64,000 nucleotides of DNA, from the UHGV virus genome UHGV-1451962; one strand, given 5' to 3'. Below the pieces are notes generated by a model. That model did no database searches and was not told the DNA's origin. It worked only from the letters and a program-made list of their open reading frames with translations. Source of the stretch: a virus. Positions 1-64,000 of the stretch are shown here, in pieces; position 1 is the first letter of the stretch, and each line of letters opens with the position of its first letter. Made by a program: the position numbers and the translations under genes.

Positions 1-131
1 TTGATAAACCAAATTTAAGTTTAAATATTTTATTACCTAAAAATGAACAAACTTTATTTGCTTTTGATAGATATTCAGAATTTTTATTTGCTGGAAAATG
101 CTGGCAAGTACAAGCCCCAGATTCGATTTCA

Positions 132-482
132 ATGAAGAATATTATTGAAGTTAATGCCGAAGAATATTATATTAATAAGGAAACAGATGATAAAATAGAA
201 GAAATTAAAAATGGTTTAGTTATAGAGCCTGTTGATCCTTCTCCTGATACAACTATAAAGGGAGAAACTTTTATTAAGCCTAATATTGCTGAAATATATG
301 AAGCCCCAGATGTGGGAGGAAAATGGAAAGTTGTTGAAAATTATCCAGTTTGTTTAATTCCTATTGATGATTTGCGGGTTAAAGTGATTTGGCAAAAATC
401 GGTTAGTGGACAATTTACTTTAGAATGGTATAAAGACCATATTGTAGAAACAAAAACAATAGTGGTAGAATCATTATTCTAA
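132..482 (+). CDS. hypothetical protein (virion module)
   Basis: 116-aa ORF in track; co-oriented and tightly packed with downstream structural genes; no recognisable motif. Confidence 0.35.
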   Translation: MKNIIEVNAEEYYINKETDDKIEEIKNGLVIEPVDPSPDTTIKGETFIKPNIAEIYEAPDVGGKWKVVENYPVCLIPIDDLRVKVIWQKSVSGQFTLEWYKDHIVETKTIVVESLF

Positions 483-501
483 AGTTAAAGGAGAAAAAGG
501 A

Positions 502-1038
502 ATGAAAAAAAATTTATATGAATTTCCAAAGTCTAGTTTTTTGGGTATGGCCAAAGATACAGCTTTGATTATAAATAAAATTTTAACCAATAAAAATATT
601 TTAAAATTAATTTATTATACTTCTAAAGATTGGAAAGATAAACCTGATTTAAATAGTCAACAAATAAAAGAATTATTTGAAAATAAACAAATATCTAATA
701 TACCTAAGATTACTGTTTTTCCAGATAAAGCTACTTATCTGAGAATTAGTTATGATGATTTTGTTCCGAATGATACTAATCCTTATTATAGAAATCATAT
801 GATAGATATTAAAATTATTTGCCATTATGATTCATGGGATTTAGGAGATTTTGAGTTAAGACCTTATCGCATAGCTGGGGAGTTAGATTCTATTTTAGAT
901 GGACAACATTTAACTGGAATTGGAGAATTACAGTTTCTTAGTGCAGAACAAATTCTCATAGATAATGAATTTGCAGGAATTAATTTAAGATATTGGGCCG
1001 TTAGAGGTAATGAAGATAAGGTTAATCCTTTGAATTAA
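502..1038 (+). CDS. hypothetical protein (virion module)
   Basis: 178-aa ORF; RBS-like aaaggag 7-9 nt upstream of ATG; no recognisable motif. Confidence 0.4.
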   Translation: MKKNLYEFPKSSFLGMAKDTALIINKILTNKNILKLIYYTSKDWKDKPDLNSQQIKELFENKQISNIPKITVFPDKATYLRISYDDFVPNDTNPYYRNHMIDIKIICHYDSWDLGDFELRPYRIAGELDSILDGQHLTGIGELQFLSAEQILIDNEFAGINLRYWAVRGNEDKVNPLN

Positions 1039-1039
1039 T

Positions 1040-1774
1040 ATGGATATTAAATTAGCATTAATGGCAGGTGTAGATATTCCTATACCTGAGTTACAAGCAA
1101 TTATTCATCAACCGCAATTAAAAGAAATTGCGAGGATGGGTGAACAAAATTTTTTTATGGCAATTCATTATTTATGTTTAAATAAAGAAGCTTTGTTAGA
1201 GGACGAAAGTCTTTTACAGAGTTTAACAAATTTTCAAGTATTGATGAAAGTTATTGAACAATCAGAAGATGCTGAGAAGAAAATAGCTTTAATAACTTTA
1301 CTTTCTCTTTTGTTTCCAGGATTTAAACCAATAATTACTCCAAAGAGCATTATTCTTAATAATTTGCAAACAAAACAAAGCATTTTGATAGATGATAATA
1401 ATTATGTTTTTTTACAAGAAATATTAAAACAAATGTTTTGTATAAGTAGTATTTTTCAGGGAGATAATGTTGTTTATAATCCTGCGAATGAAGCTGCAAA
1501 AAAAATTGCCGATAAATTAATGAAAGGCAGAAAAAGAGTTGCAGAATTAAAGGGAAAAAATCAAGAAAGCGTGTTAAGCAGATATGTTTCTATTTTAACG
1601 ATAGGGATTTCCTCTATGTCTTTAGAAAATTGTCTGGCTTTAACAATATATCAACTATTTGATTTAGTTGAAAGATATAATCTGTTTATTGAATGGGATT
1701 TAAATTTGCGGGTTAAACTTGCAGGTGGAGACCCCAAGCAAGATGCGGAAAATTGGATGAAAAACATTCATTAA
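1040..1774 (+). CDS. hypothetical protein (virion module)
   Basis: 244-aa ORF starting 2 nt after the previous stop (translationally coupled layout). Confidence 0.4.
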   Translation: MDIKLALMAGVDIPIPELQAIIHQPQLKEIARMGEQNFFMAIHYLCLNKEALLEDESLLQSLTNFQVLMKVIEQSEDAEKKIALITLLSLLFPGFKPIITPKSIILNNLQTKQSILIDDNNYVFLQEILKQMFCISSIFQGDNVVYNPANEAAKKIADKLMKGRKRVAELKGKNQESVLSRYVSILTIGISSMSLENCLALTIYQLFDLVERYNLFIEWDLNLRVKLAGGDPKQDAENWMKNIH

Positions 1775-1795
1775 TTTATAAGGAGGAAATTAAAC

Positions 1796-2737
1796 ATGAG
1801 ATTTGGTGTACGCGAAATCTGTGATGTTGTGTTGCGTGCTAAAGCAAGACAAACTCTAGGTACTCGTACTTTTTATAAGAATGAGCCTGTTCTTTATTTT
1901 GATACTTTAAAGACTTCTAGCCTAGAAGGTCAAGCTACCACAGTTTATGCTCAAGGCGGACGTGGTAACTCTAGATTAATTGCCTGGGAAGGCGAGAAGA
2001 CTCTTACATTTACAATGGAAGATGCACTGCTTTCTCCTGAAAGTTTTGCAATTCTTTCCGGTGCTGGTTTGATGGATGCTTCTGCGGAAGCCCCTATTTA
2101 TGTTCATACTACTTCTCAAGTGCAGGTTGATGCTCAAGGCAAGTTTACTGTGGATGGTAAAATTTGTTGGAATGGCGGTCGTGCACAAGAAGGAAATAAA
2201 GAAGGAACAAATTATGACTACCATAAAGAAGCAGATGTTTTCTGCATGGCTCTTGATGATGCTGGAGAGGTTAAAGTCGAGCCTTGTGTTCCTGCTTCCA
2301 TGACTTATGATGATACTAAGAAGAAAACTACTATTGTTTGTTATGCTGATGCTGAAGGTGTTGAGAAATTAGCTGAAGGTTCTGTTGTTCTTGTTGATTA
2401 TTATGTTAAGAAGATCGGCAATGCTAAGATGATTGAGATTACTCCTGATGAATTTGCTGGTAGTTATTACCTAGAAGGTTCTACTTTATTCCGTAGAGAG
2501 TCCGATGGTGTTGACATGCCTGCTGAGTTCATCATTCCTAATGGTAAGATTCAGTCTAACTTTACTTTCTCTATGGCAAGTTCTGGCGATCCTTCTACCT
2601 TTACCTTTACTATGGATGCTTTCCCTGGATATACTAAGTTTGATCCTACTAAAAAGGTTCTTGCTGCTATTCAGGTAATTGAAGATAGCACTGGTGAAGA
2701 TACCGCTTACCGCGAGAATTGTAAGGCGACTTTTTAA
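1796..2737 (+). CDS. putative major virion structural protein (capsid or tail-tube class), highly expressed
   Basis: 313-aa ORF with strong RBS (aaggagg) and by-eye GC-richer, biased codon usage (cgt/ggt/ctg) relative to neighbours; position upstream of tail genes. Confidence 0.4.
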   Translation: MRFGVREICDVVLRAKARQTLGTRTFYKNEPVLYFDTLKTSSLEGQATTVYAQGGRGNSRLIAWEGEKTLTFTMEDALLSPESFAILSGAGLMDASAEAPIYVHTTSQVQVDAQGKFTVDGKICWNGGRAQEGNKEGTNYDYHKEADVFCMALDDAGEVKVEPCVPASMTYDDTKKKTTIVCYADAEGVEKLAEGSVVLVDYYVKKIGNAKMIEITPDEFAGSYYLEGSTLFRRESDGVDMPAEFIIPNGKIQSNFTFSMASSGDPSTFTFTMDAFPGYTKFDPTKKVLAAIQVIEDSTGEDTAYRENCKATF

Positions 2738-2877
2738 TTACCCCAAATAGTAACGTTAAAATTAGTCAGCTAGGGAATACCTATTCTTTAGTTGGCACTG
2801 TAGATAAAACTGATATTCCCGTAGAATATCAAGGGCTATTTGGGGATATAGCAACAGAAGATACTTTAAATAAGTAT

Positions 2878-3126
2878 GTGCTTGTTAGATTAAATAATAT
2901 TATTCCTAAAAATGGTGCTACTATTATTCAAAAGAATGAAGCTTTAAAATATTATTATAATAAAGGTGATGTTAATATCACTGAAGTTGGTGGCATTTAT
3001 ACCAAGACTAAGGAATATGATGGAACTGATTCTGATTATGCTTTGTTAATTAAGATTGGTTCTACTGCGGAAGTTACTATTAATGATACTAAATATATTA
3101 TTGATGGTTCTAAATTAACTAATTAA
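2878..3126 (+). CDS. hypothetical small protein
   Basis: 82-aa ORF followed directly by a rho-independent terminator. Confidence 0.3.
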   Translation: MLVRLNNIIPKNGATIIQKNEALKYYYNKGDVNITEVGGIYTKTKEYDGTDSDYALLIKIGSTAEVTINDTKYIIDGSKLTN

Positions 3127-3133
3127 TAAAAAT

Positions 3134-3168
3134 AGGGAAGAGTTTTACTCTTCCCTATTTTTTGTTTT
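3134..3168 (+). terminator. rho-independent terminator
   Basis: 10-bp stem agggaagagt / actcttccct with 3-nt loop followed by attttttgtttt. Confidence 0.6.
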
Positions 3169-3179
3169 AAGGAGAAAAT

Positions 3180-4586
3180 ATGAGTAGTGATTTTGTTTTT
3201 GAATATGATGGAACTAGTTATCCTAATATTCATAGTAAACCTGAACATTATATAGGAGGAACTTTAATTCCTTATGCTCAAACAACAAATAAAATGGCAG
3301 CTATCAAAACAAGATACTTAAATATGATGAAAGCGCAACTCGCCAGCCAACAAACAGATGCTAAAAAGAAAGCTTTTATAGAAGGTATGGAATTAGCAAA
3401 ATTTGAAAAAATGGAAAAACAAATAGAAAATAAAATTGTTGAAGAATATAATAAAGCTGCGAGCAAATTAGGAGGAAATATTGGTGGATATAATATGGGA
3501 GTTGATGGATATGTTGCAGCTTTAAAATCAGGAGATAAAGATGGAGCAATAAAATCATTAGCTCAAATAATAGCTGTTTTTCACCAAAATAAAGATGCTG
3601 TTGCTTTATATGAAATGTTAAAAGATAATCCTCAACAAATTTATTCTGATATTTCTATAAACGAATTAATTAATGTTCAAGCTTTTATGAAAGTTATTGA
3701 AGCTGCTATGAATGGAGAAAATTATCGGAATACTCTAAATTCAATTTTAACTAAACCTTCAGAAGCTTTAGCAGCTTTAATAGGAACATATGCTGAAGCA
3801 AAAAGTGATACAGAAGTAAAAGATTTATTACTTGGTACTCAATCACAAAATATTAGAGTAAGTTTTAGTGGAGAATTTAAAGAAATTCAATCTAAATCCG
3901 CGGATATTAGTTTAGGAAATTCATATTTTTCTTATAATATGGGTGGTTCACAAGGCAGTCAAGGTATTGAGCTTTATGACACTTTTGATGTAGAAACTTT
4001 TGCTACTGTAAAGACTTATAGAACCGCGGGAGGTTTGTCTTTAACAAGTTATTCTGGAAAAAATTCTTTCTTAATTCCAGCTTTACATCAATTGTATGGT
4101 GGTGGAAACTCAATTGATTATCAAATATATAATACTTTAGCTTTTAGTGCAGGGCAAGAATCAGGAGCATTGGATACTAACTTTAGAATTATTCGGCAGG
4201 ATTTAATTGCTAAATTTGCGGAAAACTTTTTAATTGGTTTTAATACGGCTGAAGCACAAAGAGTATTAGTATATAATTTTAGAGCATATCCAGTATTAAC
4301 TATATTAGCTGATATAGTTAATGATGCTAAAAATGCGGTTAGAGAAGGAAATTTATATGGTTCTTTAAGTAGTGGTGATTTATTTAGTATTTCTTTGACT
4401 AAAAGTGCTGTTGATAATAGTTGGGTTGGTCAAAAAGATATAACAAATAAAGCAAATAAAGCTGTTCGTGTAAAAAGAGCTTATAATCAAATTAATAGTA
4501 TTGCAATGCAAGGTCATATTAGTGGTAGATATGTTAGTTCTAATTTAAGAAAATATTTAACAGCGGCGAATGGAATACCTATTTAA
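3180..4586 (+). CDS. virion structural protein (possible major tail or sheath-class protein)
   Basis: 468-aa ORF with strong RBS (aaggag), located between the putative major structural gene and the chaperone-like and tape-measure genes. Confidence 0.4.
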   Translation: MSSDFVFEYDGTSYPNIHSKPEHYIGGTLIPYAQTTNKMAAIKTRYLNMMKAQLASQQTDAKKKAFIEGMELAKFEKMEKQIENKIVEEYNKAASKLGGNIGGYNMGVDGYVAALKSGDKDGAIKSLAQIIAVFHQNKDAVALYEMLKDNPQQIYSDISINELINVQAFMKVIEAAMNGENYRNTLNSILTKPSEALAALIGTYAEAKSDTEVKDLLLGTQSQNIRVSFSGEFKEIQSKSADISLGNSYFSYNMGGSQGSQGIELYDTFDVETFATVKTYRTAGGLSLTSYSGKNSFLIPALHQLYGGGNSIDYQIYNTLAFSAGQESGALDTNFRIIRQDLIAKFAENFLIGFNTAEAQRVLVYNFRAYPVLTILADIVNDAKNAVREGNLYGSLSSGDLFSISLTKSAVDNSWVGQKDITNKANKAVRVKRAYNQINSIAMQGHISGRYVSSNLRKYLTAANGIPI

Positions 4587-4650
4587 AATTTGCTTTTTTG
4601 TTAAATAAGTAGTATAATAAAAATAGAAATGATAAAAAGGAGATTTAAAA

Positions 4651-5199
4651 ATGTCTAAAGTTACTTTTAGTAAAATAAATATGAAAATGAAGATGAAAGA
4701 TGAATATGCGACTATTTATCTTAATCCAGAACTTGATGAGGAATTTAAAGTAGAAGTGCGTCAATATTTACCAATTGAGCAAAAGGCAGCTTTAATTACT
4801 TTTATTGCAGAAAACGCGATTGATGAAAAGACTGGTTGCTTTAGTGAAATTAGAATTGAGACTTATTTTGCTCTTGCTATTGCTAAGTATTATGCAGGAA
4901 TTGCTTTTACTGACAAGCAAATTGAAAATGCTGCTAAAATTTATGATGTATTAGAGAGTAATGGAGTTTTTACTAGAATTATGAGTGCTATTCCTGAATC
5001 TGAGTTTAACTTTTTAACTAATGCCGTTAGTAAAACTATTGCCGATATTGCAAGATTTAATAATTCTTTTGCCGGAATGTTGAATATGATCTCTGATAAT
5101 GCGGGCGGCATGGATGAACAGTTTACTGAAATTTTAGAGAAGATTAAGAATGGTGAAGGTTTAGAGACTCTTTCTGAAATTAAGAATATTGTTGGCTAA
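4651..5199 (+). CDS. putative tail assembly chaperone
   Basis: 182-aa acidic protein immediately upstream of the tape-measure-like gene; assignment is by synteny only. Confidence 0.3.
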   Translation: MSKVTFSKINMKMKMKDEYATIYLNPELDEEFKVEVRQYLPIEQKAALITFIAENAIDEKTGCFSEIRIETYFALAIAKYYAGIAFTDKQIENAAKIYDVLESNGVFTRIMSAIPESEFNFLTNAVSKTIADIARFNNSFAGMLNMISDNAGGMDEQFTEILEKIKNGEGLETLSEIKNIVG

Positions 5200-5250
5200 A
5201 TTAAGATAATATATTTCTAATAAATATTAAAATTTTATAGAGAATTTTTT

Positions 5251-5288
5251 AAAGCTCTGAGAAATTTCTCAGAGCTTTAATTTTTTAT
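5251..5288 (+). terminator. rho-independent terminator
   Basis: Perfect palindrome aaagctctgagaaa/tttctcagagcttt followed by aattttttt. Confidence 0.55.
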
Positions 5289-5316
5289 ATGCACAAAGAG
5301 TGAAAGGAGATTAATT

Positions 5317-8300
5317 ATGGCTAAAAGACTTAATTATGAAGTAGGCTTTACTGGCGATACTTCACAATTAAAAGCGTCTTTAAATGATGCTGTAAAAGCT
5401 TTACAAAAATTAGGTACTTCTTCAACTACTCAAATGACTCAGGGTATGCGGGAAGCATCTAAATCTGCATTAGAATTAGCTAATAATTTAAAAACTGCTA
5501 CTAATCAAGAAACAGGAAAATTAGATTTAGTAACTTTTAATAGAAATTTAGCTAATAGTAAGATGACCATTAGTGATTATGCTAAGCAATTATCTCAATT
5601 AGGCCCTACTGGTCAGCAAGCTTTTATGAAAGTTGCGCAAGCAGTTACTTCTGCGGAATTACCAATGAGACGTACTAATAAAGTATTGGATGAATTGTGG
5701 ACAACAATGAAAAATACTGCTCGTTGGCAATTAACCTCAAGTGCGTTGCATGGATTTATGGGAGCTTTAAATACTTGTGTTGGATATTCTAAAGCTTTAG
5801 ATAAATCTTTAAATTCTATCAGAATTGTTACTGAACAATCAGCTGAACAAATGGCTGATTTTGCAGTTCAAGCTAATAGTGCTGCAAAAAATTTAAGTAC
5901 AACAACAACAGATTATACGGATGCAGCATTGATATATTATCAACAAGGTTTAAATGACAAAGAAGTTCTTGATAGAACTGATATTACTATTAAAATGGCC
6001 AATGCCGCAAATGAAAGTGCTCAAGTAGTTTCTGACCAATTAACTGCGGTTTGGAATAACTTTTATGATGGTTCACAATCATTAGAGCATTATGCTGATG
6101 CGATGGTGGCGTTAGGTGCTGCTACTGCTTCTAGTTCAGATGAAATTGCTGGCGGCTTAGAGAAGTTTGCATCAATCGCAGACATGATTGGGTTAAGCTT
6201 TGATTATGCTGCTTCTGCTTTAGCAACAATTACTGCTACAACTCGTCAAAGCGAAGATGTTGTTGGTACTGCTTTGAAAACTATTTTTGCTCGTATTCAA
6301 GGTTTGAATTTAGGAGAGACCCTTGAAGATGGCACTGATTTAAATAAATATTCAGAAGCTTTGAGCAAAGTTGGTGTTTCAATTAAAGATTCTAATGGCG
6401 ATTTGCGTAATATGGATGCTATCTTAGATGATATAGGCGCAAAATGGGGTACTTTAACAAAAGACCAACAAGTAGCATTAGCGCAAACAGTAGCCGGCGT
6501 TCGTCAATACAACCAGTTAGTTTCTTTAATGGATAATTGGGATTTCTTTGAAGATAATTTAAAGATTGCCCAAAATTCTGAAGGTGAATTAAATAAGCAG
6601 GCTGATATTTATGCAGAATCTTGGGAGGCCGCGAGAAAAAGAGTTAAAGCTGCGGCAGAAGATATTTATGATAGCATTTTGAATCCTGAGAGCATTGTTG
6701 CTATTGATGATGTTTTAACTCCATTTTTAAGTGGAATAGCGCAAGTTGTTAATGCTTTAGGTGGATTAAAAGGTATTGCTTTAGTTGTTGGTTCTGTCCT
6801 TACTTCTGTTTATAGTGGTAAATTGGTAAATGGTTTACAAAATTTTGCTACTAATATTCAGATTATGACTGGACTTCAAGGAAAATTAACAAGAAGCTTA
6901 CAAGAACAAACCGTAACTGAAGCAGAAAATCTTGATATTATAATTGGTGGTAATCGTGCTTTAGAAACTGAAATTTCTTTGATGCGAGAAAAAGTTCAGT
7001 TACAAGGTATGATTAATAAATATACCAAGAATTATGACCAAAGTCAAATGTTACAAGTCAATCAGCGAGTAGGCGTTATTGATGCTTTGCGTCAACAAAT
7101 TATGGCTTCTGCTCAAAAACAAACTGCTTTGTTGGGTGAAGCTGAAGAATTTAAAACAACTATATTGTTAGATATAGAGCCAAAACCTGGTTGGGAAGAA
7201 AGATTTAGACAGAAAATTTTACAATTTAATACTAATATGGTTAATGGGCCATTAAAAAATCTTAATTCTGTCTTTTTATTTGATGAAAAAGATGATATAA
7301 CAAGAACTACTGAAAAAGTTACAGCAAGTATGCAAAAGTTAGCTTCTCAAGCTAGTTCTATAGAAGCAGTAAGACGAGCTTATAGCAATTTAAATATAGA
7401 TCAAAAAGAAAGTGCCGTTGTTTTACAAGAATTAATTCAAAAGACTGGTTTATGGAAAGCAGAAATGCAAAATTGGTCTACTCCTAAATTACAAGAATTT
7501 TTGAATAACTTAGGTACTCAATCAATAGAAGCTTCTAAAGGGATGCAACTTTTAAAACAAGCTTTAATGGAATTAAGTTATTCTCCTGAAGCTATTGATC
7601 AATTTATTAATTCGATAAGAAGATTAGCCGCTGAAGAACATAGTGCCGCAGAATATACAAGATTAATTAATGAAGAAATAAAAAAATTTACGAACAGTTT
7701 GCAAACTGGTAGTATTCAAAGTGAATCGGGTTGGGCAAAAACTGTTGTAAGCATGTCTAATCATCTTATGAATTTCGGAATGACTCTTTCCGCAGTTAGT
7801 AATATGGGTAAAGTTTTCAAAGAATCTATGGAAGGAAATATTACTGCGGGAGAAGCTTTCATTCAAATTATGACTAATTTGGGTATGATTTTGATGAGTG
7901 GCAGTAGCCTTTTCATGGCTTTGTCAAAATCAATGGGTGCTCTTGTTTCAGTTTATACTGGTGTAAATACTTCAGTAGCAGCTCTTACTTTTGTTACAAA
8001 ATTAAATACTGCGGCTGAAGAAGGAAATATAGCTGCAAAAATAGCTAATGTTGCAATTACAAAATTGCTTACTGTTTCAGAAGGTAGTTTAGCTGCTGCT
8101 ATGGGTATAACTATTGGCGTTTTAGCTCTTTTTGCGGCTGGAATTGTGTTTGCTGTAAAAATAATTGATGGTTTAATTGTAACTCAAAAAGAAGCCAGTC
8201 AAGCTATTGCGGATGCTACTCAAAATTATACTGATCAAAAGAGCAAATTAGATGAGTTAAATAGTTCTTTAGAGCAAACTAGACAAAAGATAGAAGAATT

Positions 8301-11300
8301 AGAATCTAAAGATTCTTTATCTCTTGTTGAACAAGATGAGCTAGCTAATTTAAAACAGCAAGAAGCTTCTTTAGAGAGACAAGCTGATCTAAGAGAGCGT
8401 ATAGTTAAAGCTAAACAAGCAGAAATGGCTTATGCTATTGCAGATAATTTTGACAAAAAATATGACAAGACTTATAAGGTAGAGCCAAAAGGTAGAACTG
8501 GTGCTGACACTTCTAATTTTAAAACACAAGAAGATTTAGATAAATGGTATAATAGTTTAAATTCTGACCAACAGGCAAAAGCATTAGACCAATATCAGAA
8601 TTGGACGCAACAGATAGCAGAAGCTACTGCTCAAATGACTTCTGAAGTAGGAGAAGATTTAGCTGAATTAGAACAAGACTATGCTAATTATTTAGGTGCT
8701 GTTGATTCTGGAGCAATTGTGGCCGATCCGTCTAAGATTGCAGATATGCAGGATAAATTAGCAGAATTAAGAAAATTAATATATCCTACTGATAATCAGT
8801 ATTATGAAATGGTTATCCGTCCGGTATTAGATGATGAATCTTTTGATGAAGTAAGAGATAAGATTTTTAGAGCTTTATCTTCTGGAGATATTAAAGGTGC
8901 TGGATTAGCCTTAACAGATGAAATGCGTTCTGCCATTGAAGCTGCTGGAATTTCTGTTGATGATTTATTTAATCAAATTGCAGAAAGAATGTCTCAGGCC
9001 AGAGAGACCATTAAATCTGAAATGGGCGGTACCGAAGAGCAATTAAATAAATTAACTGCCGAAGATTGGGATATTATTCTTACCTTGGATTTAGAAAACA
9101 TTGGTTCTTTTAGAGAATTAATGAAAGCTATTGAAAATGCTAAAAATACAGACCTTAAAGTTAAAGTAGATACTTCTGAGTTAGATGCAGCAAAAGATAA
9201 AATAGAAAGTTTAAATACTAATGAAGAGCCATTGGAAAAAGCCTTGATGTCTTATAAAGAACAAGGTTATCTTACTATGGATCAGACTTATGAATTAATT
9301 AAAGCTAACGAAGAATATGCTCAATATATTAAAAAAGTTGGAGATGAGTATGTTTTAACTACTCAATCTTTAACTGACTTTACTGAAATGGAAAAAGCTG
9401 AGAAATTGGCTTTAGACCAAGCTATTGAAGCTATGCAAAACAAAGGTAAAGTTGATAGAGATTATGCTCAGCAGTATGTTGATCTTTATAGTAGTTTAAT
9501 TGAAAGTAGTAAAAATTGGTCTGACCAAGAACGTGCAGATAGCGGAGAAAATTTTGATAAAAATACTGAAGCACTTAGAAGACAAGCTCAAGCGTTCCAA
9601 GAAGGAAAGATTAGCGCAAGTGAATATTTTGATGCAATAAATCAAAGAGTTAGTGAAACTGGGGATAATTTTGCAAAATTAAGTGATGGTATAGATGGTC
9701 TTAAAGAATCTGATTATGCAAAAACTATGATTTCCTCTACTACTGCTTTGGCTGATGGTTTTAAAGATTTAATCAGTGAAGTTGAAGCTGGCGGTACTAA
9801 TATGCAAGAGTATTATGCTGGTGCAGTTAAAGGTACTAAAGCTTTAATGAATATCACTGCTAAATCTAATAAATATATCACCAAAACAGCAGATGGTTAT
9901 AAAGTTGTTACTGATAATATTGATGATGCAACTAAAGCTACACAAGACTACAAAGATGCTCAGAAAAAAGTTCAAAATTTAAATACTTGGGAAAAACAAG
10001 TTGATCAAGCTGAAGGATTTAAAAAAGCAATAGATGATATTACTTCTTATTATGATTATTTAAAAAATTATTTAAATGATAATAATTGGCTTGAGTTACC
10101 TGATAATTTTGATACAACAACAACCAAATTTAAAAATATGTGCGATACTATGGCTGCTGATATTTGGTCTTTAAAAGATACAAATGCTGAAGCTTTTAGT
10201 GCGATTATGGCTCACATGGAAACTGAAAATGCTGGTTTTGATTCTAGTTTAATTACTTCTCAAAGTCAATTAGCTAGTGCTATGCAAGGAAATGCAACAA
10301 TAGCTTCTTCTGCTATTAATGGTCTAGCTGCTCAAAGTCAGATTAGTATTGGTACTTTATGTCAAATTGGTGGACAGTTATTACAATCTTTGGCAAGTGC
10401 TATTAGCAGTTTTAGTTATACTATTCAGGCGACTGGTGTTGTTGATAATCCTGGTGGTATTGGTTTAGGCGGAGGATTAGTCGATAAAATTGGTGCTTTA
10501 CTTACAACAGGAGGGAAAATTCCTTTTGAATGGGATATGCCTTCTGCCCATATTGATTTAACAGGTTCTGGTTCTGGTGGTTCACCTATGTTTAGCACTA
10601 CTGGTTCTGCAAGAGCGCAAAAAGTTAATGGCTCTGGTAAATCAAATTATATTCGTTCAAAAGACACTGGTGCTGCTAGCAAAGGTGAGTCATCAGGACT
10701 TTTAGAAAATATTTCTAAATTTGGTACTGCATTAGAAGAATATGGTAAACAATCTGTATTGTCTCAAGGTTTAAAAGCATTTGCCCCTTCAGGAGGAGGA
10801 ACTGGTGGTAGAACTCTTAACCCTAGTGGTATTTCTACTGATAACAATCGTCCTTCTGGTGGAGGAGGAGGAAAAGGCAAAGGTGGTAAAGGAAAAGGCG
10901 GAGGTGGTAAAGGAAAGGGAGGAAAAGGAAAAGGCGGAGGTGGTGGCTCCGGCTCAGATGATTCTCCTGAAATCGAAGATGAAGAAATTTTTGATGATAG
11001 ATACCACGATATTAATAATAGACTAGAAGAACAAAGTCAGCTACTAGATAAGATTGATACTGCTAAAGATAGAGCTTTTGGTGTTAAGAAATTAGAAAAA
11101 TATAAAGAAAAAATTGAAGCAATTAATAAAGAACAAGAATTATATAAAGAAAAATTAAAAAAGACTGAGGAATATTTAAAAGAAGATTTAACTGATTTAC
11201 AAAAGAACTTTTCTGGTGTTAAATTAAATATAGACTCTGATAGTAAAGCTTTATTAAATTATGAAGATTTAGAAAAATGGGCAATAGAAGAATATAATAA

Positions 11301-13932
11301 AGTAGTAAGAAAATATAATGCTTTAGGTTCTAAGACCGCGCAGGAATCTTTTAAAGATACTCTTGATGCTGCAAAGAAAACACTTGATTTAAGAAAAGAA
11401 ATTCTAGAGCAGTATGAAAATGATCAAAAGCAAAGAGTTGAACTTTTAGAAAATATTGCTGAAGAGGCTAGAAAGAAATTTAATGAAAAATTAAGTAGTA
11501 TTAATGCTGTTATAGAAGTTAAATTAAAGATTAAAGATTTTAAAGATACTAATAGAGAAATAGGTAAAAATGTTGTTGAAGCTTTTGGCGATGCTGTTAA
11601 TTGGGGCAAAAAACCTGGACAAATTGATTTCTTTGGTATGCAAGATAACTTAGCTAAAGCTAAAGACTTAGAAGAACATATGAATCAAATATTTAATCTT
11701 ATGTCTGAGTCTGAAGATAGTGCTGATTTTGAAAGTGTTATAGATTCTTTAGAAGATTTACATGGTAATATTGCTGATACTGTTTCTGATTTAAAAGATT
11801 GGTTAGAAAATCTTAGAGAGTATTTAACTGATGTTATTGATGCAGCAGCTGACAGATTTGCACAATTTACTGATCAATTAGACCATAATGGTACTGTATT
11901 AGATTCAGTAAAAGAATTATTAGATTTACAAGGAATAACTTATAAAACTGGTAAGAATTTTGAACTTTTACAGAAAACTATTCAAGGAAGATTGGAAACA
12001 GCTACTTCTACTGCCAAATTACAAAAGCAATGGATGGAAAAAGCTGCGGAACAATTAGCGGAAGCAGAAAAAGCTTTGGCAGGAGTTACTGAAGAAGATG
12101 CAGCTTATGATACTCTTAAAAATAATCGTGATGCTTTATTAAAACAATTTAATGAATCTCAAGAAGCTATGTTAGATGCAGCTAAAGAAGCTATGGAAAC
12201 GGCAAGAGAGTATTATACTAATGCTATTGAGAAAGCTGCTTATGATTTTGAGCAAGCTATTAGTGGCGGAATGGGTTTAGAATTATTGCAGCAAAAATAT
12301 GATAATTTAATTAGTAAAGAAGAAAGATATTTAGATAAAGTTAATGAAACATATGAAGTAAGTAAATGGAATAGACAACTTCAAAAAGCAATAGATGAAG
12401 AAACTAATGAAGCTTCTAAGAATAGATTAAAAACATTACAAAAAGAAATTGAAGTAAGACGTGAAGGTAATAAATTATCTAAATATGATTTGGATATTTT
12501 AGAAGCAAAATATCAAATGACTCTTGCTCAAAATGCTTTGGATGAAGCTCAAAATGCTAAAAATTCAGTGCGGTTAGTCCGCAATGAATCCGGCAACTGG
12601 GATTATCAATTTACAGCTGATCAGTCTAAAATTGATGAAGCTACACAAAAGTATGAAGATGCGGCAAATAACTATTACAATATAGCAAAAGACCAAGTTA
12701 AAAATATGATGGATGAAATTCTGCGATTAAAACAAGATACTTTAGACCAAATTAAAGATGTTTATGAAGATGAAAGTTTAACTGAGGAAGAACGTGGAGA
12801 AAAGATTGCAGAAATTCGTAGAAATGCAAATGATAAAATCCTTTATATTCAGCAAGAATATCAAGTATCTTTAGAAGATATGACAGATGCAGGTGGAGAG
12901 ATAATTACAGAATATGGAAATACTTATAATGATGTAATGAAAATTATGGAAATGGGTACTTCTGACTTTACTGCATATTTTGAAACTGCTCTTGATGAAA
13001 TGGAAAATGCTGCTGATAATTACAATAGCACTATGGAAGAAGTCACTGGGACTACTGGTTCAAATGTAGATGCTTTAAAACAAATTATTGATGATACTAC
13101 CAAATCTACTCAAGATTTAACTACTGCGGGTACTCAAGCCGCAGATGCTGTTTGGAAGAAAATTGAAGAAGTTCGCCAAGCTTCAGAGCAATGGTCTAAT
13201 TATGCAGCGTGTGTACGTCAAGCATTAGATACTTTGTATGAAATGTCTAACTTTGTAACTACTAGAACAGTTGCCGCTTCTGTTGGTGATATGAAAGGGT
13301 ATAATTCTAATATTGACTATTCTTCTGTTATGAATGATTATTTAAGCCAAGGTGGACAAGTTGGAGATGAAATATTTAAGAGTTTAGAATATCAAAGATA
13401 TTTGAAAATTCTTGGAGAAAATTTTGAACAAGGTAAACAGTATATTTATTCTAATGAAGATTATTATAATAAGCAAAATGATCCAGAGTTTCAGAAATGG
13501 CTAAAAGATAATGGCGGAACTGGCAAATATGAGGATTTTGTTAAGAGTCATACAATAGGTTACGCAACAGGAGGCTATACTGGTTCTTTTGATAATGAAG
13601 ATGGTAAATTAGCATTTTTACATGAGAAAGAATTAGTTTTAAATCAAGAGGATACTGAAAATATTCTTTCTGCGGTTTCCGCGGTTAGAACATTAGGGCC
13701 TAATTTGTTTAAACAAATAGAAAGAATTTTGGATAATAATATAATGGCAGGGCAAAATTTATTAAATGCTCGTATGGCTAGTTCTACTACTGTTTCTAGT
13801 GATGGGCAAATAGTTGAACAGATAGTGCATATTCAAGCTGATTTCCCTGGTGTATCCAGTGCAGCAGAAATCGAAGCAGCTCTTAATAATATTGTTAATG
13901 ATGCGGCTCAATATGCTAGTATTAGAAAATAA
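5317..13932 (+). CDS. tail tape measure protein (giant, 2871 aa)
   Basis: Very long ORF with strong RBS; long coiled-coil-like Ala/Gln/Lys/Glu-rich stretches, internal hydrophobic membrane-like segments, and a Gly-Lys low-complexity repeat; lies between the chaperone-like ORF and the large tail or baseplate genes. Confidence 0.55.
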   Translation: MAKRLNYEVGFTGDTSQLKASLNDAVKALQKLGTSSTTQMTQGMREASKSALELANNLKTATNQETGKLDLVTFNRNLANSKMTISDYAKQLSQLGPTGQQAFMKVAQAVTSAELPMRRTNKVLDELWTTMKNTARWQLTSSALHGFMGALNTCVGYSKALDKSLNSIRIVTEQSAEQMADFAVQANSAAKNLSTTTTDYTDAALIYYQQGLNDKEVLDRTDITIKMANAANESAQVVSDQLTAVWNNFYDGSQSLEHYADAMVALGAATASSSDEIAGGLEKFASIADMIGLSFDYAASALATITATTRQSEDVVGTALKTIFARIQGLNLGETLEDGTDLNKYSEALSKVGVSIKDSNGDLRNMDAILDDIGAKWGTLTKDQQVALAQTVAGVRQYNQLVSLMDNWDFFEDNLKIAQNSEGELNKQADIYAESWEAARKRVKAAAEDIYDSILNPESIVAIDDVLTPFLSGIAQVVNALGGLKGIALVVGSVLTSVYSGKLVNGLQNFATNIQIMTGLQGKLTRSLQEQTVTEAENLDIIIGGNRALETEISLMREKVQLQGMINKYTKNYDQSQMLQVNQRVGVIDALRQQIMASAQKQTALLGEAEEFKTTILLDIEPKPGWEERFRQKILQFNTNMVNGPLKNLNSVFLFDEKDDITRTTEKVTASMQKLASQASSIEAVRRAYSNLNIDQKESAVVLQELIQKTGLWKAEMQNWSTPKLQEFLNNLGTQSIEASKGMQLLKQALMELSYSPEAIDQFINSIRRLAAEEHSAAEYTRLINEEIKKFTNSLQTGSIQSESGWAKTVVSMSNHLMNFGMTLSAVSNMGKVFKESMEGNITAGEAFIQIMTNLGMILMSGSSLFMALSKSMGALVSVYTGVNTSVAALTFVTKLNTAAEEGNIAAKIANVAITKLLTVSEGSLAAAMGITIGVLALFAAGIVFAVKIIDGLIVTQKEASQAIADATQNYTDQKSKLDELNSSLEQTRQKIEELESKDSLSLVEQDELANLKQQEASLERQADLRERIVKAKQAEMAYAIADNFDKKYDKTYKVEPKGRTGADTSNFKTQEDLDKWYNSLNSDQQAKALDQYQNWTQQIAEATAQMTSEVGEDLAELEQDYANYLGAVDSGAIVADPSKIADMQDKLAELRKLIYPTDNQYYEMVIRPVLDDESFDEVRDKIFRALSSGDIKGAGLALTDEMRSAIEAAGISVDDLFNQIAERMSQARETIKSEMGGTEEQLNKLTAEDWDIILTLDLENIGSFRELMKAIENAKNTDLKVKVDTSELDAAKDKIESLNTNEEPLEKALMSYKEQGYLTMDQTYELIKANEEYAQYIKKVGDEYVLTTQSLTDFTEMEKAEKLALDQAIEAMQNKGKVDRDYAQQYVDLYSSLIESSKNWSDQERADSGENFDKNTEALRRQAQAFQEGKISASEYFDAINQRVSETGDNFAKLSDGIDGLKESDYAKTMISSTTALADGFKDLISEVEAGGTNMQEYYAGAVKGTKALMNITAKSNKYITKTADGYKVVTDNIDDATKATQDYKDAQKKVQNLNTWEKQVDQAEGFKKAIDDITSYYDYLKNYLNDNNWLELPDNFDTTTTKFKNMCDTMAADIWSLKDTNAEAFSAIMAHMETENAGFDSSLITSQSQLASAMQGNATIASSAINGLAAQSQISIGTLCQIGGQLLQSLASAISSFSYTIQATGVVDNPGGIGLGGGLVDKIGALLTTGGKIPFEWDMPSAHIDLTGSGSGGSPMFSTTGSARAQKVNGSGKSNYIRSKDTGAASKGESSGLLENISKFGTALEEYGKQSVLSQGLKAFAPSGGGTGGRTLNPSGISTDNNRPSGGGGGKGKGGKGKGGGGKGKGGKGKGGGGGSGSDDSPEIEDEEIFDDRYHDINNRLEEQSQLLDKIDTAKDRAFGVKKLEKYKEKIEAINKEQELYKEKLKKTEEYLKEDLTDLQKNFSGVKLNIDSDSKALLNYEDLEKWAIEEYNKVVRKYNALGSKTAQESFKDTLDAAKKTLDLRKEILEQYENDQKQRVELLENIAEEARKKFNEKLSSINAVIEVKLKIKDFKDTNREIGKNVVEAFGDAVNWGKKPGQIDFFGMQDNLAKAKDLEEHMNQIFNLMSESEDSADFESVIDSLEDLHGNIADTVSDLKDWLENLREYLTDVIDAAADRFAQFTDQLDHNGTVLDSVKELLDLQGITYKTGKNFELLQKTIQGRLETATSTAKLQKQWMEKAAEQLAEAEKALAGVTEEDAAYDTLKNNRDALLKQFNESQEAMLDAAKEAMETAREYYTNAIEKAAYDFEQAISGGMGLELLQQKYDNLISKEERYLDKVNETYEVSKWNRQLQKAIDEETNEASKNRLKTLQKEIEVRREGNKLSKYDLDILEAKYQMTLAQNALDEAQNAKNSVRLVRNESGNWDYQFTADQSKIDEATQKYEDAANNYYNIAKDQVKNMMDEILRLKQDTLDQIKDVYEDESLTEEERGEKIAEIRRNANDKILYIQQEYQVSLEDMTDAGGEIITEYGNTYNDVMKIMEMGTSDFTAYFETALDEMENAADNYNSTMEEVTGTTGSNVDALKQIIDDTTKSTQDLTTAGTQAADAVWKKIEEVRQASEQWSNYAACVRQALDTLYEMSNFVTTRTVAASVGDMKGYNSNIDYSSVMNDYLSQGGQVGDEIFKSLEYQRYLKILGENFEQGKQYIYSNEDYYNKQNDPEFQKWLKDNGGTGKYEDFVKSHTIGYATGGYTGSFDNEDGKLAFLHEKELVLNQEDTENILSAVSAVRTLGPNLFKQIERILDNNIMAGQNLLNARMASSTTVSSDGQIVEQIVHIQADFPGVSSAAEIEAALNNIVNDAAQYASIRK
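10858..10950 (+). repeat. Gly-Lys low-complexity coding repeat inside the tape-measure gene
   Basis: Encodes GGGGGKGKGGKGKGGGGKGKGGKGKGGGGGSGS; DNA shows near-tandem copies of aaaggaaaaggcggaggtggt. Confidence 0.7.
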
Positions 13933-13935
13933 TTT

Positions 13936-13968
13936 AAAGGGGAGAATTTTTCTCCCCTTTATTTTTTT
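13936..13968 (+). terminator. rho-independent terminator
   Basis: Stem aaaggggagaa / ttctccccttt followed by atttttttg, immediately after the tape-measure stop codon. Confidence 0.6.
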
Positions 13969-13986
13969 GAGAGAAAGGAGTTTATA

Positions 13987-16900
13987 ATGAATAATATATC
14001 AGAGCAAATTCTTCAAGCAGCTGATATTTTAGCGCAAAAAAGATTATCCGAATTAAAATATGATATAACAGTTCAAGGCACTGTTGAGTCTTTAGTTAAT
14101 TTAAATACTGGTGAATATAAAGTTAAATATAATGGTAATATATTTTCTGCTTTTAGTAATGATTTAAAAACTACTTATAGAATTGGAGATAATATTTATA
14201 TAAAAATTCCAGAAGGAGATTTTTCTAATAAAAAATTAATTGAAAATAAAGTTACTGATAAGTCTTTAACTGAAAATAATTTAAATGAGCTAGAAAATTC
14301 TGTTTCTCCTGTTGGGCCTACTTTTGATGTTTTTTATAATTATGACAAAATAAAAGAATATGGGGTAGTTGCAGGAGCACCCAAAGATGATAAATTGTCT
14401 ATTACAGAGATTTTCAACAGAGAAACTGTAAGTAATTTTTCCGATATTCCTTTTTTACAATATGCTAATAAATATGAATATATTAAAATTCAGGCCGATT
14501 TTTTAACACTCTTTAGTGATATTCATTCTGAGGGAAATTATGGCTTAGAATTGGCATTTTCATCTAATGGAGAAGATGTTTTTTATAGACTTGATGTTTC
14601 AAATTTTAATGGTAGTCCTTATTCTTTTAATACTTATAGCACGCAATCAGTTACTGTAAAAATACAAACAAAATTTTTAACTGGTTTAAAAAGTATTAAG
14701 TTATTTGAAGAAGGATTTCAATACGATAAATATTTATCTAATGGTGAATATATTTATTTAGATAAAGCAACAGGCAAAGAATTAATACATGATAATGAAA
14801 CCAATGAATATTATTATTTAAATGATAATAATGAAAAAATAATTGTAAATCAAGAGAATAGAATAGAAAAAATAAATGATAAATCACCGAATATTTTTGT
14901 TAAAAATATTCAAGTACAGTATGTAGAAGTAAAAAATTTAATAGACAATCTATATTATTTAAGAATTAAAACACCTAATGGTCAAATGTTTACAGACCAA
15001 ATAGATGAAATTACTTTACAAGGACAATTAATTTACAATGGCAATTCAGTTTTAACAGAAAAGAATAGTACCTGTTATTGGTATGAAAGAGATTATTCTG
15101 TGATGATAGGTGATGAGGCCTATGATAAAAATGTTGGTTTTGGATGGCGACCAATTTCCGCAAATTTTGATACTCTTGTTTTAAAAGATGAAGATGTGGT
15201 ATATAAAAAAGTATTAAAATTAATGGTAGTTTATTCTGATAATGTTGTAATGTCTGAAGAGATAGTTATTAGTAATTATAATACTGATTATAATTGTTGG
15301 CTAGAGCAATTAACTGTTGGAGATACTATTGATTTACATATTAAAAATAATAGAGATGAAGATGAATTAGTCGGTGATTGGTATTTATCTTTACCTGATG
15401 GAAGTTATCAAGAGGTACCTAATGGTAAACAAAAATCTGAAATAGAAGTTAAGCAATATCTTTTATATTCTGCTGTAACTTTTTATTGTAGTATTTATGA
15501 TAAAGATAGAAAAAATATTATTGCCACTGAAGAATATACAATCACTAATACTGAATCACAAGAAGATTTAAGTATAAAGTATATTGGAGAAGATTCTTTT
15601 AGATATGATTCTAATGGTGATATTACTATTGAGGATTCTGAAAAAGAACGTACTATTGAATGTCAATTTGCCTGGAAAGATGGAGTCGGCACTTCTTATG
15701 ATATGACATGGTATAGTCCAGATGGGAGTTTATTAACAACAGGTGAAAGAGTTAATCCTGTTGATTCAATGATAGAAAATCTCTGGGTTGACAAATATAA
15801 TATTTTGCATTATACTATTAAACAGAAGTATAAAATAAATTTTAACAATAATACTATTCAAATTAAAGTTACTACTTTAGACCAAAAGGAATATATTTTT
15901 AATAAAGAAATTCTTTTTGTTAAAGATGGTGATCAAGGTACTAATGGTACTACTTATATCGCAGCTATTCGTCCTTGTGATGATAATGGTATTAAATTAA
16001 GTGGTTTACAGCCTTTGGTTTTTAATCCTTTAACCAAAGAGCTTTTAGATGAACAAGAAAGGATTAGAAATGATAATACTCTTTCTAATGAAGAAAAAAT
16101 AAAACAAATTTTAGAAGTTAGAAAAAGAGGATGGAATACTTTAAAGTTAAGAGTGTATGTTTATAAAGATGGAGAATTAATCAATAATTTAAATGGTAAT
16201 AAATATACTATTAAATATGAATGGTCTGGGACAAATATAAAATTACCTGAAGCAGAAACTGATGATGAATATATTAGCATTTCCGGCAATAGTGATCCAG
16301 TTATAAACTTTTATTCTACTTCTGATAAATATGAATTTTATATAAAAATTAAAATAACTGTTAGAGAAAAAGCAGGAGATTCTACTGTTTATCTTTATTC
16401 TATTTATCCTATTGATGTTGCAGTTAATGGTTTTGAATATAATAGAGTTGACATAAATGAAATTCCTTCTTATATTAAATATAATTCTTCTGGTTTAAAT
16501 CCTTCTTTTTATAGTAATGCTTTAAAATATACTTTTGATGAAATAGATCAAACTAAATTAGTAGAATCATTAAATAAAGATATTTTAGTAATTGAAGATA
16601 AACAACAAAAGGAATCTGAAATTATAGATAGATATTTAGTACCTTCTTCTAATTTTATTTTTGAAAGAGATTCAGATAAAAATAATAGTAGTATTGGTAT
16701 TTTAAAATGCCCCGACCCGCAATATAATACTAGATATTTATTACACTCTATTGTTATGTATCTTGATACATATGGCAATGAAGCTATTAATGGCTGGGAT
16801 GGAACACAGTTAGATATAGATAACAAAGGCCAATATGTTTTTGCCCCGCAGGTTGGTGCAGGTACTAAAAATGAACAAAATCAATTTACCGGCGTTGTTA

Positions 16901-18306
16901 TGGGTAAAGATAGCGGGCAGAAAAAAATTGGTTTATATGGTTATCAAAATGGTATTACTACTTTTGGTTTAATGCAAGATGGTTCTGCATTTTTTGGTGC
17001 TTCTACTAGCGGAAGAATTAATATTGATGGAACAAAAGCAAATATTTATGGCGGTTTAACAGAAAATGGCGCAAATAGTATGAAATTAACTTTATCTGAT
17101 ATGCGGATGACTGGTAGTACAAAAGCTATTAATATTAATGATTCAAAAGGTGAATCTGCTTTTTATGTAACTTATAATGGTTATATGTATGCTAATAATG
17201 TTAAAATAAAAGGTAATGTTGAAGCAACCACTTTAACAGCAACTAAAAGCGGCAAGATAGCTGATTTTACTATTGATTCAACTGGATTAAGAGGAGGTTC
17301 AATTACTTGTAGAAATTTAGTTGCTAACACTGATGGAGAAATTGCTGGTTGGAAAATTACTGGGCAAAGTTTAAAAAGTCCTAACGCTTCAGTAAATCAG
17401 CCTTCTGAGGCGGGAGGAGTGCCAACTTGGACAGGCACTACTTTAAATAGTAGTGGACAAATTTATACTCAGAAATTATATGCAAGTGGTGGAGATATTG
17501 GTGGCTGGCAGATTAATTCTACTAATTTATACGGAAGTGCTGAAGGAAAATTTCAAAGTATTACTTATGATGATGAAGGTAATATGAGTGTATCTGAAAT
17601 AACAGGTATTAAATTTACTGAATTACAAAAAGGCGGCCAGATTAAAACCAATACAGTACAAATTTTTAGTGATCCACAAGCTGAAGGACAAATAGGGAAT
17701 TATATTGGATATATGGGTCTTGTCTACGGAAGCACTACCAGTAAAGATACTACATATAACATAGGTATATATAGTCTTACTGGTGCTCGTCTTGAAGCTA
17801 AAGGAGATATAGCAATAGCCGCAGGAAAAGGTAGTATTTGGATGCATGGTAATATAATGGCGAGAAAAGGTTTTTATTGTGGAAATAGTTCTAATATTGA
17901 TAATTTAGATAAAAAATTTCTTGTTGAAAATAGAATTATTAGACTGGGTGCAGAGACAGATGCTGACCAATTGTATATTAGAAGTTCTTGGTTAGTTTTA
18001 AAAGATGATGGAATGTCTATTAAAAAGCCTACAACAATTACAAAAGATGTAACAATTTCTGCTAATCAAAAATTAAGTTTGTCTGGAAATGGTTATATTT
18101 CAACTCCAACTATACAGACTGATAAAATTCAACCAGTGGGTAAAGAGACTGGTACAATAACAGTGAGTGGAACTATGAGCGGTAGTTTTAAGGGTAGTCT
18201 TTCTACATCAAGTGGTTATTATTATAATAGTAGTGGAGCTTACACAAAACTTTTAGCAGGTAGTATAATAGATGATAGTATTAAAGTTTTTGCTAAATTT
18301 TCGTGA
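13987..18306 (+). CDS. large tail or baseplate structural protein (1439 aa)
   Basis: Long ORF with RBS (aaaggag) directly downstream of the tape-measure gene; Gly/Thr/Ser-rich beta-like C-terminal region typical of tail tip or fibre proteins. Confidence 0.45.
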   Translation: MNNISEQILQAADILAQKRLSELKYDITVQGTVESLVNLNTGEYKVKYNGNIFSAFSNDLKTTYRIGDNIYIKIPEGDFSNKKLIENKVTDKSLTENNLNELENSVSPVGPTFDVFYNYDKIKEYGVVAGAPKDDKLSITEIFNRETVSNFSDIPFLQYANKYEYIKIQADFLTLFSDIHSEGNYGLELAFSSNGEDVFYRLDVSNFNGSPYSFNTYSTQSVTVKIQTKFLTGLKSIKLFEEGFQYDKYLSNGEYIYLDKATGKELIHDNETNEYYYLNDNNEKIIVNQENRIEKINDKSPNIFVKNIQVQYVEVKNLIDNLYYLRIKTPNGQMFTDQIDEITLQGQLIYNGNSVLTEKNSTCYWYERDYSVMIGDEAYDKNVGFGWRPISANFDTLVLKDEDVVYKKVLKLMVVYSDNVVMSEEIVISNYNTDYNCWLEQLTVGDTIDLHIKNNRDEDELVGDWYLSLPDGSYQEVPNGKQKSEIEVKQYLLYSAVTFYCSIYDKDRKNIIATEEYTITNTESQEDLSIKYIGEDSFRYDSNGDITIEDSEKERTIECQFAWKDGVGTSYDMTWYSPDGSLLTTGERVNPVDSMIENLWVDKYNILHYTIKQKYKINFNNNTIQIKVTTLDQKEYIFNKEILFVKDGDQGTNGTTYIAAIRPCDDNGIKLSGLQPLVFNPLTKELLDEQERIRNDNTLSNEEKIKQILEVRKRGWNTLKLRVYVYKDGELINNLNGNKYTIKYEWSGTNIKLPEAETDDEYISISGNSDPVINFYSTSDKYEFYIKIKITVREKAGDSTVYLYSIYPIDVAVNGFEYNRVDINEIPSYIKYNSSGLNPSFYSNALKYTFDEIDQTKLVESLNKDILVIEDKQQKESEIIDRYLVPSSNFIFERDSDKNNSSIGILKCPDPQYNTRYLLHSIVMYLDTYGNEAINGWDGTQLDIDNKGQYVFAPQVGAGTKNEQNQFTGVVMGKDSGQKKIGLYGYQNGITTFGLMQDGSAFFGASTSGRINIDGTKANIYGGLTENGANSMKLTLSDMRMTGSTKAININDSKGESAFYVTYNGYMYANNVKIKGNVEATTLTATKSGKIADFTIDSTGLRGGSITCRNLVANTDGEIAGWKITGQSLKSPNASVNQPSEAGGVPTWTGTTLNSSGQIYTQKLYASGGDIGGWQINSTNLYGSAEGKFQSITYDDEGNMSVSEITGIKFTELQKGGQIKTNTVQIFSDPQAEGQIGNYIGYMGLVYGSTTSKDTTYNIGIYSLTGARLEAKGDIAIAAGKGSIWMHGNIMARKGFYCGNSSNIDNLDKKFLVENRIIRLGAETDADQLYIRSSWLVLKDDGMSIKKPTTITKDVTISANQKLSLSGNGYISTPTIQTDKIQPVGKETGTITVSGTMSGSFKGSLSTSSGYYYNSSGAYTKLLAGSIIDDSIKVFAKFS

Positions 18307-18324
18307 GAAAAAGGAGATAATAAA

Positions 18325-18684
18325 ATGACATTATTAAATGATGAAATTTATGGTTTATATGAAGCATTATATGAATTAAAAGAAAAAAATGAAATTTCTT
18401 TACCAGTTACTTTAGCTTATCAATTAGTTAGAAATATGCAAAAGTTAGAACCTTTGTATATGGCTATTGAAGAAGCTAGAAGAAATTTATTTAAAGTTTA
18501 TGTAGATGAAAATGATATTATACCAACTAATAAAATGAATGAAGTAAATCAAAAGCTTAGAGAATTAGGAATGATAAAAGAAGAGCTTGATTTATATATG
18601 GTTAGATTAAAGGATATATCATATATTAATTTACCTATTGATATTGTAAGAAAATTAATGCCAATTATTAAAGAGGACGATTAA
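18325..18684 (+). CDS. hypothetical protein
   Basis: 119-aa ORF with RBS (aaaaggag); stop codon sits inside a terminator hairpin. Confidence 0.4.
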   Translation: MTLLNDEIYGLYEALYELKEKNEISLPVTLAYQLVRNMQKLEPLYMAIEEARRNLFKVYVDENDIIPTNKMNEVNQKLRELGMIKEELDLYMVRLKDISYINLPIDIVRKLMPIIKEDD

Positions 18685-18704
18685 TCGTCCTCTTTTTCTT
18701 TTTA
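18671..18704 (+). terminator. rho-independent terminator
   Basis: Perfect palindrome aagaggacgatt/aatcgtcctctt followed by tttctttttatt. Confidence 0.6.
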
Positions 18705-18779
18705 TTGGACAAGGATAGTTCATATTTTAAATTAAAAAATTAAAATAAATAGATAAATGAGATAAAGGAGTGTGATTTT

Positions 18780-21506
18780 TTGGCAACTGGTATTTTTCCT
18801 CCATTGATAAATAGTTCGCAGCCTGCTTTTACTTATGATGTTTCTGACTATATTATTTATTTTACATTACCTGATTTGATGTCTTTAAGTAGTATAAAAC
18901 ATATTCAAATTAGATTAGTAAAACAAACTAATAACAGAACAATAGTAAATACTTCTATTTATCCAGATGGAATTATTTATAAATCGAAAGATGAAATTGG
19001 TCAAAAAGGCTCACAATATACTATTTCTATAAATTTACAAGATTTAGAATCTGGGTGGAGTGCTGGAGAATTATATAAGGTACAATTACGTTTTGGAATA
19101 AATACACTTTATAATTCAATATCAGATTTTGCTAATTGGAAAAAACAGCAAATAGAAAAAAGTGCATTTTCTGAATGGTCAACAGTTATGGCAATAAAGG
19201 CTATTAATGAACCAGTAATTGAAATAAAAAATGCTACTTCTGTGAAAGAAAGCGTTCAATCAGCAAAAAATCTTGAAACTTCTTTAACGCCACTGATTAT
19301 AGGAGCTTGCAATTTTGTTACAAGTAATAGAGAATCAGTAGATAAATATAAATTTATTTTATATAATTCACATGGTAATAAAATTGAAGATAGTGGTTGG
19401 TTACAACATAATGCTTCCGCAGATAATACAGATTCACATCGTTTTTCTACTGTTTTAGAAAATGGACAAGATTATAGTGTTATTTATCAAATTGTTTCAA
19501 TAAATGGCTATGAAATTAGTTCTGCACGATATAATTTTCAGGTAAGAGAGACATATTTAAGTCAATTAGTTGGAGTAACCCTTAATGTTGATGATTCAGA
19601 TATTTCATGTATAGAAAATGCTTGTTTAAAGATATATATAAATTCTGATTCTCCTTTAAGTGGTAACTATGTATTAATTAGAACTTCTGAAAAAAGTAAT
19701 TATACAATATGGGAAGATTTAAGTTATTTCTTATATTCTAACCATACTTTTGTTAATGAATTAATTTATACTGATTATACTATTGAAAATGGCATTAAAT
19801 ATAAATATGCTTTTCAACAAGAAAATAGTGCAAGATTGCGGACTTCTCCTTTATTTGAAATTGATAAGCCTGCCAGAGGAATTAATTTTGAACATAGTTA
19901 TTTATATAAAGATGGAGTTCAATTAAAATTAGAATATAACTTTGAGTTATCTAGTTTTAAACATAGTGTCTTAGAGTCAAAGAGTGATACATTGGGTTCT
20001 AAATATCCTACTATTTTCCGCAATGGTCATGCTTATTATGCAGAATTTCCTGTTTCAGGATTAATTTCTTTTCACATGGATGATGATAATACTTTTTTTG
20101 AACTTAAAAGAGATGGGTATTATTATAAAAATAAGTTGATTATTCCTTTTGATAATATTGAAGATACAAAAATAGATACTAATCTAACACATAGTAATAT
20201 TTTTATTGAAAAAATTTTTAGAGATAAAGTAGAAGAATTTTTAAATGATGGAAGTAGTAAATTATATAAATCTGCGACAGAAGGAAATATTATTATAAAT
20301 TTAATGAATATTTCTTTAAGTCCTGAAAAAACATTAAGTAGAATGATTTACAAATTTTCTGCTACTGCTTATGAAGTTGCGGATTTTAATTTAAGTAATT
20401 TAAATAATTTAAATATTATTGATATAGGTAATTTTGAAGAATTTTCTGCTGAAGAAACTGTAGATTTATTTGGTCAATTAAGTGGAATGTATATTGGCAC
20501 TTTAAGTTTAAATAATAACTTAAATACTGATAGACCCACAAGTATTATAAATAACAATACTAAAGAAAATCTTTTAGAAAAAATAAAAGAACAAGTTGAA
20601 TATAATGTTGGCGGTGGTTATAGATATAAATTTAATAATTTAACTTCAATTTGGGTAGAACAATATCCTGTATTAACTTTTGAAGCTGAATTAAGAGAAT
20701 TAAATGCGGAACGCGCAGATTTGGCGCATCAAGGATTATCAACAAAAGAAGTTGATGAAAAAATCGCTGAATATAATAAGTTAATTAATTTTATAACTAC
20801 TGAACAAACTTATCCTTTAATTACATTAGTTATTAATGGTAAAGATTTTTCTTTAGGCAAGAATAAAGTTTTTGTTTTACAAGATGTTTTTGATAATTTA
20901 TCTAATATCTATTTAAAATACAGTGGCCCTATTATTATAAATTATACTTGTAAAGTTACACAAGTGGAAGATATTTCTAAAACAGTTCAAGCTATTGAAA
21001 CTTCTTTAGTATGGGGTCAATTAGCTGGAATTTTTACTTCTACTGATAAAACTTTATTGAGTTATAACTTTAGATATAATGATATAAAGCAATATCAAAT
21101 TCCTGATATAAATGGGGATTATGATAATATTAATTTTGATTTATTTAAATCTGAGAATATTTTTGATATTGTTAAAGAAAAAAGTAGATTCCAAATAGAA
21201 GAAATTTATGATATAGAAAATGGTTTTTCTAATTATGATAAAGATACTGATACTTGGGATAATGGAACTATTTTTTATAATTTTACTGATATATTATCTA
21301 TGGAAATTGAAGCAGACCAAGGTAGTGTATTATTACTTGATAATAATGATGGTTCAACTACTCAAATTACGATTGGTACAACTGAAAAATATGTTTTGAA
21401 CCCTTCTGATACTTTAATAAAAGGTATTCGCTTTGAAAAACCTACTTATGCAATTATAAATTATAAATGTGCTACAATGCAAACTACTAAAAATGTTGGT
21501 GGATAA
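18780..21506 (+). CDS. tail or baseplate structural protein (908 aa)
   Basis: Long ORF with TTG start 8 nt after aaaggag; lies in the tail morphogenesis block. Confidence 0.4.
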   Translation: MATGIFPPLINSSQPAFTYDVSDYIIYFTLPDLMSLSSIKHIQIRLVKQTNNRTIVNTSIYPDGIIYKSKDEIGQKGSQYTISINLQDLESGWSAGELYKVQLRFGINTLYNSISDFANWKKQQIEKSAFSEWSTVMAIKAINEPVIEIKNATSVKESVQSAKNLETSLTPLIIGACNFVTSNRESVDKYKFILYNSHGNKIEDSGWLQHNASADNTDSHRFSTVLENGQDYSVIYQIVSINGYEISSARYNFQVRETYLSQLVGVTLNVDDSDISCIENACLKIYINSDSPLSGNYVLIRTSEKSNYTIWEDLSYFLYSNHTFVNELIYTDYTIENGIKYKYAFQQENSARLRTSPLFEIDKPARGINFEHSYLYKDGVQLKLEYNFELSSFKHSVLESKSDTLGSKYPTIFRNGHAYYAEFPVSGLISFHMDDDNTFFELKRDGYYYKNKLIIPFDNIEDTKIDTNLTHSNIFIEKIFRDKVEEFLNDGSSKLYKSATEGNIIINLMNISLSPEKTLSRMIYKFSATAYEVADFNLSNLNNLNIIDIGNFEEFSAEETVDLFGQLSGMYIGTLSLNNNLNTDRPTSIINNNTKENLLEKIKEQVEYNVGGGYRYKFNNLTSIWVEQYPVLTFEAELRELNAERADLAHQGLSTKEVDEKIAEYNKLINFITTEQTYPLITLVINGKDFSLGKNKVFVLQDVFDNLSNIYLKYSGPIIINYTCKVTQVEDISKTVQAIETSLVWGQLAGIFTSTDKTLLSYNFRYNDIKQYQIPDINGDYDNINFDLFKSENIFDIVKEKSRFQIEEIYDIENGFSNYDKDTDTWDNGTIFYNFTDILSMEIEADQGSVLLLDNNDGSTTQITIGTTEKYVLNPSDTLIKGIRFEKPTYAIINYKCATMQTTKNVGG

Positions 21507-21520
21507 AGAGGAGGAAGAAT

Positions 21521-23416
21521 ATGTTTGAATATCTTAAAGACTATGATTTTTTAAACAAGTTAGATAAATTGCGAGTTCGCGTTCAATATGCGAAACTTAT
21601 TCTTCTTTCTTTTGATGAAAAACCTATTAAAGAAATTCAAGGTAATATTACTGCCGGTTCATTGTCAATTAATGGTTCTTCCGCAATTAGAAGAACTATT
21701 AGCTTAACTATGTTAGCTAATTTAAATAATAATGATTTAACAAATTTAGATAATGATATTTCTTTAAATAAAAAAATTAAAATTTTAATTGGATATAATA
21801 ATCCTTTAAGAGAATATCAAAAATATGGAGAAATTATTTGGTTTCCTTGCGGGGTTTTTTTGGTTTCTACTGCTAGTATTACTAGAGCAACTGGTGGTTG
21901 GACTATCAGTATTTCTGGTAAAGATAAAATGGTAATGTTAGATGGCAGTGTAGGTGGAATGCTACCTGCTTCTGTTACTTTCCATGAATCATATGTGTAT
22001 AATAAGGATAAAACAGAAGCAGTAGTTAATTATCCTACTATTTACCAAATTATTCAAGAAACAGTTAATCATTGGGGAGAAGAGCCAATAAATAATATTT
22101 TTATTACAGATTTAGAGGAAACCGCAAAACTTTTAGTAAAATATATTGGAGAGCAACCTATATATCTAAGTAATAATTATTCTAGTTTAAGTTATACTCC
22201 TGGAGATACTTATCCTTATATGTTTATAAATGGGCAAGATATTGGATATAAAGAAACAGATTTTACTTATCCTGGAGAATTGATTTTAAAAGCTGGCGAT
22301 AGTGTAGTTACTTTATTAAATAAGATTTGCGATACTTTAGGTAATTTTGAATTTTTTTATGATATAGATGGACGTTTTATTTTTCAAGAAAAGAAAAATT
22401 ATTTAAATACTGGAAGTCCGCTATTAGATTTAAATATTGAAGATTATGTACAGAATTATTCAAATACAAAATATGCTTATAGTTTAACTGATTTAGATAA
22501 TATTACTTCTCTTGCTATTGCTCCAAAATATGATGAAATTAAAAATGATTTTATTGTATGGGGAAAAAGAAAAACAACAGATGGTGCAGAAATAGATATT
22601 CGTTATCATTTAGCTATTGATGCTAAACCAATTCTTAATTATTGTTTACAATATATGTGGGCTATTTATGAAAATGAAGTTTTATTAAGATACGAATTTA
22701 CTTATATAAATAATCCTCCTGTTAATGGTAAATTAATAGCTAGTCCTTGTAAAGAATGGCGAGAAGAATTATATAGACAAGCTTTAATTGCTTCCTTAAA
22801 TAATTTAACAAATAGTAATTATGATATGGAACTATTAGCTGAATGGCGTAATTTATATGACCCTGAAAATGCAGATTGGAAAGTAACAGATAATTGGAAT
22901 CCAAAAGTTTATTCTGACCCTAGAAATTTAAATTATTGGCTAGATTTTATAGATACTGGTACAGCAATTGGTAAATACTCAGTCAATATGATTGGACGTC
23001 GCACAAAAGTTATTAATAGTTCTGAAGTAACTTGTATATATAATACAGAAGTTCCTGATGTTATTTTTATGACCCAAGAACAATGGGAAAATGTAGAAAA
23101 AAGAAAATATTATGATTCTATTGGTCAAAAATATTTTAGAATTACTGATAATTATAAATCTATTTTTGCTAGTAGTTCTACTGGTTCTAGTGCTTTTGAT
23201 CAAATTCGAGAATTATTATATCAAAATTTAAGTTATAATACTCAAGTCACTATACAAGGAGTACCCAAGTATTATTTAGAACCAAATAATATTATTTATA
23301 TAGAAGATATGGAAAGTAATATTATAGGAAATTATGCGATTTCTCAAATTACTTTACCTTTAACTTATTCAGGCACAATGTCAATTACAGCTACAGAAGT
23401 GCTAACTAGAGTATAA
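21521..23416 (+). CDS. tail or baseplate structural protein (631 aa)
   Basis: ORF with strong RBS (agaggagg); co-oriented within the tail block. Confidence 0.4.
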   Translation: MFEYLKDYDFLNKLDKLRVRVQYAKLILLSFDEKPIKEIQGNITAGSLSINGSSAIRRTISLTMLANLNNNDLTNLDNDISLNKKIKILIGYNNPLREYQKYGEIIWFPCGVFLVSTASITRATGGWTISISGKDKMVMLDGSVGGMLPASVTFHESYVYNKDKTEAVVNYPTIYQIIQETVNHWGEEPINNIFITDLEETAKLLVKYIGEQPIYLSNNYSSLSYTPGDTYPYMFINGQDIGYKETDFTYPGELILKAGDSVVTLLNKICDTLGNFEFFYDIDGRFIFQEKKNYLNTGSPLLDLNIEDYVQNYSNTKYAYSLTDLDNITSLAIAPKYDEIKNDFIVWGKRKTTDGAEIDIRYHLAIDAKPILNYCLQYMWAIYENEVLLRYEFTYINNPPVNGKLIASPCKEWREELYRQALIASLNNLTNSNYDMELLAEWRNLYDPENADWKVTDNWNPKVYSDPRNLNYWLDFIDTGTAIGKYSVNMIGRRTKVINSSEVTCIYNTEVPDVIFMTQEQWENVEKRKYYDSIGQKYFRITDNYKSIFASSSTGSSAFDQIRELLYQNLSYNTQVTIQGVPKYYLEPNNIIYIEDMESNIIGNYAISQITLPLTYSGTMSITATEVLTRV

Positions 23417-23431
23417 GGAGGAATAAATTAA

Positions 23432-24040
23432 ATGGCGAATGTTGGTCAGATAATTTATAATTTAGAAGATTATAATTCTAGTGGCGGATATATTTCTACA
23501 GCTAATGGCAATACTACTCAAACTATTACTTCTGCTACTGATCCAGATTATGAAACTAATAAAATAGATATTTTTACTCGTAATCTAGTAGAAATTTATG
23601 CAAGTAAACAATTTTCTAAAGTAGGAATACAGGCTCCTCCTGGTACTAAATTAGTAATGAATACTAATAAAAATATTATGATAGGCCGCACAGGAGTTTA
23701 TGAGTTGGATGAAGATATTGCTATTACTGGATTATATTTTCTTCGCCCTAAAAATTACATATTAGATACTGAAACAACAGAAAAAAATCTTTCAGATGGT
23801 AAGAAAAAATTAGAAGCTGCGGAAACAGCTCGAAAAGTTTCTATGGCAGAGCTTGAAAAAAAATATCCTGAACATAATAATGCTTATTGGGCTGAATATA
23901 ATCAGATTCAGGCTGTGTATGATGAAGCTTACCGAGTGGCATTAGCGCAATATAATACTGGTATTAATGGTGTGTATAAACTTGACGCAGAAAATCCATA
24001 TAAAGATTTATATAATGTAATTATAGATTTTATTTATTAA
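23432..24040 (+). CDS. hypothetical tail-associated protein
   Basis: 202-aa ORF with strong RBS (aaggagg). Confidence 0.4.
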   Translation: MANVGQIIYNLEDYNSSGGYISTANGNTTQTITSATDPDYETNKIDIFTRNLVEIYASKQFSKVGIQAPPGTKLVMNTNKNIMIGRTGVYELDEDIAITGLYFLRPKNYILDTETTEKNLSDGKKKLEAAETARKVSMAELEKKYPEHNNAYWAEYNQIQAVYDEAYRVALAQYNTGINGVYKLDAENPYKDLYNVIIDFIY

Positions 24041-24053
24041 GGAGGTGCTATAA

Positions 24054-26243
24054 TTGTTTAGTTTTTATGGTGGACAGCAAGGAAAAAACTTTGAGATAAA
24101 ACAAATATTTAAAAATAAAGTTGCTATGGTAGCCGATTTAGACAAAAGATGGCAATCTCCTATTGGAGTTGGAGAAATTGTAATGATTTCTTATGGCCTA
24201 CCTGGTGGAACTCCTGAACAACGAGCAATTTATGATGCTAATAAAAATGTAGATACCGCAAAATATAAAAGAGCTTATAACTCTACTCTTTGGCAAAAAA
24301 TTTTTACTGAAGAAGAACATGCGGGAGAAGAACCAATTAGAGGGATAGAAATTTTATATTTGTCAGACAAAAATTATGGTCTTGGTTATAAATTAATTAC
24401 TTCTTTAACTGGTGAAACTCCTAGAATTAAAATTATTTTGCCATCTACTGTTCTTAATGCAGACCAAGAACCAACAGTAGATGTAGATAATAACGATACA
24501 GATTTCCCTTCGGTTTTATTCAGTTTGCCACAAAGTCAAGTAATGGTTATGGCAGATTTAATTACCAAAAAACCTGGCGAAACTGTTATTCCTACATTAA
24601 ATTATAATGAAGATGATATTAATCATCCTATTATTACTTTTACTTTACCAGAGATGTGGGAATTTGAAATTGGAAATATTGAATATATTTCTGCGGATTC
24701 TGAGCCAAGGGCAACGATTACTTTGGACGAAGATAAACAAACAAAAAAATTGAATATGTGGTTGCCTAAAGGTTATGATTTTGCTCCTATTGATTTTAGC
24801 ACTTTAGAACCAGGTCAAACACCTGAATGTTCTTTGACCTATGATAATGACCACATAGTAACAATTCATTTAAAGATTCCACGCTCACAAAAATTCCGCA
24901 CTGATGTTATTACTAATCATTTAGCTCCTGCGGAATTACCAACAGTTGAAATCTCTGCTGATCCCGATAATCCGCAGTTTACTTTTAATTTGCCAGAATC
25001 AGCAGAATTTTTTTATGGAGATTTATTAGGACAATCAAAAGATATAACTTATTCTTTAGGTACTATTGTTCCTAACGCGAAGGTAGGAGATTATTATATA
25101 AATAAAGATACTGGTTTTATTTATTATATTAGTCAGATTACTGAAACTTCTACTACTTTTGTTTATTGTGCTTGTTTGGCTGGTAAAACTCCTGAAGTAC
25201 AAACTGATATAAAAGATCCGTTTACTGAATCAGGAGAAAGAGTAGACGTTAGTGTTGAGTCTAGTTATAAAGACCCTATTGAAAAAACTGGCCCTATTCA
25301 TAAATTTATTTTTCCAACAATTCCAAATATTACTTCTACTTATGAAGATGTTGGTTCCGCGGATCAAGGAACAGTAGAAAAAAGTATTGTTGGTACTGAT
25401 ACTATTAATTTTAAATTTATACTACCTAGCGGCGCACGTTGGTTTGTCGGCGATGAAGTGAATGATAATAAATTAAATACTGTTATTGAAGGCGCTCAAA
25501 ATGGAGACTATTACCTTTATTCTGTTGATGATATGACAGATGATTTTAGAGGTAATATATATTTATTTAATGGTACAGCTTGGACTAAAACCGATAAAAA
25601 CATAGAAGGCCCAGTTGGTAAAGCTCTTAATATTAAAAATTCATATACTTTCACTGAAGCAGATGGTGTTGATACACTTGAAAATATTGGAAATAAATTA
25701 AAAGCTTATTATCCTAATGGTATAAGTTCAGATGAAATTTTACAAGTGACTTATTCTTCTGTTGAAAATGGTGATACTGCATATTGGTATTATTATACAA
25801 ATAATACTTGGGGAAGAGCGCAATTAACTGGTGGTGTAGCCAGCTTATTACAAGATAAGTATGATATAGATAATAGCACTAATAAAACATATACAGCTAA
25901 TTATATTAATAATTTAATTGTTAATGAAATTTTAGCCGCGGATTTAGAGCGAAAAACCTATACCGCAAAAGCTATTAATGAGAAAAATGAAGCATTACAA
26001 ACAAAAATAAATGAAGTTGCAGCTTTAATCAGTGATGAACCTGCTGATAAAACAAAAGGTACTTACACTGCTAAAGTAATAGATAATTTAATTACTACTG
26101 TCGGCAATAGAATTAATTCCAATCCAGTAGATAAAGATAAAGAAACATATAATGCTAAAACTTTGGATACAAAAATAGAAGAAATTATTACCCAAATTAA
26201 TAGTATTAATACATGGGGTAGAATTTCAGATTTATTAAACTAA
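24054..26243 (+). CDS. tail fibre or tail spike-like protein (729 aa)
   Basis: TTG start after aaggagg; C-terminal region has repeated KTYTAKxI-type segments and a coiled-coil-like stretch; followed by a hairpin terminator. Confidence 0.4.
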   Translation: MFSFYGGQQGKNFEIKQIFKNKVAMVADLDKRWQSPIGVGEIVMISYGLPGGTPEQRAIYDANKNVDTAKYKRAYNSTLWQKIFTEEEHAGEEPIRGIEILYLSDKNYGLGYKLITSLTGETPRIKIILPSTVLNADQEPTVDVDNNDTDFPSVLFSLPQSQVMVMADLITKKPGETVIPTLNYNEDDINHPIITFTLPEMWEFEIGNIEYISADSEPRATITLDEDKQTKKLNMWLPKGYDFAPIDFSTLEPGQTPECSLTYDNDHIVTIHLKIPRSQKFRTDVITNHLAPAELPTVEISADPDNPQFTFNLPESAEFFYGDLLGQSKDITYSLGTIVPNAKVGDYYINKDTGFIYYISQITETSTTFVYCACLAGKTPEVQTDIKDPFTESGERVDVSVESSYKDPIEKTGPIHKFIFPTIPNITSTYEDVGSADQGTVEKSIVGTDTINFKFILPSGARWFVGDEVNDNKLNTVIEGAQNGDYYLYSVDDMTDDFRGNIYLFNGTAWTKTDKNIEGPVGKALNIKNSYTFTEADGVDTLENIGNKLKAYYPNGISSDEILQVTYSSVENGDTAYWYYYTNNTWGRAQLTGGVASLLQDKYDIDNSTNKTYTANYINNLIVNEILAADLERKTYTAKAINEKNEALQTKINEVAALISDEPADKTKGTYTAKVIDNLITTVGNRINSNPVDKDKETYNAKTLDTKIEEIITQINSINTWGRISDLLN

Positions 26244-26263
26244 AGAATAAGATATTCTTTTCT

Positions 26264-26297
26264 AAGGGGAAGATTTTATTCTTCCCCTTATGTTTTA
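26264..26297 (+). terminator. rho-independent terminator (weak T-run)
   Basis: Stem aaggggaaga / tcttcccctt with 6-nt loop followed by atgtttt. Confidence 0.4.
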
Positions 26298-26313
26298 TAT
26301 AAGGAGGAAAATT

Positions 26314-26916
26314 ATGGCTTTATTTAAAGTTTTTTATGGAACAGAAGCTGAGATGAATCAAGTCGCAGTAAAAGAGTCTTATGCTTATATCCTAGAAGAG
26401 AATGATTGTATGTATGTCGATTTTAATAATGCTAGACATAAATTAAATGCGGGATATGCAGAAAAACTTCGGAAATTTAATGCGGCTGGAGCAGTTGAAA
26501 TAGAAATTGATCCAGAAGAATTGGTTTTAAATTCTGATATTATTGATATAGAACATGGTGGCACTGGTGGCAAAACTGCGGCTGAAGCAAGAACTAATTT
26601 AGATGTTTATAGTAAAACAGAAGTAAGCGATAATATTAAAACTGCTACTGATAAGGTCACTTCTAAGGCTTATCCTGCTACATTGTCCGTAGGAGCTTGG
26701 ACATTAGATGGAGAAGTTTATAAAATGTCTTATTTAATTGAAACTTTGAAGTGTGGTGCTGATGGTACGGTTCCGCCAATTATTACTTACACCAACAATT
26801 TAGAAGAATATTCTAAAATTGAAAAGGCTACTGCTACTCCTGGTTTTGGAGTTACTTTCGAGATAAAAGAAAAACCTACTGATAGTATAGGTATTATTAT
26901 TGTAGATAATTGTTAA
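26314..26916 (+). CDS. tail fibre protein (N-terminal GGTG-type motif)
   Basis: Contains DIEHGGTGGKTAAEARTNLDVY, which matches the conserved N-terminal tail-fibre motif; start placed at the ATG 7 nt after aaggagg rather than the track start at 26290. Confidence 0.5.
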   Translation: MALFKVFYGTEAEMNQVAVKESYAYILEENDCMYVDFNNARHKLNAGYAEKLRKFNAAGAVEIEIDPEELVLNSDIIDIEHGGTGGKTAAEARTNLDVYSKTEVSDNIKTATDKVTSKAYPATLSVGAWTLDGEVYKMSYLIETLKCGADGTVPPIITYTNNLEEYSKIEKATATPGFGVTFEIKEKPTDSIGIIIVDNC

Positions 26917-26929
26917 TAAAAATAAAATG

Positions 26930-26962
26930 GGTAAGAGCTAAATGCTCTTACCCATTTTTTTG
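26930..26962. terminator. bidirectional rho-independent terminator at strand switch
   Basis: Stem gggtaagagc / gctcttaccc with 5-nt loop; T-run on plus strand and U-rich flank on the minus strand; lies between convergent genes. Confidence 0.6.
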
Positions 26963-26964
26963 TT

Positions 26965-27402
26965 TTATATAATATGATAATAAGGTTTTTCTTCATCAAA
27001 GATTTTCCATCTAAGAAAATCATCTAAAATAATTCCTATTAGACCTAGAATAAACCAAAGACAACTAAAAGATAAACATATTTGTCCTTTATAATTAAAA
27101 GGTAAATGTGAATAATCCCAAATATTAAGTTGTAATTGAATGTTTAAAATATATCCAAATAAAAATTCTAAACTTGTTATAATTGCGGTTCCAATTAATC
27201 CTTGAGCCAATAAAGACCAATTCCAAGGAATATTTTCATTTAAGCTACCTAAAATTAAAAAAGATAAACCGCCTAAGATAAACATTGACCAATGAGTATT
27301 TCCTGAATGTATATATGTTTTGTAAACAAATTCAATTAACCAGTAAATACTTCCGCCAATCAAAAATAATATAGAATTTCTAAAAAAAGAATTAATTTTC
27401 AT
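26965..27402 (-). CDS. integral membrane protein (function unknown)
   Basis: 145-aa ORF with several hydrophobic helix-length segments; overlaps the upstream minus-strand ORF by 11 nt. Confidence 0.4.
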   Translation of the reverse strand: MKINSFFRNSILFLIGGSIYWLIEFVYKTYIHSGNTHWSMFILGGLSFLILGSLNENIPWNWSLLAQGLIGTAIITSLEFLFGYILNIQLQLNIWDYSHLPFNYKGQICLSFSCLWFILGLIGIILDDFLRWKIFDEEKPYYHII

Positions 27403-28051
27403 ATTTTAATTCTATGGCTTTAATTTCCTTATAATTTTTAGCAGTATAAATTTGTGTTTTATATTGTTGCATTTTTTTATAATAAGGATAAACAAAATCA
27501 GAAATAGCTAAAGCTAAAGCAGTCAAATTTTCAACTGTCCAAGATGTACATTCTTCTTGGCGAGCATGCCATTCTAATCTAGGATTCTCTGCTCCAGCCT
27601 GAACTGCCATAGAATATTGATTCATATTTAGGCTAATTTCTGATTGATCTTCTTCTGTAACTCCATATTGCTTTCCATCAATCCAAGTCAAAGGATTATT
27701 AATGAGGAAATTAGCGAAAGCTTTTTTATTTTCTTCTTGTTTCATTTTTTGATATTCTTCTAAAGAATAGTAATATGTTAATTCATTTTTTTCATTATCA
27801 TATTTATAAAAATTAGGTTCATAATCTTCTGGAATATTACCATCAAAAGATAAGATTCTTACTGCATCAATAGAACCTGTCATATCTGAATTAGCCAAAA
27901 TGAAATGGCTATTGCAATCTGAGCCTATTACTCCTGTAGCTTCACCTTCCGAGCAAGCAATGACAATACTTGGGTTGGATTGTAATTTGATGTAGCGGAT
28001 TTCCGCAAGGATATCGACTACTATATTTTCTCTATTGATTAATAAATACAT
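27392..28051 (-). CDS. hypothetical protein, translationally coupled to the DGR reverse transcriptase
   Basis: 219-aa ORF whose start overlaps the RT stop by 1 nt; no recognisable motif. Confidence 0.4.
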   Translation of the reverse strand: MYLLINRENIVVDILAEIRYIKLQSNPSIVIACSEGEATGVIGSDCNSHFILANSDMTGSIDAVRILSFDGNIPEDYEPNFYKYDNEKNELTYYYSLEEYQKMKQEENKKAFANFLINNPLTWIDGKQYGVTEEDQSEISLNMNQYSMAVQAGAENPRLEWHARQEECTSWTVENLTALALAISDFVYPYYKKMQQYKTQIYTAKNYKEIKAIELKYEN

Positions 28052-29307
28052 TATAATATTTCAACTCCTTTAAATAATGAATGGAAATAATTATCAAGAT
28101 TTTGTATAATATAAAAAGTAGTACCTTTATTTATATGTTCTCTAAAACCTCGATATGATTCTTGAATTTCTATATCAGTTATTTTACCTTGTAGCCAAAG
28201 TTGGTGCATTTTTCTCATTTTTCTATATTGTCGCTTTATTTTCTTTTTAAATGGAGTTTGAATAATTTTATTCGTATTAGTTAAATAAAAATCCCATTTT
28301 AAATATTTAAATGGATTATGTTTATCCGAACGTCTTTTATGAGGATAATTATTTTTATCTAGTTTTATTGGACTAATTTTAATTATTTTAGTTTTTCTTT
28401 TGTTACATTTTAAATGTATTTTATTTAATTCATTTTCAATTTTATTAAGACATTCTTTTAAATAATCTTTGTCATTATGCAAAATATAAATATCGTCCAT
28501 ATAACGTCCATAATATTTTAAATGCAAATGCTCTTTTGCATAATGGTCAATTCCATTTAATGCCAATAAAGCTAATAATTGAGATGCTTGACTACCTAAA
28601 CCTAAACTTTTATGATTAAATTCATAATAAGTACAATTTTTATAAAATTGTTTAGGATAAATTATCTTATATTTTTGTTTTTTGATGATATAGTATTGTT
28701 TATTAGGAATAGGAACTGTATCTTTTGTGACTGAAAAACAAAAGGTATCAATAATATAATCAATTAATTTAAATACTCGTTTTTCTTTAATATAATGTTT
28801 TGCCATTTGCTTTAAAGAATTATGGTCTATTGAATCAAAAAATTTTTGAATATCAATTCTTAAACCATAAAAAGATTTTCCTAAACCATATGTTCTGTGC
28901 GCTGCTTGTAAATGTTTACGCACTTCTAGCAAAGCAAAATCAATTCCTTTTCCTTTTAATGTAGCACAATTATCATAAATAAATTTTGGAGTTAGTTCTG
29001 GAATAAGAACTTGCGAACATAATGTATTTTGTGCCAATCTGTCATAAATATGGCACGCTCTTATATCTCTGGGTTTGCCCCGCTCAATTATACTAAAACT
29101 GTTAAAAACTAATTGTTCATAACTGTCATTTTCTAATTGTTCTTTAAGCGTTAAGATGTTATTTAATCTATTTTCTTCAAAATTAACTGTACTATCTTTC
29201 CATCTTACGTTTCGGCAAATAGAATAAGAAGAATCATAAAAAGCGTCAAAATTACAAAAACGCTGGAAAAGATTTTCTTCTATAAAAAATTCTCCTTTTT
29301 TTATCAT
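28051..29307 (-). CDS. DGR-type reverse transcriptase
   Basis: 418 aa; RT motif 2 (GLRIDIQKFFDSIDH), DGR-type motif 4 (GLGSQASQ = GxxxSQ), catalytic YMDD (YGRYMDDIYIL); lies directly downstream of the TR in the canonical target-avd-TR-RT order. Confidence 0.85.
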   Translation of the reverse strand: MIKKGEFFIEENLFQRFCNFDAFYDSSYSICRNVRWKDSTVNFEENRLNNILTLKEQLENDSYEQLVFNSFSIIERGKPRDIRACHIYDRLAQNTLCSQVLIPELTPKFIYDNCATLKGKGIDFALLEVRKHLQAAHRTYGLGKSFYGLRIDIQKFFDSIDHNSLKQMAKHYIKEKRVFKLIDYIIDTFCFSVTKDTVPIPNKQYYIIKKQKYKIIYPKQFYKNCTYYEFNHKSLGLGSQASQLLALLALNGIDHYAKEHLHLKYYGRYMDDIYILHNDKDYLKECLNKIENELNKIHLKCNKRKTKIIKISPIKLDKNNYPHKRRSDKHNPFKYLKWDFYLTNTNKIIQTPFKKKIKRQYRKMRKMHQLWLQGKITDIEIQESYRGFREHINKGTTFYIIQNLDNYFHSLFKGVEIL

Positions 29308-29588
29308 GCGGTGCTAGATTGTGTGCTCTGACACGCACATCCGCAATCTTAATTAATTATCTGTATAGATAAAAGGTTAAATTCTCCTTAAATGAAAGCT
29401 ATCTATTATAATCTAAGTCTTTTATTTAATATTTCCTCTCCTTCTTGGTTTTAAAACCAATGCGTCCAGAAAATACCAAAATAGATGAGTTATAACATAG
29501 GTTATAATTTTCTGGGGTAACACTTAGTCGTCTCAGTCGATGTCGCCTGCGGCTCCATCACCAGAGACAGTTAGAGTTCTCATCTAAT

Positions 29589-29693
29589 CGGGCGCGAGGT
29601 AATTGTTGTTGTTGTAGTTGGTATTGTTCGCATTACCATCAGAGTTGACATTGCACACATTGTTCGTGTTGTTCGAGTTGTAGTAGCGAGACC
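29589..29693 (-). repeat. DGR template repeat (TR)
   Basis: About 105 nt, 84/105 identical to the VR; 20 of 21 differences lie at plus-strand T (adenine on the transcribed minus strand); non-coding, between the Avd-like ORF and the RT. Confidence 0.85.
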
Positions 29694-29726
29694 CGCGATA
29701 TTTTAGAATTTAACCAAATAAAAAAA

Positions 29727-30191
29727 TTATTTGTATCGCTGAGAATAAATTAGATTATCTCTATTTATTCTATCAAGAAGATTTTGTTTTAATTTGTAAG
29801 TAAGTTTAGCAACATATTTGAAAGATTTATTTTTCTTTTTATTATTTAACCCATATTCATAAATACATAAATCTAATTGCCTTAAAATTGAATCACAATA
29901 TCTTATTGATTTATTAAAGTAATCTGCTCTTTCAACTAAAGTTTTTTTATTTTTTAGATTGATTAAACTAGCAGAGAAAGCATATCCATGTGCGTTTTTG
30001 GCACATTTTAAAATATCTGCACCAAAAGCTGAATAATAGTATGGATTACCAAGAATACCTGGTTTAATATGAGAACCATCATCTAATTCTTGATATGGAC
30101 GAACTAAAATTAATACTTGATGGACTAACTTTCTTGCATCATTTAAATAATCATTTTTAGATTGATGCCTATCTTTTTTTCTTACTGACAA
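29727..30191 (-). CDS. avd: Avd-like accessory variability determinant (putative)
   Basis: 154-aa basic (Lys/Arg-rich) ORF with TTG start after aaaggagg, placed between VR and TR as Avd is in known DGRs; assignment by position and composition only. Confidence 0.5.
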   Translation of the reverse strand: MSVRKKDRHQSKNDYLNDARKLVHQVLILVRPYQELDDGSHIKPGILGNPYYYSAFGADILKCAKNAHGYAFSASLINLKNKKTLVERADYFNKSIRYCDSILRQLDLCIYEYGLNNKKKNKSFKYVAKLTYKLKQNLLDRINRDNLIYSQRYK

Positions 30192-30225
30192 ATTAAAAAC
30201 CTCCTTTAAATAACGTACAAGAAAT

Positions 30226-30254
30226 ATTATACCAGAAAATTTTTAAAAAGTCAA
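30226..30254 (-). promoter_or_regulatory. sigma70-like promoter for the avd-TR-RT transcript
   Basis: On minus strand: TTGACT, 17-nt spacer, TATAAT (exact consensus -10), preceded by an A/T-rich UP-like tract; about 35 nt upstream of the avd TTG start. Confidence 0.5.
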
Positions 30255-30315
30255 AGAAAAAAAATTTTTAGAAAAAATTTTTTTCCCAGAAAAGGTGAAA
30301 GCATTTTTATACTAT

Positions 30316-30341
30316 GGCATTGGCCCTTTTGGGCCAATGCC
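30316..30341 (-). promoter_or_regulatory. GC-rich hairpin 3' of the VR (candidate DGR target-recognition hairpin)
   Basis: Perfect 11-bp inverted repeat ggcattggccc / gggccaatgcc with 4-nt loop, about 30 nt downstream of the target-gene stop; no U-run on the minus strand, so it is not a canonical terminator. Confidence 0.5.
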
Positions 30342-30369
30342 AATATAACCTTACTGTATAACTTTACAG

Positions 30370-32154
30370 TTATCCAATAACGAAAGCGGGCGCGAGGTAA
30401 CGGTAGTTGGCGTAGTAGGTAAAGTCCGCACCACCATCAGAGTCGACACGGCACACATAGCCCGTGTAGTCCGAGTAGTAGTTGCGAGACCGCTCCCAAT
30501 ACCATTTGGAATCTCCTGAACTGTTACCATTAGCATCTTGAATGTTTTTTATACGGGAGCTGTCACTTGTGTAATAATCATAAGCAGCATTATATCCTTT
30601 AGTACATTCTGCATTGGAAACAGTAGAATTAGCAGTGCTGATTGGAGAATAACTATCTAATCCCATTTCTCTCTCAGAAGGAATCCAAACAGTTTCGTTA
30701 TTATAACTAACATTAGCACTTCTATTATCATCCCAATTATCGCAAGTACCTTTAGATACTGTTTTTATAGATGCTTTAGCAGCACAAGCATTATAAAAAT
30801 TTTGACAATAACTTCTAGCATTAGAACCAATCCATTGTGCGCTATTATCACCAAAAGTAGTCATATTCGGCAAGAGATAAACACTATGAAAAGCTAAAGT
30901 TTTATCTCCATCTTTGTCATAGCCAATACAACGCATTGTAACAGCATTTGCTCCTAAAACATTAGTAGATAAATTCATCTTTTTAGTTTTACCAACTAAA
31001 GCTTGACGTTCTGAAGCAGAAGAATTGTTAAGCCAAGACTTTAAGCCAGCCCACCAAGAAGCATCTCCCGCAGCACTCTCATTTCCCCAAGTCCAATATG
31101 TAGCAGTAGCAGTAATTTTTTTATTCGCGGGAGTTGTATAATTGGTACTGGCTGCTATTGATACAGTAATAGTAGCAGTTCCCGCGGTTGTACCATTGCC
31201 TTTAATGGTAATTGTTTTACCGCTTACTGTTGCTGAAGCCACATTAGAATTAGTAGAAGTTACAGAAATTGTACCAGTAGAATTAGTGGTCACAGTAACT
31301 TTTACACCAGTAGAATAATTAGATGCGTCAATAGAAACAGTAGAAGTGCTTAGACTTAATGTTCCTGTTGCTTTTTGAATAGACCAATCAACATTTTTCG
31401 CGGTTGTTGTCTTATCAGGCCATCTGTAATTATTTTTAGGAGTAAAAGTAGCTGTATATTTTCCTGCATTAATTCCCGATGTAGTTCCTCCAATAGTCAT
31501 GTAACTTGTATTATAATTTGACCAATTTGGACTTTGCGAATTGGCGTTATAAGTTAAAGTTCCAGTTTGAGAAGGAATAGGAACTGTTTTTCTTTCTACT
31601 GTTACAGAAAAAGTAGTAGTTTTAGTAATACTATTTTCTGTATAAGAAACAGTAATTGTTTGAGTACCAACTGTATTTAAAACAGAAGGTGAAGTTGTCC
31701 AACCAGAAACAGTAGCGGTTTTACCATCAGAATAAGTGGCAGTAACAGACATTCCGGCAGATTCAAATGTCTCGCCATATTCATAAATTGTCTTAGTTGG
31801 TTTTGTGCTTGTGATGCTGGTTAGTGCATGGATAACAGTAACTGCTTGCTCGGCGGTACAAGTAACTCCTCCTTCAGAGTAAGTAATAGTAACTTTAGTT
31901 ACTCCATCAGTTAAAGGAGAAGGTGTTACAGTATATCCAGTTACCGCAGTAGAAGAAACAACAATATTATCAATGGCATAATTGGCAGTTATAACCATTC
32001 CTGTTGTTTCAAATTCTTGTCCAGCAACGTAAGATGTACGGTTTGGTGGAGTAGTAACTTCAATAGAGTGGAGTGCTATTGAGCTTCCGCCACCTTTTCC
32101 GCCTTGTTCAGTTAAAATGCATTTAACAGGCAAGGTATAAGACCTCCTTATCAA
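30370..32154 (-). CDS. DGR target protein: Ig-like repeat protein with C-terminal lectin-fold-like variable domain
   Basis: 594-aa ORF; tandem Thr/Ser-rich Ig-like segments (e.g. GVTKVTITYSEGGVTCTAEQAVTVIH), then a C-terminal domain containing WIPSEREMGL and the VR; likely true start is the TTG at 32133 (9 nt after aaggagg) rather than 32154. Confidence 0.8.
   Translation of the reverse strand: MIRRSYTLPVKCILTEQGGKGGGSSIALHSIEVTTPPNRTSYVAGQEFETTGMVITANYAIDNIVVSSTAVTGYTVTPSPLTDGVTKVTITYSEGGVTCTAEQAVTVIHALTSITSTKPTKTIYEYGETFESAGMSVTATYSDGKTATVSGWTTSPSVLNTVGTQTITVSYTENSITKTTTFSVTVERKTVPIPSQTGTLTYNANSQSPNWSNYNTSYMTIGGTTSGINAGKYTATFTPKNNYRWPDKTTTAKNVDWSIQKATGTLSLSTSTVSIDASNYSTGVKVTVTTNSTGTISVTSTNSNVASATVSGKTITIKGNGTTAGTATITVSIAASTNYTTPANKKITATATYWTWGNESAAGDASWWAGLKSWLNNSSASERQALVGKTKKMNLSTNVLGANAVTMRCIGYDKDGDKTLAFHSVYLLPNMTTFGDNSAQWIGSNARSYCQNFYNACAAKASIKTVSKGTCDNWDDNRSANVSYNNETVWIPSEREMGLDSYSPISTANSTVSNAECTKGYNAAYDYYTSDSSRIKNIQDANGNSSGDSKWYWERSRNYYSDYTGYVCRVDSDGGADFTYYANYRYLAPAFVIG
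30387..30491 (-). repeat. DGR variable repeat (VR) at the 3' end of the target gene
   Basis: Matches the TR with substitutions almost exclusively at TR adenine positions; encodes the C-terminal ~35 residues (…YYSDYTGYVCRVDSDGGADFTYYANYRYLA…); shared GC-rich 3' boundary cgggcgcgagg. Confidence 0.85.
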
Positions 32155-32250
32155 GAATTATTATTAGAGTTTTAAAACTCCATCATTATTTATAGAATAA
32201 AGTACACCTTTTAGATTAATTGGGAACGTACTTTCCATAAAAAATGTAAA

Positions 32251-32286
32251 ATTGGGAAAAGGATATAAAAATATCCTTTTCCCAAT
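32251..32286. repeat. perfect 16-bp-arm palindrome in the divergent intergenic region
   Basis: attgggaaaaggatat-aaaa-atatccttttcccaat; flanked at 32199-32210 and 32383-32394 by a 12-bp inverted repeat (aaagtacacctt / aaggtgtacttt). Confidence 0.6.
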
Positions 32287-32424
32287 ATAAAAATATATTC
32301 TAAAAGTTTGGATATCTTATCCTTTTCATCTATACTTAAAGATTATTTTAATTAATTTTCCTTAGATTGACCAATGTTTCATAAGGTGTACTTTTTAAAC
32401 TTATATTTTGAAAGGAGTTTTTAA

Positions 32425-34170
32425 ATGGCTGTTCAATGTGTACTTGTCGGAAAAGGCAAGGATGATGTATTTACTGCTGTTTATGGCGAAACTACATTTG
32501 ATAAAGTGTTAAAAGCTTATAATGAAAATAAAGTAGTTCAAGTGATTTATCAAAATCGTATTTATTATTTAGATAATACTACTGTTGTAGATTCTCCTGA
32601 AGCATTTTCTTTTATTTCTGCTTTTAGTAATCAAAATGATGAAGCTGGTGAAATAAAGCATTATGTAATAAGTTTAATGACAGGAGATAGTTGGTCTGGG
32701 CCTTTCTTACAGAAATCTACTCCAGCAACTCACGCGAATACTCATAGTAAAAATGGTGATGATCCACTTACCCCCGCAGATATTGGAGCTATGGAATTAT
32801 CAGAAAATGTTCTTAAACAATCAAATGAAGATATTACTTCTCAAGTAGCGCAAGCTTTATTTGGGGATTTAGTTCCTTTTAGCGGTGGAACCATGACTGG
32901 TTTGTTAAATGTTCTTACTCCTGTTAGAGATAGTAATGCTACTACTAAAAAGTATGTAGATGATGCTTTGAGTGAGAAAATTGGAATGGATGGCATTGGC
33001 GATTTGCATGTATGGAAGAAGACTATAATAACAAAACAGGAGATTCCAGCAAGTTTTACTTTAGGTGATGTACACTCTGGTTCGTTTCGTTTTGTTAGTG
33101 GTGAAACTAATGTGTTGTTAGTAGGTACTCCTAAAGTTAATGAGAGTGGTGTCGTTACCTTAACAAACTCTGCGCAGTATAATTTTAATTATAATTCTTC
33201 ATCTCCTAGTATATCTGATCTGCGAGGACAGTATTGCATGTTTACCATGATAGCCGATCAATTTTCTAGTTTTACTGCCAATAAAGTTTTTTATATACCC
33301 ACTGATGCAAACTATATTTCTTTATCAAGTTCTAAAAATATTACTAAATATCAAGATGTTAATGGTACACCTAAAATTCCTGCCGAAGTAACTACTACCT
33401 ATCCCGCATCTACTAATCCCAATGCGTATCAAGAGGGGAGCGATGCAAAACCAGCAGGATATGTACTTGGTAATGTGATAACAGGTTCATTTTGTATTGG
33501 TAATACAACAGCACCTACGAGAGCTGCTTATTATGTCGCATCTGATATTTCTGTATCTGATAATGGTGTTTTATCTATTTCAACACAAACAAATATAACT
33601 ATTGGTGGTAATTTTTTTGTATCTAGCCGTGATTTAATTGCTGGTAAATTTATACAAATTTATAATAAAGGGTCTATGTCTTCTGTTTTATCTGAACCAT
33701 TCACAACAGTACCAGGCCCAATTATTTATATTCCGAATGATGTAAACTTAACGTCTGGCGGTGATGGAAATTTAAATTTATATATTGATCGCTACCAACC
33801 TATTACTGGCTACGCTGCTATCCCCGCAGGCACCACTATTGAATATCTGGGGAAGTTGGGAGATAAGACTAGGGTAATAATTGGCTCGTATATTGGGACA
33901 GGGGTCTGCGGGGCAGAGAATCCGACCAAAATAAAAACGAGTTTTTTACCGAAACTTGTAGCAATAAATGGAGTAGGAAATACCGGCAGTACGGGCATTA
34001 TTCTGTTTTTTCGAGATATGAACTATGCGTTCTCAGAAATCGGCTCAAGTACCAACTTTAACTTTACTAATATAACCTGGTTATCAGACGGAGTACATTG
34101 GTATTCTAGCAAAGTCCTTATGCAGGGGAATAAGCAGGGGGCAATTTATAAATACATTGTTATCGGTTAA
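32425..34170 (+). CDS. tail fibre protein
   Basis: 581-aa ORF with RBS (aaaggag); contains the tail-fibre motif FSGGTMTGLLNV and an HANTHSKNGDDPLTPADIGA segment; last ~110 codons are visibly GC-richer. Confidence 0.6.
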   Translation: MAVQCVLVGKGKDDVFTAVYGETTFDKVLKAYNENKVVQVIYQNRIYYLDNTTVVDSPEAFSFISAFSNQNDEAGEIKHYVISLMTGDSWSGPFLQKSTPATHANTHSKNGDDPLTPADIGAMELSENVLKQSNEDITSQVAQALFGDLVPFSGGTMTGLLNVLTPVRDSNATTKKYVDDALSEKIGMDGIGDLHVWKKTIITKQEIPASFTLGDVHSGSFRFVSGETNVLLVGTPKVNESGVVTLTNSAQYNFNYNSSSPSISDLRGQYCMFTMIADQFSSFTANKVFYIPTDANYISLSSSKNITKYQDVNGTPKIPAEVTTTYPASTNPNAYQEGSDAKPAGYVLGNVITGSFCIGNTTAPTRAAYYVASDISVSDNGVLSISTQTNITIGGNFFVSSRDLIAGKFIQIYNKGSMSSVLSEPFTTVPGPIIYIPNDVNLTSGGDGNLNLYIDRYQPITGYAAIPAGTTIEYLGKLGDKTRVIIGSYIGTGVCGAENPTKIKTSFLPKLVAINGVGNTGSTGIILFFRDMNYAFSEIGSSTNFNFTNITWLSDGVHWYSSKVLMQGNKQGAIYKYIVIG

Positions 34171-34222
34171 AAAAAGAATTTTAATGTACTACATCAACAA
34201 CCAAAAGGAGGAAATAAATTAA

Positions 34223-34534
34223 ATGTTTTATATTAATTCAATAAAACAAAATAATAATTATGGTAATCCTATGGGTCAATATTTTAAAGACTCAATACAA
34301 TTACCAGATGAATTATTAAACAATTATCTTGAAACAAAAGGATTTTGTAATTTTGAAATTCAAGATAATATTATTACAAAAATAATTGTAAATCAAAATG
34401 ATTTAGATGATTATAATAATAACCATCTAGAGGTTAAACCAGAACCATCAGCAGAGCAAGATATAAATGCAATGTTAGTAGACCAAGAATATAGAATAAC
34501 ATTACTAGAATTAGGTATGAAAGGAGATTCCTAA
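34223..34534 (+). CDS. hypothetical protein (XkdW-like position downstream of tail fibre)
   Basis: 103-aa ORF with strong RBS (aaaaggagg); positional inference only. Confidence 0.35.
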   Translation: MFYINSIKQNNNYGNPMGQYFKDSIQLPDELLNNYLETKGFCNFEIQDNIITKIIVNQNDLDDYNNNHLEVKPEPSAEQDINAMLVDQEYRITLLELGMKGDS

Positions 34535-34668
34535 TGTTATATAGAGTTTTAAAAAGAATGATTGAAGCAGGTCAAACAGAAGGCCTGCAAGAAAAAATAG
34601 ATATTTTCTTTGCGGCTGGCCGCATTACCGCAGACCAATACACTGAACTCACTAAATTATTATCATAA
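34534..34668 (+). CDS. small XkdX-like protein (44 aa), absent from the ORF track
   Basis: ATG overlapping the previous stop (taATG); encodes MLYRVLKRMIEAGQTEGLQEKIDIFFAAGRITADQYTELTKLLS, resembling the small XkdX-family proteins found after tail-fibre genes. Confidence 0.3.
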   Translation: MLYRVLKRMIEAGQTEGLQEKIDIFFAAGRITADQYTELTKLLS

Positions 34669-34689
34669 TTCCCAAAATTTTTGGGAATT
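34667..34689. repeat. near-perfect palindrome immediately upstream of the serine recombinase gene
   Basis: aattcccaaaa-t-ttttgggaatt, overlapping the stop of the 44-aa ORF and 42 nt upstream of the recombinase GTG start. Confidence 0.5.
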
Positions 34690-34730
34690 TTAGATTAATC
34701 GTCTACTAATAATTTTCTTATATAGTAGAG

Positions 34731-35357
34731 GTGAAAAAGGTGTTATATGGTTATGCAAGAGTTTCTTCCCGCGACCAAAATATAGATAGACAAATAATTG
34801 CATTAAAAGAGGTCGGCGTAGAAGAAGAAAATATCTTCATAGATAAACAATCAGGTAAAGATTTTAATAGACCTTCTTATCAAGAATTATTAGAAACAAT
34901 TAAAACAGGAGATATGGTAATTATAAAATCCATAGATAGATTAGGTCGAAATTATTCAGAAATTTTAGAACAGTGGAGAATTATTACTAAAGTTCTGAAT
35001 GTAGATATTAAAGTTATTGATATGCCGTTACTCGATACCTCCTACGGGGATGGTACATTAAATAACTTTATAGCTGATTTAGTTTTACAAATTCTCTCTT
35101 TTCAGGCAGAACAAGAGAGAATTTGTATTAAACAGCGACAAGCAGAAGGAATAGCTGCTGCAAAACAAAAAGGAGTTAAATTTGGCCGACCCCGCAAACA
35201 GCTTCCTTCTAATTTTGAAGATTTATATTATAGATATTTAAATAATGAACCAGTGGATAGATTATCAAAAGATTGTAAAGGATTATCTAAATCTACTTTG
35301 CGGTTGCGACTACAAGAACGTCATTCTAAAGATAAAGCATTGGGTGTAATTATTTAA
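34731..35357 (+). CDS. small serine recombinase (resolvase/invertase family)
   Basis: 208 aa, GTG start after agaggtg; N-terminal catalytic motif YGYARVSSRDQ, then DRLGRN; C-terminal HTH region with GRPRK. Confidence 0.8.
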   Translation: MKKVLYGYARVSSRDQNIDRQIIALKEVGVEEENIFIDKQSGKDFNRPSYQELLETIKTGDMVIIKSIDRLGRNYSEILEQWRIITKVLNVDIKVIDMPLLDTSYGDGTLNNFIADLVLQILSFQAEQERICIKQRQAEGIAAAKQKGVKFGRPRKQLPSNFEDLYYRYLNNEPVDRLSKDCKGLSKSTLRLRLQERHSKDKALGVII

Positions 35358-35414
35358 TCTTTCTATTGTTTATTTTAATTATAATGAAACTAATATAGAA
35401 AGTAGGTCTATAAT

Positions 35415-35819
35415 ATGAATTATTATGAATTATGGACACAAATTTGGCAGATTTGTTTAGTCCCCTTATTTGCGGCTTTAACTGCTTTTGTTGTTAAATA
35501 TTTAAATGCTAAAAGTCAAGAAGTTTCTAAAAATATAAATAATGCAACTGCTGAAAAATATATAGAAATGATTAATAATACTGTTACAAAATGTGTTATT
35601 GCTACAAATCAAACTTATGTTAATAGTCTTAAAGAGCAAGGTAAGTTTGATGTAGAAGCTCAAAAGAAAGCTTTTAAACAAACTTATGAAGCAGTTATAA
35701 GTATTTTAAGTGAAGATGCAAAACAATATATTAAAGAAACAACCAATGATTTAAATACGTATTTAACACAGTTAATAGAAGCAGAGGTAAATAAACGTAG
35801 ATTAGAACCAGAAAAATAA
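35415..35819 (+). CDS. membrane-anchored protein (function unknown)
   Basis: 134-aa ORF with N-terminal hydrophobic segment (ICLVPLFAALTAFVV) and charged helical remainder. Confidence 0.4.
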   Translation: MNYYELWTQIWQICLVPLFAALTAFVVKYLNAKSQEVSKNINNATAEKYIEMINNTVTKCVIATNQTYVNSLKEQGKFDVEAQKKAFKQTYEAVISILSEDAKQYIKETTNDLNTYLTQLIEAEVNKRRLEPEK

Positions 35820-35824
35820 TTAAA

Positions 35825-35862
35825 GGCTCCCTTAGTTTTTCGCTAAGGGAGCCTTTTTTTTT
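35825..35862 (+). terminator. rho-independent terminator
   Basis: Stem ggctcccttag / ctaagggagcc with 7-nt loop followed by ttttttttt. Confidence 0.65.
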
Positions 35863-35972
35863 GTCAAAATTTTTTCCAAATTTTTTGACAAAATTGGGAA
35901 ATCGTATGGGAATAAAATTTATATATGTATGGAAGGTAAAGGAAATAAAAAAATTTTTAGAAAGGAAAAATT

Positions 35973-36410
35973 ATGTATCCATACAATAACAATAATTATT
36001 ACCCACAGCAAACAATGCGTCAGCCGCAAACATATATCAATCCAACTCCGCAGATAATGGCGCCTCCGGGGTTGAAAGGACGTATGGTTTCTTCATTAGA
36101 AGAAGCAAGGGCAACAAGTATTGATTTTGATGGCTCTGTTTTTTATTTTCCAGATTTAGCGAATAAGAAAATTTATACAAAGCAAATTAATATGGATGGT
36201 ACTGCTACATTAAATATGTATGAGTTAAAAGAAGGCCCAACTTCTAATAATTCTACTTATGTAACAAGAGAAGAATTTAATAATGCTTTGAATAAAATTC
36301 AAATGAACTTTAATTTGTTAAATAATCAGCAAGAACCACCTGTGGCGCAAGTTCCTCCTCCTGAACCTGCTCCAGAAGAAACGCAAAATGCGCCTACATA
36401 TAAATTTTAA
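35973..36410 (+). CDS. hypothetical Pro/Gln-rich protein
   Basis: 145-aa ORF with proline-rich N- and C-termini. Confidence 0.4.
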   Translation: MYPYNNNNYYPQQTMRQPQTYINPTPQIMAPPGLKGRMVSSLEEARATSIDFDGSVFYFPDLANKKIYTKQINMDGTATLNMYELKEGPTSNNSTYVTREEFNNALNKIQMNFNLLNNQQEPPVAQVPPPEPAPEETQNAPTYKF

Positions 36411-36421
36411 GGAGGAAAATA

Positions 36422-36664
36422 ATGCAAGCAAATCCAATGCAAATTTTATCAATGATTAAAGGAGGTAAAAATCCTCAACAATTAGTGATGAATATTTTAG
36501 AGCAGCAAGCACAAAATAATCCTATGGGTGCTAACTTATTACAGCTAGTTAAAGATAATAAGACTGCGGATATTGAACAAATTGTTAGAAATTATGCCAA
36601 AGGTCAAGGCATAGATTTCGACAAAGAATTTAATGCTTTTAAACAAATGTTAGGCATTAAATAA
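36422..36664 (+). CDS. hypothetical small protein
   Basis: 80-aa ORF with strong RBS (aaggagg). Confidence 0.4.
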   Translation: MQANPMQILSMIKGGKNPQQLVMNILEQQAQNNPMGANLLQLVKDNKTADIEQIVRNYAKGQGIDFDKEFNAFKQMLGIK

Positions 36665-36692
36665 TTTTATAAAACAAAAGGAGAATAAAAAA

Positions 36693-37529
36693 ATGTTTAA
36701 TACTGCAAATTCTAGCTATTCTTTAGCTGATATCGCCGCAGCTACCGGCGGTAATCGTTGTAATGATGATGGTTTTGGTGGAGGCAATGGCTGGTGGGTC
36801 ATCCTTCTGTTCTTATTCATGATGAATGGATGGGGCTGGGGTGAAAACGGCTATGGTCGTAGCGTGTCACCAATGGGAGGTACAACTACCCGTGAAGAAA
36901 TTGCATATGGCTTTGATATGAATGGCTTGGAGAACTCTGTTCGTGGTATTCAAAATGGCCTATGTGATGGTTTTTATGCTCTTAACAATAGTCTTTTAAC
37001 CGGTTTTGGCAATCAAGCTTTGAATACTCAGCAAGGTTTTGCTAGTACCGATAATGCTATTTGTACTCTTGGTTATCAGACTGCTCAGTTGGCTAATGGT
37101 ATCACTTCTGATATGAACCAGAATACTAATACTATTACTCTTGGTATGAATAATGGTTTTAATGGTGTTACTGCTGGTTTAACTGCTTTGGGTACACAGT
37201 TACAGTCTTGTTGCTGTGAAACCGGGCGTGCTATTGAGCGTGGTTTTAGTGACTTAAACTATAACTTAGCTACTCAGTCTTGCGACACTCGTAGAGCTGT
37301 TCAAGATAGCACTCGTGAAATCTTAGATTTCTTAACTCAGGATAAGATTGCTTCCTTACAGTCCGAGAATCAGACTTTGAAATTTGCGGCTTCTCAGCAA
37401 GCCCAAAATGCTTATCTGGTTAGCGAACTTGGTCAGAAAGCTCCTATCCCCGCTTATGTAGTGGCTAATCCTTATTGCAACTGCGGTTCCGCAAATTCTT
37501 GCAATAGCTGCTGCTCTAGCATTTATTAA
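36693..37529 (+). CDS. hypothetical Gly/Trp-rich, Cys-rich protein with atypical codon usage
   Basis: 278 aa; N-terminal GNGWWVILLFLFMMNGWGWG hydrophobic segment, C-terminal Cys cluster (CNCGSANSCNSCCSS); by-eye GC-richer codons than neighbours. Confidence 0.4.
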   Translation: MFNTANSSYSLADIAAATGGNRCNDDGFGGGNGWWVILLFLFMMNGWGWGENGYGRSVSPMGGTTTREEIAYGFDMNGLENSVRGIQNGLCDGFYALNNSLLTGFGNQALNTQQGFASTDNAICTLGYQTAQLANGITSDMNQNTNTITLGMNNGFNGVTAGLTALGTQLQSCCCETGRAIERGFSDLNYNLATQSCDTRRAVQDSTREILDFLTQDKIASLQSENQTLKFAASQQAQNAYLVSELGQKAPIPAYVVANPYCNCGSANSCNSCCSSIY

Positions 37530-37553
37530 TTAAATTTGGAGGATAACTAATTT

Positions 37554-37976
37554 ATGGAAATTACAGCCAATGCTGCTCAATCAGTTGCAGCCAATCAAAA
37601 TGTTCTTATGACTGATACAGTAGTTGGTGGAAGTTGTTCAATGGTTCATCGTAATGGTAGTGGATTAGTTACTTTGCGCGGCCTGGCTAGCACCCAGTGC
37701 CGCGCTCGTTTTAGAGTAACTTTTGGCGCTAATATAGCTGTTCCTACTGGTGGAACCGCAGGTGCTATTTCTTTAGCTATTGCTATTAACGGCGAACCTG
37801 TTGCTACAACAACCATGACAACTACTCCAGCCGCAGTCGATCAGTACAATAACGTGTTTAGTAGTATCTTTTTAGATGTTCCTAAAGGTTGTTGTTCTCA
37901 GATTAGTATAAAAAATATTAGCACTCAAACAGTTAGCGTTCAAAATGCTAATCTAATTGTTGAACGTGTTGCTTAA
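37554..37976 (+). CDS. hypothetical Thr/Ala/Gly-rich beta-type protein
   Basis: 140-aa ORF with RBS (ggagga); GC-richer codon usage like the preceding gene. Confidence 0.4.
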   Translation: MEITANAAQSVAANQNVLMTDTVVGGSCSMVHRNGSGLVTLRGLASTQCRARFRVTFGANIAVPTGGTAGAISLAIAINGEPVATTTMTTTPAAVDQYNNVFSSIFLDVPKGCCSQISIKNISTQTVSVQNANLIVERVA

Positions 37977-37990
37977 TTTGGAGGTACAGT

Positions 37991-38545
37991 ATGGAAAGAC
38001 TAAAAAATATGAGAAATTGTTTAATGGCTTGTGTTGAAGGGGAATTGGCCCATCTTGATACTGTTGATGCTCATGAATTAGGTGAAGCAGTAGATATGAT
38101 AAAAGATTGTGAAGAAGCGATGTATTATCATACTATTAGAAAAGCTATGGAAGAGTCTGATTATAATATTAATAATAGAGATATGGATAAACATCATGGT
38201 AGAATGTATTATCCTACTCCTAGAATGTATTATACGATTGATCCTAAAATGAAGAAACATATAAAAGATGAGGATGATTATGTATATTATGATGATATGT
38301 ACATGATGCCTTATAAGCCTTTAGAAAAAATGCGGGATAAGCGTGAAGGTCGTAGTCCTATAAGCCGCAAAACTTATATGGAATCAAAAGAAATGCACAA
38401 AGATAAGCCCACTCAGCTAAAAGAGTTAGAACACTATATGCAGGAATTAGCTAGTGATATAGTGGAAATGATAGAAGGTGCATCTCCCGAAGAAAAACAA
38501 ATGATACAACAACGCATTAATTCTATTTCCGCTAAAATACAATAA
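37991..38545 (+). CDS. hypothetical protein
   Basis: 184-aa ORF with RBS (ggaggt); Met/Tyr/Asp-rich charged protein. Confidence 0.4.
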   Translation: MERLKNMRNCLMACVEGELAHLDTVDAHELGEAVDMIKDCEEAMYYHTIRKAMEESDYNINNRDMDKHHGRMYYPTPRMYYTIDPKMKKHIKDEDDYVYYDDMYMMPYKPLEKMRDKREGRSPISRKTYMESKEMHKDKPTQLKELEHYMQELASDIVEMIEGASPEEKQMIQQRINSISAKIQ

Positions 38546-38877
38546 TGTATACAGTAAATGTAAATGGTGAAACATGGACAATAGAATTTGTTTCTTCTTC
38601 TAATTATAATTTAATGAGAAGTGATGGAACTTATACTATTGGAGTTTGTGATGATGAAACTAAAACCATTTATATAGATAAAAATTTAAATAATAGTTAT
38701 TTGCAAAAAGTTTTGTGCCATGAGATAACCCATGCTGCAATGTTTAGCTATGATATAAATTTATCCCTTGAACAAGAAGAATTATTAGCTGATTTATTAG
38801 CAACATATGGAGAAGAAGTAGTACAAAAAGCAAATATATTATTTAAACGTATAAAAGAAAATAGGGGAAGCTATTAA
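38545..38877 (+). CDS. small HExxH-motif protein (putative zinc metallopeptidase-like)
   Basis: 110-aa ORF; contains VLCHEITHAAMF (HExxH); start overlaps the upstream stop. Confidence 0.4.
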   Translation: MYTVNVNGETWTIEFVSSSNYNLMRSDGTYTIGVCDDETKTIYIDKNLNNSYLQKVLCHEITHAAMFSYDINLSLEQEELLADLLATYGEEVVQKANILFKRIKENRGSY

Positions 38878-38897
38878 ATTAGCTTCCCCTATTTTTT
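38861..38897. terminator. bidirectional rho-independent terminator at strand switch
   Basis: Stem ataggggaagct / agcttcccctat with 8-nt loop, T-runs on both flanks; lies between convergent genes. Confidence 0.6.
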
Positions 38898-39395
38898 ACT
38901 TTCTATATCACGAATCGGCAATTCACAAACTCGTTCATAAAAATCCTGTCCTCGACCATTGCCTTTTAATCCTTCATGGTAAGTTTTCCACATAGCAGTA
39001 AGTGCAGAAAATTCATCAGACGTCAAATAACCTCTTTCTAAGTATTCTCGACAAAGATTTATTAGTCTTTCACTATAATCTTCTTTTAACGCTTCAAATT
39101 TCTTATTCTCTATATCAATCTGTTCTTGAAGAGGATTCAATTTTTCTTCTATTGTTTCATCTAATTTATTTTCATTTAATTTTTCAAATGCTTCTTTATA
39201 CTGCTGAAATTTTTTATCTAAATTTCTAAAATAAGCTAATAAACCAGCAGAAATCAAACCAAAAATAATTTCAAACCAATGTTCGACAAAGAAGGCGCCT
39301 GTTATCATAAGATTTTTCAACCTCCTTAAATTGTTCATTACATTTAAAAATAGTTTGAAATTAATTAATATATTTTGTCCTTTAAGACCAATCAA
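38889..39395 (-). CDS. hypothetical protein with N-terminal membrane segment
   Basis: 168-aa ORF; hydrophobic segment AFFVEHWFEIIFGLISAGLLAYF followed by coiled-coil-like region. Confidence 0.35.
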   Translation of the reverse strand: MIGLKGQNILINFKLFLNVMNNLRRLKNLMITGAFFVEHWFEIIFGLISAGLLAYFRNLDKKFQQYKEAFEKLNENKLDETIEEKLNPLQEQIDIENKKFEALKEDYSERLINLCREYLERGYLTSDEFSALTAMWKTYHEGLKGNGRGQDFYERVCELPIRDIESKK

Positions 39396-39891
39396 ATCCT
39401 CTATTTAAAGCATGATAACCAATACAAATTGCATCAGCTTCATCTTGCGTAGGTTTTATTTTGTATTTATTAATTACAAAAGCCTGCGCGTTTTTTTTCT
39501 GCTCATTTCTAATTTTCCCAGTTACACCGCAAGTTTTTTTCCAAGCAGAAGAAGAAACAACATCATATTTAATGTTTTCTTTTTCCAATAAACTTAATAA
39601 TGCTCCTTGTACATGGGCAAGTTTTTTATAAGTAACTACTCCAAAATCTTTCGCTTTTATCTTTTTGCCATTTGGTTCATATTCTTGTAGTTGTATATCT
39701 TCAATAATAACTTCTACATCCCCATTTAGAGTATCAATTATATTCTCTAACCAATCTCTTAATTTAGAAATTCTTAGCATATATTCTCCTTCTGGATGAA
39801 TATGACCATAAGTAATTAACTCTTGGCCTTTAAATACAGCATATCCAGTAATGGCTGTACTTTGATCTAAGGCCAAGAGAAATTTAGACAT
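39382..39891 (-). CDS. RuvC-like Holliday junction resolvase
   Basis: 169 aa; N-terminal LALDQSTAITGYAVF resembles the RuvC start, and C-terminal DEADAICIGYHAL resembles the RuvC catalytic acidic motif. Confidence 0.65.
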   Translation of the reverse strand: MSKFLLALDQSTAITGYAVFKGQELITYGHIHPEGEYMLRISKLRDWLENIIDTLNGDVEVIIEDIQLQEYEPNGKKIKAKDFGVVTYKKLAHVQGALLSLLEKENIKYDVVSSSAWKKTCGVTGKIRNEQKKNAQAFVINKYKIKPTQDEADAICIGYHALNRGFDWS

Positions 39892-40433
39892 TATCTACCA
39901 GTTGAACCGTATCCACCAATGCGTTCATTTTCACTTTTATCATCATCTGTTACAGAATAATTATGAATTACACCTTGGCCAATACGATCACCTTTTTTTA
40001 ATTCAATAGCAAAAGGACTTAAATTAATCATTTGAAAGAAAATTTCTCCATCATTTTCAGGATTACCTGCGTAGTCAGCATCTACAATACCCGGCGCATT
40101 GCCTTGAATCAACCAGTATTTAAGAGGAGTTGAGCTACGAACCGCCAACTGCAAATACTGATTAGGTTCCATATAACATTTTACACCAGTAGAAACAAGA
40201 GTAGGTTTAGCTTTCGTGGCTTTTGTAATCTTTTCCATCTGTTCTAAAGTAATAATATTATCATCAGAAACTTGAACAGAATTCTTCAAAAGATTCATTG
40301 TATGAGTTTCAAGTGGTGGAATTATAATATTTTCCGCAACATACATATCATAACCTGCGGAATACTTGGTACCTCTCTTCGGCATTTGAATATCTACATT
40401 TTCAAAACGCTTTACTTTTTCAAACTTAATCAA
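39891..40433 (-). CDS. dut: dUTPase / dCTP deaminase family protein
   Basis: 180 aa; contains GIVDADYAGNPENDGE (dUTPase GxxDxDYRG-type motif). Confidence 0.6.
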   Translation of the reverse strand: MIKFEKVKRFENVDIQMPKRGTKYSAGYDMYVAENIIIPPLETHTMNLLKNSVQVSDDNIITLEQMEKITKATKAKPTLVSTGVKCYMEPNQYLQLAVRSSTPLKYWLIQGNAPGIVDADYAGNPENDGEIFFQMINLSPFAIELKKGDRIGQGVIHNYSVTDDDKSENERIGGYGSTGR

Positions 40434-40683
40434 TATCTACATCCTCCTTATAGCCATAAAAAGCATCAACATTACTTTCAGGATTCTTTTCATCATTAAA
40501 ACTTATTGTAGCTTTAACAACTTGATATTCTTCATCTGTTGCTTTAACGTATTTAGTAGTATAGCTAAAGCTAGTTAATTCACCATAATTATTTTTAGAA
40601 AGCTCCTCACGCAAAGCAAGAGCATCATAAACAGTAGGAACTCTATAAACATTAGTGACTTTAATTAAATTTTTATTAATCAT
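40426..40683 (-). CDS. hypothetical protein
   Basis: 85-aa ORF in tightly packed minus-strand block. Confidence 0.35.
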   Translation of the reverse strand: MINKNLIKVTNVYRVPTVYDALALREELSKNNYGELTSFSYTTKYVKATDEEYQVVKATISFNDEKNPESNVDAFYGYKEDVDID

Positions 40684-40685
40684 TT

Positions 40686-40946
40686 TTAAACATCCTCAAT
40701 CACAATATTTTTATTCATATATTCATTATTTGAATTAATATAATTTTTTACCTCTGAAGCAATAGCGTAAGGAGCATGAATTTTAACATTATAAATCTGC
40801 TCTGCTTCAACAATGCTCATAATTTGATCTGCCATATCTTTAGGGTTAGAACTCACTCTAAATTTTTTGCTAGTATTAGTAATAAAAACTTCAGAATTAA
40901 TTACGCCAGGATCATAAACAACAAAAATATCTTTTTTAATACTCAA
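40686..40946 (-). CDS. hypothetical protein
   Basis: 86-aa ORF in tightly packed minus-strand block. Confidence 0.35.
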   Translation of the reverse strand: MSIKKDIFVVYDPGVINSEVFITNTSKKFRVSSNPKDMADQIMSIVEAEQIYNVKIHAPYAIASEVKNYINSNNEYMNKNIVIEDV

Positions 40947-41293
40947 ATTTCAACTACTCCTTTCGCATAATCAAAGAAATAAAAAACTTTAATACCATTA
41001 TAATCAATCCAAAATTCTAGTGCATTTCCATCTTCTGCTGTTTCAATAGATTTAACTGGGCCTAAAGCCTTTACAATATCAATAATTTCATCTGTCATTG
41101 TCTTAAACAAATAACTATCTGTAAAAGTATACAAAGTATAGTATCGAGATTCATTATTTAACATCATATAATAAGAAGAAGGATGGGTTTTTAAAAAATT
41201 ACAAATAAACTTTTTAGAGTTTTCAAGCTCTTCATCTGTCATATTAGGAAGAGAGTTATATCCCATTTTTTCAAAATCATATTTATCAATCAT
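40943..41293 (-). CDS. hypothetical protein
   Basis: 116-aa ORF, 4-nt overlap with downstream gene. Confidence 0.35.
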   Translation of the reverse strand: MIDKYDFEKMGYNSLPNMTDEELENSKKFICNFLKTHPSSYYMMLNNESRYYTLYTFTDSYLFKTMTDEIIDIVKALGPVKSIETAEDGNALEFWIDYNGIKVFYFFDYAKGVVEI

Positions 41294-41341
41294 TTAAGAA
41301 CTCCTTAATTTATTTCTTTAAATAATTATAACATATATTAT

Positions 41342-41815
41342 TTATTTTTTCAAGTAAATAATATTTTGATTGCGGGAACCTCGCCATTTTAAAGTAATAT
41401 CTCTTTGCGAATTAATGTAAGGCCCATCCACCAATATATCTAAATAAGGAAAAATTTCTTCTTTTATTTCCTTATTTTTAACTAATTCATCATAATAATA
41501 ACCAGACCATAAATAAATTTTAGTTTCTGGATATTTTTCTTTTACTTGTTGAATAATATATTTAGTAATAGGAATATTTTCTGGACAGAGCGGTTCTCCG
41601 CCCAGAATACTTAAATTTCTATTTATTCCATTTGCTTTTAATGCTTTAAAAAGATTATTTAATGTATCTTTTGTAAATTCTTTACCGCCAGTAAATGACC
41701 AAGTTTCAGGATTTTGACAATCTTTACAATGATTTTTACAACCTTGTACCCAAAAAGAAACATTTACTCCTGGGCCATTTGCAATGTCATTTTCTTTTAT
41801 AGCTGCATATCTCAT
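41342..41815 (-). CDS. nrdG: anaerobic ribonucleotide reductase activating protein (radical SAM)
   Basis: Contains GPGVNVSFWVQGCKNHCKDC (CxxxCxxC radical-SAM cluster in NrdG-like context); start placed at the internal ATG (MRYAAIK), giving a 4-nt overlap with the upstream ORF. Confidence 0.7.
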   Translation of the reverse strand: MRYAAIKENDIANGPGVNVSFWVQGCKNHCKDCQNPETWSFTGGKEFTKDTLNNLFKALKANGINRNLSILGGEPLCPENIPITKYIIQQVKEKYPETKIYLWSGYYYDELVKNKEIKEEIFPYLDILVDGPYINSQRDITLKWRGSRNQNIIYLKK

Positions 41816-42159
41816 TTCATTATCTCCCAAGAACAACAATAATTAGCACAGCAAGGAAGTATTATTATTTTTAAAACTTCATAATTGTTATAGTTTTTAG
41901 ATATTTTAACTTTATAAAATCTATAACCTCTAAAACCTTCTGACATTGGATGCCATATCCAATGTTCATTATTTTCTTGCCATTCTATAAAATTTTTTTG
42001 CATTTTAGCAATAGAAAGATTATTTTTATTTAAATAATTAATTACTTCTTGCTTATCTTCTGTAATATATACACATGTAACAATTTGGTTACTAACTGGA
42101 TATCTTCGGCCTTCTTGTTTATTAAAATAACAAGCATATTTTTTTAATAAATTGTTCAT
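41812..42159 (-). CDS. hypothetical protein
   Basis: 115-aa ORF with C-terminal CCANYCC cluster. Confidence 0.35.
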   Translation of the reverse strand: MNNLLKKYACYFNKQEGRRYPVSNQIVTCVYITEDKQEVINYLNKNNLSIAKMQKNFIEWQENNEHWIWHPMSEGFRGYRFYKVKISKNYNNYEVLKIIILPCCANYCCSWEIMK

Positions 42160-42172
42160 ACTCTTCTAACCT

Positions 42173-42553
42173 TTATACTGTGATTGTATGCTCATTGAAC
42201 TCAAGTATAATATTTTTAGAAAAATAGTCTTGTAAATGTTCCATCTCATTTTCTTTCACAATGATACAATCAGCATTATCAGATGCATGTCCCCAAATAT
42301 AGTTACAATTTTTTCCATGTATAGTATAGTAAGCAGAACTAATATTATCTAATTTAACTAAGTAATTGAAAGCATCACTACTTTCTTTATTAGAATCACT
42401 GCCTTCTTTAGTAAGAGCGTAGCCACCCCTTGCTCTTACTTTACCAACAACAGTACCGCATGCCCTATCTACAACATATGTATTTGAAATGCGAACTCTG
42501 TCTCCATAATAAAACTTAGACATATATTTTCTCCTTTTGCTACTGATTATCAA
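42173..42553 (-). CDS. hypothetical protein
   Basis: 126-aa ORF. Confidence 0.35.
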   Translation of the reverse strand: MIISSKRRKYMSKFYYGDRVRISNTYVVDRACGTVVGKVRARGGYALTKEGSDSNKESSDAFNYLVKLDNISSAYYTIHGKNCNYIWGHASDNADCIIVKENEMEHLQDYFSKNIILEFNEHTITV

Positions 42554-42717
42554 ATATTTTTGTCTTATTTGCCATTTTAGAAATCTATTCTTCTCCAGTA
42601 CAAACTTTTGCCTCAGCAGTTAAGCGCTTTGTGCTCGCATCAACTAAAATTTGCTTAAATCTTTTAATCAAAAAAACATACCACACATTTTCCACATAAA
42701 TGTTTGCCTTATATAGT

Positions 42718-44973
42718 TTATAAATGTTTTACTCTCATAGAGACTTCTTGCTGTTTACCTAGATTAAATGCAGTTTTATAATCTCCTGTTAAATAACCGG
42801 TTACTCTTCTTAATTGTTGAATATGACTACTGCCACATTCAGGACAATTATCATTAAATTCATCACAATATCCGCACTCTAAACAAGTATCATTAGGTAC
42901 ATTAATTGCAAAATAAGGGATATCTTTATCCATAGCATAATTTACTATAATTTCTAATGCTTCTAAATTATTTTTTACTGTTGAATCTAATTCAATATAT
43001 GTAATACAACCAGCACTTGAATATCCTGTTAATTGAGATTCTATATCAATTTTTTCAAAAGGAGACATTTCCTTCCAAACAGGAACATGTATGCTATTTG
43101 TAAAGAAATCTTTATCTGAAACATTAGGAATAATACCATATTTTTCTTTAAATTTTTCCATTGCTGTATAAGCTAAATTTTCTGCGGGAGTGTAGTAAAC
43201 ACCAAAATTTAACTTATAATATTCTTTAAATTCTGCACAACGCTTTTTAAATAAAGATTCAATTTTTTTTGCTAATTCCATTCCTTCTGGAGTGGTGTGA
43301 TCCTGCCCAATTAGAATTTGAAGAGTTTCAGCAAGACCAATTTGACCCAAAGCTAAAGTCCCATGCTTCAGAGCACTACGGATACCTTCTTCTGGAATAT
43401 ATCCTGCCATAACATTATTTTCATACATGAATTTAGCTGACTCAGGAGATTGAGAACAAATCCATTCAAAGCGTTCAATTAACATATCTTTTGCTTCATT
43501 AATTTTTTGATCTAATTTATAAATAAATCTATCAATTAAAATTTGATTGCTATCGAAAGAATGATGATTTCTTACATCTTCCTCAAAATTAATTTTACAT
43601 TCCATCGCCAAAGTAGGCATAATAATAGTTACAGGACAAATATTTCCACGTCCATCTTTACGTTGTCCTAGGCCATTAATGTCCCATCCATTAGCCGTTC
43701 TACACCCCATCGTCGAGAAATATGTACACGGATCGTCTGGATTATAACCTTCATTTCCACTCCAATCAACATTTGCGTAATTAGGATATAATCTTTGAGC
43801 GGTTGATTTCAATGCTAATTGATATAAATCATAATTTGGATCTCCAGGTTTACGATTTATATTTTTCATCATTTGGAAAATTCCGCAAGGGAAAATACTT
43901 GTTTTATGTAATTTTCCAATTCCTTTTATTGAAACATCAAGAAGAGCTTTAGTTACTAAACGTCCTTCTGGCAGTACACAAGTGCCATAGTTAATTGATG
44001 TAAAAGGTAATTGATTCCCAGAGCGTGATTGTAGTGTATTAAGATTGTGGTACATTCCTTCAACAGCTTGATAGATTTCTTTTATTGTCATATCCATAGC
44101 ATATTTATATGGTCTATTTCCAATTCCTATCTGTGTTAAAAATTCAATATTATTTATAGAACAATTTTCTTTTAAAAGATTTATTTTCATTTCTGCGCAG
44201 CTACTATCAGACCAATCGCAAAAATATTTTAATCCATCACAATAATGTTTATAAAAACTTTTTCTTACATAAGGTACCATTGTCCAATCTAAGTGAGTTG
44301 CGCTCACGCCGCCAAACTGCTGCAAAGATTGTAGCTGAAAAATAACTGCGACAAGTTGAAAGGCGGTATTAACACTTTGAGCTGGTCTTACATCTGTTTG
44401 GCGTGTATTAAAACCATTAGCAAGCAAATCGTCAAAAGGAATAGATAAACAATTATGACTACCTACATAATAACTACCCAAATCATGAATATAAATTTCA
44501 TTATTTAAATGATTTTTTCTTGCCATAGGCGAAACAATATAATCCAAAGCTAATTGTTTTGTAACTATATCACTTGCTTCTCCAGTTCTTCCACCAAAAG
44601 AAGATTCATCAACATTTGCATTTTGATTTTGAATATTGGAAGCATCAAGTTTTTCTCTAATAGCATTAATAAAATCATTTTTCTTTTCTCTTGCTACTTC
44701 TTTTTTATATCTAAAACGAATATAAGCTCTAGCTACATCTCTTCGATAAGATTGCATTAAAAAATCTTCAACCCAATCTTGAATATCTTCAACGCCAATA
44801 CTACCATCAGGATAATGCTGCATTTTTTTTTCAATTTCATTTGCTATATCTTTTGCGGTATCATCCTCATATAATTGTCCATCTACTTCAATGAAAGCTT
44901 TATTAATTGCATTAATAATTTTATTTTTATTAAAAACCGCGATTGAACCATCGCGTTTAATTAAGTCAAACAT
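42718..44973 (-). CDS. nrdD: anaerobic ribonucleoside-triphosphate reductase (class III)
   Basis: 751 aa; C-terminal Zn-ribbon CLECGYC…CPECGS and glycyl-radical motif RRVTGYLTG. Confidence 0.8.
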   Translation of the reverse strand: MFDLIKRDGSIAVFNKNKIINAINKAFIEVDGQLYEDDTAKDIANEIEKKMQHYPDGSIGVEDIQDWVEDFLMQSYRRDVARAYIRFRYKKEVAREKKNDFINAIREKLDASNIQNQNANVDESSFGGRTGEASDIVTKQLALDYIVSPMARKNHLNNEIYIHDLGSYYVGSHNCLSIPFDDLLANGFNTRQTDVRPAQSVNTAFQLVAVIFQLQSLQQFGGVSATHLDWTMVPYVRKSFYKHYCDGLKYFCDWSDSSCAEMKINLLKENCSINNIEFLTQIGIGNRPYKYAMDMTIKEIYQAVEGMYHNLNTLQSRSGNQLPFTSINYGTCVLPEGRLVTKALLDVSIKGIGKLHKTSIFPCGIFQMMKNINRKPGDPNYDLYQLALKSTAQRLYPNYANVDWSGNEGYNPDDPCTYFSTMGCRTANGWDINGLGQRKDGRGNICPVTIIMPTLAMECKINFEEDVRNHHSFDSNQILIDRFIYKLDQKINEAKDMLIERFEWICSQSPESAKFMYENNVMAGYIPEEGIRSALKHGTLALGQIGLAETLQILIGQDHTTPEGMELAKKIESLFKKRCAEFKEYYKLNFGVYYTPAENLAYTAMEKFKEKYGIIPNVSDKDFFTNSIHVPVWKEMSPFEKIDIESQLTGYSSAGCITYIELDSTVKNNLEALEIIVNYAMDKDIPYFAINVPNDTCLECGYCDEFNDNCPECGSSHIQQLRRVTGYLTGDYKTAFNLGKQQEVSMRVKHL

Positions 44974-45035
44974 TATTACACCTCTATATATATTTTATTG
45001 ATACATATTATATATACAAATTGTAGTATTTTTAT

Positions 45036-45596
45036 TTAAAAGATTTGTCCAGCAATACGTTGCACGCTAGTTGTAAAATCTTTTCTAGTTAAATTTTTTA
45101 AAACTTCACAATTAAATTCTGAAACAAAACTTCTAAAATCTTTTTCATCTGTCTCATATCTACGGATAATTTCTTCAATATTAGGTTCTTTTTCTCTATT
45201 GAGTTGTCTTATCAATCTCTCCTTATTTGATACATCTATATAAAAAATCTTTAAAATAATATTTGGATTATCTTTCAAAATTTCTAAACCTTCTGGATTA
45301 AAAACCCCAATATTAATTTTATCTGTATCAAGAGTAGAATAAGAAGTTCCATAACACCACCCGTTAAATGAAGTAGCTTCTAGCATGTCTCCATTTAAAA
45401 GTTTAACCGCAAATTCTTCATTGGTAAGATAATGATAATCTTTTCCTTCTGTTTCATTATCTCTTTTAGGTCTAGTAGTACAAGAAATAATTGGATTTAA
45501 TTGCGGATTAAGCTTAATGGCGGAGGAAAGAATAGAATCTTTCCCCGCACCACTTTTTCCTGCAATTGCAATAATTTTAATCTTCTTCATCTTCAA
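45036..45596 (-). CDS. gmk: guanylate kinase
   Basis: 186 aa; P-loop GKSGAGKDS and signature SCTTRPKRDNETEGKDYHYLT. Confidence 0.7.
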   Translation of the reverse strand: MKMKKIKIIAIAGKSGAGKDSILSSAIKLNPQLNPIISCTTRPKRDNETEGKDYHYLTNEEFAVKLLNGDMLEATSFNGWCYGTSYSTLDTDKINIGVFNPEGLEILKDNPNIILKIFYIDVSNKERLIRQLNREKEPNIEEIIRRYETDEKDFRSFVSEFNCEVLKNLTRKDFTTSVQRIAGQIF

Positions 45597-48500
45597 TATC
45601 TCCCTGAAGTCTTGTATGTCTTAAAATTAAATCTCCATGTTCATCAATATTATCAATATGATATAATCGATGAGAAATACTAGAAGCATATTTTTTACTA
45701 ACAAATTCGTCCCCCCGACGAATACCCTGAATTAAAATCATATTACCTCTATTAAACCAACTCTTTTCAATCACTTTCTTAGTTCCATCTGATTGACGTT
45801 CAGAAATTTGTTTATCAAAAACAGCGAAATGTTCCTTTCTTAACTTTACTGGTACTACTCCAGTAGTAGTTAAAAGATAAACAATTCCTTTTGGTTTATT
45901 TTTTGCAATACAAGTTCCGCAAATTTTATGCAGTTTATAAATAGGAATTTGAATAGCACCTTTTTTGAAAAACTTTTCTACTTCTGGTTCAGCAGGTAAT
46001 TGCTCAAAATCAACAATACCATATTTGTTCTTATTAACATTAATCAATTCATGCGGATGATAATAAAAACATAAAGCTTCCATTTCCCAAGAAGATAAAT
46101 TACCAGAAGCATATTTTTCCCAATCTTTCATAAAAATACTTGTATTTAACTTATTTAAAATATTTTGTTTATCTTGATTAATCCAATTTCTAAAAACATC
46201 CATCCAAGTTTGATAAATGTTTTTATCCCAAATTTTCTTATTTAAGAAATAATTATTTTCAATCCAATGTCCATAATCCATTTCATAAATAAAATTTAAA
46301 GCTCTTTCATCAAGTTTATAATATTCATTGTCATATTTACATTCATTTTTTAAATATCTGTTAAATTCATAAATTTTTCTTGCGGTTATTTGTTCTTCTG
46401 TTTCTTCTGGCAAAATTTTATGTCTAATTAATCCTGGAAGATTCTGTAAAGTTAATCTTGATTTTTTATCACAAGTAAGCCACAAATAAGTAATCATTGT
46501 GTCATATCTAGGAGACAAATTATCAAAAGCACCGCCTTTAATCAAAGTAATCATTGCTTGTTTATTAGGTCTAACTCGATTGTAAAAATCTATCATAGAA
46601 TTATAAGGACGTTTAGCAATAATATCTTTAATTAAATCATCTCCGACATTAAGCAAACTTTTTAAACCCATCCAAATTAAATTCTGTTTTTCATCAGGAA
46701 CAAAATTATATTGTGAATTATTAATATCTACAAGAGAAATTTTAATATTTGCTTTTTGCATTTTTCCTAAAGCAGTAGCAATTTTGTTATAATCAGTGCT
46801 TCCATCTTCTCCACCTGCATCATTAATAAGACAAGCGCAATTCCAATAAACAATAGGAAATTTAAAAGCTAAATTCATTTCTTGAACAGCAATGATAGAA
46901 TAGGCAAGCGTATGAGATAGATTAAATCCATATCCTCGACTAGTTGCAATTAACACATTCCAAACATAATTACAAAGATTTTGACTTAAACTTTTTTCTT
47001 TTACTTCTGTAAAATACTTTTTAGTAAGTTCATCATATGCAGCAGGATTTTTCTTTGCAATAGCTTTTCGCAAACTATCAGCAAAAGTCAAATCAAAACC
47101 ACCGCACTCTGGAATTTGAACTAATTGCATAAATCCTTCCTGACTCTCACATATACCATAACTACCAGAAAGATATGGTTTAAGTAATTCTTGCTCTTGT
47201 TGAGTTAATCCATAGTTTTCCATTTCTTGATACCACAAATTAATATTTGCTTTAAAGCGAGCATATTTATTTAAAGGTTGTTCTCCACCTTTTTCCTGAG
47301 CCATTAATCGAATAATTGAATTTAAGTGGGCTAAATCTTCAACTGATTTAGGGTGAGTTAATGCAATGCCTTGTATTCCACTTTGTTTTTCCATTTGGAA
47401 TAAAGATTGAATTTCATGGTTATTAACCATTTTCCACATTTCAGAATCATTGCGTTCAATATTATATACACCTAAAATTTCTTCATAAGTTTCTCTTAAA
47501 GAACCTTTATCTTGAATTTTATTTGCTGCAAGTAAAAGATCGAGACAATTATGCATTTTATCCATAGCTTCAACGGATAATAGATCATACTTGATAAGAC
47601 TTACATCTTCAGCCCGATGTAGATCATAACCTGTTACTATTGTTCCATCAGGAGCACGCATTAAAGAAGCGGACTCAGTAAAAGGTTCATCCACAAAAAT
47701 AACTCCGCCTGCATGAATACCAGAACGACAAATCAAACCTTCAATTTTATGAGCTACATCCCACAATTCAGGATATTCTTTCATTTTATCAACAAAAGGT
47801 CTAATGATAGGATAACCATTTTCTTTATCACCATAATAACATTGAGATAAAGTGCGAATTAATCCTCTATCTGCGGGAATAAGAGACGCAATATATTGAG
47901 CTTCATCTACATCAATACCTAAACCTCTACAAGCTGTTAAAATAGCACTTTTAGAAGTTTCTTTACCAAAAGTGATAACATTTGCAACTCTATCTTCACC
48001 ATAAACTTCTCTTAGGTGAGAAAGAACTTGCGCTCTTTTAGATCCTTCAATATCTACATCTACATCCAAAACAGAAACTCGACTAGGGTTAAGAAATCTC
48101 CAACTAAAAGTTTGAACAGTTTCTCGCAAAGGATTAATTTGCGTTATATCTAAAAGATATAACAAAATAAAACCAACACCTGAACCACGACCTGGGCCAA
48201 CTAAACTGCCAGCCTCCCAACAGCAATCAATAATTTTTTGAAGATTTAAATAATAAGCACTCCAATGAGTTTTATTTACTATTGATGATTCCCAAGTTTT
48301 ATCCAAACAATCATTAATTGCTTCATAAGTCTTTTGATTTCTTAAAGTTTCATCTTTTTCTAATCGTTCAATAATAGCTTTAGCCAATTCTACATCACCA
48401 ATATAATCAGATTCAATAAATTCCTTCAAAAGAGGAATATCATTTACCCAATCATATAAATTACTTTTTGGATTAAAAATTTTCCAAGGCAATTGTGGAA

Positions 48501-49416
48501 TTTTTAGAGATTTCCGCAAATCATAATCTTCACATTGCGAAGCAATATAATTAATATTTTTATATGCTTCATCAAGAGAAAAATCAAAATGAGATTCAAG
48601 TTCTTCAGTAGTCATCATATAAGTTGTAGCATAAAAAGCATCAACTTCTCTCTCACCATCTTGAGAATTAAGATATGCTTTATGAATTGGTCGATCTTCT
48701 AATCGAGCATAATGTGAATCTGTAGTTACAATCCAAGGAATATTTAATTCTTTTGCAATTTTTAATAGCTGTTGATTAGCTAAGTATTGTTCATTATCTT
48801 TTTTCTCAGGTGGCTGCAATTCAATATAAAAATTACCTTCTCCAAATAATTTTACCATTGATTTACACCATTTAATAAGATGATTTTTTCTTTCTTCATC
48901 TGGATTTTCAACTAACTTTAAACATTCTGAGGACAAAAAACCACCCAAACAAGCGCTTGATGCAATAAGATGACCTTTATTATTATCAATAATATCAATT
49001 AAATCTTGATAATAAGTGGGGACTCTTCGCATTTTACCTGTTTTATAACTTCTTAACCATGCGCGAGTAGAAATTTCTCTAAGTTGTTTATGACCTTCTT
49101 TATCTTTTGCTAATAAGATAAAATGATAATAACTATCTTCTCCTGAAATAAAATTATCTTGATTTAATCCATTTCGACAAAGATAAATCTCATTACCTAA
49201 AATTAGTTTAAAATCAGGATTATCTTTTTTAATCTTTTCATAATAAGATAAGGCAGATAAATGTCCTGATAAACAATCATGGTCAGTAATAGCTAATACT
49301 TTATGCCCCAAAGAAACAGCTGTATCAATTAAATTTTCTACTTTTATGATACAATCGCGTAGACGAATATTACTGAACTCCGAGTGATTATGTACACTAC
49401 CTGGAAATTTCAACAA
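45577..49416 (-). CDS. DNA polymerase III alpha-type (DnaE-like) replicative polymerase
   Basis: 1279 aa; N-terminal PHP-domain signature (VHNHSEFS…ITDHD), size and layout typical of the DnaE family. Confidence 0.75.
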   Translation of the reverse strand: MLKFPGSVHNHSEFSNIRLRDCIIKVENLIDTAVSLGHKVLAITDHDCLSGHLSALSYYEKIKKDNPDFKLILGNEIYLCRNGLNQDNFISGEDSYYHFILLAKDKEGHKQLREISTRAWLRSYKTGKMRRVPTYYQDLIDIIDNNKGHLIASSACLGGFLSSECLKLVENPDEERKNHLIKWCKSMVKLFGEGNFYIELQPPEKKDNEQYLANQQLLKIAKELNIPWIVTTDSHYARLEDRPIHKAYLNSQDGEREVDAFYATTYMMTTEELESHFDFSLDEAYKNINYIASQCEDYDLRKSLKIPQLPWKIFNPKSNLYDWVNDIPLLKEFIESDYIGDVELAKAIIERLEKDETLRNQKTYEAINDCLDKTWESSIVNKTHWSAYYLNLQKIIDCCWEAGSLVGPGRGSGVGFILLYLLDITQINPLRETVQTFSWRFLNPSRVSVLDVDVDIEGSKRAQVLSHLREVYGEDRVANVITFGKETSKSAILTACRGLGIDVDEAQYIASLIPADRGLIRTLSQCYYGDKENGYPIIRPFVDKMKEYPELWDVAHKIEGLICRSGIHAGGVIFVDEPFTESASLMRAPDGTIVTGYDLHRAEDVSLIKYDLLSVEAMDKMHNCLDLLLAANKIQDKGSLRETYEEILGVYNIERNDSEMWKMVNNHEIQSLFQMEKQSGIQGIALTHPKSVEDLAHLNSIIRLMAQEKGGEQPLNKYARFKANINLWYQEMENYGLTQQEQELLKPYLSGSYGICESQEGFMQLVQIPECGGFDLTFADSLRKAIAKKNPAAYDELTKKYFTEVKEKSLSQNLCNYVWNVLIATSRGYGFNLSHTLAYSIIAVQEMNLAFKFPIVYWNCACLINDAGGEDGSTDYNKIATALGKMQKANIKISLVDINNSQYNFVPDEKQNLIWMGLKSLLNVGDDLIKDIIAKRPYNSMIDFYNRVRPNKQAMITLIKGGAFDNLSPRYDTMITYLWLTCDKKSRLTLQNLPGLIRHKILPEETEEQITARKIYEFNRYLKNECKYDNEYYKLDERALNFIYEMDYGHWIENNYFLNKKIWDKNIYQTWMDVFRNWINQDKQNILNKLNTSIFMKDWEKYASGNLSSWEMEALCFYYHPHELINVNKNKYGIVDFEQLPAEPEVEKFFKKGAIQIPIYKLHKICGTCIAKNKPKGIVYLLTTTGVVPVKLRKEHFAVFDKQISERQSDGTKKVIEKSWFNRGNMILIQGIRRGDEFVSKKYASSISHRLYHIDNIDEHGDLILRHTRLQGDIEDEED

Positions 49417-49454
49417 ATTATCACACCTTTCTTATTATATTATATCATATTTTT

Positions 49455-50624
49455 TTAATTTTTTAAAACAAGAGTAAGTTTTTCAGATGCACGAGTCACT
49501 AAAGTATATAAATATCTTTTATGTTCTTCTTGTTTAAAAGGAAAGTTTTCTTCAATACCTAATACCTTTTGATATTCGCTGCCTTGTGCTTTCCAACAAG
49601 TAATTGCATAACCATAGTCAAAACTTTGAAGTTTGTAATTTTTAGGTAAAAGATAATAATTATCTTGAGTAACACTTGGCGTATGATTTACTAATTGATT
49701 ATAATCTACATTATTCATAGAAAATAATCCTAAAAGATTTTCATCATCGTATTCTTCTGGCATAAAATCTAATTTAAGAATATTATCTTTTAAATTTTTA
49801 TCATATAAAACCTTATAATTTTTGATAGTTCCAATTGCACCATTAATAAGTGGGTCTTCCAAAGAATTTAATTTTTTCCAATCATTATGCAGACAAATAA
49901 TTTTATCTCCAACAACAGGAAGAGCACCTGAATCAACGCCCCAGAATAATTTGCGGCAAACATCATTTAAGTAATATCTAGTATCATTTTTAGCACAGAT
50001 AATCTGATCTGCCCAAGCTAGCATACCTTGATTTAAATCAGAAGCACAAACTACATTTACCTCTTTTCCTTTAAAAGGTTTAATAAGTTTGCCATTTCTA
50101 ATATCCATGCTTAACCTAATAATTTCACTTTCTTGCGCTTGTCGCATAATTTCATCAAGAAAAACATGTGGATTATTTAGAATATCTGTTCCTTCTGTTA
50201 AAGCAGGTAACTGACCAGGGTCACCAGTTGCTAGAACAGGAATGTGATGGGAGAGAAGAAGTTCCCACATTTTTTTAGGTAACATGGAAATTTCATCTAC
50301 CACAATAAGTTTATAATCATCAATAGTCAATTTAGGATAAAATCTATATGTTCCATTAGGATTTTTTACAGCTTTATAAAGTAACTTATGAGCAGTCATT
50401 GCATTTTTATTACCTTTTGATTTTAAAACTTTAGCGGCTTTACCTGTATAAGCAATAAAAGCTACATCATTTTCTTTATCTAAATTTAAAGCATCAATAA
50501 TAAAACCTACTAATGTGCTTTTGCCAGCTCCAGCGTATCCCGAAATTACAGTATATGGTTCTTTAGATCTATATCTTTGTACTGCAATCTGCAATCCTTG
50601 GTATTGTTTATCAGTTAGAGTCAT
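49455..50624 (-). CDS. SF1 DNA helicase (RecD/Dda/Pif1-like)
   Basis: Walker A GYAGAGKST, Walker B VVDEISML, C-terminal motif CWKAQGSE; start placed at the internal ATG with upstream ggagga. Confidence 0.65.
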   Translation of the reverse strand: MTLTDKQYQGLQIAVQRYRSKEPYTVISGYAGAGKSTLVGFIIDALNLDKENDVAFIAYTGKAAKVLKSKGNKNAMTAHKLLYKAVKNPNGTYRFYPKLTIDDYKLIVVDEISMLPKKMWELLLSHHIPVLATGDPGQLPALTEGTDILNNPHVFLDEIMRQAQESEIIRLSMDIRNGKLIKPFKGKEVNVVCASDLNQGMLAWADQIICAKNDTRYYLNDVCRKLFWGVDSGALPVVGDKIICLHNDWKKLNSLEDPLINGAIGTIKNYKVLYDKNLKDNILKLDFMPEEYDDENLLGLFSMNNVDYNQLVNHTPSVTQDNYYLLPKNYKLQSFDYGYAITCWKAQGSEYQKVLGIEENFPFKQEEHKRYLYTLVTRASEKLTLVLKN

Positions 50625-50847
50625 TTTTATCCTCCAAAAGGTTTTCTCTAAGAATATCAAAGAAACGTAAACAATCTCTTCTCGCTAAATTCATTCGTGT
50701 TTCAAATTCTTGGCCATTTTTAACTTCATAAATAGCTAACATCATTCTTGCGTATTTATATCTTAAACACAAACTGTCAAAAACATATTCTTTAATTTTC
50801 ATATCTTTTTCTTCAAAAACTTCTTGCAACTTATAAATATCATCCAT
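50611..50847 (-). CDS. hypothetical protein
   Basis: 78-aa ORF overlapping the helicase start region. Confidence 0.3.
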   Translation of the reverse strand: MDDIYKLQEVFEEKDMKIKEYVFDSLCLRYKYARMMLAIYEVKNGQEFETRMNLARRDCLRFFDILRENLLEDKNDSN

Positions 50848-50941
50848 TTTAATTTTTCTCCTATTTACTTTAAAAATTACTAAACTCCATTTTAATTCAT
50901 CGTCTCCGCGCCGATGAGCTTCCAGCTAAAACTTTCAAAAA

Positions 50942-52678
50942 TCAAAAGAAATAATCTTGATGAGATACAATTTCATAATCTTGAATAATTAATTGCGGAT
51001 TAATGTTCCCGCAATATTCATTTATCTCACACTTACAAAGAATATCTATAATTACACAACCTTGTTCAGTATATAAGTTATTATATTCTTCTTCTCCTGA
51101 TTTAAACTTAATTGCTTTTATATTATCTTTTAAATCAATTTTTAATGTAGGATTTCTATCTTTTGCCATAAGGTGAAGATTATTTGCAGTTACTCGAATT
51201 CCTTTTATAACTATCAAAGCTTCTTCTACGTCTTTTCCCCAAAGATGTTTTAAATTACCAATATCTAAAATGTTTTTAGCCAAAATATCAGAATATTGCC
51301 ATATAAAATCTACTCTATAATCAGGAGTAAATTCCACATTTTTTAATTCTTGATTGCAATAATCTATAAATTTCGATAAATTTTCATCTGAAATAGATAA
51401 ACCATGAGCATTAGCATGTCCTTGCGCCCAATTAATTAAATTAGATTTTTGTTCAAAGGTTTGTAAATCTTTTAATTGAGATTTTTCATACCCTCTTGCT
51501 GAACCTTCCCAAATTATTTTATTGTCTATATTATATTCATTTAAAATAATAACAGGACGCTGGTACTCTGAAACCAGTCGATTTGCAATTAATCCAGAAA
51601 TAGATCTATTAATTGGCTCTTCTGGAGTTGATTGAATTATTAAAATTTTATTTTTTAATAAATCTTTTTCTTCAATTTGATTACTAATAATCTCAATGTT
51701 TTCATCTCTAATTTTATTTTGATGATTTTTAATATTATTACTCATTCTAACCGCTTGAGTAACAATTGCTTCCATTTGTCCTTTGCATCCTCGTTTAGTA
51801 GAAGGAATTTGATTTAAAGCTTTCCAATTAAGCATTGCTTCAAATAATATTTTCTTTTCTTCTTTTGTCCCCAATCTAGCAACTGCATTAATATAAGGTA
51901 CAATATAAAAAGCAACTCCTATGGATGTAATATTGGTACCTAATTGATAACTATTTTTTTCTACCATTTCTCGCATAAAAGGATTTTGAATATTTTCTAA
52001 TCCTTTTCTAGTTAAATAAGATGTTTCTAAATCTCTTAAACTCATAACGTCTCCTGTTAAACCAAGAGACACTAAATCAAGAAAATTATCTGCGTAATCG
52101 AAGTTAAGTAAATTATCAATATACTTACAAAATTTATATACCATACCTGCACCGGATAATGATTTAGTTGGATAATCACAGAGTTGATTGTTTATCACAC
52201 AGGCGAAAGGACTAACTTTATCTGCTTTATGATGGTCAATTACTAAAACATCAATTCCTTTATTGGATAATTGTTCATGTATATCATACTCATTACTACT
52301 AGAGTCTAAAGCTATAACCAATTTAGTTTCTTGCGGAATTTGGTCTAACCAAATACCATGAGCTTTATGCGGGTGAAAATCATAAATAATATTTGCTTCT
52401 ACTATTGATGGAACAATTTTATATAAATAATTTAAAAAAATAGCAGCAGAAGTAAATCCATCATCATCATCATCTACAATTAAATAAATTAAATCTTTTC
52501 CTAAGTGACGAAAAAGCATTTCTACTCCTTGCTGCATATTATTTATTAAATTTGGATTATAAATAACAGAATCATTTGGATTCAAATAAGTTTGTATATC
52601 TTGAATCCCTCTGTTATTTAAAATTTGTTCCACTATTGATTTATTTGAATCAATAGGATTAATTAATTTATAGTTCAT
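50942..52678 (-). CDS. DHH-family phosphoesterase (RecJ-like nuclease)
   Basis: 578 aa; IVDDDDDGF (motif I) and VIDHHKAD (DHH motif). Confidence 0.55.
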   Translation of the reverse strand: MNYKLINPIDSNKSIVEQILNNRGIQDIQTYLNPNDSVIYNPNLINNMQQGVEMLFRHLGKDLIYLIVDDDDDGFTSAAIFLNYLYKIVPSIVEANIIYDFHPHKAHGIWLDQIPQETKLVIALDSSSNEYDIHEQLSNKGIDVLVIDHHKADKVSPFACVINNQLCDYPTKSLSGAGMVYKFCKYIDNLLNFDYADNFLDLVSLGLTGDVMSLRDLETSYLTRKGLENIQNPFMREMVEKNSYQLGTNITSIGVAFYIVPYINAVARLGTKEEKKILFEAMLNWKALNQIPSTKRGCKGQMEAIVTQAVRMSNNIKNHQNKIRDENIEIISNQIEEKDLLKNKILIIQSTPEEPINRSISGLIANRLVSEYQRPVIILNEYNIDNKIIWEGSARGYEKSQLKDLQTFEQKSNLINWAQGHANAHGLSISDENLSKFIDYCNQELKNVEFTPDYRVDFIWQYSDILAKNILDIGNLKHLWGKDVEEALIVIKGIRVTANNLHLMAKDRNPTLKIDLKDNIKAIKFKSGEEEYNNLYTEQGCVIIDILCKCEINEYCGNINPQLIIQDYEIVSHQDYFF

Positions 52679-52715
52679 AGTGTTAATCTCCTTTCATGCG
52701 GAGATCACCACTACT

Positions 52716-53813
52716 TTATTTTGGAATAATTCTTTCAGATAATAATTTTTCAAATATGTCCCTCCCCATATCACTTGGACTAGATTTATAAGGAGTAATC
52801 ATATTTTTATCAAAAATTGCTGTTATCTGAATTAAATTTCCATATTTTCTATTTAAATTAATTAATTTATTCTTTAATCTTTGAAATTCATTATCACCTA
52901 TTTCTTTAAACTGCCTATCAAAAGCAATGATAATTTCCTTTACCCCTAATTTTTCTAATAAATATATTTGGTAGCTTGAAATATTACTACCACAACACGC
53001 TACTGAAATATTATTTTCAAAGCCATAAAAAGTTTGTAATTGAAGAGTGCTTTTTTCAGATTCAAAAATAATTGCGGTCTTACTAGCTTTAATATTTTCT
53101 TTACTATTGTTTAAATTATATAAATTCATACTTAAAGGATGACTATATATAATATTATTAATTTGCAGAGGTCTGTATTTGCCAAATCTCTCTGCATTTT
53201 CTTGAATTAAAGCTCTACCTCTAATTCCAATTAATCTATTGTTTATATCGAAATGCGGAATTGTTATTTGTTCTCCTGCTGGAAAATAACCAATTAAATT
53301 TTTTAAATTAATTTGATGTGAAATTCCTTCTTGCTCCCAATCAAAAATTCTTGGATAAGAAAAATTCTCTAAAATTTTTGGATTATATTCTTTTAAAATT
53401 GGATTTTGTTTTAAAGAAGGTAATGAAAAATCATGTCTCTTAAAAACTACCCATTGTTCAGAATTGTTATTTTGGTTTGGGCGTTCCGCTTCTCCCAAAC
53501 CAAAATAACTAGCAATATAAACCATTGCATCATATAATTCCCATTCATAACCTTTTTGAATTTTCATAGCTTTAATTACTAATTCAAAAACATCAAAAGT
53601 AGAATCACAATCTGTGAAACATTTAAACAAATGAGAATTTTGATAATAGTATAATTTTCTGGAACCTTCACCTGGATAATTATGACAAATAGTCTGCGAA
53701 ATAAGTCCAGTCTCTACATATTCTGGTTCTCCTCCTAGTTCTGCGACTAAATCATAAATATTTTCTAAATCTAGCTGTTCTTTTAGAGAATCTTTATTGT
53801 AATAACCGGCCAT
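52716..53813 (-). CDS. DNA primase (DnaG-like zinc finger)
   Basis: 365 aa; CHC2-type zinc-binding pattern CHNYPGEG…HLFKCFTDC near the N-terminus. Confidence 0.55.
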   Translation of the reverse strand: MAGYYNKDSLKEQLDLENIYDLVAELGGEPEYVETGLISQTICHNYPGEGSRKLYYYQNSHLFKCFTDCDSTFDVFELVIKAMKIQKGYEWELYDAMVYIASYFGLGEAERPNQNNNSEQWVVFKRHDFSLPSLKQNPILKEYNPKILENFSYPRIFDWEQEGISHQINLKNLIGYFPAGEQITIPHFDINNRLIGIRGRALIQENAERFGKYRPLQINNIIYSHPLSMNLYNLNNSKENIKASKTAIIFESEKSTLQLQTFYGFENNISVACCGSNISSYQIYLLEKLGVKEIIIAFDRQFKEIGDNEFQRLKNKLINLNRKYGNLIQITAIFDKNMITPYKSSPSDMGRDIFEKLLSERIIPK

Positions 53814-53815
53814 AA

Positions 53816-54022
53816 TTAATATGTAATTACATTAACAACTTTACCTCTCAGACCAAATTCATTATTAACAATTTTAGTAACATATTCATAAGGATTCATT
53901 CGCTTCTCTTCCTTATTGCGAGTCTTCAATAAACCCTCAAACATAGAGATAGGCATCTTATAATCAATTTTCTTTTCATTCTTCACCGCGGGCATATGAG
54001 AGTTAGCATAATAAATAGTCAT
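53816..54022 (-). CDS. hypothetical protein
   Basis: 68-aa ORF between primase and helicase. Confidence 0.3.
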   Translation of the reverse strand: MTIYYANSHMPAVKNEKKIDYKMPISMFEGLLKTRNKEEKRMNPYEYVTKIVNNEFGLRGKVVNVITY

Positions 54023-54036
54023 TAATATTCTCCTTT

Positions 54037-55566
54037 TTAAAATGCGGAAGGTTCATCTTCCATAATAATTTTTATATCTTCAATAGGAACTAAATCGTAG
54101 TTCCATTTTGTAACAAATTGTGGTTGAATTCTACAAATACCTAAATCAGAAGCACACCATAAATAAACCCCTTTATAAGAACCTCTTCTGTTTTTATAAA
54201 CTGAAATCTTTTTATCAGGAATTTGAAAATTATTTGTAGACAAAATTGGCTTTAATGTTTCTAAATCCTCTTCTGTTACATCCAAAATAATTTCACCTAT
54301 ATCCACCTTATCTGCTAAGCTTTTTGCACCTCTTAGCAAACTTTGGTCAGGAGTATCAGTATTGCGGAAATCACCTGAAAGCTGTGTTGCAGTAATAAGA
54401 AAAATGCCATACTCATTACAAATATCTTTAAGTCTAACGCTTAACATAAAAAGAATATTGTCTTCTCTTAATCTTACTCCACCACTTCGTCTTGTAACTT
54501 CCTCAAGAATCTTCATTGTACTTTGAATGTAGTCGAAACAAACATAAGCTATATCATGTTCTCTGATATTTCTTTTAACAGTATTCTCTACATCCATTAA
54601 AGAATAATCAGGCAATAATTCTACCCAAATAGGTGATTCAGATAAAATCTTTCCTGCTTCAATAACTCGTTCTTCTTCTCCTGCTTTGTATTCACCTCTA
54701 AGAATATGGTCTTCATTTACCGCAGAAAGAAAAGCCAGCATCATAGTTTGAATTTCTTCTTTATCTTGTTCAGTACCAATAAATAAAGTTGGTAAAGAAG
54801 CTCCATTTTTAATCCACATACCAAAATTAGTATCATAAATTTTATTACAAGCAAAATTACAAGCATCTGCAATTAAAGCTCTAGTTTTACCTGCACCAGT
54901 AGCAGCGGATCTAAGATATAATTTTCTAAGTCTTGCACCTCTAGTAACGGTATTAACCAGTCTCCCATAAAGTGGAGCACCAACTTCAGGATTCTTTTTA
55001 AAATTTTCAATTAATTCTAAAATTCCTTCTCCTGCTTGATATCCTCCAATAACATTATTATCAATATATTTGACTTTAATATCATCAATTCGTTTGTCAA
55101 TAATATCAGCTATTTCAATAAGAGAAGTAGAATCCAGCCAGTCTTCTTGCTTTTGTTTCTTTTTTAAATCTAAAATATTATTAGTATCATATAGAAAAGA
55201 AACATCTACTCCAAATTTATCATAAGCTCTTAATAAAGTAAATTTTTTTAATCGACTATAATAATATTTAAAAGTATCTCTAGTGGCTAATTCTGCGGCT
55301 TTAGTTACATACTCTAAACCACCATTTGCTTTAAACACAGCTTCATATTTGGGTCTAACTGCCAAATAATCAACAATAGTATCTAAAGTAATTGCTGATT
55401 TTGCTTCATGTATATTGTACATAGACCCAAAAATAATTTTGTGAACTTCTTCTGTAAAATCTTCTTCAAAAATAGGAAATTCATCAGGTGCATCTAAAAT
55501 TGAATTATCATTAAAAACACAACCAATAACTTGGGCTACTGCCGTTAAATCTATATATTTACTCAT
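54037..55566 (-). CDS. DnaB-like replicative helicase
   Basis: 509 aa; Walker A AATGAGKT and DnaB-like CFDYIQS motif. Confidence 0.6.
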   Translation of the reverse strand: MSKYIDLTAVAQVIGCVFNDNSILDAPDEFPIFEEDFTEEVHKIIFGSMYNIHEAKSAITLDTIVDYLAVRPKYEAVFKANGGLEYVTKAAELATRDTFKYYYSRLKKFTLLRAYDKFGVDVSFLYDTNNILDLKKKQKQEDWLDSTSLIEIADIIDKRIDDIKVKYIDNNVIGGYQAGEGILELIENFKKNPEVGAPLYGRLVNTVTRGARLRKLYLRSAATGAGKTRALIADACNFACNKIYDTNFGMWIKNGASLPTLFIGTEQDKEEIQTMMLAFLSAVNEDHILRGEYKAGEEERVIEAGKILSESPIWVELLPDYSLMDVENTVKRNIREHDIAYVCFDYIQSTMKILEEVTRRSGGVRLREDNILFMLSVRLKDICNEYGIFLITATQLSGDFRNTDTPDQSLLRGAKSLADKVDIGEIILDVTEEDLETLKPILSTNNFQIPDKKISVYKNRRGSYKGVYLWCASDLGICRIQPQFVTKWNYDLVPIEDIKIIMEDEPSAF

Positions 55567-56140
55567 TCATATCTTCCTCCAAAAAAGTAAAAAATCTTTT
55601 CCTTTTTCTCATTGGCTCTCTTGTTTTAGGGGGAGTGATATGAATTTCTTCTGTAGGCAGAATAAAATTTTCTATTTCTTTATTTTCATTTCTTTGCTGA
55701 TTTTCCCAAATTGTATAATAATAATTTCTAGCATTTTCATACTGATAAGGGACAATTCCAATTCTGCCTTGAGCCTTTCCTAAATCTCCACCTTTTACTT
55801 CAAAATGATATTTTAAAGTTTTTAAAATACCAGAATAAGTATAATGATTTTCATTTACATAGTCTTTAATTTGTTTATAAACTACTTTAGGAATTATATC
55901 ATAATTAAAAAGTTGTTTAATATATTCTTCTAAAGCAATCCGGTTTTTTTCTTCTTCTGCAATATTTTGACTATATCTTTCATAACATAACTTATGTGCA
56001 TATCTTCTTTTATTAGGAATTGGTATACATTCTTCTTTGTCTCGGTCAAATGTACTTCCGCACACAAAACATTTTACTTTATGTGCAATTTTTATCACTT
56101 CCTTTTTTAATATTATAACATATATTTGAACAAAAGTCAA
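55559..56140 (-). CDS. hypothetical zinc-finger-like protein
   Basis: 193 aa; CFVCGS…HKLC cysteine pattern; track start overlaps a terminator hairpin, so the true start may be internal. Confidence 0.3.
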   Translation of the reverse strand: MTFVQIYVIILKKEVIKIAHKVKCFVCGSTFDRDKEECIPIPNKRRYAHKLCYERYSQNIAEEEKNRIALEEYIKQLFNYDIIPKVVYKQIKDYVNENHYTYSGILKTLKYHFEVKGGDLGKAQGRIGIVPYQYENARNYYYTIWENQQRNENKEIENFILPTEEIHITPPKTREPMRKRKRFFTFLEEDMNE

Positions 56141-56162
56141 GAGGATTATCCTCTTGACTTTT
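56132..56162. terminator. hairpin terminator (bidirectional)
   Basis: Perfect 14-bp stem aaaagtcaagagga / tcctcttgactttt with 3-nt loop, downstream of the ATPase gene. Confidence 0.5.
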
Positions 56163-56178
56163 GTTATTATTGCTATAA

Positions 56179-57150
56179 TTAATTCATTAAATCTTTCAAA
56201 TCATGTACAATCAAATCCAACTGTTCAGACTGATCAGGAGTACATTCACCGACTTTCTTACCCTTACCCAAATACTTATCAGTAATTGCGGTAATCTTAA
56301 CTGCATTTGTTTGATTGCTAGACATCAACTGTCCAACCAAATCCTGAAACTCATTCATCAAACCATCAAAATCATATTCAGTATCCTTAGAAACAACCTG
56401 TGTAGGTTTATCTGTAATATATTGACCATTTGTTTGCTGAGACTGCTTATCAATAGCTTCAGCAATAGCATTTACTAGATTATCATAACTGAAATTAATA
56501 TAATCAGGAATATAAGCAAATCGACTACCTGCAACAAATCTAGGAGTACCTCTCATATACAAACGAGTTTTAACTCCATCTTCTGTATTCACAGCAGTAG
56601 AATAACCAATAATATCACAAGTTCTTTCACAAATCAAGCGGCCTCTCTTATCAAGAGTAGGAACAATCTGATTAAATTCTGCTCCCGATTCATCCTTAAA
56701 GACTTTATCTGTGGCATGAGAAATAAGGACAAGACCATAATTTAGCTGTAAAATCTTTCTAATAGACTCATCAAATTCATTGCCAACCATTGCATATCCC
56801 TTGCCGTATGCAAGATCAGCAATTGTATCTACACCTTCACGACTACAGATATAACGCTCACAATAACTATAAGCAATATCCGCTGTATCAATTACAATAG
56901 TTGAAAACTTTTCCTGCACTTCAGAATTTTTTAATTCCTGCAAAGTTTTCTTAAACTCACCCCAAGAATTAATGGGCTGGGCGTAAACACCAGGCAATGC
57001 ATTATAACCTTTCTCGAAAGCTAACAAAAGTGAACCTGGGAATCTAGAAGCGACAGTCGTTTTACCACTCTTAGGTGCTCCGTAGAAAAGAACTGAATAT
57101 CCCCGCAGATCTCTCGAAACTTCATGCGGCTTAATATCAAGCAAACCCAT
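56179..57150 (-). CDS. P-loop NTPase (RecA-like / AAA-type)
   Basis: 323 aa; Walker A YGAPKSGKTT and Walker B-like IVIDTAD. Confidence 0.45.
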   Translation of the reverse strand: MGLLDIKPHEVSRDLRGYSVLFYGAPKSGKTTVASRFPGSLLLAFEKGYNALPGVYAQPINSWGEFKKTLQELKNSEVQEKFSTIVIDTADIAYSYCERYICSREGVDTIADLAYGKGYAMVGNEFDESIRKILQLNYGLVLISHATDKVFKDESGAEFNQIVPTLDKRGRLICERTCDIIGYSTAVNTEDGVKTRLYMRGTPRFVAGSRFAYIPDYINFSYDNLVNAIAEAIDKQSQQTNGQYITDKPTQVVSKDTEYDFDGLMNEFQDLVGQLMSSNQTNAVKITAITDKYLGKGKKVGECTPDQSEQLDLIVHDLKDLMN

Positions 57151-57190
57151 AAAACAATCTCCTTTTTAAATAAAATAATTTTAAAGAAAA

Positions 57191-57222
57191 ATATGAATGA
57201 GCTTTTTAAAGCTCATTCATAT
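57191..57222 (-). terminator. hairpin terminator
   Basis: Inverted repeat atatgaatgagcttt / aaagctcattcatat downstream of the 318-aa gene; U-rich flank on the minus strand. Confidence 0.45.
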
Positions 57223-57232
57223 AAAATTTTAA

Positions 57233-58189
57233 TTAAAAATCATAATCATTCTTACTAGAATTAACTGTAACTCCAGTTCCGCCACTAATAGCATTATTAT
57301 TTGCTTTATTCTGATAATCAAGCTGATTCTTCTTAATAGTTGCAAGAGCAATCTCTCGTGCTGCAACATAATCCTGAAGCTCAGAAGCAAGAATAGTATC
57401 TTCACTATCCCATTCATAAGGAGTTTGCTGCGCCCAATTAACTACATAATCCTTATAAGACTGAGGGGTTTCTCTTACAATTGCTTCGCCAAAAGCAGAC
57501 TCTTCCTCAATCTTCTTTACCACAGTCTGAGAAATAATCTTACCCTGAATACGAGTAAAAACTGGATTCTTAGGACTTGCTTCCAGTCCCTCAAAATAAT
57601 CCATCGCCGCAGGATTTACAGCAGTAAATTCAACAGGAAGCAATGCCTTACGGAAATCAAAAACTGCGCCCTTAATAACAACACGCTCAGGCTTACCTCT
57701 CTCATCATCTGCCTCATAATGCACACAATTATTAATCACAATATCTTCATTGAAGGTTGCACTCTTAGATTCATCAATTCCCTCTTCGGGACAAACCTCA
57801 AGATGAATAAAACCACCTTCAAGACGTCGATTACTTACCAGCTTTTCCATATCATTCTTATCATAAAATTCATTCAAAGCAATAGCAGTATCAATTCTTA
57901 CATACGCTGCATTGTCCTTGCCATTATCCATGACATTACCCAGATCATTATTCAAAATTCGCTCAAGAATATTATAAGTATCATTAGTACCACGAGCAGT
58001 AACCGCAGTCACATATCTAAAATGAACAGTAACAACATTCAAACACTTATTATCTGTTGCAATATTAACGTCACCGCGAATATACTCAGTACCAGGATTC
58101 TTAGAAGCACTGCCAGAAACCTTCTTTTCAAGCTTGTGACTATGAACAAAACCATTCAAATGTACTGCATTAATAAACTTCTTACTCAT
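57233..58189 (-). CDS. putative single-stranded DNA-binding protein
   Basis: 318 aa; acidic aromatic C-terminal tail (…NDYDF) reminiscent of SSB tails; GC-richer codons; weak assignment. Confidence 0.3.
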   Translation of the reverse strand: MSKKFINAVHLNGFVHSHKLEKKVSGSASKNPGTEYIRGDVNIATDNKCLNVVTVHFRYVTAVTARGTNDTYNILERILNNDLGNVMDNGKDNAAYVRIDTAIALNEFYDKNDMEKLVSNRRLEGGFIHLEVCPEEGIDESKSATFNEDIVINNCVHYEADDERGKPERVVIKGAVFDFRKALLPVEFTAVNPAAMDYFEGLEASPKNPVFTRIQGKIISQTVVKKIEEESAFGEAIVRETPQSYKDYVVNWAQQTPYEWDSEDTILASELQDYVAAREIALATIKKNQLDYQNKANNNAISGGTGVTVNSSKNDYDF

Positions 58190-58281
58190 TATTTTCTCCT
58201 TTTGATTTAATTATTTTTTATTGCCACTTCTGAAAAGAGGCTTTTCTTTTTATTTTCTATAAATATTGTATAATATTTTTT

Positions 58282-58941
58282 TTAATTTTTCAATTTACCG
58301 CAAGAATGCTTCTCGGTACATTTGCCGAAATATTGACATTTAGGAATAAATAAGTGATCTACCAAATATTTCCATTCTTCTGAGTAAATAGCAAGTGCTT
58401 TTTTTATATCCTGCATAACATTTTGATATTCCCAATAAGCACGTTTACACATTCTTTGATGGGACATATCAACTAAATTCCGCAAATTAGTTCTTACTAC
58501 TACTTTTGTTTCCATACCAAGAGGAAGTAAAAGACTAGCATCTTCAATTGGCATCCCCATATCAACTAATACTTTATAATTCTGAGCAATCGACTGCATA
58601 CTTTCTTCATATTTTTGTTTCATTTCTTTAGAAGTAAAAGAAGGAGAAACAAAAGAAAAAGAATCATAGTTGATATAGCGAGTTGATGCCTGTAGTCGTG
58701 TGGGGCCACCTGAAATATGAGTATAAAATTCTCTTAAAGTTTTTGCGCTATATCCTTCAAGGATCATATAAACTTGTGGAAATTCCATAACTCTTCCATG
58801 CCCAGATTCAATACATTCTTTAGCTCTTTTGATATTATTATATTTATTTGTGATTTTTGCGTTCCAACATACTCCAGCTTCAACGCCGATAAGATGAAGA
58901 GGATTCTTAGTAGTTGCAGATTGGATAATAACTTTGCCCAA
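58282..58941 (-). CDS. ThyX-like (flavin-dependent thymidylate synthase family) protein, tentative
   Basis: 219 aa; segment EFYTHISGGPTRLQASTRY partially resembles the ThyX RHR…S.RY signature. Confidence 0.35.
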   Translation of the reverse strand: MGKVIIQSATTKNPLHLIGVEAGVCWNAKITNKYNNIKRAKECIESGHGRVMEFPQVYMILEGYSAKTLREFYTHISGGPTRLQASTRYINYDSFSFVSPSFTSKEMKQKYEESMQSIAQNYKVLVDMGMPIEDASLLLPLGMETKVVVRTNLRNLVDMSHQRMCKRAYWEYQNVMQDIKKALAIYSEEWKYLVDHLFIPKCQYFGKCTEKHSCGKLKN

Positions 58942-59003
58942 TTTTATTACACCTCTTTAAGAGAAATAAAAGGAGGACAAAAGCCCTCCTTTTACATTAA
59001 TTA

Positions 59004-59270
59004 TCAATCATCAATATCGTCAGGGGTAAAGTTCATACCTTCCTCGGTCAACTGAAGCAGTTTAATAGCCTTATGAGTACCATCAGGTAGCTCAACCTCA
59101 GCGGGAACACGAATGCCATAACCCTTACGCTGAATAGCGGAAGTAAAAATACCATCGACCTGACGCTTCTCCAAACCTAGTGCGCCAGCCACATCAGCAC
59201 TTGTCATATCAGTACCAGCGTTATTCTTCAAATACTCAAAAACCTTCTTAGAATTGTCGGACATTGCCAT
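59004..59270 (-). CDS. hypothetical small protein
   Basis: 88-aa ORF with GC-richer codons. Confidence 0.35.
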   Translation of the reverse strand: MAMSDNSKKVFEYLKNNAGTDMTSADVAGALGLEKRQVDGIFTSAIQRKGYGIRVPAEVELPDGTHKAIKLLQLTEEGMNFTPDDIDD

Positions 59271-59384
59271 AATTAATTATCTCCTTTTATTTAAATATTT
59301 TTTTTAATTTATATAATAATCTATGAGTATTATTTCTTTCATAGTTATTAACTTAATTTATGTATATATTATATCAAAAAAATT

Positions 59385-59594
59385 TTAATTTTTCAAATTC
59401 TTTTGAATAATTTCATCAATTTCTGCCATAACTTCAAAGCCTTGACCATGCGGCAACCGCATAATCATTTCTGTTAATTGCATAATACGCTTTTCAGCCT
59501 TAGCAATTTGATCTTGACTACTGTCTCCATCATTATGGATTTTTTCTAATGCAGTCATTTCAGATGCAATTTTTTTAATTTGTTTTTTTGTCAT
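59385..59594 (-). CDS. hypothetical small protein
   Basis: 69-aa ORF. Confidence 0.3.
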   Translation of the reverse strand: MTKKQIKKIASEMTALEKIHNDGDSSQDQIAKAEKRIMQLTEMIMRLPHGQGFEVMAEIDEIIQKNLKN

Positions 59595-59649
59595 TATTTT
59601 TTCCTTAACCTTTATTGTATTTATATTATATTATATTTTTTTAAAAAAA

Positions 59650-60747
59650 TCAAGAAAAAATTTCTTCTATTAAACAATCTTTTGCTGGTTTATCTTCTCT
59701 GATTTTAATAAAATGAGGATGCCGCAGAGTGTGTTCATTTTTATCAATTTGCATACAATCAATACTGACAACATGATTTAAAAATTCTTCTGGATTTTTA
59801 AGAATTAGATTTTTATCTTCATCTGTTAAGCCAGAAGAAACTGTTCCAATTTTAACTAATTTTCCTGTATTGTCATAGGCTCCTACCTCTAGTGCAGTTT
59901 TCCAACCAAAAAAATAAGGTTTAGTAATAGGAGTATAGTTGTCTTTATCTTTAATCCAGTTTATATAATAACGTCCTTCTTGCAAACCATCAGGAGTTTC
60001 CCAATACTCCCATGTCTCTAAATCTTTTCCTGTATATTTTTTGGTAGCAGGACAAAAACCAATACAGACTAAATCCACACTATCTGTACGTTTAATTTTA
60101 ATAGTAGACCAAGCAGGACGTTTATCAGGATAATACGGCAAATTTTTCTTTTTTAAAACAAGTCCTTCTCCGCCCACTTTTAAAATAATATCAAGACGTT
60201 CTTGAATTTTTGTATCAAAAGCAAAAGCCAATTTAAGAAAATTAAACTGACCTAAATAATGTTTATCCCAAATTGCTTTTAAAATTTTATACCTATCCCA
60301 AGCAGGACAATTAACTAAATTACATCCATCATATTGAATAATATCATGGATATAATAATGAATAAGGTTATTCTTTTGTCTTTTGATTGCGGTAGCTGGT
60401 AAACACCCCATAATAGTTGTTACTTCTTTTGAAGTTTTTCCTGGATAAAAAATTTCTCCAATTAAAGTAGTGTTAGGAGGAAGACAACTATCTAAAGCCT
60501 TCATAATATGAGGTACATTTTCACCCTTTTCAGAATAATATCCAGTTGTTTTAGAAATATTTCTACTAAAAAGATAGGAATAATGTTCTGTTTTTTCATA
60601 CTGATACCAATAACCATCAATTTTTTCTTCAGCAAAATACTCTTTAGAATTTAAAATTTCTGGAAGTTTATATGCTTCCATATCAGAAGGAATTTTCCAG
60701 ATTTTCATTGGCGGAATCATTTTAGCTTCTGGATACAATAATATCAC
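59650..60747 (-). CDS. ATP-dependent DNA (or RNA) ligase-like nucleotidyltransferase
   Basis: 365 aa; motif I KIDG (AEEKIDGYWY), motif IV-like EGLVLKKK; 4-nt overlap with the upstream topoisomerase gene. Confidence 0.5.
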   Translation of the reverse strand: MILLYPEAKMIPPMKIWKIPSDMEAYKLPEILNSKEYFAEEKIDGYWYQYEKTEHYSYLFSRNISKTTGYYSEKGENVPHIMKALDSCLPPNTTLIGEIFYPGKTSKEVTTIMGCLPATAIKRQKNNLIHYYIHDIIQYDGCNLVNCPAWDRYKILKAIWDKHYLGQFNFLKLAFAFDTKIQERLDIILKVGGEGLVLKKKNLPYYPDKRPAWSTIKIKRTDSVDLVCIGFCPATKKYTGKDLETWEYWETPDGLQEGRYYINWIKDKDNYTPITKPYFFGWKTALEVGAYDNTGKLVKIGTVSSGLTDEDKNLILKNPEEFLNHVVSIDCMQIDKNEHTLRHPHFIKIREDKPAKDCLIEEIFS

Positions 60748-63119
60748 TCCTCAATTTTAGATACCGAATTTATTTTATTATTATTCTTAATAATTTTTAC
60801 CCCTTGTGCAACTTTACTTCCTAATGTCAATTCTTTTGCTGAAATTTTAATAGTAGATTTATCTCCCACAATCAATAAATTATTACTATTATTAATTAAA
60901 CAACAGCCCGCAATAATTCCTCGATAGCCATAAGTACCTCTTCCACCTCTTTTTTGCAATACAAATTCTTTTAATAAAACTTGTTTGCCATTGCCATCTT
61001 CGCTAATAAAAGCTAGATTATTTTTATTATTTGTAACTGGTAAACAGGTAAATACACTATCTCCTTCGCGCAAATTAATTCCTTTTACTCCTTGCGCAAT
61101 CCGAGAAGAAATTGGCATATCTTTTGAATCAAAATGTAAAACAGTACCATTCTTGGTAATTAATAGCATTGTCTCTTCTTCAATAAAAGTTACAGCTCTA
61201 AGTGCATCATTTTCTTTTAAAGAGATTGCTACAACGCCCGTATTTCTTTTAGTATTATTAAATTCCTCTAAAGCAACCTTTTTAATAATACCATTCTTAG
61301 TTACAAAAAAAACATACTTTGCATTTGTTCCTTGATGTAAAGAAGCAAAAGCCATAGGAAATTCATTTTTATCAAACTTAATTAAAGTATTTAAATTACT
61401 TCCTTTGGAAGAGTTAGTCCCTTCTGGGATATTGTTCACCAGCAAACGATACATTTTCCCCTTAGAAGAAAAAACCATTAAAGTATCAATAGTATTAGTA
61501 TCACAAATATAAGAAATAATATCATCATTATTTTTAATACCTACACCATTGCGCTTTTGTGTTTTATAATTTTTGTTAGGAATGCGTTTAATATTACCAG
61601 ATTTAGTAATAGATACAACGCAATTTTCAGGAACAATATCAGGAACTATTGCTTCAATATTATTATCTTCTAAATTTAATAGTTTAGTTCTTCTCTTATC
61701 TCCATATTTATCTTTTAATTCAGTAATAATATTAATTAAAGTATTATCGCGAATTTCTTTATTGGTTAAAATACCAATACAATATTCAATAAACTTCTTT
61801 TTATCTTCCAATTCTTGAATTAATTCATTTTTGTTAATTTTACTTAATTTGCCGAGTTTCATGTCTAAAACTGCATTTGCCTGAACTTCATCAATAGAAA
61901 GAAAAGCCATCAAACTTTCTTTTGCCATTTGATTATTTTCAGATTGCTTAATAATTTTAATTACTTCATCAATTTTATCTACCGCGGTAATAAGACCTTC
62001 CAAAATATGAACTCTAGCTTCTGCTTTCTCTTTGTCAAAAGTAGTAGAATTAATTAACATGTTTTCTTGATGTAAAACATAATTCTTAATTAAATCTAAC
62101 ATAGAACAAAGTTTAGGAGTACCATTAACAATAAAGTTCATATTATAAGAAAGGGTAGTCTGCAAATCAGTTAATTTAAATAATCTATTTAAAGCAATTT
62201 GTGGATTTACATTTTTCTTAACGTAAAAGATTAACTTATTTTGTCCAACATTGGATTCATCATCAAAATCCTCAATTACTTCTGCCAAAACATCTACATT
62301 TTTTTCAATCTGTTCTTTAATTTTATTTCGATAGGTTCTATAAGGAATGGTCGTAAAGATAATTTTATTATCTTTAATCTCATAATCTCCTTGAATCTTT
62401 AAAGAAACAGAGGAATGACCAGTATTAAAAGCAGTATAAATATCTTTGATATTAATAATAGTACCGCCTAATGGAAAATCTGGCCCAGGTAAATATTTAA
62501 GCAGATCGTTAGTATTGGAAATTTTTTTCTGAATAAACGCGATTACAGTTTCACATACTTCTGTTAGATTATGTGGGCTACTATTATGGCTCATAGATAC
62601 ACCAATAGCCTGTCTACCATTGCAAATTGCGTTAGGAAAAAGTGAAGGAAGAATAACTGGTTCCATAAATTCACCATTATATGTCTCTTTTGTTGGGACA
62701 ATATTCTTTTTAAAATCCTTCATCATCAAATCTGCATAAATACTAGGTTTAGCTTCTGTATATCTAGCAGAAGCCACCATATCATTATTCTCTTGCGTAC
62801 CCAATGAACCCTGTCCCGCAATTAGAGGATACCGCATAAGATAATCCTGAGACATTTTACATAAAACTCCATAGCAACTAACATCACCATGAAAATAGCT
62901 AGTTGCTAATGTACTTCCCACAATAGCGTTACACTTTTTTGTTTTACTTTTGTTATTCATTTTAAGATAATCTTCCATAGTCCAAAGAATTTTTCTTTGT
63001 GCGGAAAGAAGACCATCTTCAATTGAAGGAATAGCTCTATCTGTCAAAACTTCCGAACTGTAAGTTAAAAAGTTTTCTTTGGCTTCATCAAGAATATCAA
63101 CTTCTGTAATTAAACTCAT
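60744..63119 (-). CDS. type IIA DNA topoisomerase, A subunit (GyrA/ParC-like)
   Basis: 791 aa; N-terminal DGLLSAQRKILW (GyrA DGLKPVHRR-like) and ARYTEAK motif with active-site Tyr region. Confidence 0.75.
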   Translation of the reverse strand: MSLITEVDILDEAKENFLTYSSEVLTDRAIPSIEDGLLSAQRKILWTMEDYLKMNNKSKTKKCNAIVGSTLATSYFHGDVSCYGVLCKMSQDYLMRYPLIAGQGSLGTQENNDMVASARYTEAKPSIYADLMMKDFKKNIVPTKETYNGEFMEPVILPSLFPNAICNGRQAIGVSMSHNSSPHNLTEVCETVIAFIQKKISNTNDLLKYLPGPDFPLGGTIINIKDIYTAFNTGHSSVSLKIQGDYEIKDNKIIFTTIPYRTYRNKIKEQIEKNVDVLAEVIEDFDDESNVGQNKLIFYVKKNVNPQIALNRLFKLTDLQTTLSYNMNFIVNGTPKLCSMLDLIKNYVLHQENMLINSTTFDKEKAEARVHILEGLITAVDKIDEVIKIIKQSENNQMAKESLMAFLSIDEVQANAVLDMKLGKLSKINKNELIQELEDKKKFIEYCIGILTNKEIRDNTLINIITELKDKYGDKRRTKLLNLEDNNIEAIVPDIVPENCVVSITKSGNIKRIPNKNYKTQKRNGVGIKNNDDIISYICDTNTIDTLMVFSSKGKMYRLLVNNIPEGTNSSKGSNLNTLIKFDKNEFPMAFASLHQGTNAKYVFFVTKNGIIKKVALEEFNNTKRNTGVVAISLKENDALRAVTFIEEETMLLITKNGTVLHFDSKDMPISSRIAQGVKGINLREGDSVFTCLPVTNNKNNLAFISEDGNGKQVLLKEFVLQKRGGRGTYGYRGIIAGCCLINNSNNLLIVGDKSTIKISAKELTLGSKVAQGVKIIKNNNKINSVSKIEE

Positions 63120-63131
63120 TCTTTTCCTCCT

Positions 63132-64000
63132 TTAATCAAAAGTAAAACCAAGCTCGGTAGCATTTTCATAAATATATTGTTTGCGGGGTTCTACTTTAAC
63201 TCCCATTAAAATTTCAAGTAATTCATCTGCTTTTTCTGCATCACTAATAGTAATTCTTTTATAGCGTTCTTGCTCAAAACAAACTTTCTGAAGATCACGT
63301 GCGTTTAACTCGCCCAAACCTTTCGCTCTCACTAGCTCATAAGTGCCTTGATGCTGAGTTTTCCACTCTTCAAGTTCTTCATCAGTATAAGCATAGTATT
63401 CATTATTCTTCTGACGAATAATGTACAAAGGAGTAACTGCTCTATAAAGTTTTCCTGCTTCGACTAAAGGCCGCATATAAGTAAAAAAGAATGTAGTTAA
63501 AAGTAATTCAATACTAGCTCCATCAGAATCTGCATCCGAAGTAATTACGATTTTATCAAATTGCATTTTATCTACATCAAAAGTTTTATCAAAACCTCCA
63601 CCAATTACTTTAATAATATCAGAAATTTCTTGATTAGCAAGAATTTTTTCAACAGATTGTTTTCTAGGGCTAATAGTTTTACCTTTTAACATATAAATAC
63701 AATCTGTTTTGGGATTCCGTGCTTCAACGGCAGATGATCCTGCGCTTAAACCCTCGACTAGCAGTAGATTACGCTGGCTTGGATTCTTATTTGTGCAATC
63801 AATAAATTTATTACTTAGGGCGATTTTGGCTTTAAGACCAGTTTCTTTTTTACCCTTATCCCTAACAGCTTCTCTAGCTTTTCGAGCTGCTTCTCTAGCT
63901 TTTCGAGCATTGATCGCCTTATCTGCGATTTTCTTTATTTCTTTTTCATTTGCTTCAAACCAATATTGTAATTCTTGTGCAATGATTCCTGCAAAAGGGT
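63132..64000 (-). CDS. type IIA DNA topoisomerase, B subunit (GyrB-like), 5'-truncated by window end
   Basis: C-terminal GyrB-like region: TSDADSDGASIELLLTTFF (Toprim DxD region) and KGLGELN motif; reading frame appears to continue upstream of the track start at 63692 to the window edge. Confidence 0.7.
   Translation of the reverse strand, partial: PFAGIIAQELQYWFEANEKEIKKIADKAINARKAREAARKAREAVRDKGKKETGLKAKIALSNKFIDCTNKNPSQRNLLLVEGLSAGSSAVEARNPKTDCIYMLKGKTISPRKQSVEKILANQEISDIIKVIGGGFDKTFDVDKMQFDKIVITSDADSDGASIELLLTTFFFTYMRPLVEAGKLYRAVTPLYIIRQKNNEYYAYTDEELEEWKTQHQGTYELVRAKGLGELNARDLQKVCFEQERYKRITISDAEKADELLEILMGVKVEPRKQYIYENATELGFTFD

Follow-up and report, generated by a model that had tools for sequence, protein, structure and literature searches.

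The 64,000-nucleotide stretch of virus genome UHGV-1451962 analyzed here (the window) belongs to an ~137-kb SPbeta-like phage of human-gut Firmicutes, and its rec gene (34740..35357, + strand) encodes a small serine recombinase with intact catalytic residues that is of the Sin/beta type, i.e., the type known from resolvases of Gram-positive plasmids. Judged from the sequence, a palindrome just ahead of rec is very probably the putative docking site of the recombinase itself and not a piece of a fiber-flipping switch, and a Gin/Cin-type switch of that kind is not supported. Rec is one more case of a known kind of enzyme, here placed in a large gut phage.

The open reading frame at 34731-35357 (+) was confirmed in the window. 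The first-pass annotation had given it 208 aa; the gene itself is real, with Pfam and PHROG matches, but the length needs correction, as GTG 34740 (205 aa) is more likely the start than GTG 34731. This choice is favored because GTG 34731 falls within the ribosome-binding site AGAGGTGA (34727..34734, +; read from the sequence), which would serve GTG 34740, because most database copies of Rec have 205 aa, and because homologues open with M/V-LYGY. At the ribosome-binding site of rec, GAGGTGATAAAGGTG is kept in 32/32 clade relatives. In two database ORFs, P0099 (the same as L251) and P0084, an upstream gene is fused to rec; the L251 fusion, on a 2.9-kb contig with a fiber N terminus joined to about codon 8 of rec, was taken as a defective variant or an assembly chimera.

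Rec matches the Pfam Resolvase family PF00239 (3e-30, profile positions 2 to 144 of 145) and PHROG 125, which is named “DNA invertase” (7.5e-51). The catalytic motif YGYARVSSRDQ and the helix-turn-helix (HTH) at the C terminus noted at first reading are both borne out, the latter by a three-helix C-terminal domain in the AlphaFold2 (AF2) model, and they are accompanied by the motif SIDRLGRN and an FGRPRK arm. The model (mean pLDDT, 87.8) comprises a catalytic domain, a long E helix (H106-143), the arm residues G149-R150-P151, and then the three helices of the C-terminal domain (159-167, 172-178, and 184-200), so that the family features of a PF00239 catalytic domain followed by an E helix, GR-type arm, and HTH are present. 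Residues S9/S10, D66, R67, and R70 and the arm G149-R150-P151 are invariant in 30 homologues (67 to 94% identity). The catalytic set is intact in 38 of the 40 clade loci checked; the exceptions, L003 and L004, represent one lineage in which the catalytic Arg is replaced by Cys while the gene and its sites are retained.

Placement among invertases versus resolvases, which the first-pass annotation had named as a check on its invertase reading, went against that reading. Sin was the closest solved relative in a PDB sequence search (2r0q; 7e-36, 126.7 bits), followed by gamma-delta (5e-23, 84.7 bits), Tn3 (1.5e-21, 79.9 bits), and Gin (2.5e-14, 56.4 bits), and the fold search ranked them alike. 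Full-length Foldseek matches of the Rec model to 1gdt, 2r0q, and 5cy1 were at ~1e-12, with resolvase-DNA complexes ranking first (for 1gdt, gamma-delta, 4.6e-12 with a TM score of 0.62 to 0.68). The closeness to Sin/beta extends to an additional segment: the Rec-Sin alignment runs without gaps across the Sin-specific region (query 97-130, Sin 95-128; helix D′ region), and Rec 4-157 aligns to gamma-delta 2-146, making Rec 9 residues longer there. In the Sin alignment, the regulatory-interface residues F52 and R54 of Sin correspond to T and K in Rec. The Rec C-terminal domain alone had no match among PDB sequences, and the register of Rec relative to gamma-delta R172 is therefore based on manual alignment and AF2 helix boundaries.

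The gene order upstream of rec is as described at first reading, i.e., genes for proteins of 581, 103, and 44 aa and then rec, whereas the labels XkdW-like and XkdX-like given to the two small ORFs have weak family support. The 581-aa protein (32425..34170, +) is fiber-like and of receptor-binding type, with a conserved N-terminal part of ~200 aa and a hypervariable C-terminal part (33023-34200) that is mosaic between strains; it provides context and is not a visible recombinase substrate. Of the two small ORFs (34223..34668, +), the 44-aa one matches Pfam Phage_XkdX at just E = 0.19 and PHROG 2310 (unknown function) at 1e-14, and the 103-aa one has no Pfam match. Relatives have other genes, or none, between the DGR target gene and rec. 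Downstream, a holin gene (35415..35819, +; PHROG 13712 holin, 2.9e-32) starts 57 nt after rec, with no terminator predicted between the two, and this adjacency is kept in L001-L032. A strong intrinsic terminator (35822..35856, +), consisting of a 15-bp stem followed by T9 (−25.1 kcal/mol, z score of −6.5), closes the rec-holin unit. The conserved feature of the locus is thus the rec-holin pair with two site arrays, not closeness to fiber genes. Scanning the window for Rfam families and tRNAs gave no match.

The first of these arrays, site A (34667..34689), is a perfect 23-bp palindrome, AATTCCCAAAA-T-TTTTGGGAATT (11+1+11 bp), in which two half-sites TTCCCAAAA converge 12 bp apart, and it is a putative Rec-dimer site. 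It starts within the stop codon of the upstream ORF, and from its end it is 41 nt to 34731 and 50 nt to 34740; the palindrome reported at first pass is therefore present, but it is perfect rather than near-perfect. Under a first-order Markov model, 64 kb would contain 0.23 perfect palindromes whose arms reach 11 or more, which puts the chance of one within the 71-nt spacer at ~3e-4. This intergenic spacer (34669..34739, +) is invariant between strains, with 0 of 71 columns variable among 13 distinct strain sequences, whereas the neighboring genes are 6 to 16% variable. An equivalent half-site pair with a co-varying base occupies the same position in every clade relative. Site A is not conserved family-wide, because a similar palindrome was matched upstream of only 4 of 118 more distant homologues, against a background of 1%. 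The exact palindrome pattern was not found in IMG/VR, and its 62 matches in JGI metagenomes were mostly unrelated environmental ones and uninformative.

Site B (35861..35912), between the holin terminator and the next operon (35973-38877), contains five half-site-like elements: TTGTCAAAA (+, 35861), TTTCCAAAT (+, 35873), TTGTCAAAA (−, 35883), TTCCCAATT (−, 35892), and TTCCCATAC (−, ~35904). A homologous array with the clade-specific base is present in all relatives. Half-site pairs are inverted at A and direct at B, with 12-bp spacing throughout, and the two sites are 1.2 kb apart. Regions A and B (~375 nt) contain the strict heptamer TTGG[N]AA four to six times, as against zero to two times for the 1,030 nt of rec and holin coding sequence, and intergenic occurrences of the heptamer in the window are limited to 32.2 to 35.9 kb. 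Half-site scans returned arrays A and B plus one unrelated conserved hairpin, and no further array was found in the 81 kb of genome scanned. The hairpin (32251-32286), which is strong and contains TTGGGAA, was considered as a left-hand recombinase site that would make the fiber operon a cassette and was rejected because all clades keep TTGGGAA regardless of the A/B motif. As a conserved element on the minus strand, the hairpin resembles a terminator or leader. No site with the classical crossover (site I) spacing was confidently recognized among the half-sites, and the geometry of site A, by analogy, fits an operator or a res-like accessory site rather than a crossover site.

Between phage clades, the variable half-site base shifts at A and B together. 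It also follows the identity of Rec residue 184, with which predicted helix 3 (H184-200) begins, and this points toward binding by the recombinase. In the Lys184 clade, to which the window belongs, GGG occurs three times and GGC not at all; the Glu184 clades (8 loci) have GGC three to five times and never GGG; and the Leu184 clade (L246) has GGT five times and no GGC. The co-variation is based on about three to four independent lineages and is not absolute, as L249 (Lys) has GGG twice and GGC once, L010 and L153 (Glu) have one GGT each, and L250 (Ala) retains GGC. The pairings Lys-G, Glu-C, and Leu-T (methyl) are textbook contacts. It is therefore very probable, from these sequence patterns, that the recombinase itself is the putative binder of the half-sites. 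This offers a testable putative recognition code, TT(N)CCAAAA read by residue 184 (Lys-G, Glu-C, Leu-T), and natural specificity variants of small serine recombinases are of interest for retargeting as genome tools.

We give an even chance to the reading that Rec is a Sin/beta-type resolvase with res-like or operator sites A and B that monomerizes replicated phage DNA and regulates itself, without fiber inversion. The C-terminal HTH would read a 9-bp half-site, 5′-TT(C/G/A)CCAAAA-3′, with specificity for the outer bases, while the inner A-tract would suit the GRPRK minor-groove arm. Site A would then be two facing half-sites with a single central base pair, like Tn3 res site III (12+1+12 bp), and Rec dimers may sit on both A and B. 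Occupation of A, right before rec and holin, would regulate the expression of these genes. Between copies of the site arrays on replicated phage DNA, Rec would carry out res-type site-specific recombination that turns genome dimers and multimers into monomers, as Sin does for large theta-replicating plasmids, and tail-fiber DNA would not be inverted by Rec. Multimer resolution and autoregulation through the palindrome, both listed as alternatives at first pass, have gained support from the conserved, co-varying half-site pair; we infer multimer resolution as the reaction and regulation of transcription by binding.

Several other readings of the same locus were weighed. Regulation could come first, with Rec controlling rec-holin from A and the 35973-38877 operon from B and with recombination secondary or vestigial. 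The arrays do occupy promoter/operator positions, i.e., between the end of a gene (or a terminator) and the operon that follows, and the 12-bp half-site spacing is that of accessory sites rather than crossover geometry. Tn3 resolvase is, moreover, an established repressor at res. In more distant phages, three to four direct repeats with 11-bp spacing precede the same downstream operon while rec is 5 to 7 kb away and has no site before it, so that the main role of array B could be promoter control; L003 and L004, likewise, keep gene and sites despite their Arg-to-Cys change. On the other hand, a catalytic set that is (near-)invariant in the homologues and clade loci is hard to explain without selection for catalysis, and a promoter at site A could not be convincingly defined, as sigma-70 matches were no commoner than in shuffled sequence and none was convincing there. 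We consider this reading plausible but unlikely. We are equally doubtful of a dual-purpose Rec, recruited as a dedicated DNA-binding regulator of the lysis region in the whole SPbeta-like gut phage lineage, with catalysis kept for a separate reaction and specificity retuned several times. Occupation of A and B, perhaps with looping of the 1.2 kb between them, would in that case gate the holin and the downstream operon and set the timing of lysis, and one-residue changes at the start of the recognition helix would be matched by a one-base change in all sites. It is improbable that the palindrome is instead a weak intrinsic terminator or attenuator of the fiber operon, with the motif read by another phage factor and the Rec target lying in the remaining 56 kb. 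The start of the palindrome falls at the upstream gene's stop codon and TTTT follows its end, it folds as RNA, clade-to-clade changes in its arms mostly preserve pairing, and perfect palindromes serve as terminators elsewhere in this phage. However, its hairpin (−10.4 kcal/mol, z score of −2.5) is far weaker than the real terminators of this phage (−22 to −26 kcal/mol with T7 to T9 runs), the T-run is absent in L010 and L003, and L003 and L004 have a flipped first arm. The motif at site B, moreover, includes direct repeats that are unable to form a hairpin, the variable base follows Rec residue 184, and invariance covers the entire 71-nt spacer, beyond the stem.

The suggestion that Rec is a Gin/Cin/Hin-like invertase, made at first pass for the tail fibers, could apply to a fiber segment, a promoter, or the rec-holin cassette, and it draws on the name of PHROG 125, the adjoining hypervariable fiber gene, the two site arrays flanking rec-holin, and what we take to be a resemblance of the half-site TTCCCAAAA to hix and gix half-sites. 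The beta recombinase, of the Sin group, can also invert DNA. Nevertheless, we regard an invertase as highly improbable, and the claim was abandoned for the tail fibers: the nearest relatives are plasmid and transposon resolvases, with Gin the most distant solved one, and flanking inverted repeats do not rise above the AT-rich background, as a search of 24 to 38 kb gave only AT-rich matches of up to 49 nt at 70 to 82% complementarity, judged to be chance. Gene order and orientation are uniform in more than 40 independent related contigs (10 + 10 near-identical places, standing for 24 contigs per look-up, plus 32 related loci). The first-pass observation that no inverted alternative fiber cassette is visible was upheld across strains and clades, where no inverted alternative fiber C terminus was found and minus-strand matches were limited to a terminator palindrome and ~290 nt in L013. 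The L013 match was rejected as an inversion; it is a DGR-target-like lectin domain shuffled into a plus-strand fiber gene. Fiber variants are allelic mosaics on one strand, and mosaic exchange at conserved islands accounts for fiber diversity. With a single gene order and no inversion, inverted cassette, or flanking inverted repeats, a Gin/Cin-type fiber switch is thus unsupported, and host-range variation here comes from the DGR and from mosaic exchange of fiber C termini, not from inversion. This removes a tempting but wrong annotation, namely, that an invertase next to fibers is a host-range switch. No recombination product (deletion, inversion, or dimer junction) was seen among the contigs, which are consensus assemblies and unable to show resolution.

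A small serine integrase/excisionase of the Ralstonia phiRSM type acting in lysogeny, with site A as attP, is very unlikely, although 97 Ralstonia phage records matched Rec in tblastn and the site adjoins the recombinase gene. Integration is known from temperate SPbeta relatives, and a phage that bears a DGR is usually a temperate one. However, a search of 185,579 species genomes turned up no integrated copy, the sole relative with at least 68% identity being a phage-sized contig of 147.8 kb, and contigs of 135.8 to 139.9 kb recur in independent samples without host flanks. One relative had been placed in a Eubacterium MAG by binning. In TAG-recoded relatives, rec has three to seven in-frame TAG codons and its translation therefore needs the code switch of the phage; rec is heavily recoded, like RuvC and structural genes and unlike dUTPase, and recoding would be unexpected for an enzyme whose action had to precede the code switch. 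Multi-half-site arrays, furthermore, are typical of res or operator sites and not of minimal att sites. Programmed excision, in which A and B are direct res-like repeats and Rec excises a 1.2-kb rec-holin circle, finds some footing in arrays that flank rec-holin in the same relative order in every clade member. It is nonetheless barely credible: the cassette is kept in every contig, hybrid joints of A with B were not seen, and losing the holin would abolish lysis. The deletions adjoining site B (L025, L016), furthermore, are joined at GTCAA microhomology rather than at half-sites.

Among known systems, Sin of Staphylococcus aureus plasmids (PDB 2r0q and 3pkz), a relative of the beta recombinase of pSM19035, is the best match, with 43 to 45% identity over the catalytic domain. 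Like Rec, Sin has an extra segment relative to gamma-delta, a GRP arm, and a three-helix DNA-binding domain, and it uses sites that adjoin its gene, with half-site pairs about one helical turn apart that include direct repeats (Sin site II). In contrast to Sin, Rec is found in a 137-kb phage rather than a plasmid, its half-site sequence is unrelated, its second array is placed past the holin at a distance of 1.2 kb, and F52 and R54 are not conserved. Nor do the arrays follow the layout of the real Sin locus, where site I, a spacer bound by HU, and site II stand immediately before the gene. Flexible linkers let resolvase dimers adapt to different spacings, with Sin site II being a direct repeat and Tn3 site III consisting of two 12-mers with 1 bp between them, whereas the spacer of site I is 3 bp longer (PMC9943657, PMC2428073), and for large theta-replicating plasmids, dimer resolution by Sin-type enzymes has been described (PMC9943657). 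The presence of a Sin-type enzyme at a conserved position in widespread uncultured SPbeta-like gut phages of 137 to 148 kb, many of which are TAG-recoded, leads one to ask why these phages need it.

Tn3 and gamma-delta share with Rec the fold, a site just upstream of the recombinase gene, and a site III (12+1+12) similar to the 11+1+11 palindrome, and Tn3 resolvase also represses transcription. They are farther from Rec in sequence than Sin, and the phage locus has no transposase, no three-site 114-bp res, and no recognizable site I spacing. Gin (Mu), Cin (P1), and Hin belong to the same superfamily, are phage-borne by tail-fiber genes, and combine outer-base specificity with an inner A-tract, but the locus studied here is without an invertible segment, inverted sites, or an alternative fiber cassette. 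Fis is a gammaproteobacterial protein, and in Firmicutes one would not expect an enhancer mechanism that depends on it. Cre/loxP of P1 is a functional analogue only, in which a phage recombinase with a site by its gene monomerizes or cyclizes a replicon of ~100 kb; Cre, unlike Rec, is a tyrosine recombinase of unrelated fold and mechanism, and the plasmid-prophage lifestyle is a feature of P1.

The recombinase reading frame at 34731-35357 (+) proposed by the first-pass annotation is real (Pfam Resolvase, 3e-30; PHROG 125, 7.5e-51), but its length of 208 amino acids needs correction. We take GTG 34740 as the start of rec, giving a protein (Rec) of 205 aa, because GTG 34731 falls within the ribosome-binding site AGAGGTGA, GTG 34740 lies at a normal distance after it, most database copies of Rec are 205 aa long, and the homologues begin with M/V-LYGY. 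The AlphaFold2 model (mean pLDDT, 87.8) has a catalytic domain and GRP arm, a long E helix (residues 106-143), and a three-helix C-terminal domain (159-167, 172-178, and 184-200). Among solved structures, Sin resolvase was the top match to Rec by a wide margin (7e-36, 126.7 bits), followed by gamma-delta (5e-23), Tn3 (1.5e-21), and, as the most distant of the four, Gin invertase (2.5e-14); a fold search gave the same ranking. The Rec-Sin alignment is gap-free across a region that is extra relative to gamma-delta.

This resolvase kinship is the outcome that the first-pass annotation had itself named as counting against its leading idea, a tail-fibre invertase. No inverted repeats above the AT-rich background flank any nearby segment, and gene order and orientation were uniform at 20 near-identical places (24 contigs per look-up) and at 32 related-phage loci (Rec 68 to 74% identical). 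The sole apparent inverted match, in L013 (L-numbers denote loci on database contigs), was traced to a lectin-type domain shuffled into a plus-strand fibre gene and is not an inversion. The invertase interpretation is not supported. Rec belongs to a known enzyme family, and its setting, though of interest, is not exceptional.

The palindrome upstream of rec (34667-34689, site A), annotated as near-perfect, is in fact perfect, AATTCCCAAAA-T-TTTTGGGAATT, and starts in the stop codon of an upstream 44-aa open reading frame (ORF). For arms of 11 or longer, a Markov model predicts 0.23 perfect palindromes per 64 kb. Several observations argue against reading this palindrome as a terminator: its RNA fold reaches just -10.4 kcal/mol (z, -2.5), whereas real terminators of this phage, each with a T7-T9 run behind it, reach -22 to -26 kcal/mol; the T-run after the palindrome is absent in relatives (L010 and L003); and in L003 and L004 one arm, which is the first half-site of site A, is flipped. 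Moreover, the 71-nt intergenic spacer holding the palindrome (34669-34739) has no variable column across 13 distinct strain sequences, while 6 to 16% of columns vary in the flanking genes.

Upstream of rec, every clade member has two 7- to 9-bp elements 12 bp apart at an equivalent position, and most members have a third element ~22 bp further on. The conserved unit consists of rec, then a holin gene (PHROG 13712, 2.9e-32), then a strong terminator, and just past this terminator, upstream of the next operon, the same element recurs in 2 to 5 copies (site B; 35861-35912 in the window). Outside genes, the heptamer TTGG[N]AA occurs in the window only within 32.2-35.9 kb, and no half-site arrays other than A and B were found in the 81 kb of genome read. 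The element, TT(N)CCAAAA, has specific outer bases followed by an A-tract. This is the usual layout of serine-recombinase half-sites, where the GRP arm occupies the minor groove of the A-tract, and it is comparable to that of the hix and gix half-sites.

The variable base of the half-site differs among clades and shifts jointly at arrays A and B. It changes together with residue 184 of Rec, the clade-differing position in an otherwise invariant S-X-S-T-L-R-L-R segment. Residue 184 opens predicted helix 3 and, in a manual alignment, corresponds to gamma-delta R172. When strict TTGG[N]AA matches are tallied over both regions, A plus B, the window species (Lys184) has three GGG and no GGC; eight loci of the L001/L005/L010/L004/L248/L153 groups (Glu184) have three to five GGC and no GGG; and L246 (Leu184) has five GGT and no GGC. 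The counts are not absolute, since L249 (Lys184) has two GGG and one GGC and L250 (Ala184) has two GGC. Lys-G, Glu-C, and Leu-T are standard side-chain-to-base contacts, and the match of the pairs to these contacts provides good evidence that Rec itself binds both arrays, though not conclusive given the exceptions and the few lineages. As a by-product, the most useful outcome is a recognition code of one residue to one base that can be tested.

Accessory site III of Tn3 consists of two 12-mers with one base pair between them, the spacer of crossover site I is 3 bp longer, site II of Sin is a direct repeat, and a flexible linker lets resolvase dimers fit differing site layouts (PMC9943657; PMC2428073). 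The palindrome (11+1+11) resembles Tn3 site III (12+1+12). Judged by these geometries, the palindrome and the direct pairs of site B, with their 12-bp spacing, have the look of accessory or operator sites and not of a crossover site. No crossover site could be recognized with confidence, and the actual Sin res locus is laid out differently.

In the best-supported model, a Sin-type resolvase-like Rec would occupy arrays A and B, recombine copies of its own site on replicated phage DNA (multimer resolution), and at site A regulate rec and the holin gene. DNA binding at the arrays is supported by evidence; the reaction type, resolution, is one that we infer. Of the alternatives listed by the first-pass annotation, autoregulation through the palindrome, together with a res-like site, gains support from the co-varying arrays and their accessory- or operator-type geometry, and multimer resolution is plausible but unproven. 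The main uncertainty concerns array B. It may instead be primarily a transcription-control element, since in distant phages whose Rec has another DNA-binding domain, three to four direct repeats with exactly 11-bp spacing (L065 15542-15570, L074 17778-17806, and L078 16903-16953) sit apart from rec. They lie upstream of an operon homologous to 35973-38877 of the window, and rec is 5 to 7 kb away without a site in front. A less probable alternative to the resolvase model is therefore that Rec acts as a regulator first. The repeat units (TGTCGC or G(A/T/G)CGG) differ among distant phages with different recombinase C-terminal domains, and a T-run and TATGC(C/A)AAAAT follow the array.

The operon downstream of site B (35973-38877) is largely uncharacterised and encodes a Pro/Gln-rich 145-aa protein, a 278-aa protein with a Cys-rich C terminus (PHROG 16490), a 140-aa protein (PHROG 20016, 1e-53), and a 110-aa HExxH metallopeptidase-like protein (DUF6782/IrrE-like, 2e-6). 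Relative to L010, 2 to 3 kb of this operon just downstream of site B is missing in L025 (~11154) and L016 (~3772). The L025 junction has GTCAA microhomology, so it reflects either an illegitimate deletion or an artefact of assembly and is not site-specific.

The catalytic residues of Rec are unchanged in 30 homologues, so selection acts on catalysis. The one exception is the L003/L004 lineage (two samples), with Cys (TGT) for the catalytic Arg of YGYARVSS in an otherwise intact ORF and with the site arrays retained. In database ORFs P0099 (L251 1679-2419) and P0084, both from short contigs, the recombinase is joined in frame, near its codon 4-8, to an upstream gene (a fibre N terminus in one, a dockerin-like domain in the other); possible explanations are defective variants, chimeras, or read-through by gene calling in recoded genomes.

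The position of the recombinase beside fibre genes holds in the window but is not a conserved feature: genes between the target gene of a diversity-generating retroelement (DGR) and rec differ or are missing in relatives, with rec coming almost immediately after the DGR target in L003 and L004. The 581-aa fibre-like gene varies sharply between strains. In its C-terminal two-thirds (33023-~34200), DNA similarity is absent among strains otherwise 96 to 98% identical, protein length ranges from 581 to 638 aa, and many contigs terminate. The variants are one-strand mosaics joined at conserved islands (e.g., IPAGTT.TYPVSTNPNAYQEG and YQPVTGYAAIPAGTTIEYLGKLGDK) and reflect ordinary receptor-binding-protein exchange. 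The DGR is complete (26965-32154, minus strand), with a reverse transcriptase (28051-29307), a template repeat (TR; 29586-29693), an Avd-sized 154-aa ORF (29727-30191), and a 594-aa Big_3-domain target gene (30370-32154) whose 3' end holds the variable repeat (VR; 30384-30491). TR/VR mismatches fall on TR adenines in 21 of 22 cases, and the VR is the exact break point of several metagenome contigs. The divergent region between the target and fibre genes contains a strong hairpin (32251-32286, -22.5 kcal/mol); read on the minus strand, the hairpin precedes a T-run and sits upstream of the target gene start. Its TTGGGAAAAGG...CCTTTTCCCAA is kept in all clades (window, L004, L005, L010, and L251), and it may be a leader, attenuator, or insulating terminator. 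An extra TTGGGAA copy at 32220 occurs in the window only.

Rec occurs at ≥98% identity on ~137- to 140-kb contigs from many human-gut samples. One of these, ERZ28662716 scaffold_29 (137,488 bp; L244 and L245), encodes several proteins exactly as in the window, and its precomputed Pfam matches include SPbeta-specific families (YomU tube, YomV, YomW, YomO, YonB, YonD, YorF, and YorH) as well as a DnaB-type helicase, Pol III alpha subunit, gyrase, NrdD, and ThyX. Across L244/L245 and window positions 1-26 kb and 39-64 kb, the phage encodes a 2871-aa tape-measure protein and a large module of replication and nucleotide genes (Pol III alpha, DnaB, RecJ, gyrase A/B, ligase, ThyX, NrdD/NrdG, dUTPase, and guanylate kinase). 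This gut phage is SPbeta-like and uncultured, with a genome of ~137 kb; no close cultured relative was found, and it was seen solely as phage-sized contigs without host flanks.

The window phage uses the standard code, and no tRNA genes were found in the 64-kb window. In relatives with Rec 68 to 78% identical and genomes of 75 to 148 kb (L005-L032, L153, L246, and L248-L251), most genes use TAG as sense, at positions that align to Gln. In-frame TAG occurs 3 to 7 times in rec, 5 to 9 times in a RuvC-like gene, and also in reverse transcriptase and structural genes, unlike in dUTPase, which has none; this distribution argues against an early, lysogeny-establishing role for Rec. In some strains, homing-endonuclease ORFs break up conserved genes: a GIY-YIG ORF splits nrdD (L088 13927-14628), and in the source-like contig a LAGLIDADG-like ORF separates two PhoH fragments just beyond the window (L244 4865-5809).

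Follow-up and report, generated by a model that had tools for sequence, protein, structure and literature searches.

Genes A (278 aa) and B (140 aa), which lie next to each other on the plus strand, most likely form the conserved core of a self-contained, mobile and highly expressed accessory operon, as predicted from the sequence of the window (the whole 64-kb stretch of phage DNA that was analysed) and from related phage loci. The operon runs from 35973 to 38877 and comprises six tightly spaced genes between two strong terminators, A and B being the third and fourth; the positions and sizes originally given for the two open reading frames are correct (Table 1). No description of either family was found in the literature.

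Operon and genomic setting

The window is part of a large, AT-rich siphovirus-type phage genome with 30.3% GC. The gene at 1796-2737 is probably the major tail protein, a reading based on its position before the tape measure. At ~1.5 Å per residue, the 2,871-aa tape measure would correspond to a tail of roughly 0.4 micrometre. The retroelement encoded by the DGR cassette is complete: its template repeat and the 3' end of the gene at 30370-32154 (594 aa, Big_3 Ig-domain) share 80% identity, with nearly all mismatches at template adenines, and the GC2 of this target gene is unusual at 0.54. As no integrase was found in the 64 kb and a full replication apparatus is present, the phage looks virulent. 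Despite the holin-like gene, no endolysin was recognised within the 64-kb window; in related contigs of at least 130 kb, an endolysin is likewise missing near the module.

Table 1. Positions of the features of the window
Feature	Position	Strand	Description
Late genes	up to ~26900	+	include virion structural gene, tape measure and tail proteins
Virion structural gene	1796-2737	+	probable major tail protein
Tape measure	5317-13932	+	2,871 aa
DGR cassette	26965-32154	-	
DGR reverse transcriptase	28051-29307		phrog_1423, E 3e-75
DGR template repeat (TR)	29586-29693		108 nt
DGR variable repeat (VR)	30384-30491		
DNA invertase gene	34731-35357		
Holin-like gene	35415-35819		phrog_13712
Left terminator	35822-35856	+	strong intrinsic, 15-bp stem, T run; ends holin-like gene; left operon boundary
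Inverted repeat	35859-35893	+	TTTTGTCAAAA / TTTTGACAAAA; perfect 11-nt arms, 13-nt spacer, overlaps TTGACA hexamer
Operon gene 1	35973-36410	+	145 aa, phrog_21718
Operon gene 2	36422-36664	+	80 aa, small helical M/Q/N-rich protein
Gene A (operon gene 3)	36693-37529	+	278 aa, phrog_16490; putative membrane-inserting coiled-coil rod protein
A residues 1-30	36693-36782	+	conserved N-terminal peptide MFN..GYSLxDIAAxTG, net acidic
A residues 31-49	36783-36839	+	hydrophobic core WWVILLFLFMM, Gly/Trp/Asn flanks
A residues 79-246	36927-37430	+	predicted single long helix, hendecad (11-residue) periodicity, ~25 nm; invariant C175 of CCC triplet
A residues 247-278	37431-37526	+	conserved PxPAYVV.NP motif, then Cys-rich low-confidence tail
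Gene B (operon gene 4)	37554-37976	+	140 aa, phrog_20016; predicted stand-alone C1q/TNF-type jelly roll; C49, C113, C114 conserved
Operon gene 5	37991-38545	+	184 aa; helical N- and C-terminal domains, Tyr/Met/Arg/Asp-rich low-complexity centre
Operon gene 6	38545-38877	+	110 aa, minimal HExxH metallopeptidase-like, DUF6782 / Peptidase_M78-like, phrog_1233
Right terminator	38856-38897		strong bidirectional, 16-18-bp stem; common to convergent replication block
Replication block	from 38889 onward	-	RuvC, dUTPase, NrdD, Pol III alpha-type polymerase, helicases, primase, ligase, topoisomerase II

The operon occupies the junction of the late block and the replication block, and A and B thus lie outside the main structural block, as originally noted. 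Strong GGAGG ribosome-binding sites precede at least three of its genes, including A and B, and the terminators and tight spacing predict that A and B are co-transcribed as one unit. The first gene is preceded by a 116-nt leader in which the inverted repeat sits; this sequence is a possible promoter or operator, as it overlaps a TTGACA hexamer, but a convincing -10 element was not found in the leader and no similar motif occurs elsewhere in the window.

Counterparts of the partner genes occur at the same positions in the smaller phages described below. The product of gene 1 starts with a prion-like, disordered region rich in Q/N/P/Y, followed by a small conserved beta domain, a short helix and a tail rich in Pro, and aligns with its small-phage counterpart at an hhalign probability of 96%; its PHROG spanin match reaches an E-value of only 0.079. 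A protein of similar size to gene 2 (phrog_22984) stands at the position of that gene, and gene 5 shows distant kinship with the phrog_28802 proteins at its own (hhalign probability 87%). Apart from the internal segment of A, no operon product has a signal peptide, a lipobox or a strongly hydrophobic N-terminus. None of the six proteins matches PADLOC-DB at E<=0.1; searches of Pfam, NCBIfam, PADLOC and PDB sequences, with single sequences and profiles, gave nothing informative on the function of A, B or their partners, and the PHROG assignments of the A and B families read only "unknown function".

Codon usage, base composition and spread of the pair

The GC contents of A (0.417) and B (0.407) are the top values among genes of more than 100 aa and compare with 0.303 for the window. 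The original prediction ascribed GC-richer codons to both genes. In a GC3 test conditioned on the amino acids of each gene and on the codon usage of the window, A shows 78 codons ending in G or C where 37.6 would be expected (z=7.2, the window maximum), and carries a genuine synonymous bias, whereas B has 26 against 18.7 expected (z=1.8, not significant), so that the claim holds for the first gene and fails for the second. In B, GC1 and GC2 are both 0.50, and its GC excess at these codon positions reflects an amino-acid composition rich in Ala, Thr and Gly, which had also been correctly described (Ala 13%, Thr 11%, Val 11%, Gly 8%).

A qualitative bias is common to the two genes. Arg is encoded by CGT or CGC at a fraction of 0.89 in A and 0.83 in B compared to 0.26 overall, ATA is absent in A and largely avoided in B, and NNA codons are few in both. 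In low-GC Firmicutes, CGT/CGC Arg codons, few NNA codons and little ATA are a signature of translational selection. The gene at 1796-2737 shows the same pattern, with CGT/CGC Arg codons, fewer NNA codons and little or no ATA, and its proposed likeness to A and B is therefore borne out at this qualitative level. The suggested codon adaptation index was run against this single gene, but is too noisy to rank A or B, as small genes came out on top. High expression, one of the two explanations originally offered, gains support for A, which has a strong bias of the translational-selection type; both genes carry a GGAGG site, and the bias of B is only qualitative. The sequence thus supports strong expression of A, with an expression-type codon bias like that of the putative major tail gene.

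Two further open reading frames of the window have a strong synonymous GC3 excess, an 88-aa frame on the minus strand at 59004-59270 (GC3 0.39, z=6.2) and a 581-aa frame without a family match on the plus strand at 32425-34170 (z=5.4); these are probably further highly expressed genes.

Recent acquisition, the other explanation offered, does not account for the composition. In all 28 relatives tested, whose flanks span 0.23 to 0.58 GC, A and B are GC-richer than their flanks (mean excess 7.6 and 6.7 points), so that the excess travels with the genes, follows the GC of each genome and is equilibrated with it; recent horizontal import is rejected as its source. More generally, GC-rich islands in AT-rich phages can stem from amino-acid composition and expression bias rather than from foreign origin.

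In public metagenomes, the A and B families each comprise at least about 7,700 clusters at the 90% identity level, none with a functional name. In IMG/VR, at least 586 contigs encode close relatives of B, and synteny was read from the best 80 of these, with lengths up to 201 kb. Among these 80, A precedes B in every case with gaps of 18-182 nt, gene 5 comes next in every case, gene 2 comes before in 76 and gene 6 is present in 69; conservation is highest for B (median identity 69%) and lowest for A and gene 5 (44-45%). A is also immediately upstream of B at 32 of 35 GTDB loci, the other three showing an inserted ORF, a cut at the contig end and a lack of A, respectively.

The module also occurs in another group of phages, unrelated to the first and 35-45 kb in size, which includes the cultured Butyrivibrio phage Ceridwen. 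The gene order in this group is a Cys-peptidase-like gene, a gene-1 homologue, a ~75-aa gene, A, B, a gene-5 homologue and a ~105-aa gene, and the module is the sole part shared between the window and Ceridwen or Dulem virus 33. In temperate small relatives it follows the endolysin and holin and precedes the integrase, and in two integrated prophages it lies directly against the host genes mnmE and rex. With its flanking terminators, prophage-end slot and occurrence in unrelated backbones, the module fits the description of a moron or lysogenic-conversion cassette. The original suggestion of cargo is thus upheld in the sense of a mobile accessory module, found in unrelated phages with two to three partner genes.

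Beyond these groups, phrog_16490 has A-like members in C. perfringens phages, Bacteroides phage C3_41T2LP, at least six crAss-like genomes and one virus that is assigned to Methanomassiliicoccales. In the three inspected (CPD1, C3_41T2LP and cr116_1), a small Cys-containing, beta-rich protein follows the A-like gene; no homology of these proteins to B was detected (hhalign probability at most 4%, hmmsearch at best 8.4 bits). An HExxH peptidase lies near the A-like gene in C3_41T2LP and cr116_1, and in CPD1 and C3_41T2LP the module stands among early and recombination genes, not beside lysis genes. Overall, phage records annotated as sipho-, podo- or myoviruses carry it only sporadically.

In two unrelated phages, Dulem virus 33 (L002 4413-4964) and C3_41T2LP (L039 2907-3527), the gene directly before the A-like gene is annotated as endonuclease or I-HmuI, and in CPD1 an extra 207-aa Cys-rich ORF interrupts the module (CPD1_038, L038 4173-4796). 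This suggests homing-endonuclease traffic at the A locus, which could help the module to spread.

Natural chimeras were also seen (P0271, P0274, P0349, P0245 and L003 213-899), in which an N-terminal gene 1 or Cys-peptidase-like portion is fused in frame to a C-terminal portion of B; the joints fall at shared ..DGSG.. / ..GSG.. microhomology, gene 2 and A being deleted. In P0271, P0274, P0349 and locus L003, B occurs without A. No A-B fusion is present among the best 150 B representatives, the chimeras there being only these deletion fusions of gene 1 or a Cys-peptidase-like gene with B.

Predicted architecture of A and B

The Gly/Trp-rich hydrophobic segment originally seen near the N-terminus of A is present at residues 28-55 (FGGGNGWWVILLFLFMMNGWGWGENGYG), as is the C-terminal Cys cluster, with five Cys in the last 17 residues; a further CCC triplet lies at 173-175. 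The mean Kyte-Doolittle hydropathy of the core is 2.5 over 11 residues and only 1.1 over 19. As the core is only 11 residues long, a true transmembrane span is uncertain and the term "membrane-inserting" is preferred; residues 31-49 are thus a putative short or atypical membrane segment.

AlphaFold2, supplied with 121 homologues, predicts for A a disordered N-terminus, a short helix at 34-44, a disordered Gly/Trp-rich linker and one uninterrupted helix at 79-246, with pLDDT of ~90 or higher from ~140 to 240. The hydrophobicity of this helix has a sharp period of 3.65 residues, equal to 11/3, which is the mark of a hendecad coiled coil. The spacings of conserved anchors in these 121 homologues are 62/73/84 and 39/50, so that insertions and deletions come in units of 11, occasionally 7 or 18; the coiled-coil register is kept and rod length is the trait that varies. 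Conserved in the family are the N-peptide, the WW-hydrophobic segment, the initial 45 rod residues, the CCC triplet, the final third of the rod and the PxPAYVV.NP motif; the central part of the rod varies. In one relative that is collinear in all other respects (L043 9216-9979), A is split into ORFs of 145 and 98 aa, through either a frameshift or an assembly error.

Among PDB sequences, the best profile match of A is to coronavirus HR1 and is not significant (E=0.04); this resemblance probably explains the "spike protein/glycoprotein" label on crAss-like A homologues. Foldseek of the A model against the PDB returned no match, a single long helix carrying little signal.

For B, AlphaFold2 gives a ten-strand sandwich (pLDDT 79, pTM 0.75), which corresponds to the ten-strand jelly roll of ~130-140 residues that defines the C1q/TNF superfamily; B is, by this model, a C1q/TNF-type domain. 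Its sequence has no Pfam match at E<=1 (BclA_C PF18573, C1q PF00386 and TNF PF00229 included), no NCBIfam match and no significant match to PDB sequences, whether as a single sequence or a profile. B lacks a signal peptide, its ORF cannot be extended upstream, and the protein begins directly at strand A. At 50% identity the B family falls into 804 representative clusters; the best-scoring 150 range from 71 to 196 aa, and none carries a stalk or is fused to collagen or a coiled coil. The closest viral structure models are likewise free-standing, at 130-142 aa, and come from uncultured gut sipho-, myo- and podoviruses.

From jelly-roll topology, C49, C113 and C114 would lie on that end of the sandwich where both termini are located. 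Of 117 A-B pairs, nearly all have the Cys features; as Cys is almost universal in both proteins, there is no variance with which to correlate its loss in B with that in A. A conservation test of B found no asymmetry between a conserved base and a variable apex, making it unlike a host-specific receptor binder, and the host interaction originally suggested is accordingly not borne out as far as a variable binding surface is concerned.

Proposed assembly and its alternatives

To our knowledge, every characterised relative with the C1q/TNF fold (BclA, ExsFA, C1q and the TNF ligands) is a trimer. The fold is found at the end of a trimeric stalk in BclA, C1q, TNF ligands and phage fibres, or alone in ExsFA. 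Given these precedents, a stalk with two conserved terminal peptides and many Cys in A, and a head in B, a stalk-and-knob is the most economical reading; by this analogy it is a tentative but substantial possibility that the A rod and a B trimer form a membrane-anchored, two-piece structure. To the observed folds, periodicity, operon structure, synteny, mobility and codon bias, this adds an oligomeric state, membrane insertion, a topology, an A-B contact and a biological role, all of which are inferred.

In the proposed structure, the N-peptide of A would be followed by the Trp/Gly-flanked hydrophobic segment, which would insert into a lipid membrane, then by the ~170-residue hendecad coiled coil (~25 nm), its length tuned in register-preserving steps, and finally by the Cys-rich tail; an oligomeric rod would have its anchor in the cytoplasmic membrane of the host. 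To this rod, the B trimer would attach via a terminal peptide of A, as ExsFA does with the BclA leader, and/or be joined by Cys-Cys or metal links. The remaining products, two low-complexity proteins, a small helical protein and a small peptidase, may serve as assembly or processing partners. ExsFA clamps the terminal peptide of its stalk, the BclA leader, at its subunit interfaces (PMC12357932). Several points speak against the stalk-and-knob: B has no export signal and, with the rod pointing outward, would meet A only after lysis; B sometimes occurs without A; no fusion of the two is seen among the best 150 B representatives; many A-like genes precede small beta-rich proteins with Cys for which no homology to B was detected; the 11-residue core of A makes a true membrane span uncertain; and B has no variable apex over a conserved base.

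In comparing the pair to known systems, the C1q-type head of B resembles the C-terminal domains of BclA and F-BclA from the Bacillus exosporium nap and F-ENA tip (PDB 1wck, 9h38). The BclA head, however, is the C-terminal end of one collagen-like polypeptide with an exosporium leader and belongs to sporulation, whereas B is a separate 140-aa phage protein without a Pfam BclA_C or C1q match, one carrier of which infects Butyrivibrio. B is not fused to a collagen-like GXY stalk with a leader, as the head of a BclA-type fibre would be, and the candidate stalk is an alpha-helical hendecad coiled coil instead of collagen. ExsFA/BxpB of the exosporium basal layer (PDB 7r1m, 9h3d) stands alone and shares its fold with B, but there is no sequence similarity and no sporulation context for B, and its binding to A is only proposed. 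With respect to TNF ligands such as EDA-A1 (1rj7), the parts here come from two genes, a long coiled coil would form the stalk and B has no export signal; identities of 5-15% indicate superfamily-level relatedness at most.

Judged by position alone, the role is more likely to be an accessory one, at the cell envelope or membrane, than a core function of the virion. A virion fibre or decoration, the latter having been suggested originally, in which an A trimer would form a 25-nm fibre on the head or tail with B as its distal knob, is rather unlikely. It has precedents in the Sf6 tail needle, PRD1 P5, adenovirus or reovirus fibres and the BclA nap; however, phage fibres with TNF-like knobs (Sf6 tail needle gp9, PRD1 P5 and the short tail fibre of cyanophage A-1(L)) join rod and knob in one polypeptide, are encoded in the tail or vertex module and, unlike A and B, have no hydrophobic membrane segment. 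The strongly hydrophobic conserved segment of A would be needless in a soluble fibre, and B has no variable apex of the kind expected of a host-specific receptor binder. The operon is a separate transcription unit, split from the structural genes by terminators, the DGR cassette and the invertase gene; it is sporadic among sipho-, podo- and myovirus records and, in CPD1 and C3_41T2LP, stands among early or recombination genes. In addition, the structurally mapped phage crAss001 is absent among the matches listed from searches with crAss-like A-like and B-analogue proteins. Its two virion head fibres, considered as counterparts of the module, are small, unlike proteins and were rejected. Operon autonomy, sporadic distribution, the lack of a listed crAss001 match and the hydrophobic segment of A together favour a non-virion, membrane-associated role.

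Such a role could also be lysogenic conversion or superinfection exclusion, with the pair expressed from a prophage, or late in virulent phages, and altering the envelope or blocking other phages. The prophage-end slot beside the integrase or host mnmE, the operon's own terminators, the putative membrane anchor and horizontal mobility would all fit; this explanation is nevertheless clearly unlikely, as no PADLOC defence model is matched, the window phage looks virulent, and exclusion genes seldom show so strong an expression-type codon bias or a make-up of six genes. The exclusion proteins known so far are small and confined to one phage group, whereas this module is kept across flank GC of 23-58% and across host phyla.

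It is quite improbable that the pair is a lysis or release accessory, in which A would resemble a spanin or class I fusion protein, its Gly/Trp-rich segment perturbing or fusing membranes and its coiled coil zippering at release. The idea draws on gene position, as the module follows the holin-like gene in the window, endolysin and holin in temperate relatives, and holin and carboxypeptidase in a crAss-like phage, and the slot after the lysis genes is that of spanin genes in phages of Gram-negative hosts. It also draws on likeness to the i-spanin Rz and to coronavirus S2 HR1: A has a membrane-active type of N-terminal segment, whose composition reads like that of viral fusion peptides, a long polar coiled coil and functionally placed Cys residues, HR1 is its best PDB profile match, and i-spanins combine a coiled coil with intermolecular disulfides. 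The HR1 match is not significant, however, and Foldseek finds nothing. A corresponds to the i-spanin half of an Rz/Rz1 system only, with no o-spanin lipoprotein in the operon, and a fusion-peptide-like segment with an HR1-like rod is present without HR2 or a second, C-terminal membrane anchor. The hosts are mostly monoderm Clostridia with no outer membrane to fuse, the module lies away from lysis genes in CPD1 and C3_41T2LP, and B is left without a role. A compositional artefact, in which A and B are two unrelated hypothetical genes with no shared function, is scarcely credible: the GC excess of B is fully explained by its amino-acid composition, but A has its synonymous bias, the families are very large, and the synteny refutes it, adjacency and order being kept in more than 110 loci on unrelated backbones.

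The A and B families have no Pfam, NCBIfam or PADLOC model and make up an undescribed, very widespread phage module in which recognisable parts, a C1q-like head and a hendecad rod as predicted, come in a new arrangement. The pair is fixed in a large gut siphovirus lineage of roughly 100-200 kb and recurs in temperate Clostridia phages, cultured Butyrivibrio, C. perfringens and Bacteroides phages and crAss-like viruses. In its widest form, the stalk-and-knob proposal is speculative and distinctly unlikely to hold in full: the mobile operon would build a membrane-anchored, Cys-cross-linked assembly, akin to a split coiled-coil TNF ligand or BclA fibre, in phages of Clostridia, of Bacteroidota (crAss-like phages included) and possibly of methanogenic archaea. 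If so, it would act at the cytoplasmic membrane, the one structure those hosts share, and might serve as a surface or vesicle coat made by the phage, or as a device that remodels membranes in the manner of a fusogen. As it combines strong expression, the crossing of host phyla and an accessory-gene slot, the module is a good candidate for a general, as yet unnamed step of phages in anaerobes, and since cultured carriers exist it is directly testable.
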